The translations under genes were made by a program, and so were the position numbers. Source: Saprospiraceae bacterium (GTDB lineage: Bacteria; Bacteroidota; Bacteroidia; Chitinophagales; Saprospiraceae). Taken from it: a stretch of 48,755 nucleotides of DNA. Below the pieces are notes generated by a model, which saw only the letters and a list, made by a program, of their open reading frames with translations, did not search any database and was not told where the DNA came from. Below, in pieces: positions 1 through 48,755 of this stretch; within the stretch, counting starts at the first letter, position 1; each line of letters starts with the position of its first letter. Location of the stretch: positions 1-48,755 of the forward strand of contig JAHDFV010000002.1 in assembly GCA_020627985.1 (NCBI GenBank). Reading direction: 5' to 3'.

Positions 1-34
1 ATGCTTCTTTTTGTTTTGTCAAATTTCGACTTTA

Positions 35-691
35 TTAATCCTGAACTTTTGAGCCATAAGAAAGATCTCCAGCATCTCCTAAACCTGGAACGATATAAGA
101 TTTTGCGGTTAATTCTTCGTCAATGGCTCCTATCCATAAATTCGCTTTAGGAAAATATCTTCTGACATGGTCTAAACCTGGTTTCGCAGCAATAGCCGTA
201 GCAACATGTATAGCTTTCGGTTTTCCATAAATCGCCAACTCCCTTAAAGTCGTTACAATAGAAGCTCCTGTCGCAATCATAGGATCGGCTAAAATTAAAA
301 CAGCCCCTTCAATAGATGGGCAGGAAACATATTCTAATTTAATTTCAAAAGAACCATCTTTATGATGTCTTCTATAAGCAGAAACAAAGGCATTATCTGC
401 TTCATCAAATACATTCAATATACCTTGGTGTAATGGTAATCCTGCTCGAAGAATGGTACTTAAAACTATTCGATCCGAAGGAATATTAATAGTAGCAATC
501 CCCATAGGAGTTTCTACTTCTACTTCTTCATAATCTAGCGTTTTAGATATTTCATAGGCTAACACTTCGCCTACTCGTTCTAGGTTTCTTCTAAAACGAA
601 GTCTATCTCCTTGTATCTCAATACTTCGCAATTCAGCAATAAACTTATTTGCAATAGTTTCTCTTTCGTTTAAATTGAATACCATACTCAA
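35..691 (-). CDS. upp: uracil phosphoribosyltransferase
   Basis: 218-aa ORF with a PRPP-binding loop (VLILADPMIATGAS) and the length and layout of UPRT. Confidence 0.9.
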   Translation of the reverse strand: MSMVFNLNERETIANKFIAELRSIEIQGDRLRFRRNLERVGEVLAYEISKTLDYEEVEVETPMGIATINIPSDRIVLSTILRAGLPLHQGILNVFDEADNAFVSAYRRHHKDGSFEIKLEYVSCPSIEGAVLILADPMIATGASIVTTLRELAIYGKPKAIHVATAIAAKPGLDHVRRYFPKANLWIGAIDEELTAKSYIVPGLGDAGDLSYGSKVQD

Positions 692-757
692 CCCTATTTA
701 GTTATAATTGAAGATATAAAAACAAAGTGGATTTATATCTTAATATCTTCAAATCTA

Positions 758-1714
758 TTAAAATACTGCTTCACATATTTTACGAATCGTCTTCGTATCT
801 CCCATAGTATAATAATGTAAACAAGGAGCACCCGCAGCTTTTAATTCTTTCGATTGGGCAATACACCACTCTATTCCTACTTCTTTAAATTTTTCTTTAT
901 CATCCAAATATTTAGAAAATTCTTTAATTAAATCATTAGGAAGATTAACATAAAATAAGCGAGGCAAGGAATTCAATTGGCTAACCTTTGTAATGGGTTT
1001 CAATCCAGGTACAATGGGTACATTAATTCCAATCGAATGACATTTTTTAATAAAACTTAGGTATCGTTCGTTATCAAAAAACATTTGAGACACTACATAA
1101 TCTGCCCCTGCATCTATTTTAGCTTTTAAGAAATGTAAATCCATATCAAAATTAGGAGATTCGAAATGCTTTTCTGGATAACCCGCAACACCTATACAGA
1201 AATCACTTTTCGTTCCATCCTTAATAAAAGTATCCATATAAATCCCTTCATTCATGGCTTGAATTTGCTTTACAAGATCTAAAGCATATTCATGACCTCC
1301 TTCTTGAGGAATAAATTTTCCATCAAATTTCCTAGCATCACCTCTTAAGGCTAATACATTCTGTATTCCAAGGAAATTCAAATCGATTAAAGCATTTTCT
1401 GTGTCTTCTTTGGTAAATCCGCCACAAATTAAGTGAGGAACAGCATCTATCCCATATCGATGCATGATTGAAGCACAAATACCAACCGTTCCTGGTCTTT
1501 TACGAATAGACGTTTTTTCGTAATAACCACTCGGTCTTCTTTTATAAATGTATTCTTCCCTATGGTAGGTCACATCCACAAAAGGAGGTTTAAACTCCAT
1601 CAAAGGGTCTAGTGTATTAAATATTTTCTCCATACTTCCTCCTTTCAAAGGTGGTAGTACTTCAAATGAAATATGTGTTTTATTATTCTCTTTAAAATAC
1701 TCTGTTACTTTCAT
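758..1714 (-). CDS. metF: 5,10-methylenetetrahydrofolate reductase
   Basis: 318-aa ORF with the MTHFR family pattern (ISFEVLPP, TIM-barrel size). It is preceded by a SAM-I riboswitch, as expected for a methionine-cycle gene. Confidence 0.9.
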   Translation of the reverse strand: MKVTEYFKENNKTHISFEVLPPLKGGSMEKIFNTLDPLMEFKPPFVDVTYHREEYIYKRRPSGYYEKTSIRKRPGTVGICASIMHRYGIDAVPHLICGGFTKEDTENALIDLNFLGIQNVLALRGDARKFDGKFIPQEGGHEYALDLVKQIQAMNEGIYMDTFIKDGTKSDFCIGVAGYPEKHFESPNFDMDLHFLKAKIDAGADYVVSQMFFDNERYLSFIKKCHSIGINVPIVPGLKPITKVSQLNSLPRLFYVNLPNDLIKEFSKYLDDKEKFKEVGIEWCIAQSKELKAAGAPCLHYYTMGDTKTIRKICEAVF

Positions 1715-1773
1715 CTACTTCAAATACGTTTATGTTGTGTTTATATTATCTCTTACCATTTGTTATTTGCACT

Positions 1774-1809
1774 AAAAAAGCTCTCCCAGATGTACCGGAA
1801 GAGCTTTTT
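1774..1809 (-). terminator. intrinsic terminator acting as the SAM riboswitch expression platform
   Basis: Minus strand reads aaaaaGCTCTTCCggtacatctGGGAGAGCtttttt. This is a GC-rich stem followed by a U-run, placed between the aptamer and the metF ATG. Confidence 0.7.
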
Positions 1810-1844
1810 AATATCATTGATAATTTAAAACTTCTTTTTTCCGA

Positions 1845-1950
1845 CTCATCTGTCCTGATTATTCAGGATGGACGTAGCACCTTCTTTCCAAAAAATGGAT
1901 AGGGTTGCTAAGGTTTCTTCGGGCCAACACCCTCCACCTTTCTTGATAAG
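1845..1950 (-). promoter_or_regulatory. SAM-I (S-box) riboswitch aptamer upstream of metF
   Basis: Minus strand reads CTTATCAAGAAAGGTGGAGGGTGTTGGCCCGAAGAAACCTTAGCAACC...GGTGCTACGTCCATCCTG...GGACAGATGAG. This matches the conserved SAM-I core (UUAUCAAGAG-GG-GGAGGGA-UGGCCC-AUGAAACC-GCAACC...GGUGCUAA-UCC...AGAUGAG), and P1 closes as CTTATC/GATGAG. Confidence 0.85.
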
Positions 1951-1978
1951 CACTAATAGCATTAAAGAACTATTGGAA

Positions 1979-1986
1979 CAAATGTA
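1979..1986 (-). promoter_or_regulatory. Bacteroidota sigma-A -7 box (TACATTTG) for the riboswitch-metF transcript
   Basis: Perfect match to TAnnTTTG about 25 nt upstream of the riboswitch P1 helix. Confidence 0.5.
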
Positions 1987-2114
1987 AACGACTTTCTCAG
2001 AAATTGGTAATTTATAGAGTGTTAAAACAAAATTATTTTTATTCATTCATGTTTAAAATAAAATTAGAAATGAAATGTTTAAGTCTTTGAACTTCATATG
2101 CTTAAAATTCGTAT

Positions 2115-2122
2115 TACATTTG
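2115..2122 (+). promoter_or_regulatory. -7 box (TACATTTG) upstream of the AsmA-like gene
   Basis: Perfect TAnnTTTG match 34 nt upstream of the ATG at 2156. Confidence 0.45.
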
Positions 2123-2155
2123 TAGTTCATCTTCTGAGGCAATCAATTTATATCT

Positions 2156-4681
2156 ATGTCGGCTAAACGTAAATTTTTCAAATTTTCTCTTTGGGTTTTT
2201 ATTATTTTAACCTTCCTATTCATTCTAGTATTATTTGGTTCATCCTTCTTTGCAGATCGTATCGGGAATGCAGTCATTAGTGAATTAAATAAAAGTGTAA
2301 AACATGAAATTAAAGTAGATAATTATGATTTGACTTTAGTTCGACACTTTCCAAATGCTGCCGTTACACTTCATAATGTAACTATACCAGATAAGAACAA
2401 TGAAGCCGCTTTGCTAGAAGCCAAAGAACTCGCCTTTCGTTTCAAATTATTCAGTCTTTTTGGTTCAAAAATTAAAATTAGTTCTGTAGTCATAGATGAT
2501 GGTGCTATCTTTTTAAAAAGAGATAACAAAGGGTATTTCAATTATGATATTTTTAAAGAGAACAATTCAACATCTGAAGAAGAAGAAAACGAATTAAGTT
2601 TAAAATTAGAGGAAGCTCGTTTAAATGAAATGGAGCTCATCTATATGGATGAAAAAGAAAAAAGTGATCTTAAAGTTAATATTGGTTATGCAAATATGGC
2701 TGGTGAATTTTCAGGAAATCGCTTTATCCTTAAAAGCGATGCAGAACTGATAACAGAATTTTACGAAACGATTGAAGGAAAATATTTTGCCAATAAAAAC
2801 ATACAATACAATGCTGATGTAGATGTAGATTTAAAAAATGAAAATTATGATATTAAAGATTTCATTTTAACCATCGAAGACAATAAATTTCAGATAAAAG
2901 GAGACGTAAAAAAAGACATCAATGCTTTTGATTATGATCTTACATTTGATGGAAAAGATTGCACCATGCAATCTCTTATTGGTCTTTTGCCCGAAGGATA
3001 TATGGAAAATTTAATTGGTCTTAAAAGCAAAGGCGATTTTACATTCCAAGGAACCATCAAAGGAAAATCAGACAATAAGCAACCTGCTATTAATATTAAT
3101 TTGGGTTTAGAAGATGGAAGTATAAGTGGACCTCAGCTCGCTTCTCCTTTTAGAGATTTAACCTTCAATGCAGAATATACTAATGGTAAAGATCGTACGA
3201 ATCAGTCCACTTTACTTGAAATCAAAGATTTTAAAGGATACTTACAACGAGAATTAATCGAATTAAAATTAAAAGTTGCCAATTTGGATGATCCATTTGT
3301 GGATTTATCTTTCAATGGTGCAATCCCTTTAGATGCCGTTTACAAATCTTTTGGTTCAAATATCATTACTGCTGGAGGTGGAGATATTGAAATCCAAAAT
3401 TTAGAATTAAAAGGACATTATGATGAAATGATTAACCCCAATTTAATCTATCGTGTCAAATCAAATGGCTTGATAGAATTTGATGATGCCATGCTTAAAA
3501 TTAATGGAGAAAAAATCATTGTAGACAGAGGTGCTTTCCAACTAAGTGATAATGATTTAGATGTTAGAGAAATGATTATTGAAGGAGCAGGCTCTGAATT
3601 CGAAATAAATGGATCTTTTAAAAACTTAATTCCTGTTCTTTTATCTGATTCCTTAAATTCTAAGGATGCAAAATTAATCTTTAATGCAAAACTAGATGCA
3701 GAGGAATTAGATCTTCAACGCATTCTGAATATGTCATCTGTACCTGATGAAGAAAGTGTAGCAGAAGAAGTATATGATTCGCTAAAAACAGAACAATATG
3801 AAAACAGAGAGAAATTTACCAATTACTTAGACGGTACGATTGAATCCAGTATTGAAGAATTTAGCTATGGCAAAATAAAAGGAAAAGATTTTAAAGGAAA
3901 ATTGACCATTCGAAATAATGAATTCATTGTAGATGGCGGTTTATTTGCCATGGATGGTTCTTTCGATTTAGATGGAATTATTTTCATGGAAAAAGCTCCT
4001 ATTCTTAGAGCAAAATTAGTTTGTCAAGATATAGATGGAACAGAATTTTTTAAGCAAACTGATAATTTTGGTCAAGACTATCTAACTCATAAAAATTTAA
4101 AAGGAAAAATTAATTCTAATATAGCTATTAACGCTTTTTGGAGCACAGAAGGTGATTTTTTATCTGACAAACTTCATGTTTTAGCAGATACTCATATTAA
4201 AGATGGAGAGTTGATCAATTTTGAAATGTTAGAGAGTTTTTCAAAATTTGTAAAACTTAAAGATCTACGTCATATCCGATTTACAGACACTCGCAATTGG
4301 ATGGAAATAAAAGAAGAGACTTTTTATCTACCCGTAATGCTTATTCAAAGTAATGCTTTGAATTTAACACTAAGTGGAGAACATTCTTTCGATCAAAAGA
4401 TCGACTATAATGTCAAAGTTAATGCGGGGCAAGTCATGATGAAAAAATTATTTAAGAAAGCAGGATCTAAACCCATTAAAGCTAAGAATGGATGGTTCAA
4501 TTTGCATTACAAAATTAAAGGAACTACAGAGGATTATACAATGGAAAATTCTAAGCGAAGGGTAAAAGAAGAATTTGAGAAAAGTGAGCGTAAGAAACTC
4601 CGATTAAAAAGAGCGCTTGAGCAACAATTTGGGAATATTAAAAATTTCACAACGATTAAAGAGCTAGAAGACGAAGGATAA
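2156..4681 (+). CDS. AsmA-family envelope protein
   Basis: 841-aa ORF with an N-terminal TM anchor (FSLWVFIILTFLFILVLFG). It is long, beta-rich and Asn/Lys-rich, with AsmA-like N- and C-terminal regions. Confidence 0.6.
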   Translation: MSAKRKFFKFSLWVFIILTFLFILVLFGSSFFADRIGNAVISELNKSVKHEIKVDNYDLTLVRHFPNAAVTLHNVTIPDKNNEAALLEAKELAFRFKLFSLFGSKIKISSVVIDDGAIFLKRDNKGYFNYDIFKENNSTSEEEENELSLKLEEARLNEMELIYMDEKEKSDLKVNIGYANMAGEFSGNRFILKSDAELITEFYETIEGKYFANKNIQYNADVDVDLKNENYDIKDFILTIEDNKFQIKGDVKKDINAFDYDLTFDGKDCTMQSLIGLLPEGYMENLIGLKSKGDFTFQGTIKGKSDNKQPAININLGLEDGSISGPQLASPFRDLTFNAEYTNGKDRTNQSTLLEIKDFKGYLQRELIELKLKVANLDDPFVDLSFNGAIPLDAVYKSFGSNIITAGGGDIEIQNLELKGHYDEMINPNLIYRVKSNGLIEFDDAMLKINGEKIIVDRGAFQLSDNDLDVREMIIEGAGSEFEINGSFKNLIPVLLSDSLNSKDAKLIFNAKLDAEELDLQRILNMSSVPDEESVAEEVYDSLKTEQYENREKFTNYLDGTIESSIEEFSYGKIKGKDFKGKLTIRNNEFIVDGGLFAMDGSFDLDGIIFMEKAPILRAKLVCQDIDGTEFFKQTDNFGQDYLTHKNLKGKINSNIAINAFWSTEGDFLSDKLHVLADTHIKDGELINFEMLESFSKFVKLKDLRHIRFTDTRNWMEIKEETFYLPVMLIQSNALNLTLSGEHSFDQKIDYNVKVNAGQVMMKKLFKKAGSKPIKAKNGWFNLHYKIKGTTEDYTMENSKRRVKEEFEKSERKKLRLKRALEQQFGNIKNFTTIKELEDEG

Positions 4682-4726
4682 CAGTTTCCTGTTACCCTTC
4701 TATATCATCCTTGTGAGGGGATGTTA

Positions 4727-4855
4727 TTATCCTGCCCAAATATAACCCCCTTCATTGATTTGATGGTTGTTTTTTATTTCGGATTTCTTAATCTTAAGAT
4801 TAATCTTCTTAGATAATAATTTTCTTACTGTTCCTTTTTCTTTTACTTTCTTCAT
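4727..4855 (-). CDS. possible 42-aa GG-leader peptide (hypothetical)
   Basis: Hand translation gives MKKVKEKGTVRKLLSKKINLKIKKSEIKNNHQINEGG/YIWAG, a leader-like L.L.K..I......I.EGG pattern. I found no clear promoter or terminator. Confidence 0.2.
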   Translation of the reverse strand: MKKVKEKGTVRKLLSKKINLKIKKSEIKNNHQINEGGYIWAG

Positions 4856-5058
4856 GGCAATACAATTAAACCCAATTAATAAATCGGTTCTTATTTTCGG
4901 AAAGGTTTATAAAAGTTAAATAGTGCTGGGATACTTCTTTAGAAGTATAAATGTAATGTGTAAAAAATCGAGAAAGGTATTCCTGACCTAATGTGGTCAG
5001 TCGTATCGTTTTGTAGTGTAACGATTATATTTCAAAAACGATACCAAAAAATTAAAAA

Positions 5059-5089
5059 GCGGGGAAACATTTGTTAATGTTTCCCCGCT
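5059..5089 (-). terminator. intrinsic terminator downstream of the M1 aminopeptidase
   Basis: GCGGGGAAACAT/ATGTTTCCCCGC 12-bp stem, with a T-run on the minus strand. Confidence 0.8.
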
Positions 5090-5135
5090 TAAATTATCTA
5101 CTCTAACATAATCTTAGAGCGTAATACATAAAGTA

Positions 5136-7715
5136 CTATAAACCAAAATTATTATATAATCCTTTTAATTGATTATTGGTTTCAGCAGATTTAATTTCTC
5201 CAATTAATTTTTTCAGCAACATCGTTTTATCCGTATCACCTGATGTCTTTAATGTACGATACAAATCATCTAATGCTTTAGTTGCTCCAAATCTTTTCCA
5301 AGGAGAATCATTCATATTCAATGCCATCTTACCTAAATTTTGACCTGATTTCAACATTTGATCAGCACCTCCTTTTTTAGATAATTCTGCATAACTTGCT
5401 AAGAAATTAATGGTACCGTATCCACTTGTTTTATCAATATTTTTTTCAAAGAATGATAATTTAGACATGTCTCCGCTATCTTGATAAATACCTCCAACTG
5501 CAGAAATGATACTTCCATTCGTTTCATTTTCTAGTTTAGCAGCATATTTAGCTGCTTCAGCTTTATCCAGTTTAGTTAATGCTTCTAAACCCGCAGAAAC
5601 TACAGGATAAGCTCTTTCTTTATCTACTGCATTTTTAGCTACACTTACATATTTAGTATCGCCTGTTTCAGCTAACATCAATAAAGCAGAAGCTTTTACC
5701 TGAGAACGTTTATCGTTCTTTGCCATTGATTCTACTTTTGATAAGATTGCAGGGTTATCAGCTATATTTATATTTTTTAAGGCAGCATTTCTTATTGCCC
5801 AATATGGATCATCCAATGCTTTTTCTCCAACTGTTACAGCTGAAGGTTTTCCTTTTAATCCTGCTAAAGCAGAATAACGATCATGAAATAAAGGAGCATT
5901 ATTAAATTGGAAAACATATTCTTCTTCTGTTCTCGTCTCATTGATATCTGCTAACAAATAATGCTCTGCATCTGCAATGACTAATTTAGGCTTTGATCCT
6001 ACTTTGAAACGGAATTCTTGTTTACGCTGATCCATTTGAATCATCTTACGAGTAGGTTTCCCTGCACTCGTATAAATATCAACTGCCATCGGTAAAACGA
6101 AAACAGCTTGGTGTTCTTTTGGATCTTGTGTTTGCTCTATTTTTACAATCGCTTCCTTGTTTGTTGCATCATAATCATAATTAATATCCAAAGAAGGATG
6201 TCCTTGCTTGAAATACCATTGATTGAAGAACCAATTTAAATCCATCCCAGAAACTTCTTCCATAGCTAAACGCAAATCATGAGCTTCAACAGCTGAGTAT
6301 TTATTTTCCGTTAAGTACAACTTAAGGGCTGCTTTAAACGCGTCGTCTCCAACTGTCTTCCTTAACATATGTAAAATGGCTCCACCTTTATTATAACTGT
6401 GTGCATCAAACATATCTTCTTTGTCATTGTATCCAAAGTGGATTAAAGGGTGCATACCTGTTTGAGCAGAAGACATCATATAACCTGATTGTTCTCCCAT
6501 TAAGTGATAATCAGCGGCATCTCTTCCATATTTATGTTCAAACCAAAGGTATTCGCTGTAATTAGCAAAACCCTCATTCATCGTTAAATTTGCCCAACTT
6601 TCGCAAGTCACATAATCACCAAACCAGTGGTGCATTAATTCGTGTGCTACAATTCTTTCATTATGGTTATCAATTAGCTCTCTTTCTGTTTTCTGTACAA
6701 AATCTCCGAAAATAACACCTGTTGTATTTTCCATTGCACCAGAAACATAATCTCTAACGACCACTTGAGAATATTTTTGCCAAGGATATTTTACACCTGT
6801 AAAATCAGAAAAGAAAGTCAACATTTCTGGTGTATTAGAAAAGATCGCTTTTGCATCTTTTTCATAAGCAGGTTCTACATAATATTCTAATAATTTCCCT
6901 TCCCATTTTTCGCTTACAACTGCAAATTCACCAATAGCTAACATGAATAAGTAAGGAGCATGCGGTAAATCCATATTCCAATAATCTGTTCTTGTCCCAT
7001 CAGCATTCTTTTTAGAAGAAACCAAATTACCATTGGATAAACATTTAAAACGATCTTGTACCGTTACATACATTTCTTGAGTCGTTCTTTCATTGGGTTT
7101 ATCTATTGTTGGGAACCAAGCAGAATTGTTTTCTGTTTCTCCTTGCGTCCAAATTTGCTGAGGCTTATCTCCTTCATCTCCTTTTGGATTAATAAAGAAC
7201 AAACCTTTTTCTGAAGTAATCGCAGAACTTCCACCATAGGTTCTTTCATTCGGCTTTGCAGTATATTCAATATATACTTGATATTTTTCTTTAGCAGAGA
7301 AAGTTCTTCCTAAGTCAATGGTCATGATTTCATCTTTGTAATCATATTTAGCATCTTTACCATTCACTTGAACTTTTGCTAAATCAAAACCTTTAGCATC
7401 CAATACTAATTCGTCTGTATCATAAAACAAAGGTTTAAGATCTAACCAAGCTTTACCTAAAACATGCTGCTTAGACCAGTCGAATTTTAAATCTAATTTG
7501 GTATGTAATAAATCATTGGTTCTTCTTACACTTGCTGCATAAGGTGGTAATTCTAAACTCACTTCATCTTGCTCTGGTTCAGGAGTCACTACAATTTCTG
7601 ATAAAGTTCTTTCTTCAACAGGTTCAGCTTTCACTAAATCTTGTGTTCCTTTACAACCCATTAATAAAAGAAGACTAAACATGAAAACACCTAGGAATAA
7701 TTTCGAAACATTCAT
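5136..7715 (-). CDS. M1-family zinc aminopeptidase (aminopeptidase N-like) lipoprotein
   Basis: Contains the GAMEN exopeptidase motif (VSGAMENTTG) and HELMHHWFGD...NEGFANY (HExxH-18-E). I placed the start at MNVSKLFLGVFMFSLLLLMGC (lipoprotein signal) rather than the upstream track start. The C-terminal region is helical-repeat. Confidence 0.9.
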   Translation of the reverse strand: MNVSKLFLGVFMFSLLLLMGCKGTQDLVKAEPVEERTLSEIVVTPEPEQDEVSLELPPYAASVRRTNDLLHTKLDLKFDWSKQHVLGKAWLDLKPLFYDTDELVLDAKGFDLAKVQVNGKDAKYDYKDEIMTIDLGRTFSAKEKYQVYIEYTAKPNERTYGGSSAITSEKGLFFINPKGDEGDKPQQIWTQGETENNSAWFPTIDKPNERTTQEMYVTVQDRFKCLSNGNLVSSKKNADGTRTDYWNMDLPHAPYLFMLAIGEFAVVSEKWEGKLLEYYVEPAYEKDAKAIFSNTPEMLTFFSDFTGVKYPWQKYSQVVVRDYVSGAMENTTGVIFGDFVQKTERELIDNHNERIVAHELMHHWFGDYVTCESWANLTMNEGFANYSEYLWFEHKYGRDAADYHLMGEQSGYMMSSAQTGMHPLIHFGYNDKEDMFDAHSYNKGGAILHMLRKTVGDDAFKAALKLYLTENKYSAVEAHDLRLAMEEVSGMDLNWFFNQWYFKQGHPSLDINYDYDATNKEAIVKIEQTQDPKEHQAVFVLPMAVDIYTSAGKPTRKMIQMDQRKQEFRFKVGSKPKLVIADAEHYLLADINETRTEEEYVFQFNNAPLFHDRYSALAGLKGKPSAVTVGEKALDDPYWAIRNAALKNINIADNPAILSKVESMAKNDKRSQVKASALLMLAETGDTKYVSVAKNAVDKERAYPVVSAGLEALTKLDKAEAAKYAAKLENETNGSIISAVGGIYQDSGDMSKLSFFEKNIDKTSGYGTINFLASYAELSKKGGADQMLKSGQNLGKMALNMNDSPWKRFGATKALDDLYRTLKTSGDTDKTMLLKKLIGEIKSAETNNQLKGLYNNFGL

Positions 7716-7741
7716 TTTATAAATAATTTTAATATGTGCCG

Positions 7742-7749
7742 CAAAAATA
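7742..7749 (-). promoter_or_regulatory. -7 box (TATTTTTG) for the aminopeptidase gene
   Basis: TAnnTTTG match 27 nt upstream of the ATG at 7715. Confidence 0.45.
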
Positions 7750-7956
7750 AGTATTAATTTGAGCTTCTCTGCATGTTTCAACATTAATGAAATCATAAGT
7801 ACAGAATTGCAACCCTTTCTTTGTTATAAAGTCTTTATTTATATCACAAAGATGCTTGCTTTCATCATTTAGTTGCCTCAAGCTATTGATTTTATAAACA
7901 TTATTGTAACATCTTTGCAAAACGAAACCATTTATCAGCCGCTTAGTTCTATCAAA

Positions 7957-10467
7957 ATGAATTATTTATACTGCTTTTCTATTGTATTTTTCTTCTTTAT
8001 TTCATCAACTTTTTCTCAATCTGATCTAAAGAATGAACTAGAAGCGACCCGTATTTCTTCATCTATAAAAATAGATGGTATTCTAAATGAATCAGATTGG
8101 CAAACAGCAAAAGTTGCCAATCAATTTACAGATGAAAAACCGATCCCGAATATTATTTCTACCAATAAAACGGAGGTGAAAATTTTATACGATGATGCGA
8201 GTATTTATGTCAGTGCGGTACTTCATGAAGTTTCAAAAGATAGTATTCTTAGACAATTGTGTTTGAGAGATGAAGGAAGTCAACGATTTAGAGGTCCTTT
8301 TGGAAATACAAATACTGATTGGTTTGCGATTGGTTTTGATAATTATATGGATGGTGTAAATGGTCTTTTCTTTTGTGTCTCAGCAGCAGGCATTCAATAT
8401 GATATGAAGTTATCATCTCAGGGTTGGGATAAAAACTGGGATTCCGTATGGAAAAGCGATGTCACGCTACATGATGACAAGTGGATTATAGAAATGGAAA
8501 TTCCTTTTTCTGCCTTACGTTTCCCTTCCGCTGAAGAACAAAAATGGCATGTCAATTTTTCTAGAGTCGTTAGAAGACAACGTTCTCAATCTTGGTGGAA
8601 TCCAATTGATCCTGCTGTAGATGGATTGTTAAATCAGTTTGGAATCTTAAAAGGGATTAAAAATATTAAATCTCCTATTCGCTTGCAAGCCACTCCTTAT
8701 GTTGCAGCAACTGTAGATCATTATAGAGAAAAAAACGGTGATCCTTCAAGTAAAACAGGAAGGAACATTGCAGGAGGAATGGATATCAAATATGGTTTAA
8801 ACGATGCCTTTACACTAGACATGACGTTGATTCCCAACTTTGGAGATGTGGTACAAGATGATCAGGTTTTAAACCTTTCTGCCTTTGAAATACGATTTGA
8901 TGAAAATCGTCCTTTTTTTACAGAAGGAACAGAATTATTCAATAAAGGAAGATTATTTTATTCAAGGAGAATTGGAGGAAGACCCTTAAACTTTTATGAT
9001 GCTGAAGATGATCTAAACGAAAATGAAAAAATTGATTCTAACCCCATTGAAACCCCCTTAATTAATGCGCTAAAATTATCTGGTCGAACTAACAATGGTT
9101 TAGGAATCGGTGTGTTTAATGCCATTACTCAAAAAGCACATGCCATTATTGTCGATACATTATCAGGCAATAAAAGAGAATTCCAAACCAATCCCAACAC
9201 GAATTATAATGTGATTGTTTTTGATCAAAATTTAAAAAACAATTCTTTTGTCTCTTTAATCAATGCCAACACAATGCGTTTTGGTGATGATTATGATGCA
9301 AATTCAACAGCTGTTGTTTTTGGTGTCAACAATAAAAAAAGAACAGTGAATATTCAGGGTTCTGGAAAATTGAGTCAGATTTATACCAAGAATATTGCCG
9401 AAGGAGGAATTGATACTGATTTGGGTCATGCCTACGGATTAGAAGTATCTAAAACTGGAGGAAAATTAAATTATGGTGCTTTTTATAATGTAGAAAGTGA
9501 TACTTACAATCCCAATGATTTGGGTTTTTTATATAATAATAATGAGCGTTCAATGGGAACATTCATGAATTTTAATCAATATGAACCTTTTGGCAAATTC
9601 AATAATGCAGGGTTAAATGTCTCTTTGTATTACAGTATGCTTTATGCTCCAAGTTATTATTCGAATTTTGGCGTAAACATTAATAATTATTATGTAAGAA
9701 AAACATTCTTCGCTTTTGGATATTCACTTAATTTCAGTCCAGTTCGGCAAAGAGATTATTTTGAACCACGTCAAGATGATAATTTTGAAAGTTATTTAGA
9801 TATTCCGCAATATTTTTCTCTGAATAGTTGGTTATCTTCTGATTATCGTAAGAAATTCGCTTATGATTTTCGTTTTGAATTTGCTCAGGCTAATCAAAAA
9901 GGGAGGTATGATATTGAGATGAGGCTTTCCCCTAGATTTAGATTTAATGATAAACTTTTTGCCATTTGGTCAACGAATTATGAAATCAAAAATAATAATG
10001 TTGGCTTTGCAGATTATGACAACAATGATGAAAGTGTAGTTGGGATTAGAGATATTACAACGATTGTCAATACACTTAGTGCGAATTATATATTCAATCG
10101 TAATATGGGTGTCACTTTAGAAGCAAGGCACTATTGGTCAAAAGTAAATTATGATTCTCACCATTTATTAAATAACAAAGGACGATTGTTGCCCTCAGAT
10201 TATTCAGGTAATACGGATTTTAGTTTTAATGCTTTTACCATTGATATGGTTTATAAGTGGAGATTTGCGCCTGGTAGTGATTTAGTATTAGTTTGGAAAA
10301 ATGCCATTTTTAATTCCGATGATGAGAATACGGATATTAATTATTTTCAGAATTTCAAACTATTTGGTGCTGCACCTCAAACCAATACAATTACACTCAA
10401 AGTTTTGTATTTTCTTGATTATTATACGCTTAAAAATAAATTAAAGAAGAAGAAAACGAACTTATAA
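7957..10467 (+). CDS. secreted CBM9-like/DUF5916-type protein
   Basis: Start chosen at MNYLYCFSIVFFFFISSTFSQ (signal peptide). The large beta-rich body has the aromatic/Asn-rich pattern typical of Bacteroidota DUF5916 proteins. The family call is from memory of that pattern. Confidence 0.55.
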   Translation: MNYLYCFSIVFFFFISSTFSQSDLKNELEATRISSSIKIDGILNESDWQTAKVANQFTDEKPIPNIISTNKTEVKILYDDASIYVSAVLHEVSKDSILRQLCLRDEGSQRFRGPFGNTNTDWFAIGFDNYMDGVNGLFFCVSAAGIQYDMKLSSQGWDKNWDSVWKSDVTLHDDKWIIEMEIPFSALRFPSAEEQKWHVNFSRVVRRQRSQSWWNPIDPAVDGLLNQFGILKGIKNIKSPIRLQATPYVAATVDHYREKNGDPSSKTGRNIAGGMDIKYGLNDAFTLDMTLIPNFGDVVQDDQVLNLSAFEIRFDENRPFFTEGTELFNKGRLFYSRRIGGRPLNFYDAEDDLNENEKIDSNPIETPLINALKLSGRTNNGLGIGVFNAITQKAHAIIVDTLSGNKREFQTNPNTNYNVIVFDQNLKNNSFVSLINANTMRFGDDYDANSTAVVFGVNNKKRTVNIQGSGKLSQIYTKNIAEGGIDTDLGHAYGLEVSKTGGKLNYGAFYNVESDTYNPNDLGFLYNNNERSMGTFMNFNQYEPFGKFNNAGLNVSLYYSMLYAPSYYSNFGVNINNYYVRKTFFAFGYSLNFSPVRQRDYFEPRQDDNFESYLDIPQYFSLNSWLSSDYRKKFAYDFRFEFAQANQKGRYDIEMRLSPRFRFNDKLFAIWSTNYEIKNNNVGFADYDNNDESVVGIRDITTIVNTLSANYIFNRNMGVTLEARHYWSKVNYDSHHLLNNKGRLLPSDYSGNTDFSFNAFTIDMVYKWRFAPGSDLVLVWKNAIFNSDDENTDINYFQNFKLFGAAPQTNTITLKVLYFLDYYTLKNKLKKKKTNL

Positions 10468-10556
10468 TTCTAGGAACTATTCTTTTAGAAATCCTGTTTT
10501 ATAAAAAAGATCTATATGATTTTTGATTAGGTGTAGCATTATAAATAAAAAACATT

Positions 10557-10564
10557 TATATTTG
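10557..10564 (+). promoter_or_regulatory. -7 box (TATATTTG) for tRNA-Cys
   Basis: Perfect TAnnTTTG match 20 nt upstream of tRNA position 1. Confidence 0.5.
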
Positions 10565-10583
10565 CAATCGCAATAATTAATAG

Positions 10584-10654
10584 GGTCGCGTGGCCGAGTG
10601 GCTAGGCAGAGCTCTGCAAAAGCTTGTACGGCGGTTCGAATCCGTCCGCGACCT
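10584..10654 (+). tRNA. tRNA-Cys (anticodon GCA)
   Basis: Folded by hand. Acceptor stem is GGTCGCG/CGCGACC and the D-loop is AGTGGCT. The anticodon stem is GAGCT/AGCTT with loop CT-GCA-AA. The T arm is GGCGG-TTCGAAT-CCGTC. The discriminator is U73, a Cys identity element. No CCA is encoded. Confidence 0.9.
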
Positions 10655-10663
10655 CTATATTCA

Positions 10664-10691
10664 AGTCCTCTTACTGTTTAGTAAGAGGACT
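10664..10691 (+). terminator. intrinsic terminator after tRNA-Cys
   Basis: AGTCCTCTTAC/GTAAGAGGACT stem followed by TTTGTTTTT. Confidence 0.75.
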
Positions 10692-10716
10692 TTGTTTTTA
10701 TAATTAACTACTATTT

Positions 10717-11028
10717 CTATCTATAATAAGTTCTATACGTTTGTCCTGTATCTATTATTAATTCTGACTCAGAAACGCTTACTATTTTAAAAGAATAAGT
10801 ATCATTTAGAGAAGGAGGATCAACAATTACTTCATTGCAGTTTAATACATAGGTTCCATTTTCGATTAAATTCCCTTTTATTTCTGTGTTTGTTATTTCT
10901 AAGTAACTACTATTTCCAACAAATACAAAATACCAAATATCAGTAATATTCTCTTGTTCAATGCATTCTTCTTTAGAACATGAGCTTGAGAAAAGAACAA
11001 TAAAAATGAATAATAGTATTTTTTTCAT
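10717..11028 (-). CDS. small hypothetical lipoprotein
   Basis: 103-aa ORF with signal peptide MKKILLFIFIVLFSSSC and a lipobox Cys. Confidence 0.6.
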   Translation of the reverse strand: MKKILLFIFIVLFSSSCSKEECIEQENITDIWYFVFVGNSSYLEITNTEIKGNLIENGTYVLNCNEVIVDPPSLNDTYSFKIVSVSESELIIDTGQTYRTYYR

Positions 11029-11126
11029 CGTTGTTTTTTTTTAAATAAAGATATCAACTAAATTAATATATAGAATTAAATTGCCTTCCAATTTTCATTT
11101 ACATTTTTTAAACTAAAACTACCTAC

Positions 11127-11477
11127 ATGAAAGCCAATAAATACCAAGAACTCGCAGGAAGAACATTAATTGATAAACCTGATTTTGAAATCAAGGATAA
11201 GGAAGTCATGATTTCTTGGAATGCTCTAGGATTAGCAGGTGAATCAGGAGAAGTTGTTGATTTAATAAAAAAAGGAATCTATCATCAAAGAGGTATAGAT
11301 AAGGATTTAATCAAGAAAGAATTGGGAGATGTATTGTGGTATGTTTCTGCTCTGTGTACGCAGTTTGATTTTACATTAGAAGAAGTAATGGAAGCCAATA
11401 TTAAAAAATTAAAAGCACGTTTCCCAGAAGGCTATTCCTCTGATCGAACGACATTTAAAGATGGGGATGCTTTTTAG
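11127..11477 (+). CDS. MazG-like nucleotide pyrophosphohydrolase domain protein
   Basis: 116-aa ORF with the all-alpha NTP-PPase motifs GLAGESGEV...ELGDVLWY. Confidence 0.75.
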   Translation: MKANKYQELAGRTLIDKPDFEIKDKEVMISWNALGLAGESGEVVDLIKKGIYHQRGIDKDLIKKELGDVLWYVSALCTQFDFTLEEVMEANIKKLKARFPEGYSSDRTTFKDGDAF

Positions 11478-13618
11478 GACACTAATTTTTGAAGACCTTT
11501 TTTGATCGTAAAATTAAACCGAGAACCTTTTCCTTCTTCTGAGTCTACCCAAATTTCACCGCCATGTTGTTCAATGATTTTTTTACAAATGGCTAAGCCA
11601 ATACCTGAACCTTCATATTCCATTTTAGTATGAAGTCTTTTGAAAACTAAGAATATTTTTTCTAGATATTCTTTCGATATACCGATCCCGTTATCTTCTA
11701 CTGTAAACAGCCAATTGTCTCTATTTTCTTTACAAGTAATATGAATTTCTGGCATTTCTCCTAACTTTTTAAATTTAATGGCATTGCCAATTAAATTTTG
11801 AAAGACTTGTCTTAATTTCGTTTTGTTAAAATTTAAAGCATTTGGTAATTGCTCTAAGGTAAATACCGCCTTCGGATTTTCTTGAAGCATGTGCAATTCA
11901 ATCAAATCAGAAACCATTTTATTCATGTCTAATTCTCTTACGTCCAATTCTTCTGTTGTGACTCTAGAATAGGTTAGAAGGTCATGAATTAGATCATTCA
12001 TATTTTGAACACTCTTTGTGATATAGCCCATATATTCTTTGGCATTATCATCAAAAAGATCTCCATATCTTCTTTGTAATAATTCAGTAAAACTAGATAT
12101 CGAGCGGAGCGGTTCTTTTAAATCATGTGAAGCAACATAAGCAAAACTTTCTAGCTCCATGTTAGAACTAATATAGTTTTTCAATTCTTTATTTTTTCGA
12201 TCTAATTCTTCAATTTGTTTAGATATTTTTCGTTCAGTTTCTAAGCGTTCTGTCAAATCATTAACGAACATTACTGCAGCAGTTTTACCCGCCAAAGTAA
12301 TGGGAGAAAATGTTACTATGGCATCAAATAATTCACCCGTTTCTTTTCTTTCGAATTGCCATTCAAAACTGATTTCTTCTAGAGTCGCTTTAAATTCTGT
12401 TAGAATTTCATGAACTTTATCCGCAGATTTTCTACCATCTGGTTGGTACATGGGACTTTGATTGGGCATACTACTGACCAATAATTCTTCTCTTGGTTTT
12501 CCAAACATTCTTACAGCTGCTGGATTCACATCAATTGCTTCATTGTTTTGGAAATTAATTACAACTATTCCTACTTGAGAATTATTGAATAAAGCTTTAT
12601 ACCTTTCTTCTTTTTCTTTTATTTCTAGTTCATTTCTTTTGACTTGCGTAATATCTTGGATACAAGTCAAGAAAAAACGTTCATTGTCTCGTTCAAAAAG
12701 ATTAACCCAGATTTTGGTAAGGATTACATCTCCATTTTTTTTCTTGTATTCTTTTTCTAATTCGAGATGATTTATTTCTCCTTTTAATAATTTTTCAACT
12801 TTTTCAACATTCCCTTTTCTTTCTTTATAGGTTAAGACTTCAAATGAAACACCATTTAATTCATCTTTTTCATAACCAAAAGCATCTACAAAAGCTTGAT
12901 TGGATTCGATAATAACATTATCCATATTCGCAACAGAAATCCCTAAAGGATTCATTTTAAATATAGATTGAAACCCTTCTCTACTTTCTTGAACTTGACG
13001 CTCTCTAATCACGATCTCAGAAATGTCTCTAAAAACAATTAATGCATGTGGGATATTTTTTAATTCAATGGGTAATAACGTAACATTTGCATGAAATACT
13101 TCTCCATTTTTTCGTTCATGTTCGAATGAATAATTAAACTCAGAACCTAATGCGAGTTGTTGTAAAGTATTATTTAATATTTCACTGATATCATTGCCAT
13201 CTTTGGGAGAATCATATAAAAATTCAATAGGATCTAATGTTTTAAATTCTTCTTCAGTATAACCAAAGATGGTACTCATAGCTAAATTAGTTTCAACTAT
13301 TTTATTTTCTAAAACATTATAAAGAATTATACCATCAAAAGAACTTTCGAATAGTGTTTTGTATAATTTCTCATGTTCAACTTGCTTGTCTTTTGTAATG
13401 ATTAATCGACCTAATTCAAAAATTTCTTCTTTTTTGTTTTTTAAGAAATTAAGATATTCATGAACGTTAAGAACGCGAGTGATTAACATTCTTTTATGGA
13501 TACATGCAGATAAAAGTGAGTCAGAATAATCATTCGGGCGTAGGAGCGTCTGCTCTCCAATAATCGTAACGATTCGAGAGAAATAATCATGGTTTAATTC
13601 CATTGATGATTTCAACAT
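11474..13618 (-). CDS. multi-PAS sensor histidine kinase
   Basis: Several PAS-like repeats, an H-box (ASHDLKEPLRSI), an N-box (NLIGNAIKF) and a G-box (GSGIGLAICKKI). No TM segment and no adjacent response regulator. Confidence 0.85.
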   Translation of the reverse strand: MLKSSMELNHDYFSRIVTIIGEQTLLRPNDYSDSLLSACIHKRMLITRVLNVHEYLNFLKNKKEEIFELGRLIITKDKQVEHEKLYKTLFESSFDGIILYNVLENKIVETNLAMSTIFGYTEEEFKTLDPIEFLYDSPKDGNDISEILNNTLQQLALGSEFNYSFEHERKNGEVFHANVTLLPIELKNIPHALIVFRDISEIVIRERQVQESREGFQSIFKMNPLGISVANMDNVIIESNQAFVDAFGYEKDELNGVSFEVLTYKERKGNVEKVEKLLKGEINHLELEKEYKKKNGDVILTKIWVNLFERDNERFFLTCIQDITQVKRNELEIKEKEERYKALFNNSQVGIVVINFQNNEAIDVNPAAVRMFGKPREELLVSSMPNQSPMYQPDGRKSADKVHEILTEFKATLEEISFEWQFERKETGELFDAIVTFSPITLAGKTAAVMFVNDLTERLETERKISKQIEELDRKNKELKNYISSNMELESFAYVASHDLKEPLRSISSFTELLQRRYGDLFDDNAKEYMGYITKSVQNMNDLIHDLLTYSRVTTEELDVRELDMNKMVSDLIELHMLQENPKAVFTLEQLPNALNFNKTKLRQVFQNLIGNAIKFKKLGEMPEIHITCKENRDNWLFTVEDNGIGISKEYLEKIFLVFKRLHTKMEYEGSGIGLAICKKIIEQHGGEIWVDSEEGKGSRFNFTIKKGLQKLVS

Positions 13619-13700
13619 ATCTTAAATTGCCCTATGAATTTAGTGATAAAATCTTTTGTGTGTATGTGTGTACGGAAAAATTACAAATAAGATTCTATTA

Positions 13701-14381
13701 TTATTTATAATTTTCAAACAAAATTGTACCAAAATCTTTCTTTGTTTTTATCTTTTCTTTTGTCTCTTTTGGATTACTCATATGAAAATGTTCTCCTCCT
13801 TTTTTATGCAAAAACCAATTCCTTTCTCCTTTATTATATTTAAATGTTATTATATCTGTCCATCTCATCGCACTCCCACCATAATGCTCTATGGAAAAGT
13901 ATCCATTTTTAATGACTATATCTTGATAAGGATCTCCGATCACTCCACCACAATTAGAACATAAAACAACATTATCATTTCTTTTTTCTAGAATCAATTT
14001 GCCTTCAGAATTTCGCATGAATAGAAACAGGAGTCTTTTCTGATCTTCTTTATTTAATTCTGCATTAGGATTGTGTGCTATAAGTACTACATCATTTGTC
14101 AGATCATCTAGATTAAGATCGCCATATTCAAAATCTAAAACCTTATACTCTTTTGGAATAAAACTTATCAGATATTCTAATTCTGATAAATCATTTTTCC
14201 CTATAAGGTGTTGATTTTCAAATTCGATTTCATTTGTATTATTTGATTCTATTGAGTTATTATCAATTTCAGTTCTTTCTGTGTTTATATCATCTTTAGA
14301 TAAATTTTCTTTAGGTATTTCTTGGTTCTGACAAGCTGAAAAGATTAGTATTATTAAGAGAATTTTTAGTAAATTATTCAT
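13701..14381 (-). CDS. hypothetical lipoprotein
   Basis: 226-aa ORF with signal plus lipobox (LIILIFSAC). I recognised no family. Confidence 0.6.
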   Translation of the reverse strand: MNNLLKILLIILIFSACQNQEIPKENLSKDDINTERTEIDNNSIESNNTNEIEFENQHLIGKNDLSELEYLISFIPKEYKVLDFEYGDLNLDDLTNDVVLIAHNPNAELNKEDQKRLLFLFMRNSEGKLILEKRNDNVVLCSNCGGVIGDPYQDIVIKNGYFSIEHYGGSAMRWTDIITFKYNKGERNWFLHKKGGEHFHMSNPKETKEKIKTKKDFGTILFENYK

Positions 14382-14435
14382 TGTAATTTAATTCATTTTA
14401 TTCTTGAAGTTATATAAAAACGAACTATAAAAAAA

Positions 14436-14460
14436 GGGGAAATGCATTTAGCGTTTCCCC
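14436..14460 (-). terminator. intrinsic terminator after the Gly-rich lipoprotein gene
   Basis: GGGGAAATGC/GCGTTTCCCC stem flanked by A5 and T8 runs. Confidence 0.75.
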
Positions 14461-14483
14461 TTTTTTTTATTTTGAATAGAATA

Positions 14484-15971
14484 TTAGGTTTGTGCCATTT
14501 TTTCCCAATCTATTTTTACAGGTTCTTTTATATAAATAGGCGTTGGTCCTTTATATCCATCTGGAGCTCTAAATCCTCTCATTCCCGTTCTTCCTCTTCT
14601 TCCATCTCTACCATTACTACAGCCTCCTTTTCCTCCTTGTCCTGGATTCTCTGAATAGCCAGCCATTCCTGCATCTCCGCCTCTGCCGCCAGAAACATCA
14701 TATCGAATTAAATATTGATACGCCGATGCAGATTCATCTATATGGAAAGTTATTGTCCCACCTTTTCCTCCGATTCCGCCATCACCACCATCACCTCCAT
14801 GCCCTGAAAAGCCACCATTGCCTCCTACTCCACAAGTTTCTGTAGTGGTACCATCTTTATGCGTCACTTTTTTTACATCATCTCCTCTACCGCCATCTCC
14901 GCCTCTGCCGCCAATGCCACCATCTCCGCCATGACCGCCATGACCACCTCTTGCATATATCAAATAACTTCCACCTTCTGGTGTAAATTTAGCAACACTT
15001 TTTCTTCCTGAATATTTACCAATACTTAATACGGAAACGATGGTTATTCCTAATTCTTTGTTCTCTTCAGCTGATACGTAAACATCTACTGCTTCTCCAT
15101 CCATACCATTTTCACCGACTCTACCATTTTCACCATGGCCTCCATTTCTACCCTGTCCGCCATCTCCGCCAACTGAACTAAACTTTCTTCCTTTTTGCCC
15201 CCAAAATCCATTGTTTCCTCTTCTACCATGTCTTCCTGATTTTCCATCATAATAAGCAGAATATTTCCCTTTATAATCTAATGGAATCGTCAACTCCGTT
15301 TTTAATGTAGGATTAGATAACAATGAAGCAATTACTTTTACTTTATGATTCTCTGGAAACCCAATTATAATTTCACCTTCTCTATAAGTTCCTCCTTCTA
15401 CTTCTACTGAATACAAGCTCCATTCTTTATCACCTCTTAGAAAACCTTCGGTCTGCGTGATTTCATTATTATCAAATACATTGGTTATACCTAATTCTAT
15501 TTTTCCTCTTGGACCTAATAGAGCATTAGATTTATCATATTCTATTTCAATTTCTTCGATATTCCTTAATGGAATTGTTTTTCGGGTATTCAAAGTAGTA
15601 TTTCCTTTTAACTCTACATATAAGATCACTTCTTTCACATCCGATTTATTACCTTCTTCAATATAAACTACTCCTTCATGAAAAGATCCCCCTTCAACTT
15701 CTACATTAAAGTTCTCCCAGCTTAATTTCCCCCGTAAATACCCAGGGGTCTTCTTCACTTTTCTTTTCGCAATCATTTCTATACCAAATGGAATGGTTTC
15801 TCCATAAGAATAAATCGTTTTATAATCGTACTTAATTGCTATTGAATTTGCTTTCTCTGGTTTCTTAATATGCTGTAAGCCTCCAACTGATTTATACATA
15901 CAGCTATTAAATAGAAAAATAGTTCCAAATAAGAAGATGATCGTTTTGATGTTTAACATTGATTTTTCCAT
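14484..15971 (-). CDS. lipoprotein with a duplicated N-terminal domain and four glycine-rich (GGX/GXY) blocks
   Basis: 495-aa ORF with lipobox LFNSC. It has two ~90-aa repeats sharing G[YF]LRG..W..[FY].VEVEGG.[FY].EG....TIPL. These are followed by blocks such as GGHGGHGGDGGIGGRGGDGGRG. Confidence 0.7.
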   Translation of the reverse strand: MEKSMLNIKTIIFLFGTIFLFNSCMYKSVGGLQHIKKPEKANSIAIKYDYKTIYSYGETIPFGIEMIAKRKVKKTPGYLRGKLSWENFNVEVEGGSFHEGVVYIEEGNKSDVKEVILYVELKGNTTLNTRKTIPLRNIEEIEIEYDKSNALLGPRGKIELGITNVFDNNEITQTEGFLRGDKEWSLYSVEVEGGTYREGEIIIGFPENHKVKVIASLLSNPTLKTELTIPLDYKGKYSAYYDGKSGRHGRRGNNGFWGQKGRKFSSVGGDGGQGRNGGHGENGRVGENGMDGEAVDVYVSAEENKELGITIVSVLSIGKYSGRKSVAKFTPEGGSYLIYARGGHGGHGGDGGIGGRGGDGGRGDDVKKVTHKDGTTTETCGVGGNGGFSGHGGDGGDGGIGGKGGTITFHIDESASAYQYLIRYDVSGGRGGDAGMAGYSENPGQGGKGGCSNGRDGRRGRTGMRGFRAPDGYKGPTPIYIKEPVKIDWEKMAQT

Positions 15972-16187
15972 GACCTTGATTTTTATCGTTAATATTATTT
16001 GTTGTTGAAATAAATATATGTGGCTAGGACGTCTGGAAAAGTATATAAAGGGTTAAAAGACTACTAATAAAAAGATAATATTGTATGGTATCGGTTAAGA
16101 ATCGTTAATTTCTATTTTGAGATTACAAGTCATTATACATTCATTTACAATTCATTATGAATTCAAAAAGCAGTATTTATAAAAAAA

Positions 16188-16217
16188 GCGATGAGCTACA
16201 AATTGCAACTCATCGCC
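16188..16217 (-). terminator. intrinsic terminator after the Cys-rich peptide ORF
   Basis: GCGATGAG...CTCATCGC stem with a T7 run on the minus strand. Confidence 0.7.
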
Positions 16218-16244
16218 TATTTTTAAATTAAGGTTAAATATTTA

Positions 16245-16349
16245 TTAGCAACAGCCAGTAGGACAACATCCTCCACCGCAGCATAATAAACAAATTAAGC
16301 CCAAGCCTCCAATTACGGAAAGCACTATCATTGCTTTTTTCATTTTCAT
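16245..16349 (-). CDS. 34-aa Cys-rich membrane peptide (not in the ORF track)
   Basis: Hand translation gives MKMKKAMIVLSVIGGLGLICLLCCGGGCCPTGCC. It runs in the same direction as arsR, 65 nt downstream. It has its own copy of the arsR-associated palindrome upstream and a terminator downstream. Confidence 0.55.
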   Translation of the reverse strand: MKMKKAMIVLSVIGGLGLICLLCCGGGCCPTGCC

Positions 16350-16380
16350 TAATTTTTAAGTTAAAAAATAATATTTATAT

Positions 16381-16396
16381 ATCGTAATATTACGAT
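16381..16396. promoter_or_regulatory. perfect 16-bp palindrome ATCGTAATATTACGAT (candidate ArsR operator, copy 2)
   Basis: Identical to the palindrome at the arsR start. It lies 31 nt upstream of the peptide ATG. Confidence 0.55.
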
Positions 16397-16414
16397 AGCT
16401 ATAGCCAAAAAAAA

Positions 16415-16729
16415 TCAACAGCAATTAAACATTCCTCTAATATTAGAAAACCATTTTCCAAATTCAATCATATCAATACAATAACATCGATTAGGTCCAT
16501 CAATTTCGCCTTTTACGATGCCTGCTTCTTTCATTGCTTTTAAGTGTTGAGAAACTGTCGATTGCGATAAAGGTAATTCTTCTACAATATCTCCACATAC
16601 ACATGCCCCCTTTTGTAATAAGAATTCTAGAATAGCAACTCTAGCAGGATGCGCTAATGCTTTAGCCATATCGGCTAAGTCATTTTGTCTTTGTGTGAAT
16701 AATATTTTTTTACTTTTCCCCATATACAT
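16415..16729 (-). CDS. ArsR/SmtB-family metalloregulatory transcription repressor
   Basis: Winged-HTH pattern ([13 protein letters not shown]...[16 protein letters not shown]), a CVC metal-site motif (GACVCGD) and a C-terminal CC. The true start may be the second ATG at 16723. Confidence 0.85.
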
Positions 16730-16743
16730 CGTAATATTACGAT
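16728..16743. promoter_or_regulatory. perfect 16-bp palindrome ATCGTAATATTACGAT (candidate ArsR operator, copy 1)
   Basis: Overlaps the first in-frame ATG of arsR and sits 5 nt upstream of the second. Confidence 0.55.
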
Positions 16744-16819
16744 AAAGCTATTAGCAATGCAAATTATTGACAGTATTTATTATAAAAATTTGTCCGTAGT
16801 TTACCATCTCTTCATAAAG

Positions 16820-16835
16820 TAGACAAGTCTGTCTA
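16820..16835. promoter_or_regulatory. palindrome TAGACAAGTCTGTCTA (candidate TetR operator)
   Basis: TAGACA-N4-TGTCTA, 33 nt upstream of the tetR start. It shares GTCTGTCTATTT with the site before the SDR gene. Confidence 0.45.
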
Positions 16836-16867
16836 TTTCATGTTGGGATTTTATATATCTTTAAATT

Positions 16868-17425
16868 GTGAAACAGTCAAAAGTCAAACAAAATATAATT
16901 GAAACCGCTTCTAATCTATTCTATAAGAATGGTTATAATTCTACTGGGATTAATGAAATAATATCTGAAGCAGGTATTGCAAAGGCAACTTTATATAATC
17001 ATTTCAAATCTAAAGAAGATCTTTGTTTGTCTTATTTAAAATTCAAAAATTCTACTTTCCTTGAAGAAATTAGCAAATATTGTATAGCTAAACCTAAAGG
17101 GAAAAAACAAGTATTAGCCATATTCGATTTTCTGTCTTCCTTTTATAATGACAAAGATTTCAATGGATGTTGGTGTATTAAAACTGTTTCCGAAATACCA
17201 AAGCATAACGAAAAGATTCGAAAAGAAATTAAACATCAAAAGGAATTATTTATAACTTTTATATCACATTTAGTTCAAGAAAATATAGAAATAAATCAAG
17301 AATTAATTCCGTCACTTTCAAAGCAAATTTATCTTTTGTATGAGAGTGCTGTTGCAGAAAGTTATTTACATCAAAAGAATTGGCCGATAGTAGAAACTAA
17401 AAATTTATGTTCTAAAATATTATAA
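16868..17425 (+). CDS. TetR/AcrR-family transcriptional regulator
   Basis: N-terminal HTH (GYNSTGINEIISEAGIAKATLYNHFKSKEDL). GTG start. Confidence 0.85.
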   Translation: MKQSKVKQNIIETASNLFYKNGYNSTGINEIISEAGIAKATLYNHFKSKEDLCLSYLKFKNSTFLEEISKYCIAKPKGKKQVLAIFDFLSSFYNDKDFNGCWCIKTVSEIPKHNEKIRKEIKHQKELFITFISHLVQENIEINQELIPSLSKQIYLLYESAVAESYLHQKNWPIVETKNLCSKIL

Positions 17426-17444
17426 AAAATTTATTTCACATAAT

Positions 17445-17458
17445 ACAGACTGGTCTGT
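17445..17458. promoter_or_regulatory. palindrome ACAGACTGGTCTGT (candidate TetR operator)
   Basis: ACAGAC-TG-GTCTGT, 28 nt upstream of the SDR ATG. It contains the same GTCTGTCTATTT string as the tetR-proximal site. Confidence 0.45.
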
Positions 17459-17485
17459 CTATTTTTAAATATTAAATTTATATTC

Positions 17486-18232
17486 ATGACAAATTTTAAA
17501 AATAAAGTTGCATTCGTAATTGGTGGTACGAGCGGTATTGGAAGAGCGACTACTGAACAATTATTAGCTAGTGGTTCAAGTGTTCATATTGTAGGCAGAA
17601 ATATTGATAAAATCGCAAATCAGCCTAATCTTTTTAAACATAAAGCAGATATAACAGATAGCAATCAGTTAGATCAATTAATCCAAACGATACAATCAAC
17701 AAGTCAAATTGATTTTTTAGTTAATGCATCAGGTATATTTGGTCCGAAACCTTTTCTAGATCATACCAAAGAAGATTATAATTCGTATTTAGATTTAAAG
17801 AGAGGATTCTTCTTTTTAACACAGTCAGTTGCCAAAAAGATGAAAGAAAATAAAGGGGGATCTATTGTAAATGTAGGATCTATGTGGGCAAAACAAGCGG
17901 TTAAAGCAACTCCTTCATCTGCTTATTCCATGCAAAAGGCAGGACTACATTCCTTAACTCAGCATTTAGCGATGGAATTAGCAGACCATAATATACGAGT
18001 AAATGCAGTTTCTCCTGCGGTTGTAAATACTCCTGTTTATCATGGTGTTTTTGGAGGAAAAGAAGAGGCTGAAAAAGCATTAATAGGATTTAATGGTTTC
18101 CATCCTATTGGTAGAAATGGAACGGCTCAAGATGTGGCAAACAGTATTGTATTTTTGCTATCTGACCAAACTTCCTGGGTTACAGGAGCCATTTGGGATA
18201 CCGATGGTGGTGTAAGAGCTGGTAGGAATTAA
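17486..18232 (+). CDS. SDR-family oxidoreductase
   Basis: Rossmann motif GGTSGIG, YxxxK active site (YSMQKAG) and a 248-aa classical SDR length. Confidence 0.85.
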
Positions 18233-18241
18233 TTTAATAAA

Positions 18242-18272
18242 AGAGGCTGTCTCAAAAGTAAAGACAGCCTCT
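18242..18272 (+). terminator. intrinsic terminator after the SDR gene
   Basis: AGAGGCTGTCT/AGACAGCCTCT stem followed by TTTTT. Confidence 0.8.
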
Positions 18273-18371
18273 TTTTATTTTCATTACATTAAGAGAAAAA
18301 TAACGAATAATTATACATCAGATCTTCATAATTTTAATCTTTGCTACGTTATGAAATAAAAATATTTTTTG

Positions 18372-19581
18372 ATGAAATACTATTTATTCTTTTTGATTCA
18401 ATTCTTCTTCCTTATAAATTCCTGGGGTCAGAAACAAAAATGTGACAATTCTCTTTTTACATTTCCATTACCAGAAAAAGAAAAGGCTTGCATGGCTCAA
18501 TTTGATATTCATGCAGAAGGAGTCAATCATGTAAATACTTTTATTTTAGCAAAAATGACCGAATTGATGTATCCAGAACGATTGGATTATCAACTTCGTT
18601 TTTTGAAAGATTCTTTGGTTGGAGATACTTTAACATCAACCGAATGGTTAGTTAAAAATACACAAGTAATAGAAGAAAATTTCGAATGTGCTTTTAAAGC
18701 TCGGTTTGCTCATTACTTTAAACCTGAGGATAAAGTTAGCTTCACTTTTATTCATAAAACGTACAAAGACAATAAGTACAAAAGGATATGATCCAGAAGT
18801 CATTTTAATTTCTACAAAAGATGCTATTTTCATTGTTTACCGGGGAACAGATAGCGTTGGAGATGATCTATTGGCTGAGTGGACTGGGACTGATTTTAAA
18901 ATTGGAATGGTTGAAGGAGATGGTGCTTTAAAAGATATTAAAATTCATAAAGGTTTTTGGGGCAGTTTTGTCATTATGCGAAATGAATTGATCGATCATT
19001 TAAAAAGACTTGATGGGAAAAATAAAAAGATTTGGATTACAGGACATAGTTTAGGCGGAGCCATGTCTATCCTTTCTGCCGCTTATTTAGAAGGTTTTGG
19101 ATTCCCCATTCAAAATGTATATACTTATGCTTCTCCAAGAGCAATTGGAGGTAAGAAGTTTATGAATAAGGTAGATGAATTACTTCCGAATAAAATTCAA
19201 CGCTTTGAATATTTCCTTGACCCGATTGCCATGCTTTGGACTCCTCCTTACAAAAATAATGGAAAAAGAAATTGGTATGAAAGTGCAGAAAAAGGAAATT
19301 ACAAATTACATCTTGATACCAAGGAAAGATATATTTCTACTAATCCAACTGAATTTAATCGAGTCCCATTTTTTGACAAACGATCGAAAGAAGATGTAAG
19401 ATTACATCGTCAACGCTATAACGCTTTCATGACTGATTCAAAAATGAAAGTCCATTTTCATAATTCTCAATGGTATGTAAAGGCTGCTTATGCACAATTA
19501 ACTGAAGAAGAAAAAAAGCGTTTACCAAGCGTAGATGATAGTTATCCTTTCTTGTATTATGGAGCTTCATTTGGGAAATAA
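18372..19581 (+). pseudogene. class-3 (fungal-type) lipase, interrupted by a +1 frameshift
   Basis: The 140-aa ORF carries the signal peptide and N-terminal region. The 297-aa ORF carries YRGT and the GHSLGGA nucleophile elbow. The frames join at the A4 tract at 18780-18783 (KYK|GYDPEV). The downstream frame has no plausible independent start. Confidence 0.6.
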
Positions 19582-19586
19582 AAAAA

Positions 19587-19603
19587 GGCAGCTTTTAGCT
19601 GCC
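19587..19603. terminator. bidirectional intrinsic terminator
   Basis: GGCAGCT-TTT-AGCTGCC flanked by A6 and T7. It sits between the convergent lipase and peptide genes. Confidence 0.75.
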
Positions 19604-19620
19604 TTTTTTTATTTCTATGA

Positions 19621-19788
19621 TTATCCAATAACTTGGTCTTCAATGACAATTTGAGGTCGCCCAATTATATCATCTTCAATCACAATTTCAGATCTCATAA
19701 TCAAGTTATCTTCTATAACAATTTGGGTTGCGCCACCTTTAATTTCTTTTAAAGCTTTTTTGTCTAATTTCTTGAATGTCTTCATCAT
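19621..19788 (-). CDS. 55-aa peptide with a GG-type leader and a triplicated 12-aa core (not in the ORF track)
   Basis: Hand translation gives MMKTFKKLDKKALKEIKGG / ATQIVIEDNLIM / RSEIVIEDDIIG / RPQIVIEDQVIG. A bidirectional terminator lies immediately downstream. Confidence 0.55.
   Translation of the reverse strand: MMKTFKKLDKKALKEIKGGATQIVIEDNLIMRSEIVIEDDIIGRPQIVIEDQVIG
19624..19731 (-). repeat. 3 x 36-bp in-frame tandem repeat encoding xxxIVIEDxxIx
   Basis: Three consecutive 12-codon units share (Q/E)IVIED. The copies diverge at synonymous and flanking positions. Confidence 0.8.
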
Positions 19789-19838
19789 TTTTATATGTTT
19801 AGTATTAAAAATATATACTCTAAGATATAAAATTTAGA

Positions 19839-20315
19839 TCAACCTATTGATTTCAAAGCTTGATGCGCTACAACACCAAAAGTTACTGCAACATTTAAGC
19901 AAGGTGTTTCTCCTAAAGATGGGATATAAACTGACCCATCCATCAATTCGATCGCTTCTGGTTCTAATCCTTCTTTTTCACTTCCTAATAGGATTAAATC
20001 ATTTTCTTGAAATTGAAAATCATTTAAAGATTGGGATGTTTCATTGACTAGTGTAGCAATTTTTCTACCAGGGTAATTCTTAAGAAATTCAATTTTATCT
20101 TCAACGACAACTACTTCTATATGATTAATCGCACCAGCTGTCCAAACTCGGGCCAAGTGTTGCATATCTGCTCTAGATGTTTTGTTATTAGGGGGAGAAA
20201 GCAGATTATTTTTATCATAGATATAAATCTTTTTCATCCCATAAAACTCCGCAGACCGAATCATGGATGACATGTTTGGTCTGTATTCTGGTGCATATAA
20301 TAAAGCGTTAATCAT
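19839..20315 (-). CDS. SpoU/TrmH-family RNA 2'-O-methyltransferase
   Basis: C-terminal SPOUT knot motifs (LLGSEKEGL...VYIPSLGETPCLNVAVTFGVV). 158 aa, a minimal TrmL-like size. Confidence 0.75.
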   Translation of the reverse strand: MINALLYAPEYRPNMSSMIRSAEFYGMKKIYIYDKNNLLSPPNNKTSRADMQHLARVWTAGAINHIEVVVVEDKIEFLKNYPGRKIATLVNETSQSLNDFQFQENDLILLGSEKEGLEPEAIELMDGSVYIPSLGETPCLNVAVTFGVVAHQALKSIG

Positions 20316-20352
20316 TCTTAAAATTTATTTGACTCTAAAAGTTAAATAAAAA

Positions 20353-20382
20353 AGTCGGCTTGAATAATTATTCAAGCCGACT
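20353..20382 (-). terminator. intrinsic terminator after ileS
   Basis: Perfect AGTCGGCTTGAATAA/TTATTCAAGCCGACT palindrome flanked by A and T runs. Confidence 0.8.
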
Positions 20383-20403
20383 TTTTTATTTCTATTAAGT
20401 ATT

Positions 20404-23400
20404 TTAATTTTTATGTACAGCAAAAACAATATCTACGCCATCCATATCGACTATATCTCCTTTAACACTTTTAGCTAAAGTTAACGAATCTGCTAAAACT
20501 TCTGCTTTTACATAATCTCCAAATTGATTGATCGCAGTTTCTAACATATCATGATGTTGGATATTAACTTTGATTCTATCCGTAACATTGAAATCTTTGG
20601 CTTTACGTAAATTTTGTATTCTATTGACTAATTCACGCGCCATCCCTTCCGCTTTAAGATCTTCCGTTAAAGTGATATCTAAAGCGACTGTTAAAGGACC
20701 ATCATTTGCTACTGACCAGCCTGGTATATCATCAGAAGTGATGATGAAATCTTCTAGTCCTAATTCAAATGATTCTCCATTTGCTTTAACCGTAAAGTTT
20801 CCTTTGCTTTCTAATTCAGCGATATTGTCTTGTGAAAAACCATTGATCACTTGAGAAACCGCTTTCATGTTTTTACCTAATTTCCTTCCCAATGTTTTGA
20901 AATTAGCTTTGATACTTTTGTTGACGATACCTGAAGTATCCGTGATGTATTCAAATTCTTTTACATTCACTTCCGAAAGGATTAAATCTTTTACTGCTTC
21001 TACTTGTTTTTGGAAAGATTTATCTAGTATGGGTAATAATACCTTTTGCAAAGGTTGACGAACACGGATTACTTCTTTTTTCCGTAGGGATAGAACCAAA
21101 GAAGATATTCTTTGTGCATAATCCATTCGTTGTTCCAATTCTTTATCGATCACTTTTTCATTTGCCTTAGGTAAAAATGCTAAGTGAACTGATATGTGCT
21201 TTTCTTTACCTGTTGCATTATTTAAATCTTGGTATAAACGATCTGCAAAGAACGGTGCTATAGGCGCCATTAGTTTAGCAACAGTATCCAAACAGGTATA
21301 TAGTGTTTGGTATGCTGCTAATTTATCTGTACTCATTTCTCCTTTCCAGAAACGACGACGGCATAAACGAACGTACCAATTACTTAAGTTATCTAATACA
21401 AAAGATTGTACTTTTCTAGCAGCATTGGTTGGTTCATAATCATTGTAATCTGCATCTACTTCTTTGACTAAGGAATTCAATAAGGAGATGATCCAACGAT
21501 CTATTTCTGGCCGTTTATTTAATGGCACTTCTTTTTCACTGTAATCGAATTTGTCGATGTTTGCATATAAGGCAAAGAAAGAATAGGTATTGTATAAAGT
21601 ACCAAAGAATCTTCTTCGTGTTTCATCTAGATATTCTTCATTGAATTTCAGATTGTCCCAGGGCTGCGCATTAGATAACATATACCAACGAGTAGCATCT
21701 GCTCCATATTTATCGATGGTTACAAAAGGATCAACTGCATTGCCCCAACGCTTAGACATTTTTCGTCCATTCTTATCCAATACTAATCCATTAGATACAA
21801 CCGCTTTGTAGGCAACACTATCAAAAGCCATTACACCAATTGCATGCAAGGTATAGAACCAACCTCTCGTTTGATCAACCCCTTCTGCAATGAAATTAGC
21901 TGGAAAGTTTCTTTCAAATTTTTCTTTGTTCTCAAAAGGATAATGCCACTGAGCATAAGGCATAGACCCTGAATCAAACCATACATCAATTAGATCTAAT
22001 TCTCTGGTTAGTTTTTCTCCATCTTTTGTACATAAAACAACATCATCTATATAAGGACGGTGTAAATCTTTAGGTACACTTTGCTTTAAGCCTAATTTCT
22101 TATTCGCGAAAGTTATTTCTTTTGCTAATTCCTCTATTGATCCAATACATATTTCTTTCGTTCCTTCACTGTTTCTCCATATCGGTAATGGTATTCCCCA
22201 ATATCTCGAACGAGAAAGGTTCCAATCGTTTAGGTTTTCTAACCAGTTCCCAAAACGTTTCTCTCCTGTTGCAGCTGGTTTCCATTGTATGGTTTTATTT
22301 AACTCAACCATTCTTTTTTTAGCTGCAGTTGCTTTTACAAACCAAGAATCTAAAGGATAATATAAAACAGGTTTATCCGTTCTCCAACAATGCGGATAAT
22401 TGTGCTCATATTTTTGAACATTAAAGGCTTTGTTTTCAGTCTTTAATTGTACGGCGATATCTACATCTGTATTCACATAATTAGGATCGTCTTTATAATT
22501 CTTGACGTATTTATTGGCCAAAGGTCCTGCTTCTTTTACGAATTTACCTTGCATATCCACAAGAGGTACAGGATTACCTTGTTCATCATCTACTGTTAAA
22601 GGAACGATTCCATTTTGTTCTGCAACCCGTTTATCATCTGCACCAAATGTTGGAGCGATGTGAACGATACCTGTACCATCTGATGTGGTAACAAAATCAC
22701 CTATGATTACTCTAAAGGCATCTCCTTTGGGTTGTACATAAGGCAACAATTGCTCATAATTTACATCGGCTAATTGTGATCCTTTATACTCATTGATGAT
22801 TTGATATGGTATTTTATTTCTATCCTTTTTCTCTACTGTGGCAAATCCATCTACATCGCCGTTTAAGTTTGTTTCTTTGAACCATTTCCCTAAAAGGTCT
22901 TTGGCTAATATTACAGATACTCTTTCAAATGTATAAGGGTTATAGGTATCGACTTTGACGTATTTTATATTTTTGCCTACGGCTAATGCAGTATTACTCG
23001 GTAAAGTCCAAGGCGTTGTTGTCCAAGCTAAGAAACGAACATCTTCATTTTCATTATCAAATAAAAACTCAGACGCTTTTTCCGCTTTTACTTTAAATTG
23101 ACCAACAACGGTAGTGTCTTTTACATCTTTATAGCAACCAGGTTGATTTAATTCGTGAGAACTTAAACCTGTTCCTGCTGCTGGTGAATATGGCTGTATA
23201 CTTTTACCTTTATACAACAAATTCTTTTTATATAAACGCTGTAATATATTCCAAACGGATTCTATATAGTTATTTTCATAGGTGATATATGGATCATCTA
23301 AATCTACCCAATATCCCATTTTAGTCGTGACATCATTCCATTGATCGGTGAAACGCATTACGGTTTCTCTACATTTCTTGTTATAATCATCTACCGATAT

Positions 23401-24087
23401 TTTTTTACCGATATCTTCTTTGGTGATGCCTAATTCTGATTCTACTTTTAATTCTATGGGCAATCCATGCGTATCCCATCCCGCTTTTCGTTCCACTCGC
23501 ATTCCTTTCATGGTACGATATCTACAAAAGGTGTCCTTTACGGTTCTTGCCATCACATGATGTATACCCGGTTGTCCATTAGCTGAAGGAGGACCTTCAT
23601 AGAAAACAAAAGAATTATCTTTCGGTCTTTCTTCTACAGATTTTTCAAAAACCTTGTGCTTTTTCCAGAAAGCTAACATTTCTTTATCAACAGTTACTAA
23701 ATCTAATTTAGGATATGTTTTATATTTTCCTTTTTTAGTTGCTGACGTAGAAAGGGTTTTCGGTTTCTTTGCTGTTGGTTTTTTCGTTTCTATCTTCTTT
23801 GTAGTTGCTTTTTTTACTGATGAAACCTTTTTCTTTTTAGATGTTACCCTTTCTTTTTTCACAGCAGTCTTTTCGACTGTTCTTTTTTTCAAAGCAAGAG
23901 GTTTTTGTGGATTTTTCAATGCTTTTAATTCAGCCTTTAATTGTCTGATCTGATCTTTAGCTACGTTGATGCGGTAGCTAATTTGAACAGGATTTTGATC
24001 TTTTATAGTGGCTAGAAAATCCAATTCTATTTGGTAGCGGACGATTAGGTTTCCTAATTCGTATTCTGTTAGATTTTTATTTGACAT
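20404..24087 (-). CDS. ileS: isoleucine--tRNA ligase (type 2) with a ~125-aa Lys-rich N-terminal extension
   Basis: Has the HIGH signature (PSANGQPGIHH) and KMSKS (RKMSKRWGN). The body is a typical Bacteroidota IleS from about KTYPKLDL onward. The extension is in frame, has no internal start and is preceded by a -7 box. Confidence 0.92.
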   Translation of the reverse strand: MSNKNLTEYELGNLIVRYQIELDFLATIKDQNPVQISYRINVAKDQIRQLKAELKALKNPQKPLALKKRTVEKTAVKKERVTSKKKKVSSVKKATTKKIETKKPTAKKPKTLSTSATKKGKYKTYPKLDLVTVDKEMLAFWKKHKVFEKSVEERPKDNSFVFYEGPPSANGQPGIHHVMARTVKDTFCRYRTMKGMRVERKAGWDTHGLPIELKVESELGITKEDIGKKISVDDYNKKCRETVMRFTDQWNDVTTKMGYWVDLDDPYITYENNYIESVWNILQRLYKKNLLYKGKSIQPYSPAAGTGLSSHELNQPGCYKDVKDTTVVGQFKVKAEKASEFLFDNENEDVRFLAWTTTPWTLPSNTALAVGKNIKYVKVDTYNPYTFERVSVILAKDLLGKWFKETNLNGDVDGFATVEKKDRNKIPYQIINEYKGSQLADVNYEQLLPYVQPKGDAFRVIIGDFVTTSDGTGIVHIAPTFGADDKRVAEQNGIVPLTVDDEQGNPVPLVDMQGKFVKEAGPLANKYVKNYKDDPNYVNTDVDIAVQLKTENKAFNVQKYEHNYPHCWRTDKPVLYYPLDSWFVKATAAKKRMVELNKTIQWKPAATGEKRFGNWLENLNDWNLSRSRYWGIPLPIWRNSEGTKEICIGSIEELAKEITFANKKLGLKQSVPKDLHRPYIDDVVLCTKDGEKLTRELDLIDVWFDSGSMPYAQWHYPFENKEKFERNFPANFIAEGVDQTRGWFYTLHAIGVMAFDSVAYKAVVSNGLVLDKNGRKMSKRWGNAVDPFVTIDKYGADATRWYMLSNAQPWDNLKFNEEYLDETRRRFFGTLYNTYSFFALYANIDKFDYSEKEVPLNKRPEIDRWIISLLNSLVKEVDADYNDYEPTNAARKVQSFVLDNLSNWYVRLCRRRFWKGEMSTDKLAAYQTLYTCLDTVAKLMAPIAPFFADRLYQDLNNATGKEKHISVHLAFLPKANEKVIDKELEQRMDYAQRISSLVLSLRKKEVIRVRQPLQKVLLPILDKSFQKQVEAVKDLILSEVNVKEFEYITDTSGIVNKSIKANFKTLGRKLGKNMKAVSQVINGFSQDNIAELESKGNFTVKANGESFELGLEDFIITSDDIPGWSVANDGPLTVALDITLTEDLKAEGMARELVNRIQNLRKAKDFNVTDRIKVNIQHHDMLETAINQFGDYVKAEVLADSLTLAKSVKGDIVDMDGVDIVFAVHKN

Positions 24088-24109
24088 TTCGACTGAATTT
24101 TTAAAGGTG

Positions 24110-24117
24110 CAAATGTA
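24110..24117 (-). promoter_or_regulatory. -7 box (TACATTTG) for ileS
   Basis: Perfect TAnnTTTG match 23 nt upstream of the ATG at 24087. Confidence 0.5.
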
Positions 24118-24156
24118 TTAAATTAAATGCGTTTCTTTTTGAGAATGAAAAGAAAA

Positions 24157-24185
24157 AGCCTCTACGGAATTCATCCGTAGAGGCT
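24157..24185 (-). terminator. intrinsic terminator after the C25-like gene
   Basis: AGCCTCTACGGA/TCCGTAGAGGCT stem flanked by A5 and T6. Confidence 0.8.
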
Positions 24186-24353
24186 TTTTTATATCAATAA
24201 GATTACCCTGCGGATGTTTAACATCTACGAATAATAATATTGATCATTATATTTGAATTAAAATTCATTTCTATTTGTTTATTCTTCTTGATAAAGATAA
24301 GGCTGTTTTTAAAATAATGGTAATTTCTTTTTTAAAGTTCCCAAAATCAAACG

Positions 24354-27300
24354 CTATCGTAAAATCATCATTTTACCAAAGCCTTGTTTGAAGAATTTAT
24401 TCGTTCCAGTATCGTATTTTTCATAATCTTCTCCATCCTTTTTCACCACGACTCTATAGACATATACACCATTAGCTAATTTATCTCCATATTCATCTGT
24501 ACCATCCCATTTATATTCCGTGATATTATCTCCAATTCTTAATGGACCTAATTCATCCATGGTAATTTCACGAACAATTTTACCAGAAACCGTCATGATT
24601 TGAATTTTCATGTAATCTGGTAATTCATTCCCCGTAAGGGTGAATACAAATTGAGTAGAAGTAGAAAATGGATTTGGATAATTTAACATATTAGAGACTA
24701 ATTCTTCATTTACAATTTCAAATTGAACCCTGTAGGCTAAATCTCCTGAATTATTTCCTGTTGCATCTTTGCCTCTTACTTCTAATTCATAAATGCCATC
24801 TATAGTAAGCGATGGGCGAAATTCCATTTTCGCTTTATTTTCTTGCGATAAATTATTTGCATCTGCTGGAAAGAAAATCAGCGTAGAACCGTCTACATAA
24901 TATTCAGAAACATTATTTTCTGGATCGGTTAAGAAAACACGAAGTAAACTTGTGTCTGATAAAGCTAGATATGGATTCTCATCCAATAAAGAAATAATGA
25001 TTTCTGGAGAAGAGGCAACGAGGTCACCATCCATAATTCTTCTACCATCAAATGTTACATCTAATAATGGATTTCGTTGATCATTATTAATAAAGAATTC
25101 ACGGATACCTATATTATTATAATGATGTAATTCGACTTGATCATCATTTGGATTTGCTTCAATGATGATTCGATTTAATCCCGTAAGATTTCTCGTATCA
25201 TACGTTAATTCTCCTACGATCATATCTCCTTTCACTAAGGGTTTAATTCGATCTGTAGTGATCACTTGACTATTATCTGAACCTATAATGGTATAAGACA
25301 TTAATAAACTATCCATATCTACATCCGAAATATTTTCTATTCCGATTGCAATTTCAAGAGGTGCCCCTTGTTCTAGTGTGTCACTTTGGAATGTGAATAA
25401 TTTATTCGGAACCAAAGCTGCTTCAGGTATTGGAACATAATGTACTCTCCAATAATCCAATTGAGGAGTGGTATGACCTATGGTATCTTGAGAATGGTAG
25501 ATTAACTTTATATTAGGATAAAGTGCAGCATCAATTGTAGATAAGGGTTGATTAAATACAGAGATATTATCCATTACAAGGGTTTCTGTTCCATTGGCAG
25601 AAATGCCCATAATATCTACTTCTACACTTTCTGTTGTCGGATCATAATCATCTACATTCCATAACAAAGTTTCCCAAGAAGAAGCAGGACCAATTTCTGT
25701 TGAATACATCCAACCTTCAACTCCAAGTCCTTTAATAGCAAACGAAGCTTCAACCTCGTCAGAAGGATCTTGTCCTATTAATTCTATAGGAGAAAATTCT
25801 GTATTATTTTTTTGATACGCAAAAATATAAGGTGTTACTTCTGTTTCTAAATTTCTAATTTGAGAAGCTCCTTGTGCTTCTAGTAGATTAAATATATTTT
25901 CGCCGTTACTGTTTGAAATAGAATCTGCTGCCCAGTTATTCACATCTAAATTTTGAGGATTATTTTCTCTAAAGACATTATAGAATATTACATAATCATC
26001 GTCCTGTGCAACGGTATTTAAAGTATTCATAATCTTCGCTCTTTCGGCAGGCGAATCTGAATAAAAGATAAACCAATCAATAGGTACATCCCAACAATTT
26101 GGCGCTGCTCCCATCCCATTAGAAGGATTAACCCTTCTCGTTAAGGTTACAGGATCATAAATTGCCATAATAATGACTTCATTATGCCCTGGACAAGGCC
26201 AAGCTGTTATTTCTTTAAATCCTTCTTCAAATAAAGCAATTTCAATCCATCCTAAATTAGGATAACTATTATTGACTACAGCTATTTGCTTTTCTTGATC
26301 TCCATAAGATTGAGTTCTGGAAACTGGATCAATTTCATAATCATTAAAATCATCTTTGATAAATTGATAATAATGACTTTGATTCCAACCTGGAGGATTT
26401 GCATCTATATATACAAATGAACTGTTATGCCAATTGAATCCATTTCCTGCTATTGCAGTACTATCTATACTGACTCTCCAATAATATACCGTACTGTCAA
26501 TCATTGGTATTGCTGGATTCCAATCTAAAACTCCACCTGATTCTGTTATTACAGTAGATTCATTTAGAGGACTATTAAATAACTCAGTGGTATCAATTTC
26601 AAAATAATAATCTAATGTTTCTGAAAATACATTTGCTGTAGATGCTTTTAATATTGGATCATTGTCTGAAATGATACTAAAGTCATATGGATAAACAGGA
26701 AATATATCATTAGAGACAACGAAGAAAGGCACTTTAGCAAAATTATTAGATTCTGCTGCTGCAGGATCTTCGAATATTTCGTCATCATAATCTAGGGAAA
26801 TCTGAATATAATTAGAACCAATTGAGTTCGTTGGTTGAATAGGCAAACGGAATACATATGTTCTTTGAAAATTAGGAGCTTCAATTCTTCTTGTACCTAA
26901 ATTAATTAATGTTCCATTTGGTAATTCATTTTGTAAAAGAATATTGAATGAGTCTCTAATTCCTTTTCCTAAATTAGTTACAACTAGATTAAGATCAAAA
27001 CTATCTTCTTGAATATTTACAATAGATGGATCAATATTACTTTCTACATCATTTACAATATAATCTGGTGTTTCGTATGGATATAATTTCACTGCTGGAT
27101 CACCATGCAATACCAATGAATTTCTTAATAATTCAGCGGTATAAGAACTACTCTGGCTATAGTCATCTATAGTTGTTTTGATGATTTTTCCAAGTGTTGC
27201 TCCGTACTCATCATTTCCTACATTATCATAAAATTCTCTTGCATACTGACTTAAACTCCCTAAAGATGTAATCCATGTTGCACCAAAAAATCCAATACAA

Positions 27301-29357
27301 CCTTTGTTTTCAATAAAGACGTAGTCTTCACTCAAAGTAGATTCTACTTCGAAAATTCTATTGGTATTACATCCAATAGCATAAAAGAAAGGATACTTCC
27401 CATCGTTTTGATATTCATTCGGATTCCCTAAATCAAAATCTAATGTACTAGGAGCTGAGTGTCCAAAAAAGGTTAACATTCCTGCACCTTCATTAATTAA
27501 AGGGACTACTTGATCTAAAGGAACTTCACCAATTACACCTGTAGAATTTTTGAAGAATGAAACAACATCTGCAGCCATTTCACTGACTTCAATAGAATCT
27601 TTTAATTCGTTTAATTCACTTTTAATGAAATTCTGAATGTCTTCATCTCCTCCTCCAAAATGAAGGATTCTTTTCATCCAAGCTCTTTCATTATATGTAT
27701 GACCGTTTATGATTTGAGCATTTTCGTATTCTATAACTTTATCAAGATATAGTTTTAATTGTCCTGCATCTTTACAAGCTAATCTCCCTACTCCCATTGC
27801 TGGAGAAAAGGAATTATTGGGTGTAACAAATAGATGATCTGAAGAAGGAAAACCGAAAGAAGGAACAAATGAAAATTGTGCCCATTCGTTTGCTTCAGTT
27901 CTCATTTTATCATAAATCACACCTTTACCTATCAAGTATAAAAGTTTAGGCGCCCAAGATATTTCAGCTTTTTTCATAAAATTTTTGATCGCCATTTCAT
28001 GACGTTCAATTCCATATCCAAACTGATCATATATTTGTGTTACATCAGCAATCAAAGGAGTATATTCTCCACCAGGTAGTGTTGCTCTATAATTTGCATA
28101 TTCTTGAATATAATTATTACCATTCCCATCATCATAAAAATATGGATGAGTGACCATGATGTAATCATAATTCCCATTTGCGAAATCATATTCTATGAAA
28201 TCTCTTTTAGCTATTGAATTTACATTACTAATTGCATTTGGATGATATAGTACTAATTTTCTATCTCCTGTCCTATCTGGTAAAACGGCTTTAATTGTAG
28301 ATCCTGTTACTGTTGTGATTACTCTTAGGTTATTCGTAATATCCATTAAGATTGGAGCATTCCCAGAAACATCAAAATTGTTTATTTCTAAATATCTTTT
28401 ACCAGAAGCGGCAGGCAAAGAGAATTCAGCATAATTGCTTCCATTAAATTGAAGCAGTCGTGGATATTCTACTGTTAAATAAGCTAAATGAAATTTATCT
28501 TCTGGAGAATTTGATGCTGTTAATGTAAATGTATTATTACCAACGTTTAAATCCGATGATGGTATTTCAACATTATAATTTTTCATTTGCCAATTGGTAA
28601 ATGATTCATCATATATATTACTTCCATTCAAACTAAGTGCTACATCATGAGCTATTGGTGAAACCGAATAAAAACGTGTTTCAACTTTAGCTGTACCTGA
28701 GGCAATATCGTTTAAAGATAGATTTACATTAAGATTTGCGACTTTGGAACTACCATAACCTTCACCTTCATCGAAACCACATTTCCATGAAGAAGAGCCA
28801 TAATCCCTTCCATTTACATTTTTAGAATTATAAACGGCTGAAGCTTCATAATTACAAAATGATTCTGCTGTTGGAGGATTTTGTAAATCGTTTGCAATCC
28901 CTTGAATTGATGTTACTGGACTACTATTCCAAGTTAAGAAATAAGTAGATTCATCTGTAAACATGCTATACTCTGGATTCAATTGATCACTAGGACTAAC
29001 ATATAAATGCTGATCTATTTCACCTCTATTTTTTACTCCATAAAATTCTATAAAGTCATTCGTTCCGAAGCTTCCTGAAGTAGATACATAAGTGGAAACA
29101 ATTTTTCCATTACGATAAAGTTTAAAATCACTTCCTGTTGGAACATTAGATTCAGAAAACACACCTGCATTCACTAAATCCTGAAAAGAAAGTTGATATA
29201 TTCCATCTTCGGCTACATTTATCTTATAATACGATTGATTATAATTGATCCATTCATTTCCATATAATGTTTGTCCATTCACATCCATTTGAGCAGAAAT
29301 AGATGAAATTAAACCAAAAATAAGGAATAAGGAAAGAATAAAAATTCTAAAATTCAT
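24354..29357 (-). CDS. very large secreted C25 (gingipain-like) cysteine-peptidase-domain protein with a T9SS-type C-terminal domain
   Basis: Start chosen at MNFRIFILSLFLIFGLISSISAQ. The central region has a His/Cys pair in C25-like context (FFGHSAP...YAIGCNTN). The C-terminus (NYPNPFS...IMTVSGKIV...WDGTDEYGDKLANGVYVYRV) resembles the FlgD-Ig/T9SS sorting domain. Confidence 0.65.
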   Translation of the reverse strand: MNFRIFILSLFLIFGLISSISAQMDVNGQTLYGNEWINYNQSYYKINVAEDGIYQLSFQDLVNAGVFSESNVPTGSDFKLYRNGKIVSTYVSTSGSFGTNDFIEFYGVKNRGEIDQHLYVSPSDQLNPEYSMFTDESTYFLTWNSSPVTSIQGIANDLQNPPTAESFCNYEASAVYNSKNVNGRDYGSSSWKCGFDEGEGYGSSKVANLNVNLSLNDIASGTAKVETRFYSVSPIAHDVALSLNGSNIYDESFTNWQMKNYNVEIPSSDLNVGNNTFTLTASNSPEDKFHLAYLTVEYPRLLQFNGSNYAEFSLPAASGKRYLEINNFDVSGNAPILMDITNNLRVITTVTGSTIKAVLPDRTGDRKLVLYHPNAISNVNSIAKRDFIEYDFANGNYDYIMVTHPYFYDDGNGNNYIQEYANYRATLPGGEYTPLIADVTQIYDQFGYGIERHEMAIKNFMKKAEISWAPKLLYLIGKGVIYDKMRTEANEWAQFSFVPSFGFPSSDHLFVTPNNSFSPAMGVGRLACKDAGQLKLYLDKVIEYENAQIINGHTYNERAWMKRILHFGGGDEDIQNFIKSELNELKDSIEVSEMAADVVSFFKNSTGVIGEVPLDQVVPLINEGAGMLTFFGHSAPSTLDFDLGNPNEYQNDGKYPFFYAIGCNTNRIFEVESTLSEDYVFIENKGCIGFFGATWITSLGSLSQYAREFYDNVGNDEYGATLGKIIKTTIDDYSQSSSYTAELLRNSLVLHGDPAVKLYPYETPDYIVNDVESNIDPSIVNIQEDSFDLNLVVTNLGKGIRDSFNILLQNELPNGTLINLGTRRIEAPNFQRTYVFRLPIQPTNSIGSNYIQISLDYDDEIFEDPAAAESNNFAKVPFFVVSNDIFPVYPYDFSIISDNDPILKASTANVFSETLDYYFEIDTTELFNSPLNESTVITESGGVLDWNPAIPMIDSTVYYWRVSIDSTAIAGNGFNWHNSSFVYIDANPPGWNQSHYYQFIKDDFNDYEIDPVSRTQSYGDQEKQIAVVNNSYPNLGWIEIALFEEGFKEITAWPCPGHNEVIIMAIYDPVTLTRRVNPSNGMGAAPNCWDVPIDWFIFYSDSPAERAKIMNTLNTVAQDDDYVIFYNVFRENNPQNLDVNNWAADSISNSNGENIFNLLEAQGASQIRNLETEVTPYIFAYQKNNTEFSPIELIGQDPSDEVEASFAIKGLGVEGWMYSTEIGPASSWETLLWNVDDYDPTTESVEVDIMGISANGTETLVMDNISVFNQPLSTIDAALYPNIKLIYHSQDTIGHTTPQLDYWRVHYVPIPEAALVPNKLFTFQSDTLEQGAPLEIAIGIENISDVDMDSLLMSYTIIGSDNSQVITTDRIKPLVKGDMIVGELTYDTRNLTGLNRIIIEANPNDDQVELHHYNNIGIREFFINNDQRNPLLDVTFDGRRIMDGDLVASSPEIIISLLDENPYLALSDTSLLRVFLTDPENNVSEYYVDGSTLIFFPADANNLSQENKAKMEFRPSLTIDGIYELEVRGKDATGNNSGDLAYRVQFEIVNEELVSNMLNYPNPFSTSTQFVFTLTGNELPDYMKIQIMTVSGKIVREITMDELGPLRIGDNITEYKWDGTDEYGDKLANGVYVYRVVVKKDGEDYEKYDTGTNKFFKQGFGKMMILR

Positions 29358-29445
29358 TGTAAAAGACTTAAGTTTACTTGTACTCATATTTAAACGAGAG
29401 TAAAGTAAAATCTGTTGCAAAAAAAATTCACTTTAAGTTATGTTG

Positions 29446-29453
29446 TATCTTTG
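29446..29453 (+). promoter_or_regulatory. -7 box (TATCTTTG) upstream of the wzm operon
   Basis: Perfect TAnnTTTG match. It implies a ~160-nt leader before the ATG at 29619. Confidence 0.35.
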
Positions 29454-29618
29454 TGTCTTTCAACCGTCAAAACTCTTACGTTTTAGTAAAGGAAGACCAT
29501 ATTTAAAGATAACCAAAATCATTCCACTTATTAAACATTAAGATAATATTAAAAAGGTAAACTAGTTTAAATTCAAACTAATTCTCTTTTAAAAGCAAGT
29601 AAATTTTAACTTAATATC

Positions 29619-30473
29619 ATGTCACAAATAGAAAAACGTATAGAATACGACATTATACCTCCAGATCAATTGAAGCTGGGGTTTAATGAATTGTGGAGAT
29701 ATCGAGAATTGTTTTATTTTTTTACCTGGAGAGATATCAAGGTAAAATATAAGCAAACATTGCTTGGTTTTTTGTGGGCTATATTACAGCCGTTGGCCTT
29801 AATGAGTATTTTCGTTTTTTTCTTTTCGAAATTATTAAAGATTCCAACAGATGGCTTACCTCCAGTCATTTTTTATTTTAGTGGTCTTTTGTTATGGAAT
29901 CTATTTAGTAGTGCTCTTTCAGGATCTTCAAATAGCATGGTAGAAAATGCTAATATTATCAAGAAAGTATATTTCCCACGTTTGATTATTCCAATATCTT
30001 CCATACTTGCTTCTTTCTTTGATTTCATCATGGCATTTATCATATTTTTATGCGTAATCGCTTATTATTCTTTTTCTGGAAGTCTTAGTTTTTCTATCAT
30101 ACAATGTTTAATGTATTTTTCCTTAGGATTGCTCTTAACCTTAATCACCACTTTTGGCTTGGGTTCATTGTTTGCTTCATTAAATGTAAAGTATCGAGAC
30201 TTTAGATATATCATTCCTTTCTTGATTCAGTTTTTAATGTTTATTAGTCCTGTTATCTATCCCATATCTATTTTGAAAGACTTTGTTTGGGCAAAATATT
30301 TATTCGCTTTAAATCCTTTGACTGGAGCATTAAATCTAGCTCGTGCAGGTTTTAATTCAACACTACCAGATTGGACATTAATTGGAATTAGTTTTTTATC
30401 CGCTGTTTTTCTTTTCATTATTGGGCTTTTCGTATTTAGAAAAACGGAATCGTATTTCGCTGATTTAGCTTAA
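29619..30473 (+). CDS. wzm: ABC-2 type polysaccharide export permease (Wzm/TagG-like)
   Basis: 284 aa with six predicted TM segments. The ABC-2 signature region is FLWAILQPL, and the gene is near an ATPase partner. Confidence 0.85.
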   Translation: MSQIEKRIEYDIIPPDQLKLGFNELWRYRELFYFFTWRDIKVKYKQTLLGFLWAILQPLALMSIFVFFFSKLLKIPTDGLPPVIFYFSGLLLWNLFSSALSGSSNSMVENANIIKKVYFPRLIIPISSILASFFDFIMAFIIFLCVIAYYSFSGSLSFSIIQCLMYFSLGLLLTLITTFGLGSLFASLNVKYRDFRYIIPFLIQFLMFISPVIYPISILKDFVWAKYLFALNPLTGALNLARAGFNSTLPDWTLIGISFLSAVFLFIIGLFVFRKTESYFADLA

Positions 30474-30479
30474 AGTGCA

Positions 30480-31625
30480 ATGAAGTCAAATCATTCAATA
30501 TCATTTTATACAAGGATAAAACAAGGAATCAAAAACATTCTATTCGTTTCGATTCCTACCTTTATTTTCATTCTATTGATTATTGAAATTATTTTACACT
30601 TTCTACCTATTTCCGATCATCCTACATTTGCTTTTGAACCTGAATTTAAAATTCGAAAATTTGATCCAAGTTGGAAATCAGAAGGAAATCATTCTATTGG
30701 AAAATTTTGTAAACATCCTTCAACTTGGAACGTAAATAATCAAGGTTGGATCAATAAAAAAGATTATTTAGCTTTAAAAAATAAACATAGAATTGCAGTA
30801 ATTGGAGATTCTTATGTGCAAGCCATGCAAGTAAATTCGAACGAAGCATTTCATCAAATTTTAGAAACGGAATTAGATTCTTTTGATGTATATAGTTTTG
30901 GAATTAGCGGAGCTCCTCTTTCTCAATATTACCATATGGCTAAATATGCTCAAAAACATTTTCAACCTGATATTTATATTTTTAATTTAATTCATAATGA
31001 CTTTGATGAAAGTTTATCTTCTTTAAATGGAGATAAAAGAGAATTTTGGACTCTCACAGCTCAAAATGATTCCACTTTTACTTGGAGAGCGCCAATAGAT
31101 CGTACTCAAAATAGCTCCTTGAAATCTTTTATTAAAAGAAGTGCTATCTTTCGGTATTTGAATTATAATATTAATATTAGAGCGATCATTGTCCATCAAC
31201 GGACTGTGAATGCTATGAAGAAGAATGGCGAATTGGATACAATGCTTCCATTTGAAGATAATATTAATGTAAGTCAACTAATACGTGAACAAAAAAAAAT
31301 ATCTGAATCCATCCAATTTATTTTCCAAGAAATTGCACAAACTTTTAAAGGAAAAAAAATTATAGTATTAATGGATGGTCAAAGGGAATTTATTTATAAA
31401 AATAAATTAGCAGAAAGTAATACTACTTTACTCAATCAAATGGTAAAAGAAGCTAGCCTTTTAGAAAATTTTGATTATATCGATTTAAGCCCATTATTTG
31501 AACAAGATTACAAAGAGAATAAAACTTCTTTTAATTTTGAGGAAGATTATCATTGGAATGAATATGGACATCATTTTGTTGCTCAAATTTTAAAAAAGCA
31601 TTTAACTCAAGTAGAAATAAAATAA
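30480..31625 (+). CDS. membrane-anchored SGNH/GDSL-like hydrolase or acyltransferase
   Basis: One N-terminal TM helix, GDS block I (AVIGDSYV), FGISGA, NLIHND and a C-terminal DYHW...GH block. Confidence 0.55.
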   Translation: MKSNHSISFYTRIKQGIKNILFVSIPTFIFILLIIEIILHFLPISDHPTFAFEPEFKIRKFDPSWKSEGNHSIGKFCKHPSTWNVNNQGWINKKDYLALKNKHRIAVIGDSYVQAMQVNSNEAFHQILETELDSFDVYSFGISGAPLSQYYHMAKYAQKHFQPDIYIFNLIHNDFDESLSSLNGDKREFWTLTAQNDSTFTWRAPIDRTQNSSLKSFIKRSAIFRYLNYNINIRAIIVHQRTVNAMKKNGELDTMLPFEDNINVSQLIREQKKISESIQFIFQEIAQTFKGKKIIVLMDGQREFIYKNKLAESNTTLLNQMVKEASLLENFDYIDLSPLFEQDYKENKTSFNFEEDYHWNEYGHHFVAQILKKHLTQVEIK

Positions 31626-31631
31626 CCATCA

Positions 31632-32819
31632 TTGAATATTATAGAAGCTCAACATATTTCGAAAAAATATAAAATTGGAAATAGGGAACATTACCTAAGT
31701 CTAAGGGATTCTATCATTCATTTTGGACAGAATCTTATAAAAGGAAATAAAAAAGAATTTTGGGCTTTAGATGATATTTCATTTTCGGTATCTGAAGGAG
31801 AATGCTTAGGTGTGATTGGTCACAATGGTGCAGGGAAATCAACTTTACTTAAAATACTTTCTCAAATTACTCCTCCTACAAAAGGAAAAATAAAAATGAG
31901 AGGACGAGTCGCTAGTTTACTTGAAGTAGGAACTGGTTTTCATCCTGAACTAACTGGACGAGAAAACATTTTTTTAAATGGTTCTATTCTTGGAATGCGG
32001 AAATGGGAAATAAAAAAGCAATTTGATGAGATTGTTGATTTTAGTGGTGTGGAAGAATTTTTAGAAACTCCATTAAAACATTATTCGAATGGAATGCAAT
32101 TGCGTTTGGCTTTTGGTGTTGCAGCACATCTAGAACCAGAAATTCTGATCATTGATGAAGTACTTGCTGTTGGGGATGCCGCTTTTCAAAAAAAATGCCT
32201 TCAAAAAATGGATGCGGTAAGTCAGAGTGGTCGGACGATTGTTTTCGTCAGTCATAATATGGAAGCCATTACTCGTTTGTGTCCTAAAAGTATTTTATTG
32301 GAAAAAGGAAAAATTGTAGATAAAGGGAATTCAAATAATATCATTCATTTGTATGAAAAAAGAATTGGCAACGATTTAGAATATCAAATTAATTCCATTC
32401 ATACTGATATTTTAGGAATGATAAGTATCGAACATTTTTCATTAGAATTAAATGAAGGGAATATCCGAACGACTTTAAGATTAAATGGGCAGTTGGATAA
32501 AATCACCTCAATTGTTTATCCGATTTATTCTTCAGGAGGTCAAAGAATTTCATTAGTTGATTTACGAGAAGAAGTATTGCCTTATTTAAAAAATAATCCT
32601 CATTTAAAAACGATAGAAGTTTCAACGACAATTCAAACTTCTCATTTTGTTGAAGGCACTTATTCTTTAGCAATCAGTGTGCAAGTGAATCATAATTATT
32701 GGGCTGAAAATAAAAAAATTAGTTTCCCTGTAAAAGAAAGAGAACATAAAAAGTATGCGCCATATTTAGCAGCACATAGAGGATTTTTTGAAACAGATTC
32801 TGTTACAGAAATTAAGTAA
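31632..32819 (+). CDS. wzt: polysaccharide ABC exporter ATP-binding protein (Wzt/TagH-like) with a C-terminal extension
   Basis: Walker A (GHNGAGKST), a signature-region equivalent (YSNGMQLRL) and Walker B (ILIIDE). An extra ~145-aa beta-rich C-terminal domain is present. TTG start. Confidence 0.85.
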   Translation: MNIIEAQHISKKYKIGNREHYLSLRDSIIHFGQNLIKGNKKEFWALDDISFSVSEGECLGVIGHNGAGKSTLLKILSQITPPTKGKIKMRGRVASLLEVGTGFHPELTGRENIFLNGSILGMRKWEIKKQFDEIVDFSGVEEFLETPLKHYSNGMQLRLAFGVAAHLEPEILIIDEVLAVGDAAFQKKCLQKMDAVSQSGRTIVFVSHNMEAITRLCPKSILLEKGKIVDKGNSNNIIHLYEKRIGNDLEYQINSIHTDILGMISIEHFSLELNEGNIRTTLRLNGQLDKITSIVYPIYSSGGQRISLVDLREEVLPYLKNNPHLKTIEVSTTIQTSHFVEGTYSLAISVQVNHNYWAENKKISFPVKEREHKKYAPYLAAHRGFFETDSVTEIK

Positions 32820-32821
32820 GA

Positions 32822-33532
32822 ATGGCTTACCATCACGATAAAAAAATACACAATAAAAATTCAGCTCAGGAAATAATTCCTTTGCTCTTTAATATTTTCC
32901 CAAGTATTAATAGTGTTGCGGATGTTGGCTGTGGTCTAGGTGAATGGCTTGCCGTTTTTAAAGAAAAAGGCGTTTCTGAAATTCTAGGAATTAATGGTGA
33001 TTGGACAAATATAGATGAGCTATATTTTGATAAAAAAGATTTAAAAATTTGGGATTTAACTCAACCATTAAAAATTGCAAAAAAGTATGATTTAGTTTTA
33101 TGTTTAGAAGTAGCTGAACATTTACCTGAATCTGCAGCTGATACCATTGTTGAAACCTTATCTCAATTAGGTAACAATATTATCTTTTCTGCAGCGATTC
33201 CTCATCAGGGAGGTCAAAATCATTTAAATGAACAATGGCCAGAATATTGGGCAGATAAATTTAAAAAACATGGATTTTATTTTCATGATTGTATTCGGCC
33301 TATTATTTGGGATAATGCATCAATTTTCCCTTGGTATCGCCAAAATATGTTTTTAGTTTCGAACCAAGAACAAGATTATGAGAATCAATATTTAAATATT
33401 GCACATCCTGAATTATATGAAAAGAAAATGAAACGTATTTTAAATGGCACGATGGGTTTACGTTTCGGATTTCATGTTTTTAAACAATCTCTTTATTCTT
33501 TTATTCGCAGAAAAATAAATGGAAAACCTTAG
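32822..33532 (+). CDS. class I SAM-dependent methyltransferase
   Basis: Motif I (VADVGCGLGEW) and post-I/II motifs (LVLCLEVAEHL). Confidence 0.8.
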   Translation: MAYHHDKKIHNKNSAQEIIPLLFNIFPSINSVADVGCGLGEWLAVFKEKGVSEILGINGDWTNIDELYFDKKDLKIWDLTQPLKIAKKYDLVLCLEVAEHLPESAADTIVETLSQLGNNIIFSAAIPHQGGQNHLNEQWPEYWADKFKKHGFYFHDCIRPIIWDNASIFPWYRQNMFLVSNQEQDYENQYLNIAHPELYEKKMKRILNGTMGLRFGFHVFKQSLYSFIRRKINGKP

Positions 33533-34499
33533 AGGCATATCAATTATTATTTGCTGTTACAATAGTATTTCTAGAATAAAAAAAACACTAGAACATATTG
33601 CGGCTCAAAAAATATCAGATTCATTTTCTGTTGAAGTTTTATTAATCGATAATAACTCTAATGATGGTACTTCAGCATTTGCAAAAAAGGTATGGAATAA
33701 TTTAGATTGTAGTTTCCCTTTCAAAATACTATTAGAAAAAAATCAAGGTTTAAGTCATGCTCGGATTCTTGGGTTTAATAAAGCGAAATATGAATTTATT
33801 TTATTTTGCGATGATGACAATTGGCTCAATAATGATTATGTCCAAAATGCATTTCATTTTATTTCGAATAATAAAAAGGCGGGCGTGATTGGTGGTTGGG
33901 GTAAAGCTGCTTCGGATCATAATTTACCTGAATGGTTTTATCAAACTAATGCATATGGTATCGGTAGGCCCATACCGTCTTCAGGAGAAACTGATCGACT
34001 TGAGCACATGATTTATGGTGCAGGTATGATTATTAGAAAATCAATATATTTTAAATTAATACAAGCGGGATTTTCTTTTCAATTAACGGGTAGAAAAGGT
34101 GACAAAGTTTCTGGAGGAGAAGATATTGAATTGTTTTATGCGATACTTATTGCTGGAAATTCCATTTTATTTGATGATCGGCTTATATTTCAACATTATA
34201 TTCCTAAAGAAAGACTTTCAGAAAAATACATCAAAGATCTTTCTTTTTATGGTATAAAAAACAGTGCTGTTATTAGTGCCTACTATCATGAATATAAAAA
34301 ATATCCTTGCCATTCATTCTTTTATTATACTTGGATTTTAAAATCATTATTTTCTTCCAAACCAAAAAAAGAATTACATCCTTTTATAAAATCTATTCAA
34401 AATAACAACAGAAAAGAATCTCTTCGATATATAAGAAACAATAAGAAAGAATATTTTGATACTAGAAAAAAAATTAAGGCATGGACGAAGCTTCTTTAA
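33519..34499 (+). CDS. glycosyltransferase family 2
   Basis: GT-A N-terminal pattern (ISIIICCYNS...IDNNSNDGT...FCDDDN). Confidence 0.85.
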   Translation: MENLRGISIIICCYNSISRIKKTLEHIAAQKISDSFSVEVLLIDNNSNDGTSAFAKKVWNNLDCSFPFKILLEKNQGLSHARILGFNKAKYEFILFCDDDNWLNNDYVQNAFHFISNNKKAGVIGGWGKAASDHNLPEWFYQTNAYGIGRPIPSSGETDRLEHMIYGAGMIIRKSIYFKLIQAGFSFQLTGRKGDKVSGGEDIELFYAILIAGNSILFDDRLIFQHYIPKERLSEKYIKDLSFYGIKNSAVISAYYHEYKKYPCHSFFYYTWILKSLFSSKPKKELHPFIKSIQNNNRKESLRYIRNNKKEYFDTRKKIKAWTKLL

Positions 34500-35554
34500 T
34501 TTCTGTATTAATGCCAGTTTATAATGCTGAAAAATATTTAAAACAATCTATTGAAAGCATTTTAAATCAAAGTTATTCTAATTTTGAATTTATTATTTTT
34601 GATGATGCTTCAACAGATTCGTCTTTATCTATAATTCAATCTTACGAAGACCCTAGAATTAAAATCATCTCTTCTAAAACAAACAAAGGATATTTGATTC
34701 ATTTAAACCATGGATTATCTATCGCACAAGGTGAATATATTGCCAGAATGGATGCAGATGATATTTCTCATTCAGATCGTTTCCAATTGCAAATTGATTT
34801 TTTAAAACGCAATGAAGATCATGCTTTAGTTGGCACTAATTATAATTATATTAATGAAGAAGGTCATCCCATTTCTTATATTCAAAAACCTTTTCTCTAT
34901 AAAGACAATTCTGATATCCAGATTTACTCCTTATTTTATAATCCCTTCTTACACCCAAGCATCATGCTGCGACGTAAAGACATTTTAGAATTGCAATTAA
35001 AATACAATCCTAAATTTTACGTCACTGAAGATTTTCATTTTTGGACACATTTATTATTTAAAAAGAAAGGAGCAAACTTACCTCAAGAATTAATTTCATA
35101 TCGGATTCACAAAAATCAAATCACAAAAACTTCTTCGAAGCAACAACAAAGTGCTTTAAAAAAATTAATACCTATTATTTTAGAAAAAAAGGGTATTCCT
35201 TTTACAGAGAACGATGCTTTACTACACTCTTATATTCCCCTCAGCTTACATTCTACTTTATCATACTCTACCATTAAAGAAATAGAAGAATGGTTACTCA
35301 AAATAAGAGCACATTTTTATAAAAAAAACGAAAAAGAAACCATTAATAAAATAATTGAGCAGGTTTGGTTTTTTACTTGCAGAAAGGGTAAAGGAGAAGG
35401 ATTGAAACTTTTTAAATTATACAAAAAAAGCACTCTTTCTTTTAATGAGGATAAAAAAAAGAGCCAGCAGATTTTTCTACTCGCTCTTTTTGGAAACATT
35501 AAGCTCTTGAAAAAGATAGGAAGAAAAATCTCTTTTCTATTCCCAAAGATTTAA
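34481..35554 (+). CDS. glycosyltransferase family 2
   Basis: ISVLMPVYNAEKYL...IIFDDASTD...ARMDADD (DxD). Confidence 0.85.
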   Translation: MDEASLISVLMPVYNAEKYLKQSIESILNQSYSNFEFIIFDDASTDSSLSIIQSYEDPRIKIISSKTNKGYLIHLNHGLSIAQGEYIARMDADDISHSDRFQLQIDFLKRNEDHALVGTNYNYINEEGHPISYIQKPFLYKDNSDIQIYSLFYNPFLHPSIMLRRKDILELQLKYNPKFYVTEDFHFWTHLLFKKKGANLPQELISYRIHKNQITKTSSKQQQSALKKLIPIILEKKGIPFTENDALLHSYIPLSLHSTLSYSTIKEIEEWLLKIRAHFYKKNEKETINKIIEQVWFFTCRKGKGEGLKLFKLYKKSTLSFNEDKKKSQQIFLLALFGNIKLLKKIGRKISFLFPKI

Positions 35555-36439
35555 ATCTATTTCATCTTTAAATAAATCTTTTAATTCTAAATTAAAAGGC
35601 TTATAATATTCTTTCAACAAATTTAATGTTATACTATCTAGTTCCTGTAGTTCTACATTTCTATTCCTTTGAAATTTATAATATCCATTCTTTATAAATG
35701 AAAACTGAAGAAAAGAAGGAACATATTTTTTTAAATAAAAATGTAATGTTGAAGAATTGATTTTCATTGTTGGATTTACTTCTCCTATTTCTATTTTAAA
35801 ATCACTTTCATTTAATTTAAGAAATTCAGCAATTTGAGATACTCCTTCTTTCTTATTTTTTACAAATTTTTCGTATTGTATTATACTGATCGATTTAGAC
35901 GAAAATGTGTCTATCCATTTTTTGATATAAGATGAATAACGCCCCAAAGAAAGTTCATTCCACAATACAGTTGGAAATACTCCATTTTTCATTTCATTTT
36001 GCAAATCAGATTCTTTTCCATTCAATAATATATTAACAAAATCATTGCATGTAATATCTGAACGCTTAAAATTGGAAAGATTAAATTTCGTGAAATTAAA
36101 TGAGGACTCTAATCTCTTGATTGGATCACGAAGTAAAAATAAAATTTTCACATCACCCAATTCATTTAAATATTTCAAAGGAGTTTCTTGATTCATCATA
36201 TGAACTGAACCTTCTAATCTATAACTCGAATAAGTTTCGTCTTTAAAATTCACTTCAAAACCACCTACTCCATCTTTATGAACATTATAATCTTTATTCA
36301 ATAAAGGATGATTTTGATCCAGAAAAAAATTAGTTTCTTTTAGCAATGAGGCAGAAATGTTTTTATTTGATGTTAATATTTGAAACATCAAAGAAGTACC
36401 AGATTTAGGTGCACCTGCTATGAATAAATACTTACTCAT
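35537..36439 (-). CDS. PAPS-dependent sulfotransferase-family protein
   Basis: 5'-PSB loop (GAPKSGTSL) and 3'-PB motif (LLRDPIKRLES). Confidence 0.7.
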   Translation of the reverse strand: MSKYLFIAGAPKSGTSLMFQILTSNKNISASLLKETNFFLDQNHPLLNKDYNVHKDGVGGFEVNFKDETYSSYRLEGSVHMMNQETPLKYLNELGDVKILFLLRDPIKRLESSFNFTKFNLSNFKRSDITCNDFVNILLNGKESDLQNEMKNGVFPTVLWNELSLGRYSSYIKKWIDTFSSKSISIIQYEKFVKNKKEGVSQIAEFLKLNESDFKIEIGEVNPTMKINSSTLHFYLKKYVPSFLQFSFIKNGYYKFQRNRNVELQELDSITLNLLKEYYKPFNLELKDLFKDEIDLNLWE

Positions 36440-37421
36440 TAATTTCTTGATACAACTTTAAATACTGTTTTGAAATTTCATTTAAAGAGAATCTTTCTGC
36501 ATTTTTTTTACCTAAACCTATCAATTCATTTCTAAAAGTATCATTTTGTAAAATTTTAGAAATCGTTTTATTTATTGATTCCTTATCCTTTTCATTTACA
36601 TAAGCCACTCCTCTACCTCCTATTTCTGGCATCGCTGATTTCTTTGAAGTTACTACAGGAATTCCTTTCGCTTGAGCTTCAATTATTGGCATTCCAAAAC
36701 TCTCTTCCGATGAAATAATAAGAACTACATCAGATTGTGAATAAATCGAATTCATTTCTTCTGGAGATGCTTTTAATGTTACTTTATAATCTATTTTATT
36801 ATCTTCTAATTTATTTTTTAAATCAATATTTAATTCTCCGATTAAATGCAGTGTACATTCAATCTCTTTAATGGCTTCAATTAAAATTGGAATATTTTTT
36901 CTTTCATGAGTACCTACTTGTAATAACACAGGTTTTTCCTTGGGTATTTTTTTTATGTTTTCTTTAAAAACATTTAATAATGGGTTATAAATCACTTTTA
37001 TTTTCTCCTTAGAAACACTCAATAAATCAATTAATTCTCTTTTTGTATATTCTGAAACTGCAGACCAATATTTAGACTTTTTGTTTGGTTTTTTAAAATA
37101 TAAATATCTAAACATTTTTTTTCGCCAACCAGAATATTTTGGTCGTCCACCTTCAACCGAATGTGCAGAAATTATTGTTTTGCCCTTAGGTAAGAAAAAA
37201 GAAACATAATGAATATCTCCAGTAATATGAAAAACATCTCCCTTTAAGAATAAGACGTAAATCATATTCATGATTTTTCCAATTTGGGTTTTGCAATAAA
37301 AAGGCATTTCGATTTTATGAATATTTACTTCATTTTTTAACTCCTCTCTTATAGCTGCATAAATATTTTCTATGCTATGATAACCTTCTTGAGGTTTTCT
37401 ATGTAAATGAACAACTTTCAT
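36432..37421 (-). CDS. glycosyltransferase family 4 (GT-B)
   Basis: C-terminal EX7E region (ESFGMPIIEAQAKGIPVV). Confidence 0.8.
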   Translation of the reverse strand: MKVVHLHRKPQEGYHSIENIYAAIREELKNEVNIHKIEMPFYCKTQIGKIMNMIYVLFLKGDVFHITGDIHYVSFFLPKGKTIISAHSVEGGRPKYSGWRKKMFRYLYFKKPNKKSKYWSAVSEYTKRELIDLLSVSKEKIKVIYNPLLNVFKENIKKIPKEKPVLLQVGTHERKNIPILIEAIKEIECTLHLIGELNIDLKNKLEDNKIDYKVTLKASPEEMNSIYSQSDVVLIISSEESFGMPIIEAQAKGIPVVTSKKSAMPEIGGRGVAYVNEKDKESINKTISKILQNDTFRNELIGLGKKNAERFSLNEISKQYLKLYQEINE

Positions 37422-38519
37422 TTATTCTTTTGTCATCATTTTTTTAGCTAAAAGAATAACTTGACTTCCTTCAATATATTCAGATTTAATTTTGGCTTGT
37501 ACTTTGTTCACAGGATTAAAACCATTAAATAATTGAAGTTCATTTTCTGAATAAGCGGAAATGGTATTAATATTTTTCAACAAGTCTTTATTCTGAGGTA
37601 AAATATTTATTGCTTTCGCTATAATAAAAATTGACAACACAGGTTTCGTCGAAAGATAGGCAATATGTGAAAGCCCTGAATCGATCCCAAAAAAATAAGC
37701 TGATTTACGAATACAATATGCGACTTGTTTCAAATTTGTTTTCCCTGTAAAATTATAGATAAATTCTTTCGGTATTTTTAAATCATTCATTAAATCATAA
37801 GAAAAGGATTTATTTCTATCGCTTTCATCTCCTAGAATTATTATATTTTCAATTAAACCTTGATGATATAGTGAATTTATTACTTCAGCAGCTTTATTTA
37901 AAGCCCACAAACTATGATCAAACTGAGGAAACAACCCAAGGATTAAATTTTTCCCTTCAATTTCATCAATTAAAGAAAATGTTTCTTCTTGTATTTTGGG
38001 ATATTTAATTACCTGGAGTTTAAATTCATTTTCTAATTCTTGCCCTCCTTTGCTATTTAATAATTTAATTACCGAGATGGCTCTTTCCAAATAATGATCT
38101 ACTTGACCGTTGTAAGAACTTTTATTCAATCCTTTTATATTAGACTGTAGTCGGGATTTAGAAAAATAACCCAGGCATAATTTATATTTCAACAATAATT
38201 TACTGTGTTTAATATTTAACGTAAAAGACACGAGCAAAGAATTAGAAGAAATTGATTTCTCTTCATCCAATTTAATAAAAAAAATATCACTGGAAAATGA
38301 AATAAATTGTGGTAAGTGACTAACAATATATATCTTTTTATTCGGATATAATTGAGCCATTTTTTCTATGGCGGGCGACAACATAATTAAATCTCCAATT
38401 CCTATTGTAGGATATAAAGGTATAATTATATTTTCAAAGTTTAAATCGTCTTTGGAGGTTAGAAATAAATAAATCTCTAAAAGATAGAAAAGAAAAAAAC
38501 TAAAAATTCTTTTTATCAT
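37422..38519 (-). CDS. glycosyltransferase family 9 (heptosyltransferase-like)
   Basis: GT9 pattern (GIGDLIMLSPAIEKM...FGIDSGLSHIA). Confidence 0.65.
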   Translation of the reverse strand: MIKRIFSFFLFYLLEIYLFLTSKDDLNFENIIIPLYPTIGIGDLIMLSPAIEKMAQLYPNKKIYIVSHLPQFISFSSDIFFIKLDEEKSISSNSLLVSFTLNIKHSKLLLKYKLCLGYFSKSRLQSNIKGLNKSSYNGQVDHYLERAISVIKLLNSKGGQELENEFKLQVIKYPKIQEETFSLIDEIEGKNLILGLFPQFDHSLWALNKAAEVINSLYHQGLIENIIILGDESDRNKSFSYDLMNDLKIPKEFIYNFTGKTNLKQVAYCIRKSAYFFGIDSGLSHIAYLSTKPVLSIFIIAKAINILPQNKDLLKNINTISAYSENELQLFNGFNPVNKVQAKIKSEYIEGSQVILLAKKMMTKE

Positions 38520-38548
38520 TTTATGAATTCATTAAAGAAATCGATTTA

Positions 38549-39679
38549 TTATAAATATTGCTCTAAGGATTCTAAATATACTTCAATGATCTGATCTTCA
38601 TTAAAATTTTCAACTACTTTTTTACGACCAGCAATACCCATACTTTTTTTATTAGGGTTCGCTAATTCTAAAAATTGTGTCATTTTATTTTTAAGATCTT
38701 CTACATTATTTTTTTCAACTAAATAACCATTAACCCCATCTTCTACTACATCTTTGCATCCTACATTATTTGTTGTAATAATGGGTCTTTCCATTGCTGC
38801 GGCTTCCATTAATATTCTGGACAATCCTTCTCTATAAAAAGAGGGGAATACTAAGCAATCGCATTGTTCTAAAAAAGGTCTTACATCTGTTGCTTCTCCC
38901 AAATATTTAATAATTCCATTTTTTTGCCATTGTACTACTTGTTCATAAGACACTGCATTTGGATTTGATGGATCTATAAATCCTAGTATTTGAAATTCAA
39001 CATTCGTATATTTATTTTTTAATCGTTTTGCAGCTTCAACAAATTCACCGACTCCTTTATCCCAAATAACTCTCCCTGCAAAAAGAAATCGTGTAGTTGT
39101 ATCTTTCTTTACATAACCATTAGGTTGATACCAACTAATATTAATACCTTCTCCATTTAATAATCTCGCTTTATTTTGCTTGACTATTTTCTTTTTTAAA
39201 AATACTTTACGATCATCTTCATTTAGGAACCAAACTTCTTTAGTTAATCTGCCTGCTAAGCGATATAAATTTAAAGTAAATAAACCTGCAACTGTATTTT
39301 TAAAATTTAAAAAATGCCCCAAACCTGTTGTGATAATTATTGAAGGTGTTCCTACAATTGCTGAAGCAATTGCGCCATAGATATTTGGCTTTATGGTATA
39401 ATGAAAAATAAAATCGAATTTTTCTTTTTTGTAAATTCGGGCAAATTTTATTAAAGATTTAGTTTCTGTAATAATATTGGTACCATAGCTACTCAATGAA
39501 ATATGCTTAAAGGAAACCCCTTCCGAAACTAATTTAGCGGTAAAAGTATCCTTTGGTGCAATCACAACTACTTCATGACCAAGGCTTCTCAATTCCTTGA
39601 TAATACCCAACCTGAAGTTGTACATACTCCAAGCGGTGTTGCTTACAAATGCAATTTTATATTTTTTGTTTGGTGACAA
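38549..39679 (-). CDS. glycosyltransferase family 4 (GT-B)
   Basis: KIAFVSNTAWSMYNFR N-terminus and an EX7E region (EGLSRILMEAAAMERPII). Confidence 0.8.
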   Translation of the reverse strand: MSPNKKYKIAFVSNTAWSMYNFRLGIIKELRSLGHEVVVIAPKDTFTAKLVSEGVSFKHISLSSYGTNIITETKSLIKFARIYKKEKFDFIFHYTIKPNIYGAIASAIVGTPSIIITTGLGHFLNFKNTVAGLFTLNLYRLAGRLTKEVWFLNEDDRKVFLKKKIVKQNKARLLNGEGINISWYQPNGYVKKDTTTRFLFAGRVIWDKGVGEFVEAAKRLKNKYTNVEFQILGFIDPSNPNAVSYEQVVQWQKNGIIKYLGEATDVRPFLEQCDCLVFPSFYREGLSRILMEAAAMERPIITTNNVGCKDVVEDGVNGYLVEKNNVEDLKNKMTQFLELANPNKKSMGIAGRKKVVENFNEDQIIEVYLESLEQYL

Positions 39680-39685
39680 TGGGTA

Positions 39686-40762
39686 TTAAAAAAATTCGGG
39701 CAAATCTTTTTTATAAACTCCAACTACTCCTTTAATTTCTTGTTCTAATTTTTTCGGATATATCATTAATATATCTCCTTCATCCACAACAATAAAATCT
39801 TCAAGACCTTTAATTAAAGTAAGTTTTCCTTCTTTCGTTCTTATGAAACAATCCTTGGTTTCTTCTGCAATTACTTTCCCTGTAATTACATTACCGTTTT
39901 CATCTTTATCTCTGTAAGAATATAAAGAATTCCAGGTACCTAAATCAGACCAACCAATATCAGATGGAATAGTATAAATATTATCTGCATTTTCCATGAT
40001 TGCATAATCAACAGAAATTTTTGGTGTCGTTGGATATGCTTCATTAATAAAATCTTGTTCTTGGAAAGTATTATAATATTGATTTCCTTTTTCAAGTATA
40101 TCTAAAATATCTGGTGCATTTTTTCGGAACGAATCTAAAATTGAATTTACATTCCAAATAAATATTCCGCCATTCCATAAATAATCTCCGCTTTCTAGAA
40201 ACTCCTTCGCTTTATCTAGATTGGGTTTTTCCATAAAGCGTTTTACTTTATGAACTTCTCCCTCAACTGCATTACCAAAATTAATATAACCATATCCCGT
40301 ATCAGGTCTGGTTGGAGTTATTCCTAAAGTAACTAATGCATTATTTTTAGCGGTATAATCTAATGCTGTTCTTAATTTATCTAGAAAAACATTTTCTTTT
40401 AAAATTACATGATCCGAAGGTGCAACAATAAAGTTTGCATCTTCATTCATTGCTTTTAAACGAAGAGCAGTATATGCGACACAAGGAGCCGTATTATTCA
40501 TCGAAGGTTCGCAAAGAATTTGACTGAATTCTAATTCAGGTAAATGTTCTTTTACTAGACTTCTGTATTTTTTATTTGTTACAATTAAAATATTTTCGGC
40601 AGGACAAAGATTTAAAAACCGTTCAAAGGTTAATCTAATTAAAGATTTTCCTACACCCAAAATATCTAAAAATTGTTTGGGGTAAGAATCTCTACTCGCA
40701 GGCCAAAACCTACTTCCTACTCCACCCGCCATAATGGCGACATATGTATTATTTTTTCCCAT
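39686..40762 (-). CDS. manC: mannose-1-phosphate guanylyltransferase (no PMI cupin domain)
   Basis: Start at MGKNNTYVAIMAGGVGSRFWP (G-rich NTP loop). About 358 aa, ending before any cupin module. Confidence 0.85.
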   Translation of the reverse strand: MGKNNTYVAIMAGGVGSRFWPASRDSYPKQFLDILGVGKSLIRLTFERFLNLCPAENILIVTNKKYRSLVKEHLPELEFSQILCEPSMNNTAPCVAYTALRLKAMNEDANFIVAPSDHVILKENVFLDKLRTALDYTAKNNALVTLGITPTRPDTGYGYINFGNAVEGEVHKVKRFMEKPNLDKAKEFLESGDYLWNGGIFIWNVNSILDSFRKNAPDILDILEKGNQYYNTFQEQDFINEAYPTTPKISVDYAIMENADNIYTIPSDIGWSDLGTWNSLYSYRDKDENGNVITGKVIAEETKDCFIRTKEGKLTLIKGLEDFIVVDEGDILMIYPKKLEQEIKGVVGVYKKDLPEFF

Positions 40763-40766
40763 AATG

Positions 40767-42212
40767 CTATCTTCCAAAATCATCTTGTACTCTAACTATA
40801 TCCTCTTCATCTGAAGGATGATTAGGGTCAGTATGTTTCCAAATTTCTGCAACAACTCCCCAGCCATTTGTACCTAACAATCTATGGCGTTGTCCTTTTT
40901 CTAATTCAACTATTTCTCCTAAAGCTAAATCTCTCGGTGAAGTTTCTTGATCTGTATCACTGACTACAATACCTGCTTTTCCTCCTGCTACTCTCCATAT
41001 TTCAGCACGTCTATGGTGATATTGCCAAGACAATCTTTTTTCAGGAGCCACTAATAAAAGTTTAGGGCTCAATTTAGAATAGCCTTTAAAATCATCCATA
41101 TTCATTTCTGGAAAGAAATATTGAATAAATTCAGGTGCATTGCTTTCAGGTAATACAAAAAATCCACCCCAAGGACGATTTTCATCTTTTTTCTCCACTG
41201 AAAACCCTAATCGATCTAAGAAATCTTGTGCATTTGCGAAAGCTGTATCTTTGGTCAGATTTTCATCAAAAGTCATATTGGTTCCCCAGGCTACTTTATC
41301 AACAGTATTGTAAACAGTTTTTATTCCCTCTTCTAAACTAACTTGAGCAGACCAACCGATATTTTTCAATTTATCTACATTCATTAATTTACGAGGAGTA
41401 CCATCAGGTTTTGTTAAATCATGTTTAATTTCTCCTTTGAATCCAACAATCTTTTTCACTAATTGTGCTAATTCTAAAATAGCAATATCTTCACCAGTAC
41501 CTATATTCACTAAGCCTTCCTCATTATAATTTTCCATTAAATAGAAACAAGCATCTGCTAAGTCATCTACATGCAAGAATTCTCTTTTTGGACTTCCTGT
41601 TCCCCACATCATCACATGAGGAGCATTGGTAATTTTTGCTTCATGAAATTTACGAATTAAGGCTGGTAGAACGTGTGATTTCTCAAGATCGTAATTATCA
41701 TTCGGACCATAAAGATTGGTTGGCATTACAGATATAAAATTACTTCCATATTGCGCTCTGTACGCATCGCACATTTTTATCCCAGCAATTTTTGCGATGG
41801 CATAAGGCTCATTGGTTGGTTCCAAAATACCTGTTAACAGATAATCTTCTTTTAAAGGTTGAGGAGCCATTTTAGGATAAATACAAGATGATCCTAAAAA
41901 CATTAATTTATCTACACCATTCAAATGAGCCGAATGAATCACATTGGCTTCAATCATTAAATTTTCATAAATAAATTCTGCTCGATAGGTATTATTTGCC
42001 AAAATGCCCCCCACTTTAGCTGCTGCTAAAAAGACATAATCTGGTTTTTCTTTTTGAAAAAATTCTTCAACCGCTTGCTGATTCCTTAGATCTAATTCTT
42101 TGGATGTTCTCGTAACGATATTATTAAAACCTTCTGATTTTAATTTTCGTACTAAAGCGGAACCTACCATTCCTCTATGTCCTGCGACATAGACCTTCTT
42201 CGTTTTAATCAT
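40767..42212 (-). CDS. fcl: GDP-L-fucose synthase fused to a type-II phosphomannose-isomerase-like cupin domain
   Basis: The N-terminal ~315 aa are Fcl-like ([13 protein letters not shown], YxxxK as YAIAKIAG). The C-terminal ~165 aa carry RPWGGF...[15 protein letters not shown]...GQRHRL...[13 protein letters not shown], the ManC C-terminal cupin pattern. Confidence 0.8.
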
Positions 42213-43324
42213 TATTCAAATTCATTTTTAACATTGAATCCTGCATTCTTTAGTAATTGATCTCTTCTGAATAATTCTAGATCATTCAATACCATTTCTT
42301 TTACTAAAGCAGGTAAGTCATATTTCAATGTCCATCCTAATTTTTCTTTTGCTTTTGTAGGATCTCCAATCAATAGTTCTACTTCTGTAGGTCTATAATA
42401 TCTTGGATCTACAGCAACAACTTCACTACCAATTTCTAATTGATATTCTGCATTACTACAAGAAACAACTGTAGCGACTTCTTTTTCTCCTTCACCCGTA
42501 AAGTTTAATTCTATTCCTAATTCACGGAAAGCCATTCGAACAAAATCTCTTACGGTAGTTGTTACTCCTGTTGCAACTACATAATCATCTGGTTCATCTT
42601 GTTGAAGCATTAGCCACATCATTTCAACATAGTCTTTTGCATGCCCCCAGTCTCTTTTGGCATCCATATTCCCCAAGTAAACTTTGTCTTGTAAACCTAA
42701 AGCAATTTTAGCTGCAGCTCTAGTAATTTTACGAGTAACAAATGTTTCACCTCTTAATGGAGATTCATGATTAAACAAGATTCCATTTGAGGCATGCATT
42801 CCGTAAGCTTCTCTATAATTTACTATAATCCAGTAAGCATACATCTTAGCTACTGCATAAGGGGAACGAGGATAAAACGGAGTTGTTTCACTTTGAGGCA
42901 CTTCTTGTACTAATCCGTATAATTCAGAAGTTGATGCTTGATATAATTTTGTTTTCTTTGTTAGTCCTAAAATACGGATTGCTTCTAACAAACGTAATGT
43001 TCCAATACCATCTGTATCAGCTGTATATTCAGGTGAATCAAAACTCACTTGAACATGAGACATGGCTCCTAAATTATAAATTTCATCGGGTTGTACTTCT
43101 TGTACAATTCGAATTAAATTTGTAGAATCTGTTAAATCTCCATAGTGAAGAATTAAGTTTCTCGTTTTTACATGAGGATCTTGATAAAGGTGATCAATTC
43201 TACCAGTATTAAATAAAGAACTTCTCCTTTTAATACCATGAACTTCGTATCCTTTTTCTAATAGCAGCTCTGTTAAATATGCTCCATCCTGCCCTGTGAT
43301 TCCTGTAATAAGCGCTTTTTTCAT
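42212..43324 (-). CDS. gmd: GDP-mannose 4,6-dehydratase
   Basis: [26 protein letters not shown] and FNHESPLRG, all hallmark Gmd motifs. Confidence 0.92.
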
Positions 43325-43328
43325 ATCC

Positions 43329-44948
43329 TTAAAAATCGTAATATTTATTATTCAATGCTGTTGTTAATCCAAAATGGATGTACGTTGTATTTAGAGGTTG
43401 TAATTCTTCCGTTTCTATTTCTGGTTTAAATCTTCTAATGCTTGCCCCTAATTCTAATCTTAGGTTCATTGTAGGATTGACTACATAACCTACTCTTAAA
43501 TCAGCATAGGTTGTTGTTGCTTTTATACCTTGTAATGTTTCATGTCCAAAATCTCCATCTCTGGTATTGTAAGGTAATAAAACATTTGTTCCAACATTAG
43601 AACCTAAAGTATCTAAACCTTGTAATGCATACATAAGTTCTATTCTTCCATACCAACGTCCTTTTTGATAAGAAGCGATGTTAACGGACTCAATAAAGTT
43701 AGCTCCTAACGGGTGTGCAAGAGATTGCCTATAATGCGAATAACTCCTTCCTGAAGTTTGATGAGAATAAGTATATGGTCTTGCATAATTCAATTCTGTT
43801 TGTACTTTTAAACCTTGAATAAAAGTATCATATGATTTAAATCCTAATTGAAAAGCATATTTATTCGCCCACCATCCTTCATTCGCTAATAATTCACCAA
43901 AATTAAATTCATCGATCATAATTTGACCGTAGAACATCATTTTTTGTTTGATTTTATAGGACATGGTTAAGCCCATAATTACATTTCCACTTCTAGAACC
44001 AATAGAAAATTCAATGGGCCTATAAAATATAATTGGATTAAAAAAACCAGGATCCAACGTTCCTGTACTATCTTGATATACAACAGATTCAAATAAACCA
44101 ATATTGAAATTCTTTGTTGCATTTATTGATAAATAATGTGAAGAAATGTGCTTTTTTTCAAAAGTAGAATTATTATAATTCGTCCCTTTCACATCCATCA
44201 TTTGAGAATAAATATTCACATATTTAATTCTCCATACTGAAGTATTTAATTTAAAATATGGGTAATTAAACGTATTGTCAGAAAAAATAACAGACCGATA
44301 ACCGTCACCTATAAAATTCTTTCCTGTGCCCCCTTCTAAAGTAAAAAATTCATTTGCTTTAATTGTAACGTTTCCATTTACATAAGCAAAATCTAAAGCA
44401 TCTGTATTATCATTTAATTGAGAATCAAAATCTTTAGGAAAACCTTGTCCTGGTACTACTAGATTTTCTTCAATTATTTCATTGACATATCTTGGAAATC
44501 TAGCTTGATTTTCATGAAAATCAGAATAGAATGCAACGTTTTTCCCAATTCTTCCTTTGATTTGAATACCTCTAGTATTCACATAAGGTAATCCGTCTAA
44601 ATCTGAAGAAGAACCTGATCTAAAATCTACTATTGGATTTAAAATTAATGAAAACTTGCCTTTTTTATCATCGAGCTGGAGGAAATTATCATTGAATGCT
44701 GCATTGAACAACCATCTTTTAAATTTTTGGTCAATCTCCTTTTTAAATTTCTTTTCTGCAATAATAGAATCTCTTAATTCATTTACTTCGAAATAACTAT
44801 AGGGTTTTATTGCGGTATGTGTTTCTGGAGATTTTTTAAGTATAGCTGCTTCAATGGGTTCCATGTAATCATTGTTCAAAGGTATATGTTGTCCATATAC
44901 AGAATGAATTCCAATGAATAATAGTACTATGACAATTAATTTGTTCAT
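43329..44948 (-). CDS. outer-membrane beta-barrel protein, possibly Wzi/RemB-like capsule-assembly OMP
   Basis: Signal peptide, alternating aromatic/Gly beta-strand pattern and a C-terminal aromatic residue (YYDF). The family assignment is tentative. Confidence 0.45.
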
Positions 44949-46175
44949 CTATACTTTAGTTTTTGCGCCAACATTTTCTTTAATAATATCTAACATTTTA
45001 TTCGCTAGAAATTTGCGATCATAATTTTTAGCCAATTCTACACAACCTTCTGTTAGTTTATTATATAAATCTTTGTCTTTATGTAGTTGATTGAGTTTAT
45101 CCAAAAAATCTTTTTCATTTTCTGGTTCAAAACATAATCCTGCTTGATAACTTTCTACTATTTCTTTTGATTCTCCTTCTACTCCTAAGAGGATGGGTTT
45201 TCTCATTGAAGCATTTTCAAAGATTTTAGAAGGGATGACCGTTTTAAAAGTATCTGATTTTTTAAGGGGTACAAGTGCAACATCAGTCACACTAATATAT
45301 CGTTGAATTTCTGCTTTACTTACAAAGGGCAACATTGTAGTATTGGATAAACCAATCTCATCTTTTAATTCTAGTAGATTTTGTTTTTCTGCTCCATCTC
45401 CAATAAAAAGAAAGTGAATATTTCCATTGACTTTTGCTGCAGATTTTAAAATAAAATCTAATTTATGAGCCATGCCATGGGTCCCTAAATAACCAATGAC
45501 AAAATTATCTTTTAGATTTAAATCTGAGACTAATTTTTCATCTTTAGGAATTGGTGGAAATTTGTTTGCATAGACTCCATTTTTTACCACCCAAATTTTA
45601 TTGGAATCGATTCCTCTTTCACTTATATTCTTCTTAAACGAATCTGTCACTACAATGATTGCTTTTGCTTTTCGATATAAAAAAAGCTCTACTTTTTCCA
45701 TTAGATTTAATAAACGGCTATTGCTGTTCATTGCATTTACAGCTTTAATACTTTCTGGCCAAAGATCTCTTACTTCCATAATCCAGGGTGTTCTTTTGAA
45801 CAAGGAAGAGAAATAGCCACAAACTGCAGCGAAAAATTGAGGAGAAGTCGCAATGATCACATCAGACTTCACAAACAAGCTGGCAAAAAAAGCTGTAAAA
45901 GCAAAACTTAAATAATCTGCTATTCTTTTTATGAAACCTTTATTAGGACTAATGTAACTCCAAACTCGAATGACTTTAATGCCATTGATTTCTTCTTTTT
46001 GGAATAGTTTATTCTTATATCCTTTATAAATTTCTCCTTGGGGAAAATTAGGAGCACAAGTGATGACTGTAACTTCAATACCTTTTTCCATCCATTCCAT
46101 ACAATGCTCGTAAGTACGAGTTGCTGGAGCATTAACTTCAGGTGGGAAGTTATCTGTTAGGAAAAGAAGTTTCAT
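44949..46175 (-). CDS. glycosyltransferase family 4, WbuB-like
   Basis: MKLLFLTDNFPPEVNAPATR N-terminus typical of WbuB-type transferases. Confidence 0.75.
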   Translation of the reverse strand: MKLLFLTDNFPPEVNAPATRTYEHCMEWMEKGIEVTVITCAPNFPQGEIYKGYKNKLFQKEEINGIKVIRVWSYISPNKGFIKRIADYLSFAFTAFFASLFVKSDVIIATSPQFFAAVCGYFSSLFKRTPWIMEVRDLWPESIKAVNAMNSNSRLLNLMEKVELFLYRKAKAIIVVTDSFKKNISERGIDSNKIWVVKNGVYANKFPPIPKDEKLVSDLNLKDNFVIGYLGTHGMAHKLDFILKSAAKVNGNIHFLFIGDGAEKQNLLELKDEIGLSNTTMLPFVSKAEIQRYISVTDVALVPLKKSDTFKTVIPSKIFENASMRKPILLGVEGESKEIVESYQAGLCFEPENEKDFLDKLNQLHKDKDLYNKLTEGCVELAKNYDRKFLANKMLDIIKENVGAKTKV

Positions 46176-47758
46176 TAATTAAAAATAGTTTTTAGCGTAT
46201 TCTTAAAGTCTACTCTAATTTTTGTCGCTGTTTTTTGTGCATTATAGCCTAGGCAATATTGATATTTCTCAAATGCCACGCAAATATCACCTTTAACAAT
46301 CATTTTCAGACTATTAAGCATGATATATTCTTCATTTTTGATGATTTTAACATCGGGGTGAATGTGAAAATAAGCAGAAGCTTTCAAATTATTAGAATTT
46401 GTTAGCTCATCGGTGATCATAAACTGATTATTCTCTACTTTAAAAGTTCTGATATGTTCCGTACTTAAATGTTGATATCCATTGTGTTTTGCTTGAATAT
46501 CGTTTTTTTGATCTACTAAAATTTGGGTATATGCTCTTCTTCCTACTCTAAATCCGCCCCAAATTTCTGTTTGTTCCTCATTATTGATTCTGACTGTATT
46601 GTGAGATTGTGTGGATCGTTCTCTCATTCTATCTTCTCCAGCATTATAGGTAGAAATTCCTGTGTCTACAAAAATTGCTTTTAATTGATCCTGAAGTACA
46701 AAACTCAAAGAATCTGAATGTGCATGTCCTGGAATATAGTCTGGTCCGATATTGCCTACATCCACAATTACTTCCATTTCTTTGCATATCATTTTTCTAT
46801 ATCCACTTTCGGAAAGGGGAATATCATTTGCTTCAATTTCTAATCGATTTGCGTAATCGAATAATGTATTTGATGTTGGTGCTATTCCAACTGTTGCATC
46901 ATTTAACAAGGGAATTTGTCCATTTTTAAATGTAATTTGCCTTAGAAATGAAGCCATTCGTTTAGCATATTCTTTGCAAGAATCTTTAAATTTTTTAGAA
47001 AATTGATTTTCAATAGCTTCTAAAAAATTAATGGAATCCAATAAACGATACCATATAATTTGGTGATACATTGGACTTAATTCAAAATGCGAACCATCTT
47101 TTAAGATTTGTTCTTTTAGTTCGGCAGTTAGAATTTTCTCTGCAATTTTCTGAAAAGAGGTATTGTTAAAATATATCGCTCCAAATAGGAATGCAAAACC
47201 ATTTTCAAGGAGGTGATTTCCTAGTAAATGGTATTCTATATTCTTTTTTAAATGTAATAATTGACCATAAAGTAGTTGATCAATTTTGGGATCTTTTATT
47301 TGATTTTCGATGATAAATCGTACCCCAAATATGGTTCTTAAAGAAATGGGATACGGTTCAAAGCCATCTTTAATTTTTTCTTTCTTTTCTATAAAATCAT
47401 GAAGGTATCTTAGCTTCTCTTTTACTTCAATATCTTCTTGAAGAAGAAATTCAAAATAGGTTAGATTATAGGTCCATAATTTTCCATGTTTAGCTTCATT
47501 CCAATCTATGTTTTCAAACGATGTTTCTAGGTTTAAAAAACGAAAAGTATTGGGAGAGATCACTAATTTAACTGGTGGATTTACCGAAGGTTTCCAATAG
47601 ATTTTTTCAACTGGAATCACTTGAGGTTGATGATTAAAATCCTTTAGATCTATCCCTTTTTCCCATGTTTTTTTTAGGCGATACCAAAGTTGATATTGGA
47701 TTTGCTTAAGCTTAAGGTGTCTAAGCGTACGATAGTATAAACCTAATTTTGAAATCAA
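46175..47758 (-). CDS. heparinase II/III-like family protein
   Basis: 527 aa with an N-terminus (KLGLYYRTLRHLKLKQIQYQLWYRL) and a HAHSD region typical of the heparinase II/III-like proteins found in glycan clusters. TTG start. Confidence 0.6.
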   Translation of the reverse strand: MISKLGLYYRTLRHLKLKQIQYQLWYRLKKTWEKGIDLKDFNHQPQVIPVEKIYWKPSVNPPVKLVISPNTFRFLNLETSFENIDWNEAKHGKLWTYNLTYFEFLLQEDIEVKEKLRYLHDFIEKKEKIKDGFEPYPISLRTIFGVRFIIENQIKDPKIDQLLYGQLLHLKKNIEYHLLGNHLLENGFAFLFGAIYFNNTSFQKIAEKILTAELKEQILKDGSHFELSPMYHQIIWYRLLDSINFLEAIENQFSKKFKDSCKEYAKRMASFLRQITFKNGQIPLLNDATVGIAPTSNTLFDYANRLEIEANDIPLSESGYRKMICKEMEVIVDVGNIGPDYIPGHAHSDSLSFVLQDQLKAIFVDTGISTYNAGEDRMRERSTQSHNTVRINNEEQTEIWGGFRVGRRAYTQILVDQKNDIQAKHNGYQHLSTEHIRTFKVENNQFMITDELTNSNNLKASAYFHIHPDVKIIKNEEYIMLNSLKMIVKGDICVAFEKYQYCLGYNAQKTATKIRVDFKNTLKTIFN

Positions 47759-47776
47759 ACCTTTATTGTCGTCTTA

Positions 47777-48755
47777 TTAGACTTTATAATGTTCTTGATA
47801 TAAAATTTCTGCAATTCTTTCTGCGGCTTTACCATCCCAAAGTGGCGGAATAAGTCCTTGTTTCGATTTACCATCTAGAATTTCATTCATTTGAATTTTT
47901 ACTGTAGCTGGATCCAAATCTTTCATTAAGAAATTCGTACCTAATTCAACAGTAATGGGTCTTTCTGTAGAATCTCTGAATGTCATACAAGGTACCTGAA
48001 GAAAGGTTGTTTCTTCTTGAATTCCTCCTGAATCAGTAATGATTAAAGCGGCATTATCCATAAGTTTTAAAAACTGTAAATATCCTTGTGGCCCTATTAA
48101 AACTAAATTATCAATACTTTCTAATTCTTCATACAAACCATGCTTCTTTAAATTATTCGATGTTCTAGGATGTATGGCAAAAACCACTTTTTTCCTGGAA
48201 GCAGCATCTTTTATGATTTGAAGAATACTTTTCAAACCTTCTACTTTATCTACATTAGCTGGGCGGTGCATGGTCATTAAAATGTAGTCTTTTGGACTTA
48301 CATTTAATTCATTAAGAATACCAATGCTTTTAGATTTTTCTCTGAAATGAATTAAGGAATCAATCATGACATTCCCAACAAAAAATACTTTCTCATCTGG
48401 CACGCCTTCTTTTGCTAAATTGACTAATCCACTATGTTCCGTAATGAATAAATAATTACAAATAGCATCTGTAATGATTCGATTGACTTCTTCTGGCATT
48501 TTGCGGTCTCCGCTTCTCAAACCTGCTTCAACGTGCGCTACGGGAAATCCCATTTTCACACCAGTAATACTACAAGCAGCAGTAGCATTTACATCGCCTA
48601 CGACCAAAACTAGATCTGGTTTTTCTTCATTCAATACTTTTTCAAAAGCCAACATTACATTCGCTTTTTGATGTGTATGAGAGCCACCACCGATCCCTAA
48701 ATAAAAATGAGGTTGCGGTAAACCTAATTGATTAAAAAAGATATCGCTCATCTTT
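47777..48755 (-). CDS. UDP-N-acetylglucosamine 2-epimerase (non-hydrolysing), 5' end outside the window
   Basis: HVEAGLRSGDRKMPEEVNR and SDSGGIQEE motifs. The reading frame is open to the window edge, and about the first 50 codons are missing. Confidence 0.85.
   Translation of the reverse strand, partial: KMSDIFFNQLGLPQPHFYLGIGGGSHTHQKANVMLAFEKVLNEEKPDLVLVVGDVNATAACSITGVKMGFPVAHVEAGLRSGDRKMPEEVNRIITDAICNYLFITEHSGLVNLAKEGVPDEKVFFVGNVMIDSLIHFREKSKSIGILNELNVSPKDYILMTMHRPANVDKVEGLKSILQIIKDAASRKKVVFAIHPRTSNNLKKHGLYEELESIDNLVLIGPQGYLQFLKLMDNAALIITDSGGIQEETTFLQVPCMTFRDSTERPITVELGTNFLMKDLDPATVKIQMNEILDGKSKQGLIPPLWDGKAAERIAEILYQEHYKV

Follow-up and report, generated by a model that had tools for sequence, protein, structure and literature searches.

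The locus described here raises the question of what a very short, cysteine-rich reading frame is doing directly behind a repressor gene of the ArsR/SmtB family, and which ions the pair answers to. The two genes form a unit on the minus strand of the window, by which we mean the whole 48.7-kb stretch of DNA that was analysed (Table 1). Every sequence feature listed in a preliminary description of this DNA was found again, including a 34-codon ORF co-directional with arsR and starting 65 nt after its stop, seven cysteines among the last 15 residues of the encoded peptide (MKMKKAMIVLSVIGGLGLICLLCCGGGCCPTGCC), a CVC motif (GACVCGD) and a CC end in the ArsR, and a closing terminator, which consists of a stem of 15 pairs with 6 GC pairs, a loop of 3 and T7. 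A stem plus T-run also ends every related arsR–peptide unit, and the genes beyond the terminator are unrelated or convergent and differ from locus to locus. With this terminator behind it and TetR, SDR, Lipase_3, SpoU, a Gly-rich protein and a PAS kinase as neighbours, the unit fits the earlier view of a self-contained sensor-plus-peptide module. No arsenic efflux or methylation gene was found within the window, no mer genes lie near the unit, and arsA occurs neither in the window nor in the related loci. By its IleRS, the window belongs among uncultured Bacteroidota; its nearest named relatives, at ~69% identity, are MAGs of Saprospiraceae and Bacteroidota, one partial MAG at 84% is labelled Maribacter, and the affiliation with Flavobacteriia assumed earlier is therefore only a possibility. 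On balance, the unit is probably a two-gene arsenic-response module, the product of which would be a thiol peptide anchored in the membrane, induced by arsenite and able to bind trivalent arsenicals.

Table 1. Coordinates of the features of the arsR–peptide unit in the window.
Feature	Position	Strand	Basis or placement
Candidate -33 promoter element of arsR, TTTG	16760..16763	-	20 nt upstream of palindrome start
Operator O1, perfect palindrome ATCGTAATATTACGAT	16728..16743	.	exact match; 4 nt upstream of family-consistent arsR start codon
arsR, ArArsR-type repressor, 102 aa plus stop	16415..16723	-	HTH_5, NF033788, conserved Cys
T8GG run, candidate -7-like promoter element of peptide gene	16405..16414	-	directly after arsR stop
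Operator O2, second exact palindrome copy	16381..16396	.	18 nt past arsR stop; 31 nt before peptide ATG
Unannotated peptide gene, 34 aa (32 aa from ATG at 16343)	16245..16349	-	ORF, orthologues, selection
Intrinsic terminator closing the unit	16176..16218	-	15-pair stem at 16218..16186, then T7

The repressor and its two operators

The arsR product matches HTH_5 (7.6e-15) and NF033788, the ArsR/SmtB metalloregulator (1e-20), and distant PDB matches to ArsR-family repressors point to the winged-helix ArsR/SmtB fold. The mechanically delimited ORF (16415..16729(-), 104 aa) contains GACVCGD and ends in CC; because an alignment of 27 homologues opens at MG, the true start is almost certainly the ATG at 16723 (102 aa), so that C43, C45, C82, C84 and C103/104 of the longer ORF become 41, 43, 80, 82 and 101/102. 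In this 102-aa numbering, Cys41, Cys43, Cys80, Cys82 and the C-terminal CC are invariant in the alignment. The same set of six cysteines is found in ArArsR, the repressor of the arsRMC operon of Arsenicibacter rosenii SM-1 (Zhang, Wu, Huang and Zhao, mLife 2025; PMC11868830), and the operator sequence ATCGTAATATTGCGAT is present upstream of arsR here. Judged from these residues and the operator, the repressor and palindrome are of the already known ArArsR (fourth) type. The arrangement had been regarded as undescribed, and this holds for the peptide, for which no description was found, but not for the ArsR-plus-palindrome half, which was described in 2025.

ArArsR is autoregulated, senses and is induced by As(III) and methylarsenite, and binds the former at Cys41, Cys80 and Cys82 and the latter via Cys41/Cys82, the second CVC cysteine and the C-terminal CC being dispensable for induction; 10 uM As(III) induces its operon 158- to 351-fold, and only arsenic species were tried in that study (PMC11868830). 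The preliminary description took the CVC motif as the site for As(III) and soft metals; in ArArsR, the sensing site is made up of Cys41, Cys80 and Cys82, and the second cysteine of CVC can be lost without loss of induction. It also invoked the metal logic of SmtB–SmtA; by analogy with ArArsR, however, the relevant inducer for the window ArsR would be As(III) or methylarsenite, not Zn or Cd. In neighbour-joining trees, ArsRs linked to stand-alone peptides group together and may form their own clade, but with a bootstrap of only 37/100.

Exact copies of the palindrome occur twice in the window and nowhere else, as previously noted, although O1 lies upstream of the arsR start codon and not over the start, as had been thought. 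Even with up to 3 mismatches allowed, no further match appears in the window; at this tolerance, 0.41 matches are expected by chance and 2 were reached in 7 of 100 shuffles. An exact double occurrence is far rarer by chance than a 3-mismatch pair. Among 84 related loci, the palindrome is located 16–35 nt upstream of arsR in nearly all, and a second copy follows at about +19 after the arsR stop in most loci of the family. Both O1 and O2 are present with at most 2 mismatches in 75 loci, O2 being conserved in sequence itself, beyond mere pairing. For ArArsR, the site defined by DNase I footprinting and EMSA, 5'-TTTTATCGTAATATTGCGATCACAATC-3', encloses the palindrome (PMC11868830). Its family-wide conservation at both positions and the footprint for a family member mark the palindrome as a real operator, in line with the earlier proposal that ArsR binds it. 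The ArArsR paper describes one binding site, upstream of arsR, and mentions neither a second operator nor small ORFs (PMC11868830). The possibility, raised in the preliminary description, that the second copy acts as an RNA hairpin or terminator was checked and rejected: the T-run precedes the copy, the hairpin is weak and the arsR–peptide spacer forms no more stable a fold than shuffled sequences do (z = -0.8).

Bacteroidetes promoters have the form -33/-7 (TAnnTTTG). TTTG is found at -19 or -20 in 23/66 upstream palindrome copies across the family, and because this spacing of 19–20 nt to the TAATATT[G/A] core fits the -33/-7 layout, the TTTG in front of O1 is a candidate -33 element of the arsR promoter. 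Before the downstream palindrome, TTTG stands at exactly -13 in 32 of 48 family loci, the TTTG of the T8GG run in the window has this same distance of -13 from O2, and in L086–L088 the T-run, 9 nt and the palindrome are duplicated as a block. Motif spacing makes the T8GG run a candidate -7-like element for the peptide gene.

The peptide gene and its product

Conservation and purifying selection indicate that the small ORF is a real gene. Orthologues were found in all seven of the closest relatives whose contig reaches far enough, and about 13 further distinct anchored versions follow this operator in metagenomes of marine, freshwater and soil origin, the gene always being placed behind the operator, before the terminator and beside unrelated genes. 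Nucleotide identity among the three closest is only 65–71%, dN/dS is 0.05–0.17 with dS saturated, and codons switch between TGT and TGC while the cysteines are kept, six Cys columns being invariant among the five closest sequences. The check on conservation and selection proposed earlier thus came out in favour of the ORF, which is retained in syntenic loci. Because its relatives begin with MKK, the second ATG may be the real start.

A full HMMER scan against 1.84 billion representative proteins gave no match, a protein search with a concatenate of five natural peptide variants gave none at E up to 10, and Pfam and NCBIfam none at E up to 0.1–1. These negatives, which composition filters and the shortness of the peptide weaken, show at least that the peptides are not called or named, and since the peptide is missing from all protein collections searched, there is no proteomic trace of it. 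Searches of the literature returned no description of a Cys-rich ars peptide like this one, and searches for DUF6428, a family found in sister operons (see below), returned nothing relevant. According to the databases and literature searched, the peptide itself was not previously known.

The window peptide comprises a basic N-terminus, a hydrophobic anchor and the tail CC-GGG-CC-PTG-CC. For its most favourable 19-residue window, the apparent free energy of insertion is -2.5 kcal/mol; anchored peptides of the family range from -2.5 to +3.4 kcal/mol, compared with +6.6 to +18.5 for unanchored ones, a class made up of hydrophilic peptides and of those with a short hydrophobic N-terminus. From these values, the peptide is predicted to insert into the membrane. 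One to three Lys/Arg residues are located at the N-terminus and none in the tail, which has 0–2 acidic residues; by the positive-inside rule, these charges predict an N-in/C-out orientation, which would expose the thiols to possible oxidation outside the cytoplasm. Conservation is poor along the hydrophobic segment, and the Cys tail is invariant. Arsenic binding by such a tail is suggested by analogy: AfArsR binds As(III) through Cys95, Cys96 and Cys102, and ArsD does so via Cys12, Cys13 and Cys18.

Proposed mechanism, sister operons and competing readings

In the mechanism that we propose, an ArsR dimer would occupy the palindrome ATCGTAATATTRCGAT at O1, in the arsR promoter, and at O2, in the gap separating arsR from the peptide gene. 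Its release by trivalent arsenic, bound as As(III) via Cys41/Cys80/Cys82 or as methylarsenite via Cys41/Cys82, would allow transcription of arsR and the small gene; the latter could be read by run-through from the arsR promoter across O2, with or without a contribution from a second promoter at the T-run beside O2. Operator and inducers are taken from the literature on ArArsR (PMC11868830), and we infer that ArsR regulates the peptide gene. The 32–34-residue peptide would insert into the cytoplasmic membrane by its N-terminal hydrophobic segment and display three vicinal Cys pairs (CC-x3-CC-x3-CC), the six thiols of which could hold two As(III) in three-sulfur sites (i, i+1, i+5/6) or up to three methylarsenite in two-sulfur sites. 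By binding trivalent arsenicals, the peptide would provide the membrane with an inducible sink, a decoy or a point of hand-off. Against this reading, a stoichiometric sink is a weak defence unless coupled to efflux, for which the window holds no gene, and the predicted C-out orientation places the thiols where oxidation is possible.

Further evidence for an arsenic context comes from sister operons, in which the slot after the second operator is filled by ArsM (an ArsM-type methyltransferase) or by DUF6428 followed by ArsC (of the LMW-phosphatase type) and Acr3, and to which aquaglyceroporin and Acr3 also belong. All genes behind this operator to which a function can be assigned are arsenic genes. 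The ArsM and DUF6428 proteins end in tails (CCGPDCC or CCTPGGGCC) that resemble that of the peptide, hydrophilic CC mini-peptides sit inside genuine arsR–arsM–Acr3 operons, and versions with a short hydrophobic N-terminus occupy the slot behind O2 in L002, L073, L124 and L128. A wider picture, which we put forward only tentatively and with some doubt, is that Bacteroidota possess widespread unannotated ribosomal mini-peptides of 17–38 aa with two to four vicinal Cys pairs, some membrane-anchored and standing alone behind a dedicated ArArsR-type repressor, others hydrophilic and within arsR–arsM–Acr3 operons, which together would form a gene-encoded chelation or thiol-relay arm of arsenic resistance. 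Such a relay would use the CC tails common to ArsR, ArsM and DUF6428.

That the ORF is no functional protein gene, and instead a leader peptide or attenuator, an sRNA or a chance ORF, could be argued from its very small size, from its being reported by no gene caller and from a covarying hairpin in the 5' UTR of L086–L088. We consider this extremely improbable and largely refuted: the low dN/dS at saturated dS and the cysteines kept through synonymous codon changes speak against it, the only Rfam match is at chance level (22 bits against a gathering score of 216), and the spacer folds no better than shuffles. Because a strong terminator and then unrelated or convergent genes that vary between loci stand behind the ORF, there is nothing to attenuate. 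A RiPP precursor (e.g. SCIFF/ranthipeptide) was rejected as well, since no maturase occurs in any related locus and the neighbours are unrelated; a lipoprotein seems unlikely, no lipobox being conserved among the members.

With the same regulation, the peptide might be a small membrane regulator comparable to AcrZ, KdpF or MgtS, which in the presence of arsenic would bind and modulate a transporter such as an aquaglyceroporin, Acr3 or a phosphate transporter, and its cysteines would then be an arsenic-dependent switch or contact residues, not a sink. Its size, single hydrophobic span and stand-alone position resemble such regulators, a stoichiometric sink seems inefficient, and possible targets (aquaglyceroporin and Acr3) occur in sister operons. 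We still regard this as unlikely, because no partner gene is linked to the peptide in any of more than 20 loci, because a variable hydrophobic segment next to an invariant Cys tail is the opposite of what helix–helix recognition predicts, and because the short-hydrophobic versions share the same slot and hydrophilic ones occur in ars operons. Quite unlikely is cleavage of the N-terminus as a signal peptide, which would yield a secreted or periplasmic thiol peptide of 12–17 residues capturing arsenicals or another thiophilic ion outside the cytoplasm. The n-region is indeed basic, the h-region has 14–17 residues in most members (up to 22), small residues stand at -3/-1 before the first Cys in about 10/18 members (ALA, AVA or AIA before CC), and the predicted orientation is C-out; however, an A-x-A-like motif is missing in 8/18 members including that of the window (GLI before C), position -1 is Pro in two, the members share no lipobox, the Sec pathway handles a 30-residue precursor poorly and free extracellular thiols would oxidise. 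A version of the original suggestion, a metallothionein-like peptide for Cd, Zn, Cu or Hg controlled by an ArsR/SmtB repressor whose specificity has shifted away from arsenic in this clade, has in its favour that poly-Cys tails bind many thiophilic metals, that ArArsR was assayed with arsenic species only, that peptide-linked ArsRs may be a separate clade, and that the CC-x-x-P of several relatives (e.g. CCDLP, CCSLP, CCTLP) recalls the Cys pairs of MerT and MerF. It is nonetheless very unlikely: Cys41, Cys80, Cys82 and the operator do not differ from those of the arsenic-responsive type, the assignable genes behind this operator are all arsenic genes, and no Pfam or NCBIfam match to metallothionein, MerF/T/E or ArsD was obtained.

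Comparison with known systems

The unit shares with ArArsR the ArsR subtype, six Cys at equivalent positions and the operator core ATCGTAATATTGCGAT, footprinted in ArArsR. The targets there are arsM and arsC, whereas the only cis-linked target here is the 32–34-aa Cys peptide, and a conserved second operator follows arsR here where one site has been published. Like SmtB–SmtA, it would combine a metal-sensing repressor of the ArsR family with a small Cys-rich sequestering product as sole effector. SmtA, however, is a soluble, divergently transcribed Zn/Cd protein of ~56 aa with a Cys/His cluster fold, whereas the peptide is hydrophobic-anchored, carries vicinal Cys pairs, is encoded co-directionally in an arsenic context and has no sequence similarity to SmtA. 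The metallothionein-like effector first proposed needs changing, as none of the tests places the peptide among the metallothioneins: it has no Pfam or NCBIfam match to SmtA/BmtA (E up to 0.1–1), only 32–34 aa and a hydrophobic anchor.

The arsenic metallochaperone ArsD likewise belongs to ArsR-controlled ars operons, binds As(III) through a vicinal Cys pair plus a third Cys and hands it to a membrane pump, but it is a soluble thioredoxin-fold protein of ~120 aa and a partner of the ArsA ATPase; the peptide gave no match to its family, lacks arsA nearby, is putatively anchored in the membrane and has vicinal-Cys chemistry alone in common with it. MerF, MerT and MerE are also small membrane proteins that rely on vicinal CC pairs at helix ends and stand under a metal-sensing repressor. 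With 78–116 aa, they form two or three helices, bear their Cys pairs at both sides or ends and import Hg(II) for MerA, unlike the peptide, which has a single hydrophobic span with all Cys pairs at one end, no match to these families and no mer genes nearby. CYSTM proteins are eukaryotic, small, Cys-rich and single-span, and are induced by heavy-metal and other stress (PMC10217909); they are tail-anchored with Cys inside the C-terminal helix, whereas the peptide has an N-terminal anchor followed by the Cys pairs and no Pfam match, so that the resemblance is at most convergent. Phytochelatins, peptides also rich in thiols, chelate As(III) and so detoxify it; they are made enzymatically from glutathione, whereas the window peptide is ribosomal, gene-encoded, bacterial and putatively membrane-bound.

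Bacterial arsenic resistance has been described as efflux, reduction and methylation, and the arsenic literature lists intracellular chelation as a eukaryotic strategy. We infer that the peptide serves bacteria as a small, hitherto undescribed means of coping with arsenic. If this is true, a poly-thiol peptide that is encoded by a gene, induced by arsenite and the only product of a dedicated sensor would amount to a fourth strategy or to a missing membrane hand-off step, mini-peptides would provide bacteria with a chelation arm so far attributed only to eukaryotes, and the CC tails conserved in ArsR, ArsM and DUF6428 would gain a rationale, given that the tail is dispensable for ArArsR sensing. 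A conserved small gene of marine, freshwater and soil Bacteroidota has been missed by gene callers and family libraries. In practical terms, biosensors and bioremediation would profit from an arsenic-binding membrane tag of 30 residues and from a tight switch with two operators. The conserved second operator also extends the published model of ArArsR regulation. DNA looping between O1 and O2 was considered as well; their centres are 344–413 bp apart in the 75 loci, with weak helical phasing (R = 0.22, p ~0.03, ignoring relatedness).

Repressor type and arsenic setting

The minus-strand unit was recovered in all the sequence details of the preliminary description (arsR, 34-codon ORF, palindrome pair and terminator), except that the palindrome copy it had set at the arsR start lies 4 nt upstream of the start codon, which is almost certainly the ATG at 16723 (102 aa), because an alignment of 27 homologues opens at Met-Gly. 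Likewise, relatives of the peptide open MKK, so its start codon in use may be the ATG at 16343. No third site for ATCGTAATATTACGAT occurs in the 48,755-base window, even with up to three mismatches.

Features of the arsR–peptide unit, its surroundings and mini-peptides of related loci (L numbers, fetched loci)
Feature	Coordinates	Strand	Description
arsR, mechanical ORF	16415..16729	-	104 codons; ArsR/SmtB repressor; HTH_5 7.6e-15, NF033788 1e-20
Palindrome O1, upstream of arsR	16728-16743		ATCGTAATATTACGAT, exact 16-mer
Palindrome O2, before peptide gene	16381-16396		ATCGTAATATTACGAT, exact 16-mer
Peptide ORF	16245..16349	-	34 codons, 65 nt downstream of arsR; encodes MKMKKAMIVLSVIGGLGLICLLCCGGGCCPTGCC
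Terminator	16218..16186	-	15-pair stem then T7; ends unit
TetR regulator	16868-17425	+	between Lipase_3 and arsR
Short-chain dehydrogenase (SDR)	17486-18232	+	between Lipase_3 and arsR
Protein without family match	13701-14381	-	226 aa
Lipoprotein-like protein	14484-15971	-	495 aa; Gly-rich GGxGG repeats in C-terminal half
IleRS, mechanical ORF	20404-24087	-	1227 aa
ORF	24354-29420	-	1688 aa
Hydrophilic mini-peptides	L017:4163-4333, L033:4267-4359, L076:4250-4339, L079:3405-3491		25-30 aa
Short-N-terminus peptides, stand-alone units	L002:3616-3711, L073:770-853, L124:73-162, L128		L128: 27-aa ORF after palindrome

Six cysteines are invariant or nearly so in the alignment (Cys41, Cys43, Cys80, Cys82 and the C-terminal CC, in 102-aa numbering). 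Using the palindrome itself as a full-text query retrieved the study of ArArsR, the arsenic repressor of Arsenicibacter rosenii SM-1 (Zhang, Wu, Huang and Zhao, mLife 2025; PMC11868830), whose cysteines (C41, C43, C80, C82, C107 and C108) form exactly the same set. There, DNase I footprinting and EMSA placed the repressor on 5'-TTTTATCGTAATATTGCGATCACAATC-3', a site that includes the window palindrome; C41, C80 and C82 were required for the As(III) response and C41 and C82 for the methylarsenite response, induction was unaffected by loss of C43 or the C-terminal CC, and 10 uM As(III) raised the arsRMC operon 158- to 351-fold (PMC11868830). This match in cysteines and footprinted palindrome assigns the sensor half to the described ArArsR type. 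Its inducers are by analogy likely to be trivalent arsenicals, which displace the SmtB comparison drawn in the preliminary description, SmtB following a Zn/Cd logic.

The loci compared were 80 genome loci encoding relatives and nine loci for the closest proteins. The 80 also point to arsenic: among them, the gene behind O2 is usually either an ArsM-type SAM methyltransferase (Methyltransf_31, ~280 aa), usually then Acr3 (PF01758), or a DUF6428 protein (~157 aa, E = 1e-66), then an LMW-phosphatase-type ArsC, Acr3 or aquaglyceroporin; one locus carries a GNAT acetyltransferase there. A literature search found no paper on DUF6428. The ArsM and DUF6428 C-terminal tails (CCGPDCCN and CCEPGSGCC; CCTPGGGCC) resemble the peptide's CCGGGCCPTGCC, and four unrelated products behind the operator (ArsR, ArsM, DUF6428 and the mini-peptides) share a C-terminal CC tail. 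That of the window ArsR (16415-16420) is near-invariant in the family though dispensable for ArArsR induction (PMC11868830), which hints at a putative thiol-relay role.

A second operator behind arsR

Both palindrome copies (≤2 mismatches) are present in 75 loci, one 16–35 nt upstream of arsR and the other ~19 nt past its stop, ahead of the next gene. The sequence itself is kept across the family, beyond mere pairing ability. The preliminary description had allowed that the second copy might act only as a hairpin or terminator; however, the T-run comes before the palindrome and the arsR–peptide spacer gives no better fold than its shuffled versions, which rules out a terminator and identifies the copy as an operator. 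In the ArArsR paper, arsR is reported to be co-transcribed with the genes that follow it, and no second site is mentioned (PMC11868830).

Upstream copies favour the core variant TAATATTG, and 23 of 66 are preceded by TTTG at a distance of 19–20 nt, a spacing that fits a Bacteroidetes -33/-7 promoter in which the core of the palindrome serves as -7 box. Perfect palindromes are commoner among the downstream copies, which are accompanied by a T7-8G run whose TTTG lies at exactly -13 in 32 of 48; L086-L088, three of the closest relatives, carry the whole block (T-run, 9 nt, palindrome) twice ahead of the peptide gene. With moderate confidence, we read the T-run as a -7-like element serving a second promoter that starts transcription at O2. 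In the alternative reading, transcription from the arsR promoter runs on into the peptide gene and O2 works as a roadblock. The same three loci hold three palindromes each (L086:1810-1965, L087:1810-1964, L088:1810-1956) and a peptide 5' UTR hairpin, absent from the window, whose stem covaries among them.

The peptide family and its proposed role

All seven closest loci with a contig reaching past arsR (L081-L084 and L086-L088; ArsR identity 66–76%) contain an uncalled 30–34-codon ORF after O2 and before a terminator, such as MKKVMIVVSILGALGLACYACCGGECCPIGCCGL, MKKAILIALGLGGIVATLCCTLPCCSGGCC and MKKYILMASMVLGIGAIACCAFCDPACCPIGCC. A conservation and Ka/Ks check had been proposed in the preliminary description: nucleotide identity among the peptide genes of the three closest loci is only 65–71%, dN/dS is 0.05–0.17 with dS near or beyond saturation, and TGT and TGC interchange freely while six Cys columns stay invariant. 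These sequence measures show the small ORF to be a genuine gene, conserved and under selection on its protein.

The gene has not been called or named. The peptide has no Pfam or NCBIfam match and none among 1.84 billion representative proteins, and none of 5.8 billion clusters matched five concatenated variants in a word-indexed comparison; short length and biased composition soften these negatives. Literature searches found no relevant description. The preliminary description did not recognise the arrangement as described, which holds for the peptide; sensor and operator are published (PMC11868830). What is new is the family of peptides and the second, conserved operator, both within a known kind of system. 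Architecture and undescribed gene were read correctly, but the soft-metal, metallothionein-type chemistry gives way to arsenic.

A metagenome scan for two CC pairs downstream of the palindrome returned 64 loci, ~45 of them ArsM genes (N-terminus with SCCGSGCCS) and ~18 with mini-peptides, including ~13 distinct hydrophobic-anchored versions of 28–38 aa from marine, freshwater and soil samples (e.g. MKVLMALLGITSTVALACCDLPCCDLPCC, MKKTIIILGTVGTLAAVACGFCDPGCCDGACCQILGCC). CC..CC ORFs elsewhere in the 0.9 Mb of fetched DNA number only a handful and are unrelated. The ArsRs preceding a stand-alone mini-peptide form a single clade in NJ trees, with bootstrap only 37/100. In every longer contig the arsR–peptide pair ends in a terminator and its flanks are unrelated or convergent, which excludes a leader-peptide role.

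Anchored peptides have 1–3 Lys/Arg within the first six residues, an uncharged hydrophobic run of 12–22 residues and a tail of two to four CC pairs, mostly three, with no basic and 0–2 acidic residues; the positive-inside rule predicts an N-in/C-out topology. On the Hessa scale, the best-scoring 19-residue stretch of each lies between -2.5 and +3.4 kcal/mol, against +6.6 to +18.5 kcal/mol for the unanchored peptides, which are either hydrophilic or have a short hydrophobic N-terminus. A second, hydrophilic class (e.g. MNKQRKNEPGCCSPGNECCGNLAGLGCC; pattern K-(N/D)-(D/E)-P-G-CC...CC...GCC) lies inside genuine Chitinophagaceae arsR-arsM-GNAT-Acr3/ArsC operons and is likewise missed by gene finders. 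In some stand-alone arsR–peptide units the peptides (e.g. MNLFAMFQNWFAYLTGNGICCNGTGCC and its orthologue MNLFAMFQNWFAFLAGNGNCCGGGGCC) have a short aromatic or hydrophobic N-terminus without basic residues, which may be a peripheral, not transmembrane, anchor.

The CC-x3-CC-x3-CC spacing permits two S3 sites with ligands at i, i+1 and i+5/6 (compare the ArsD As(III) site, Cys12, Cys13 and Cys18, and the AfArsR S3 site, Cys95, Cys96 and Cys102) or, alternatively, three S2 sites for methylarsenite. On binding arsenite or methylarsenite, the ArArsR-type repressor would leave O1 and O2. The peptide would then be produced and insert into the inner membrane, where its thiols would bind trivalent arsenicals, making it a sink, a decoy or a point of hand-off. 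We consider this chain as a whole slightly likelier to hold than to fail. Homology to the experimentally studied member lends strong support to its regulatory half; we infer the peptide's chemistry, location and function. The main weaknesses are that the thiols are predicted to face outside and that a stoichiometric sink has limited capacity, and the absence of an arsenic efflux gene from the 48,755-nt window also counts against it. From the standpoint of arsenic and small-protein research, the finding is fairly surprising.

Genomic surroundings

The window is chromosomal core sequence (IleRS, SpoU methylase, Lipase_3, PAS histidine kinase, DUF5916, M1 peptidase), syntenic with L081-L083. Lipase_3 lies directly upstream of arsR in L081 and L083, so the TetR–SDR pair (16868-18232) looks like an insertion. 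The 495-aa protein, whose sole family match is a weak, sub-threshold Collagen hit, and the 226-aa protein are kept downstream of the unit in L081-L083, with their own spacing and promoter region. IleRS groups with uncultured Bacteroidota, its nearest named relatives (~69% identity) being Saprospiraceae and Bacteroidota MAGs. Its homologues are mostly ~1100 aa and cover ~90% of the ORF, so translation probably does not begin at the first in-frame start, although two close relatives are also called at 1218–1220 aa. From 29619 to 48751 runs a long co-directional series of genes that may be a polysaccharide or glycosyltransferase cluster.

What the first reader, a model, noticed from the sequence alone, without database searches (positions are those of the whole stretch)
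19621..19788. Unannotated peptide with a bacteriocin/RiPP-type GG leader and three tandem IVIED core repeats
Seen directly:
- A 55-codon ORF on the minus strand sits between a bidirectional terminator and a SpoU-type methyltransferase gene.
- It encodes MMKTFKKLDKKALKEIKGG, followed by ATQIVIEDNLIM, RSEIVIEDDIIG and RPQIVIEDQVIG.
- The DNA repeats have diverged mostly at positions that keep the IVIED core. This suggests selection at the peptide level.

Established knowledge: the leader (L.KK.LKEIKGG) matches the double-glycine leaders of class II bacteriocins and of the Bacteroidota GG-type natural-product precursors. Those leaders are cleaved by C39-peptidase ABC exporters.

Inference: this is a multi-core precursor or repeat peptide whose processing genes lie elsewhere. 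No C39 transporter, radical-SAM enzyme or other maturase is present in the window. An acidic, beta-branched 12-mer triplicated after a GG leader is not a family I recognise.
Basis: partly seen in the sequence, partly recalled or inferred. Interest (0 to 1): 0.65.

Follow-up and report, generated by a model that had tools for sequence, protein, structure and literature searches.

The report
Acidic repeat peptide with export leader
This is a real small gene of an alga-associated Saprospiraceae bacterium that encodes a peptide with a bacteriocin-type "double-glycine" export leader and three copies of an acidic IVIED unit; about 17 relatives carry one to three such units, so it belongs to a small family that none of the libraries searched here describes, and its function is untested.

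Summary
The 55-codon ORF at 19621-19788(-) reads exactly as described. The IVIED DNA pattern occurs three times in the window, all in this ORF (0.11 expected by chance). The leader passes two curated NCBIfam leader models and has the canonical hydrophobic spacing before GG.

The peptide is not a singleton. Profile searches and neighbouring loci gave about 17 peptides from marine and algal Bacteroidota (Saprospiraceae MAGs, an uncultured Dokdonia, metagenomes). Each has a leader ending in GG or a GG-like motif, followed by 1-3 copies of the unit D-I-[VI]-I-E-D-x-[IV]-hydrophobic. They evolve under purifying selection (omega 0.09-0.26 where measurable). One contig carries five paralogues in tandem.

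The core is conserved across three different leader types. It is strongly anionic (-3 to -9) and has no Cys.

No C39 transporter or maturase lies in the 48.7-kb window or in seven other contexts. I could not test whether the genome encodes them elsewhere, because the genome search was shut.

Most likely this is an exported, probably unmodified peptide of a new core family. Its unit looks modular: single-unit members exist, and most linkers between units carry one Lys or Arg. The function is unknown. Interest is moderate.

The parts
19621..19788 (-). Complete peptide gene: 55 codons plus TAA stop. A second in-frame ATG at 19785 gives the 54-aa form.
   Evidence: The 54-aa product is already in the protein collection.
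19732..19788 (-). Double-glycine leader MMKTFKKLDKKALKEIKGG (19 aa, net charge +5). Cleavage is predicted after Gly19.
   Evidence: NF047798 24.6 bits (cutoff 23.5) and TIGR01847 17.1 bits (cutoff 15.7). Hydrophobic residues at -4, -7, -12 and -15.
19696..19731 (-). Core unit 1: ATQIVIEDNLIM
19660..19695 (-). Core unit 2: RSEIVIEDDIIG. It begins with the linker Arg.
19624..19659 (-). Core unit 3: RPQIVIEDQVIG. It begins with the linker Arg and supplies the C-terminus of the peptide.
19575..19615 (.). Bidirectional intrinsic terminator: a GGCAGC/GCTGCC stem extended by A/T tracts. It is shared by the peptide gene and the convergent lipase gene.
   Evidence: -24.8 kcal/mol, z -8.7, 0 of 200 shuffles fold as well
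19789..19838 (-). 50-nt AT-rich spacer between the SpoU-type gene and the peptide gene. It holds only imperfect Bacteroidota -7-like boxes (TATATTTT at -30, TAAATTTT at -51). No terminator lies here, so co-transcription with the methyltransferase gene is possible.
   Evidence: No RNA data are available.
19839..20315 (-). SPOUT (SpoU/TrmH-like) RNA methyltransferase gene, the upstream neighbour. It is conserved without any peptide gene in more distant relatives, so it is probably a housekeeping gene.

Best explanation
**What it is.** The ORF is a genuine, selected gene for a small exported peptide.

**How it probably works.**
- The 19-residue N-terminus is a double-glycine leader.
- A peptidase-containing ABC transporter (C39/PCAT type), encoded elsewhere in the genome, would recognise it through Ile-4, Leu-7, Leu-12 and Phe-15.
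- The transporter would cut after Gly19 and export the 36-residue body.
- That body is Cys-free, strongly anionic (net -6) and rich in beta-branched residues.
- The body is three copies of a conserved unit, [DNE]-I-[VI]-I-E-D-x-[IV]-hydrophobic. This unit defines a small family in marine and alga-associated Bacteroidota that none of the libraries searched here describes. Members carry 1-3 units.
- The peptide most likely acts outside the cell without enzymatic modification.
- The unit is the functional module. Copy number may set dose or avidity, or the precursor may be cut at the single Arg/Lys linkers into peptides of about 11 residues, the size of the single-unit members.

**Shown:** gene reality, family membership, leader type, selection, and absence of linked processing genes.

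**Inferred:** export by a PCAT, the cleavage site, the absence of modification, cutting at the linkers, and any biological role (antagonism, signalling, or a surface or matrix function).
For: **Leader**
- It passes two curated models and has canonical hydrophobic spacing (PMC6363468).
- GG cleavage by a PCAT has been shown experimentally in Bacteroidota for the bacteroidetocins (PMC6671954).

**Family**
- phmmer against 1.84 billion representatives found P0004.
- Profile searches found P0007, then P0010 (E 2.8e-5), P0011 (1.6e-4), P0012, P0013 and P0014.
- Further uncalled or neighbouring copies lie in L001, L006, L017 and L044.
- 32 units give I27/32, [VI]32/32, I29/32, E29/32 and D32/32 at the five core positions.

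**Selection**
- omega is about 0.09 (P0007/P0010), 0.15 (P0004/P0005) and 0.26 (P0012/L017b).
- The other pairs are saturated at synonymous sites, with pN 0.23-0.40.
- The one listed variant in run X1, at 19774, is synonymous (TTC>TTT).

**Synteny**
- L001 carries a 2-unit copy (P0006) in the same slot between the SpoU gene and the lipase gene.

**Gene architecture**
- Most copies end in their own intrinsic terminator.
- Other GG-leader peptide genes sit beside family members.

**Modularity**
- Single-unit members give mature peptides of 10-11 residues (P0012, P0014, L017b).
- 9 of 13 inter-unit linkers contain a K or R, and no unit does (my count from the sequences).
Against: - No C39/PCAT gene lies in the window or within about 10 kb in any of the seven other contexts.
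- Its presence elsewhere in the genome could not be checked.
- No transcript or peptide data exist. Only DNA runs from an algae metagenome hold the locus.
- Several Saprospiraceae paralogues end the leader in KGKG, KGRG or KGKGG, and one (L017b) in KGV. These do not fit the strict Gly(-2)/Gly-Ala-Ser(-1) rule.
- An anionic mature peptide is atypical for class II bacteriocins.
- The core is more conserved than the leader. This hints at a specific partner, either an enzyme or a receptor, that was not identified.
- AlphaFold gives no structure (pLDDT 56).
Confidence: 0.45

Rival explanations
1. It is a RiPP precursor. The IVIED units are multiple core peptides modified by enzymes encoded elsewhere (for example epimerisation of the beta-branched residues, Asp/Glu hydroxylation, or ester or amide cross-links). 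They are then exported through the GG leader and possibly excised.
For: - The invariant E-D in a fixed hydrophobic frame across three leader types suggests recognition by a specific protein.
- Multi-core architecture is known in RiPPs.
- One family member weakly matches the leader model TIGR04149 for rSAM-modified RiPPs (E 0.003).
Against: - No radical-SAM, ATP-grasp, LanB/C/M, YcaO or other maturase lies next to the gene in the window or in the seven other contexts.
- Ser, Thr and Lys partners for graspetide links are not conserved, and there is no Cys.
- RiPP families usually conserve the leader and vary the core. Here it is the opposite.
- The window peptide itself does not match TIGR04149.
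Confidence: 0.2
2. It is a peptide signal. The short acidic units of about 10-12 residues, released from the precursor in one to three copies, are sensed by a TPR-like receptor. This would be a Bacteroidota counterpart of Gram-positive GG-peptide or short-hydrophobic-peptide pheromones.
For: - Single-unit members give mature peptides of only 10-11 residues.
- In two otherwise different contexts (L014, L015) the peptide gene lies about 100 nt downstream, on the same strand, of a homologous orphan all-alpha protein (48% identity, E 4e-88).
- The confident half of that protein's model resembles peptide-binding TPR superhelices.
- L015 also carries a TPR-His_kinase gene.
- Earlier notes of this scan report GG peptides beside TPR proteins in Saprospiraceae. 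These are leads only.
Against: - The window and the L001, L006, L013, L016, L017 and L044 loci have no homologue of that protein.
- The fold matches are generic (E >= 1e-3, TM 0.2-0.3), and no RRNPP receptor is among them.
- No HTH was detected in the protein.
- Pheromone cores usually diversify into pherotypes, whereas this core is conserved.
Confidence: 0.13
3. The peptide is not exported. It is either a cytoplasmic micro-protein or an Ile/Val-rich regulatory leader peptide whose translation senses Ile-tRNA charging near ileS.
For: - The peptide is 20% Ile (11 of 55 residues).
- In the three syntenic Saprospiraceae loci the peptide genes lie next to ileS.
- No exporter was found.
Against: - The gene lies downstream of ileS and ends in a strong terminator facing a convergent gene, so there is nothing downstream for it to regulate.
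- Family members elsewhere have no ileS or ilv neighbours.
- An attenuator does not explain the invariant Glu-Asp or the leader models the peptide passes.
Confidence: 0.05
4. It is a chance ORF in AT-rich intergenic DNA.
For: It is short, the genome has 31% G+C, and there is no expression evidence.
Against: - About 17 homologues in different taxa and contexts keep the frame and the motif.
- omega is well below 1.
- The motif occurs 3 times where 0.11 is expected.
Confidence: 0.02

Closest known systems
Double-glycine leader peptides exported by C39-peptidase ABC transporters (PCAT/AMS); NCBIfam NF047798 leader_Chryseo ('bacteriocin-like protein') and TIGR01847 bacteriocin_sig
   Same: - The 19-aa leader ends in GG.
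- Hydrophobic residues lie at -4, -7, -12 and -15.
- It passes both curated leader models.
- It is a small stand-alone gene with its own terminator, and other GG-leader peptide genes sit beside its relatives.
   Different: - No transporter is linked, and none could be sought in the genome.
- The leader is Lys-rich (+5) and the body is acidic (-6), the reverse of the usual charge pattern.
- Several paralogues have KGKG, KGRG or KGV in place of GG.
Bacteroidetocins (class II-like peptide toxins of Bacteroidota; PMC6671954)
   Same: They are Bacteroidota peptides with a short GG leader, shown by MS to be removed at GG. They are unmodified apart from disulfides.
   Different: - Bacteroidetocins are 42-48 aa, cationic (+2/+6) and carry four Cys.
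- They are encoded in a four-gene cassette with a PCAT, a thiol oxidoreductase and a 5-TM protein.
- The peptide here has no Cys, is anionic and repetitive, and has no cassette.
Multi-core RiPP precursors (repeat-core graspetides such as plesiocin/thuringinin, cyanobactins; TIGR04149 GG-leader rSAM targets of Bacteroidota). Recalled from general knowledge.
   Same: A leader is followed by tandem copies of a short conserved core. Acidic residues are invariant in each copy.
   Different: - No ATP-grasp, rSAM or protease gene is adjacent in any context.
- Thr, Ser or Lys partners are not conserved.
- The TIGR04149 model does not match the window peptide.
Gram-positive peptide pheromones: GG-leader ComC/BlpC, and the short hydrophobic peptides (SHP) of Rgg systems. 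SHP sequences are recalled from general knowledge.
   Same: The active units would be short (10-12 aa) and start with Asp/Glu followed by an Ile/Val run. One paralogue contains DIIIVDIIGG. Weak leader-only matches to ComC and EntF models were seen.
   Different: - The phylum is different.
- No two-component or Rgg-type receptor is adjacent in the window.
- SHPs have no GG leader.
- The ComC and EntF matches are below their cutoffs and cover the leader only.

Membership tests
Double-glycine leader / PCAT-substrate peptides (NF047798, TIGR01847) | Score at or above the curated cutoff of a leader HMM | tested here: met
   NF047798 scores 24.6 bits (cutoff 23.5) and TIGR01847 scores 17.1 bits (cutoff 15.7). 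Margins are small because the models are 15-18 positions long.
Double-glycine leader / PCAT-substrate peptides (NF047798, TIGR01847) | Gly at -2, Gly/Ala/Ser at -1, and a leader of about 15-30 aa with hydrophobic residues at -4, -7 and -12 | tested here: met
   The window peptide has G-1, G-2, I-4, L-7, L-12 and F-15. The rule is taken from PMC6363468. It is not met by paralogues P0005, P0008, P0009 and L017b.
Double-glycine leader / PCAT-substrate peptides (NF047798, TIGR01847) | A C39-peptidase ABC transporter (or free C39 peptidase) encoded in the same genome | not testable with these tools
   The genome search and the fetch from genomes were shut. None is present in the 48.7-kb window.
Double-glycine leader / PCAT-substrate peptides (NF047798, TIGR01847) | Leader actually removed at GG and peptide found outside the cell | not testable with these tools
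   No RNA or proteomic data exist. Only DNA runs hold the locus.
Class II unmodified bacteriocins / bacteroidetocins | Cationic, amphiphilic mature peptide (bacteroidetocins: four Cys) | tested here: not met
   The mature part has net charge -6 and no Cys. The family ranges from -3 to -9. Bacteroidetocins are +2/+6 with 4 Cys.
Class II unmodified bacteriocins / bacteroidetocins | Linked immunity, transporter or accessory genes | tested here: not met
   The neighbours are the SpoU-type methyltransferase and the lipase genes. No shared neighbour appears across the contexts.
RiPP precursors (graspetide / rSAM-modified GG-Bacteroidales type) | Maturase gene (ATP-grasp, radical SAM and so on) in the neighbourhood | tested here: not met
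   None is in the window or in loci L001, L006 and L013-L017. L044 holds only the five peptide genes and one small ORF.
RiPP precursors (graspetide / rSAM-modified GG-Bacteroidales type) | Conserved modifiable residue pairs (Thr/Ser/Lys with Asp/Glu; or Cys) | tested here: not met
   Only E and D are invariant. Positions flanking the unit are variable, and no Cys occurs.
RRNPP/Rgg-SHP-like peptide signalling | Adjacent cytoplasmic HTH-TPR receptor gene | tested here: inconclusive
   An orphan TPR-like protein lies upstream in L014 and L015 only. No HTH was detected, fold matches are generic, and it is absent from the window.
Amino-acid attenuator leader peptides | Located upstream of the regulated genes, with alternative terminator and antiterminator structures | tested here: not met
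   The gene ends at a bidirectional terminator that faces a convergent gene.

The most novel reading that the evidence does not exclude
The family would be a 'polyprotein-style' peptide signal or effector system of surface-associated marine Bacteroidota. One precursor would carry one to three copies of an acidic peptide of about 11 residues, D-I-V-I-E-D-x-I-hydrophobic. After GG-leader export, a Lys/Arg-specific protease would cut the copies apart at the single basic linker residues. TPR-like proteins, such as the orphan neighbour in L014 and L015, would then read them. The conserved acidic core flanked by aliphatic residues would be the ligand.
Probability: 0.12. Interest if true: 0.75.

Novelty: new variant of a known kind. 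Interest (0 to 1): 0.42.

Why it matters
Double-glycine leader peptides are common in Bacteroidota, but almost none outside the gut bacteroidetocins has a known role. This family is unusual in three ways.
- The core is more conserved than the leader.
- The core is strongly anionic.
- The core is built from a countable unit (1, 2 or 3 copies).

These features make it an easy test case. Synthetic peptides of 10-12 residues could be assayed directly for antagonism, signalling, metal binding or self-assembly on algal-surface bacteria. If the units are released separately, it would be a case of precursor-encoded dosage of a secreted peptide; I found no description of this in Bacteroidota in four full-text searches. 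If not, it is simply one more orphan bacteriocin-like gene family that deserves an HMM.

Tried and rejected
- **Genome-wide search** for C39/PCAT, rSAM and paralogues. The genome search and the fetch from genomes were shut, so it was not done.
- **Single-sequence word-index search.** It returned only the query itself.
- **phmmer hits P0002 and P0003.** These are repetitive 712-713-aa proteins and were dismissed as compositional matches.
- **Metagenome DNA scan** for I[IV]IED-x7-I[IV]IED. All 19 hits are tandem-repeat DNA or unrelated proteins; none is a family member.
- **Viral-contig scan** for KGGxxI[IV]IED. All 7 hits were in unrelated proteins or ORFs without a leader.
- **Literature searches** for the motif and for GG peptides of Saprospiraceae found nothing specific.
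- **AlphaFold of the peptide** gave pLDDT 56 and no secondary structure, so it is uninformative.
- **Rfam** found nothing above gathering score; the hits are terminator hairpins only.
- **RNA evidence.** No RNA run holds the locus.
- **Functional link to the SpoU-type methyltransferase** (for example peptide methylation). Rejected: SPOUT enzymes are RNA methyltransferases, and the gene is conserved without peptides in L002-L005 and L007-L011.
- **Link to the C25 (gingipain-type) peptidase two genes away.** It is syntenic only in the close relatives and absent from the other contexts, so it remains speculation.
- **Ile-attenuator idea.** Rejected on gene order and the terminator.
- **All-against-all BLAST of neighbours** across contexts gave only one shared family, the TPR-like P0015/P0016.

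Full report
**1. The observation**

It reads MMKTFKKLDKKALKEIKGG followed by ATQIVIEDNLIM, RSEIVIEDDIIG and RPQIVIEDQVIG.
- The degenerate DNA pattern for I-[IV]-I-E-D occurs three times in the 48,755-bp window (31% G+C). All three are in this ORF. Shuffles give 0.11 expected, and none of 100 shuffles reaches three.
- In the three 15-nt cores only three columns vary. All are synonymous third positions.
- Over the whole 36-nt repeats pS is 0.61-0.66 against pN 0.18-0.31.
- The stop codon is followed by a hairpin with A and T tracts at 19575-19615 (-24.8 kcal/mol, z -8.7). It serves both this gene and the convergent Lipase_3 gene.
- 50 nt upstream, with no terminator in between, lies a 158-aa SPOUT-type methyltransferase gene.
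- ileS lies further upstream, behind a perfect 20-bp-stem terminator at 20345-20390.
- Rfam finds nothing above threshold here.

**2. The leader**

The N-terminus passes two curated leader models: NF047798 leader_Chryseo, 'bacteriocin-like protein' (24.6 bits, cutoff 23.5), and TIGR01847 (17.1 bits, cutoff 15.7).
- The Pfam matches (ComC, Bacteriocin_IIc) are below threshold and cover the leader only.
- Counting back from GG, the window peptide has Ile-4, Leu-7, Leu-12 and Phe-15.
- This is the pattern by which C39 domains hold their substrates: Leu-12...Leu-7 ahead of a GG, GA or GS motif (PMC6363468).
- PCAT-dependent removal of a GG leader has been shown by mass spectrometry in Bacteroidota for the bacteroidetocins (PMC6671954).

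**3. It is a family, not a singleton**

*How the members were found*
- phmmer against 1.84 billion representatives found one true relative, P0004.
- P0004 lies in GCA_020628145.1, in a locus syntenic with the window: C25 peptidase - ileS - peptides - SpoU - peptide - Lipase_3 - ArsR. That locus holds four GG-leader mini-genes, three of them with the I-I-E-D unit. One (P0006) occupies the same slot as the window gene.
- A scan with the SpoU protein identified the organism as a Saprospiraceae. The best matches are MAGs labelled 'RZ' at 77-82% identity, and Lewinella matches at 65%.
- The window DNA is held by runs from an algae metagenome.
- Another syntenic MAG (L006) has four GG-leader genes between ileS and SpoU and none after SpoU. 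Relatives in which synteny is broken have none near SpoU. The locus is therefore a variable island of peptide genes: counting genes before plus after SpoU, 0+1, 3+1 and 4+0.
- Profile searches added P0007 (uncultured Dokdonia), P0010, P0011, P0012, P0013 and P0014.
- Reading their contigs added a tandem single-unit copy in L017.
- In L044, a contig from JGI metagenome 3300000977 (record BBAY70_10086536), there are five paralogues in a row.

*What the members share*
- The roughly 17 peptides carry 1, 2 or 3 units.
- 32 units give the profile [DNE]-I(27)-[VI](32)-I(29)-E(29)-D(32)-[NHDQ..]-[IV]-[LIMV].
- Mature parts have net charge -3 to -9 and contain no Cys.
- No Pfam or NCBIfam model covers the core.

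**4. The genes are selected**
- omega is about 0.09 for P0007/P0010, 0.15 for P0004/P0005 and 0.26 for P0012/L017b.
- The other pairs are saturated at synonymous sites, with pN 0.23-0.40.
- The one listed variant in the sequencing runs over the ORF, at 19774, is synonymous (TTC>TTT, Phe5).
- Most copies have their own terminator.

**5. Context**

Pfam/NCBIfam scans covered all 36 ORFs of at least 100 aa in the window except ileS. They found no C39, ABC exporter membrane domain, HlyD, rSAM, ATP-grasp or lanthipeptide enzyme. The only ABC genes are a Wzm/Wzt-type glycan exporter.

The seven other contexts share no neighbour with the window.

There is one exception among the other contexts:
- In L014 and L015, which otherwise differ, the peptide gene lies about 100 nt downstream, on the same strand, of a homologous orphan all-alpha protein (48% identity over 298 aa).
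- That protein has no sequence match in Pfam, NCBIfam or PDB.
- An AlphaFold model from a two-sequence alignment is confident only in the C-terminal half. It resembles generic TPR superhelices (E >= 1e-3, TM 0.2-0.3).
- No homologue is present in the window or in the other loci.

**6. Interpretation**

*Shown*
- It is a real, conserved gene.
- Its leader is of the double-glycine type.
- Its body is built from a modular acidic unit.
- Processing genes are unlinked.

*Inferred*
- A PCAT encoded elsewhere cleaves after Gly19 and exports the 36-mer.

*Two observations that shape the mechanism*
- The core is conserved across three leader types: the K-rich Saprospiraceae leader, the MLEK...IYGG leader of Dokdonia, and the MLKNL...LEAISGG leader of L044. 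This is the opposite of the usual RiPP pattern. It argues for a conserved target or partner of the core itself.
- Single-unit members yield 10-11-residue mature peptides. In multi-unit members 9 of 13 linkers carry a single Lys or Arg, which never occurs inside a unit. The unit may therefore be the active entity, released by a Lys/Arg-specific protease.

Release of separate units is inference only. I rank an unmodified exported peptide first (0.45), an unlinked RiPP pathway second (0.20), a TPR-sensed signal third (0.13), and non-export or artefact last.

**7. Caveats**
- No RNA data exist.
- Several paralogues have non-canonical KGKG, KGRG or KGV leader ends.
- AlphaFold gives no structure for the peptide.
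- The leader HMM margins are small because the models are very short.

**8. Novelty**

The kind (a GG-leader, bacteriocin-like peptide gene of Bacteroidota) is well known, and PGAP would probably name this gene 'bacteriocin-like protein' from its leader. The core family, with its modular acidic unit and variable copy number, matches no model in Pfam or NCBIfam, and four full-text searches found no description. I therefore rate it a new variant of a known kind, of moderate interest.

Noticed in passing
window 18369-19581 (+): The convergent Lipase_3 gene is split into two frames at about 18757-18791. Its orthologue in L001 is one 405-aa ORF. tblastn places residues 18-130 in frame 3 and residues 133-405 in frame 1. 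This is either a frameshift pseudogene or an assembly error. The public contigs do not cover the site.
   Followed up: partly
L001 9720-9842 and L006 3338-3454: A second mini-family of GG-leader peptides sits in the same ileS-SpoU island. Its members share the C-terminus LHEYYLSY (mature parts AGADFNLHEYYLSY and NHHLHEYYLSY). L006 3472-3594 is a third type (TRHEDHVGHKVVVK).
   Followed up: no
L044 3-815 (JGI 3300000977, BBAY70_10086536): Five tandem paralogues of the IVIED family lie on a 1-kb contig. Each has the canonical leader MLKNLxNEEVLSLSNLEAISGG and two units.
   Followed up: partly
L014 4344-5786 and L015 1-891: An orphan 480-aa all-alpha, TPR-like protein family lies immediately upstream of the peptide gene in two otherwise different contexts. 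It has no Pfam, NCBIfam or PDB sequence match.
   Followed up: partly
L016 2154-2339: An unrelated Cys-rich GG-leader peptide gene (…KKLDNKAQKSIAGG|CPGGPPSSEANCELCLGLW…) lies 0.5 kb downstream of family member P0010.
   Followed up: no
window 20345-20390: A perfect 20-bp-stem palindromic terminator lies between ileS and the SpoU-type gene. In two relatives this same intergenic position is occupied by a 0.7-kb island of three to four GG-leader peptide genes.
   Followed up: partly
L013 6502-9912: In the Dokdonia contig the peptide gene follows a PixA inclusion-body-like gene and three tandem PTL_trimer (PF26696) genes, and it precedes a gamma-glutamyltranspeptidase gene.
   Followed up: no
window 19774: One contig of public run X1 reads A instead of G on the + strand. 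In the peptide gene this is TTC>TTT, a synonymous change at Phe5.
   Followed up: yes
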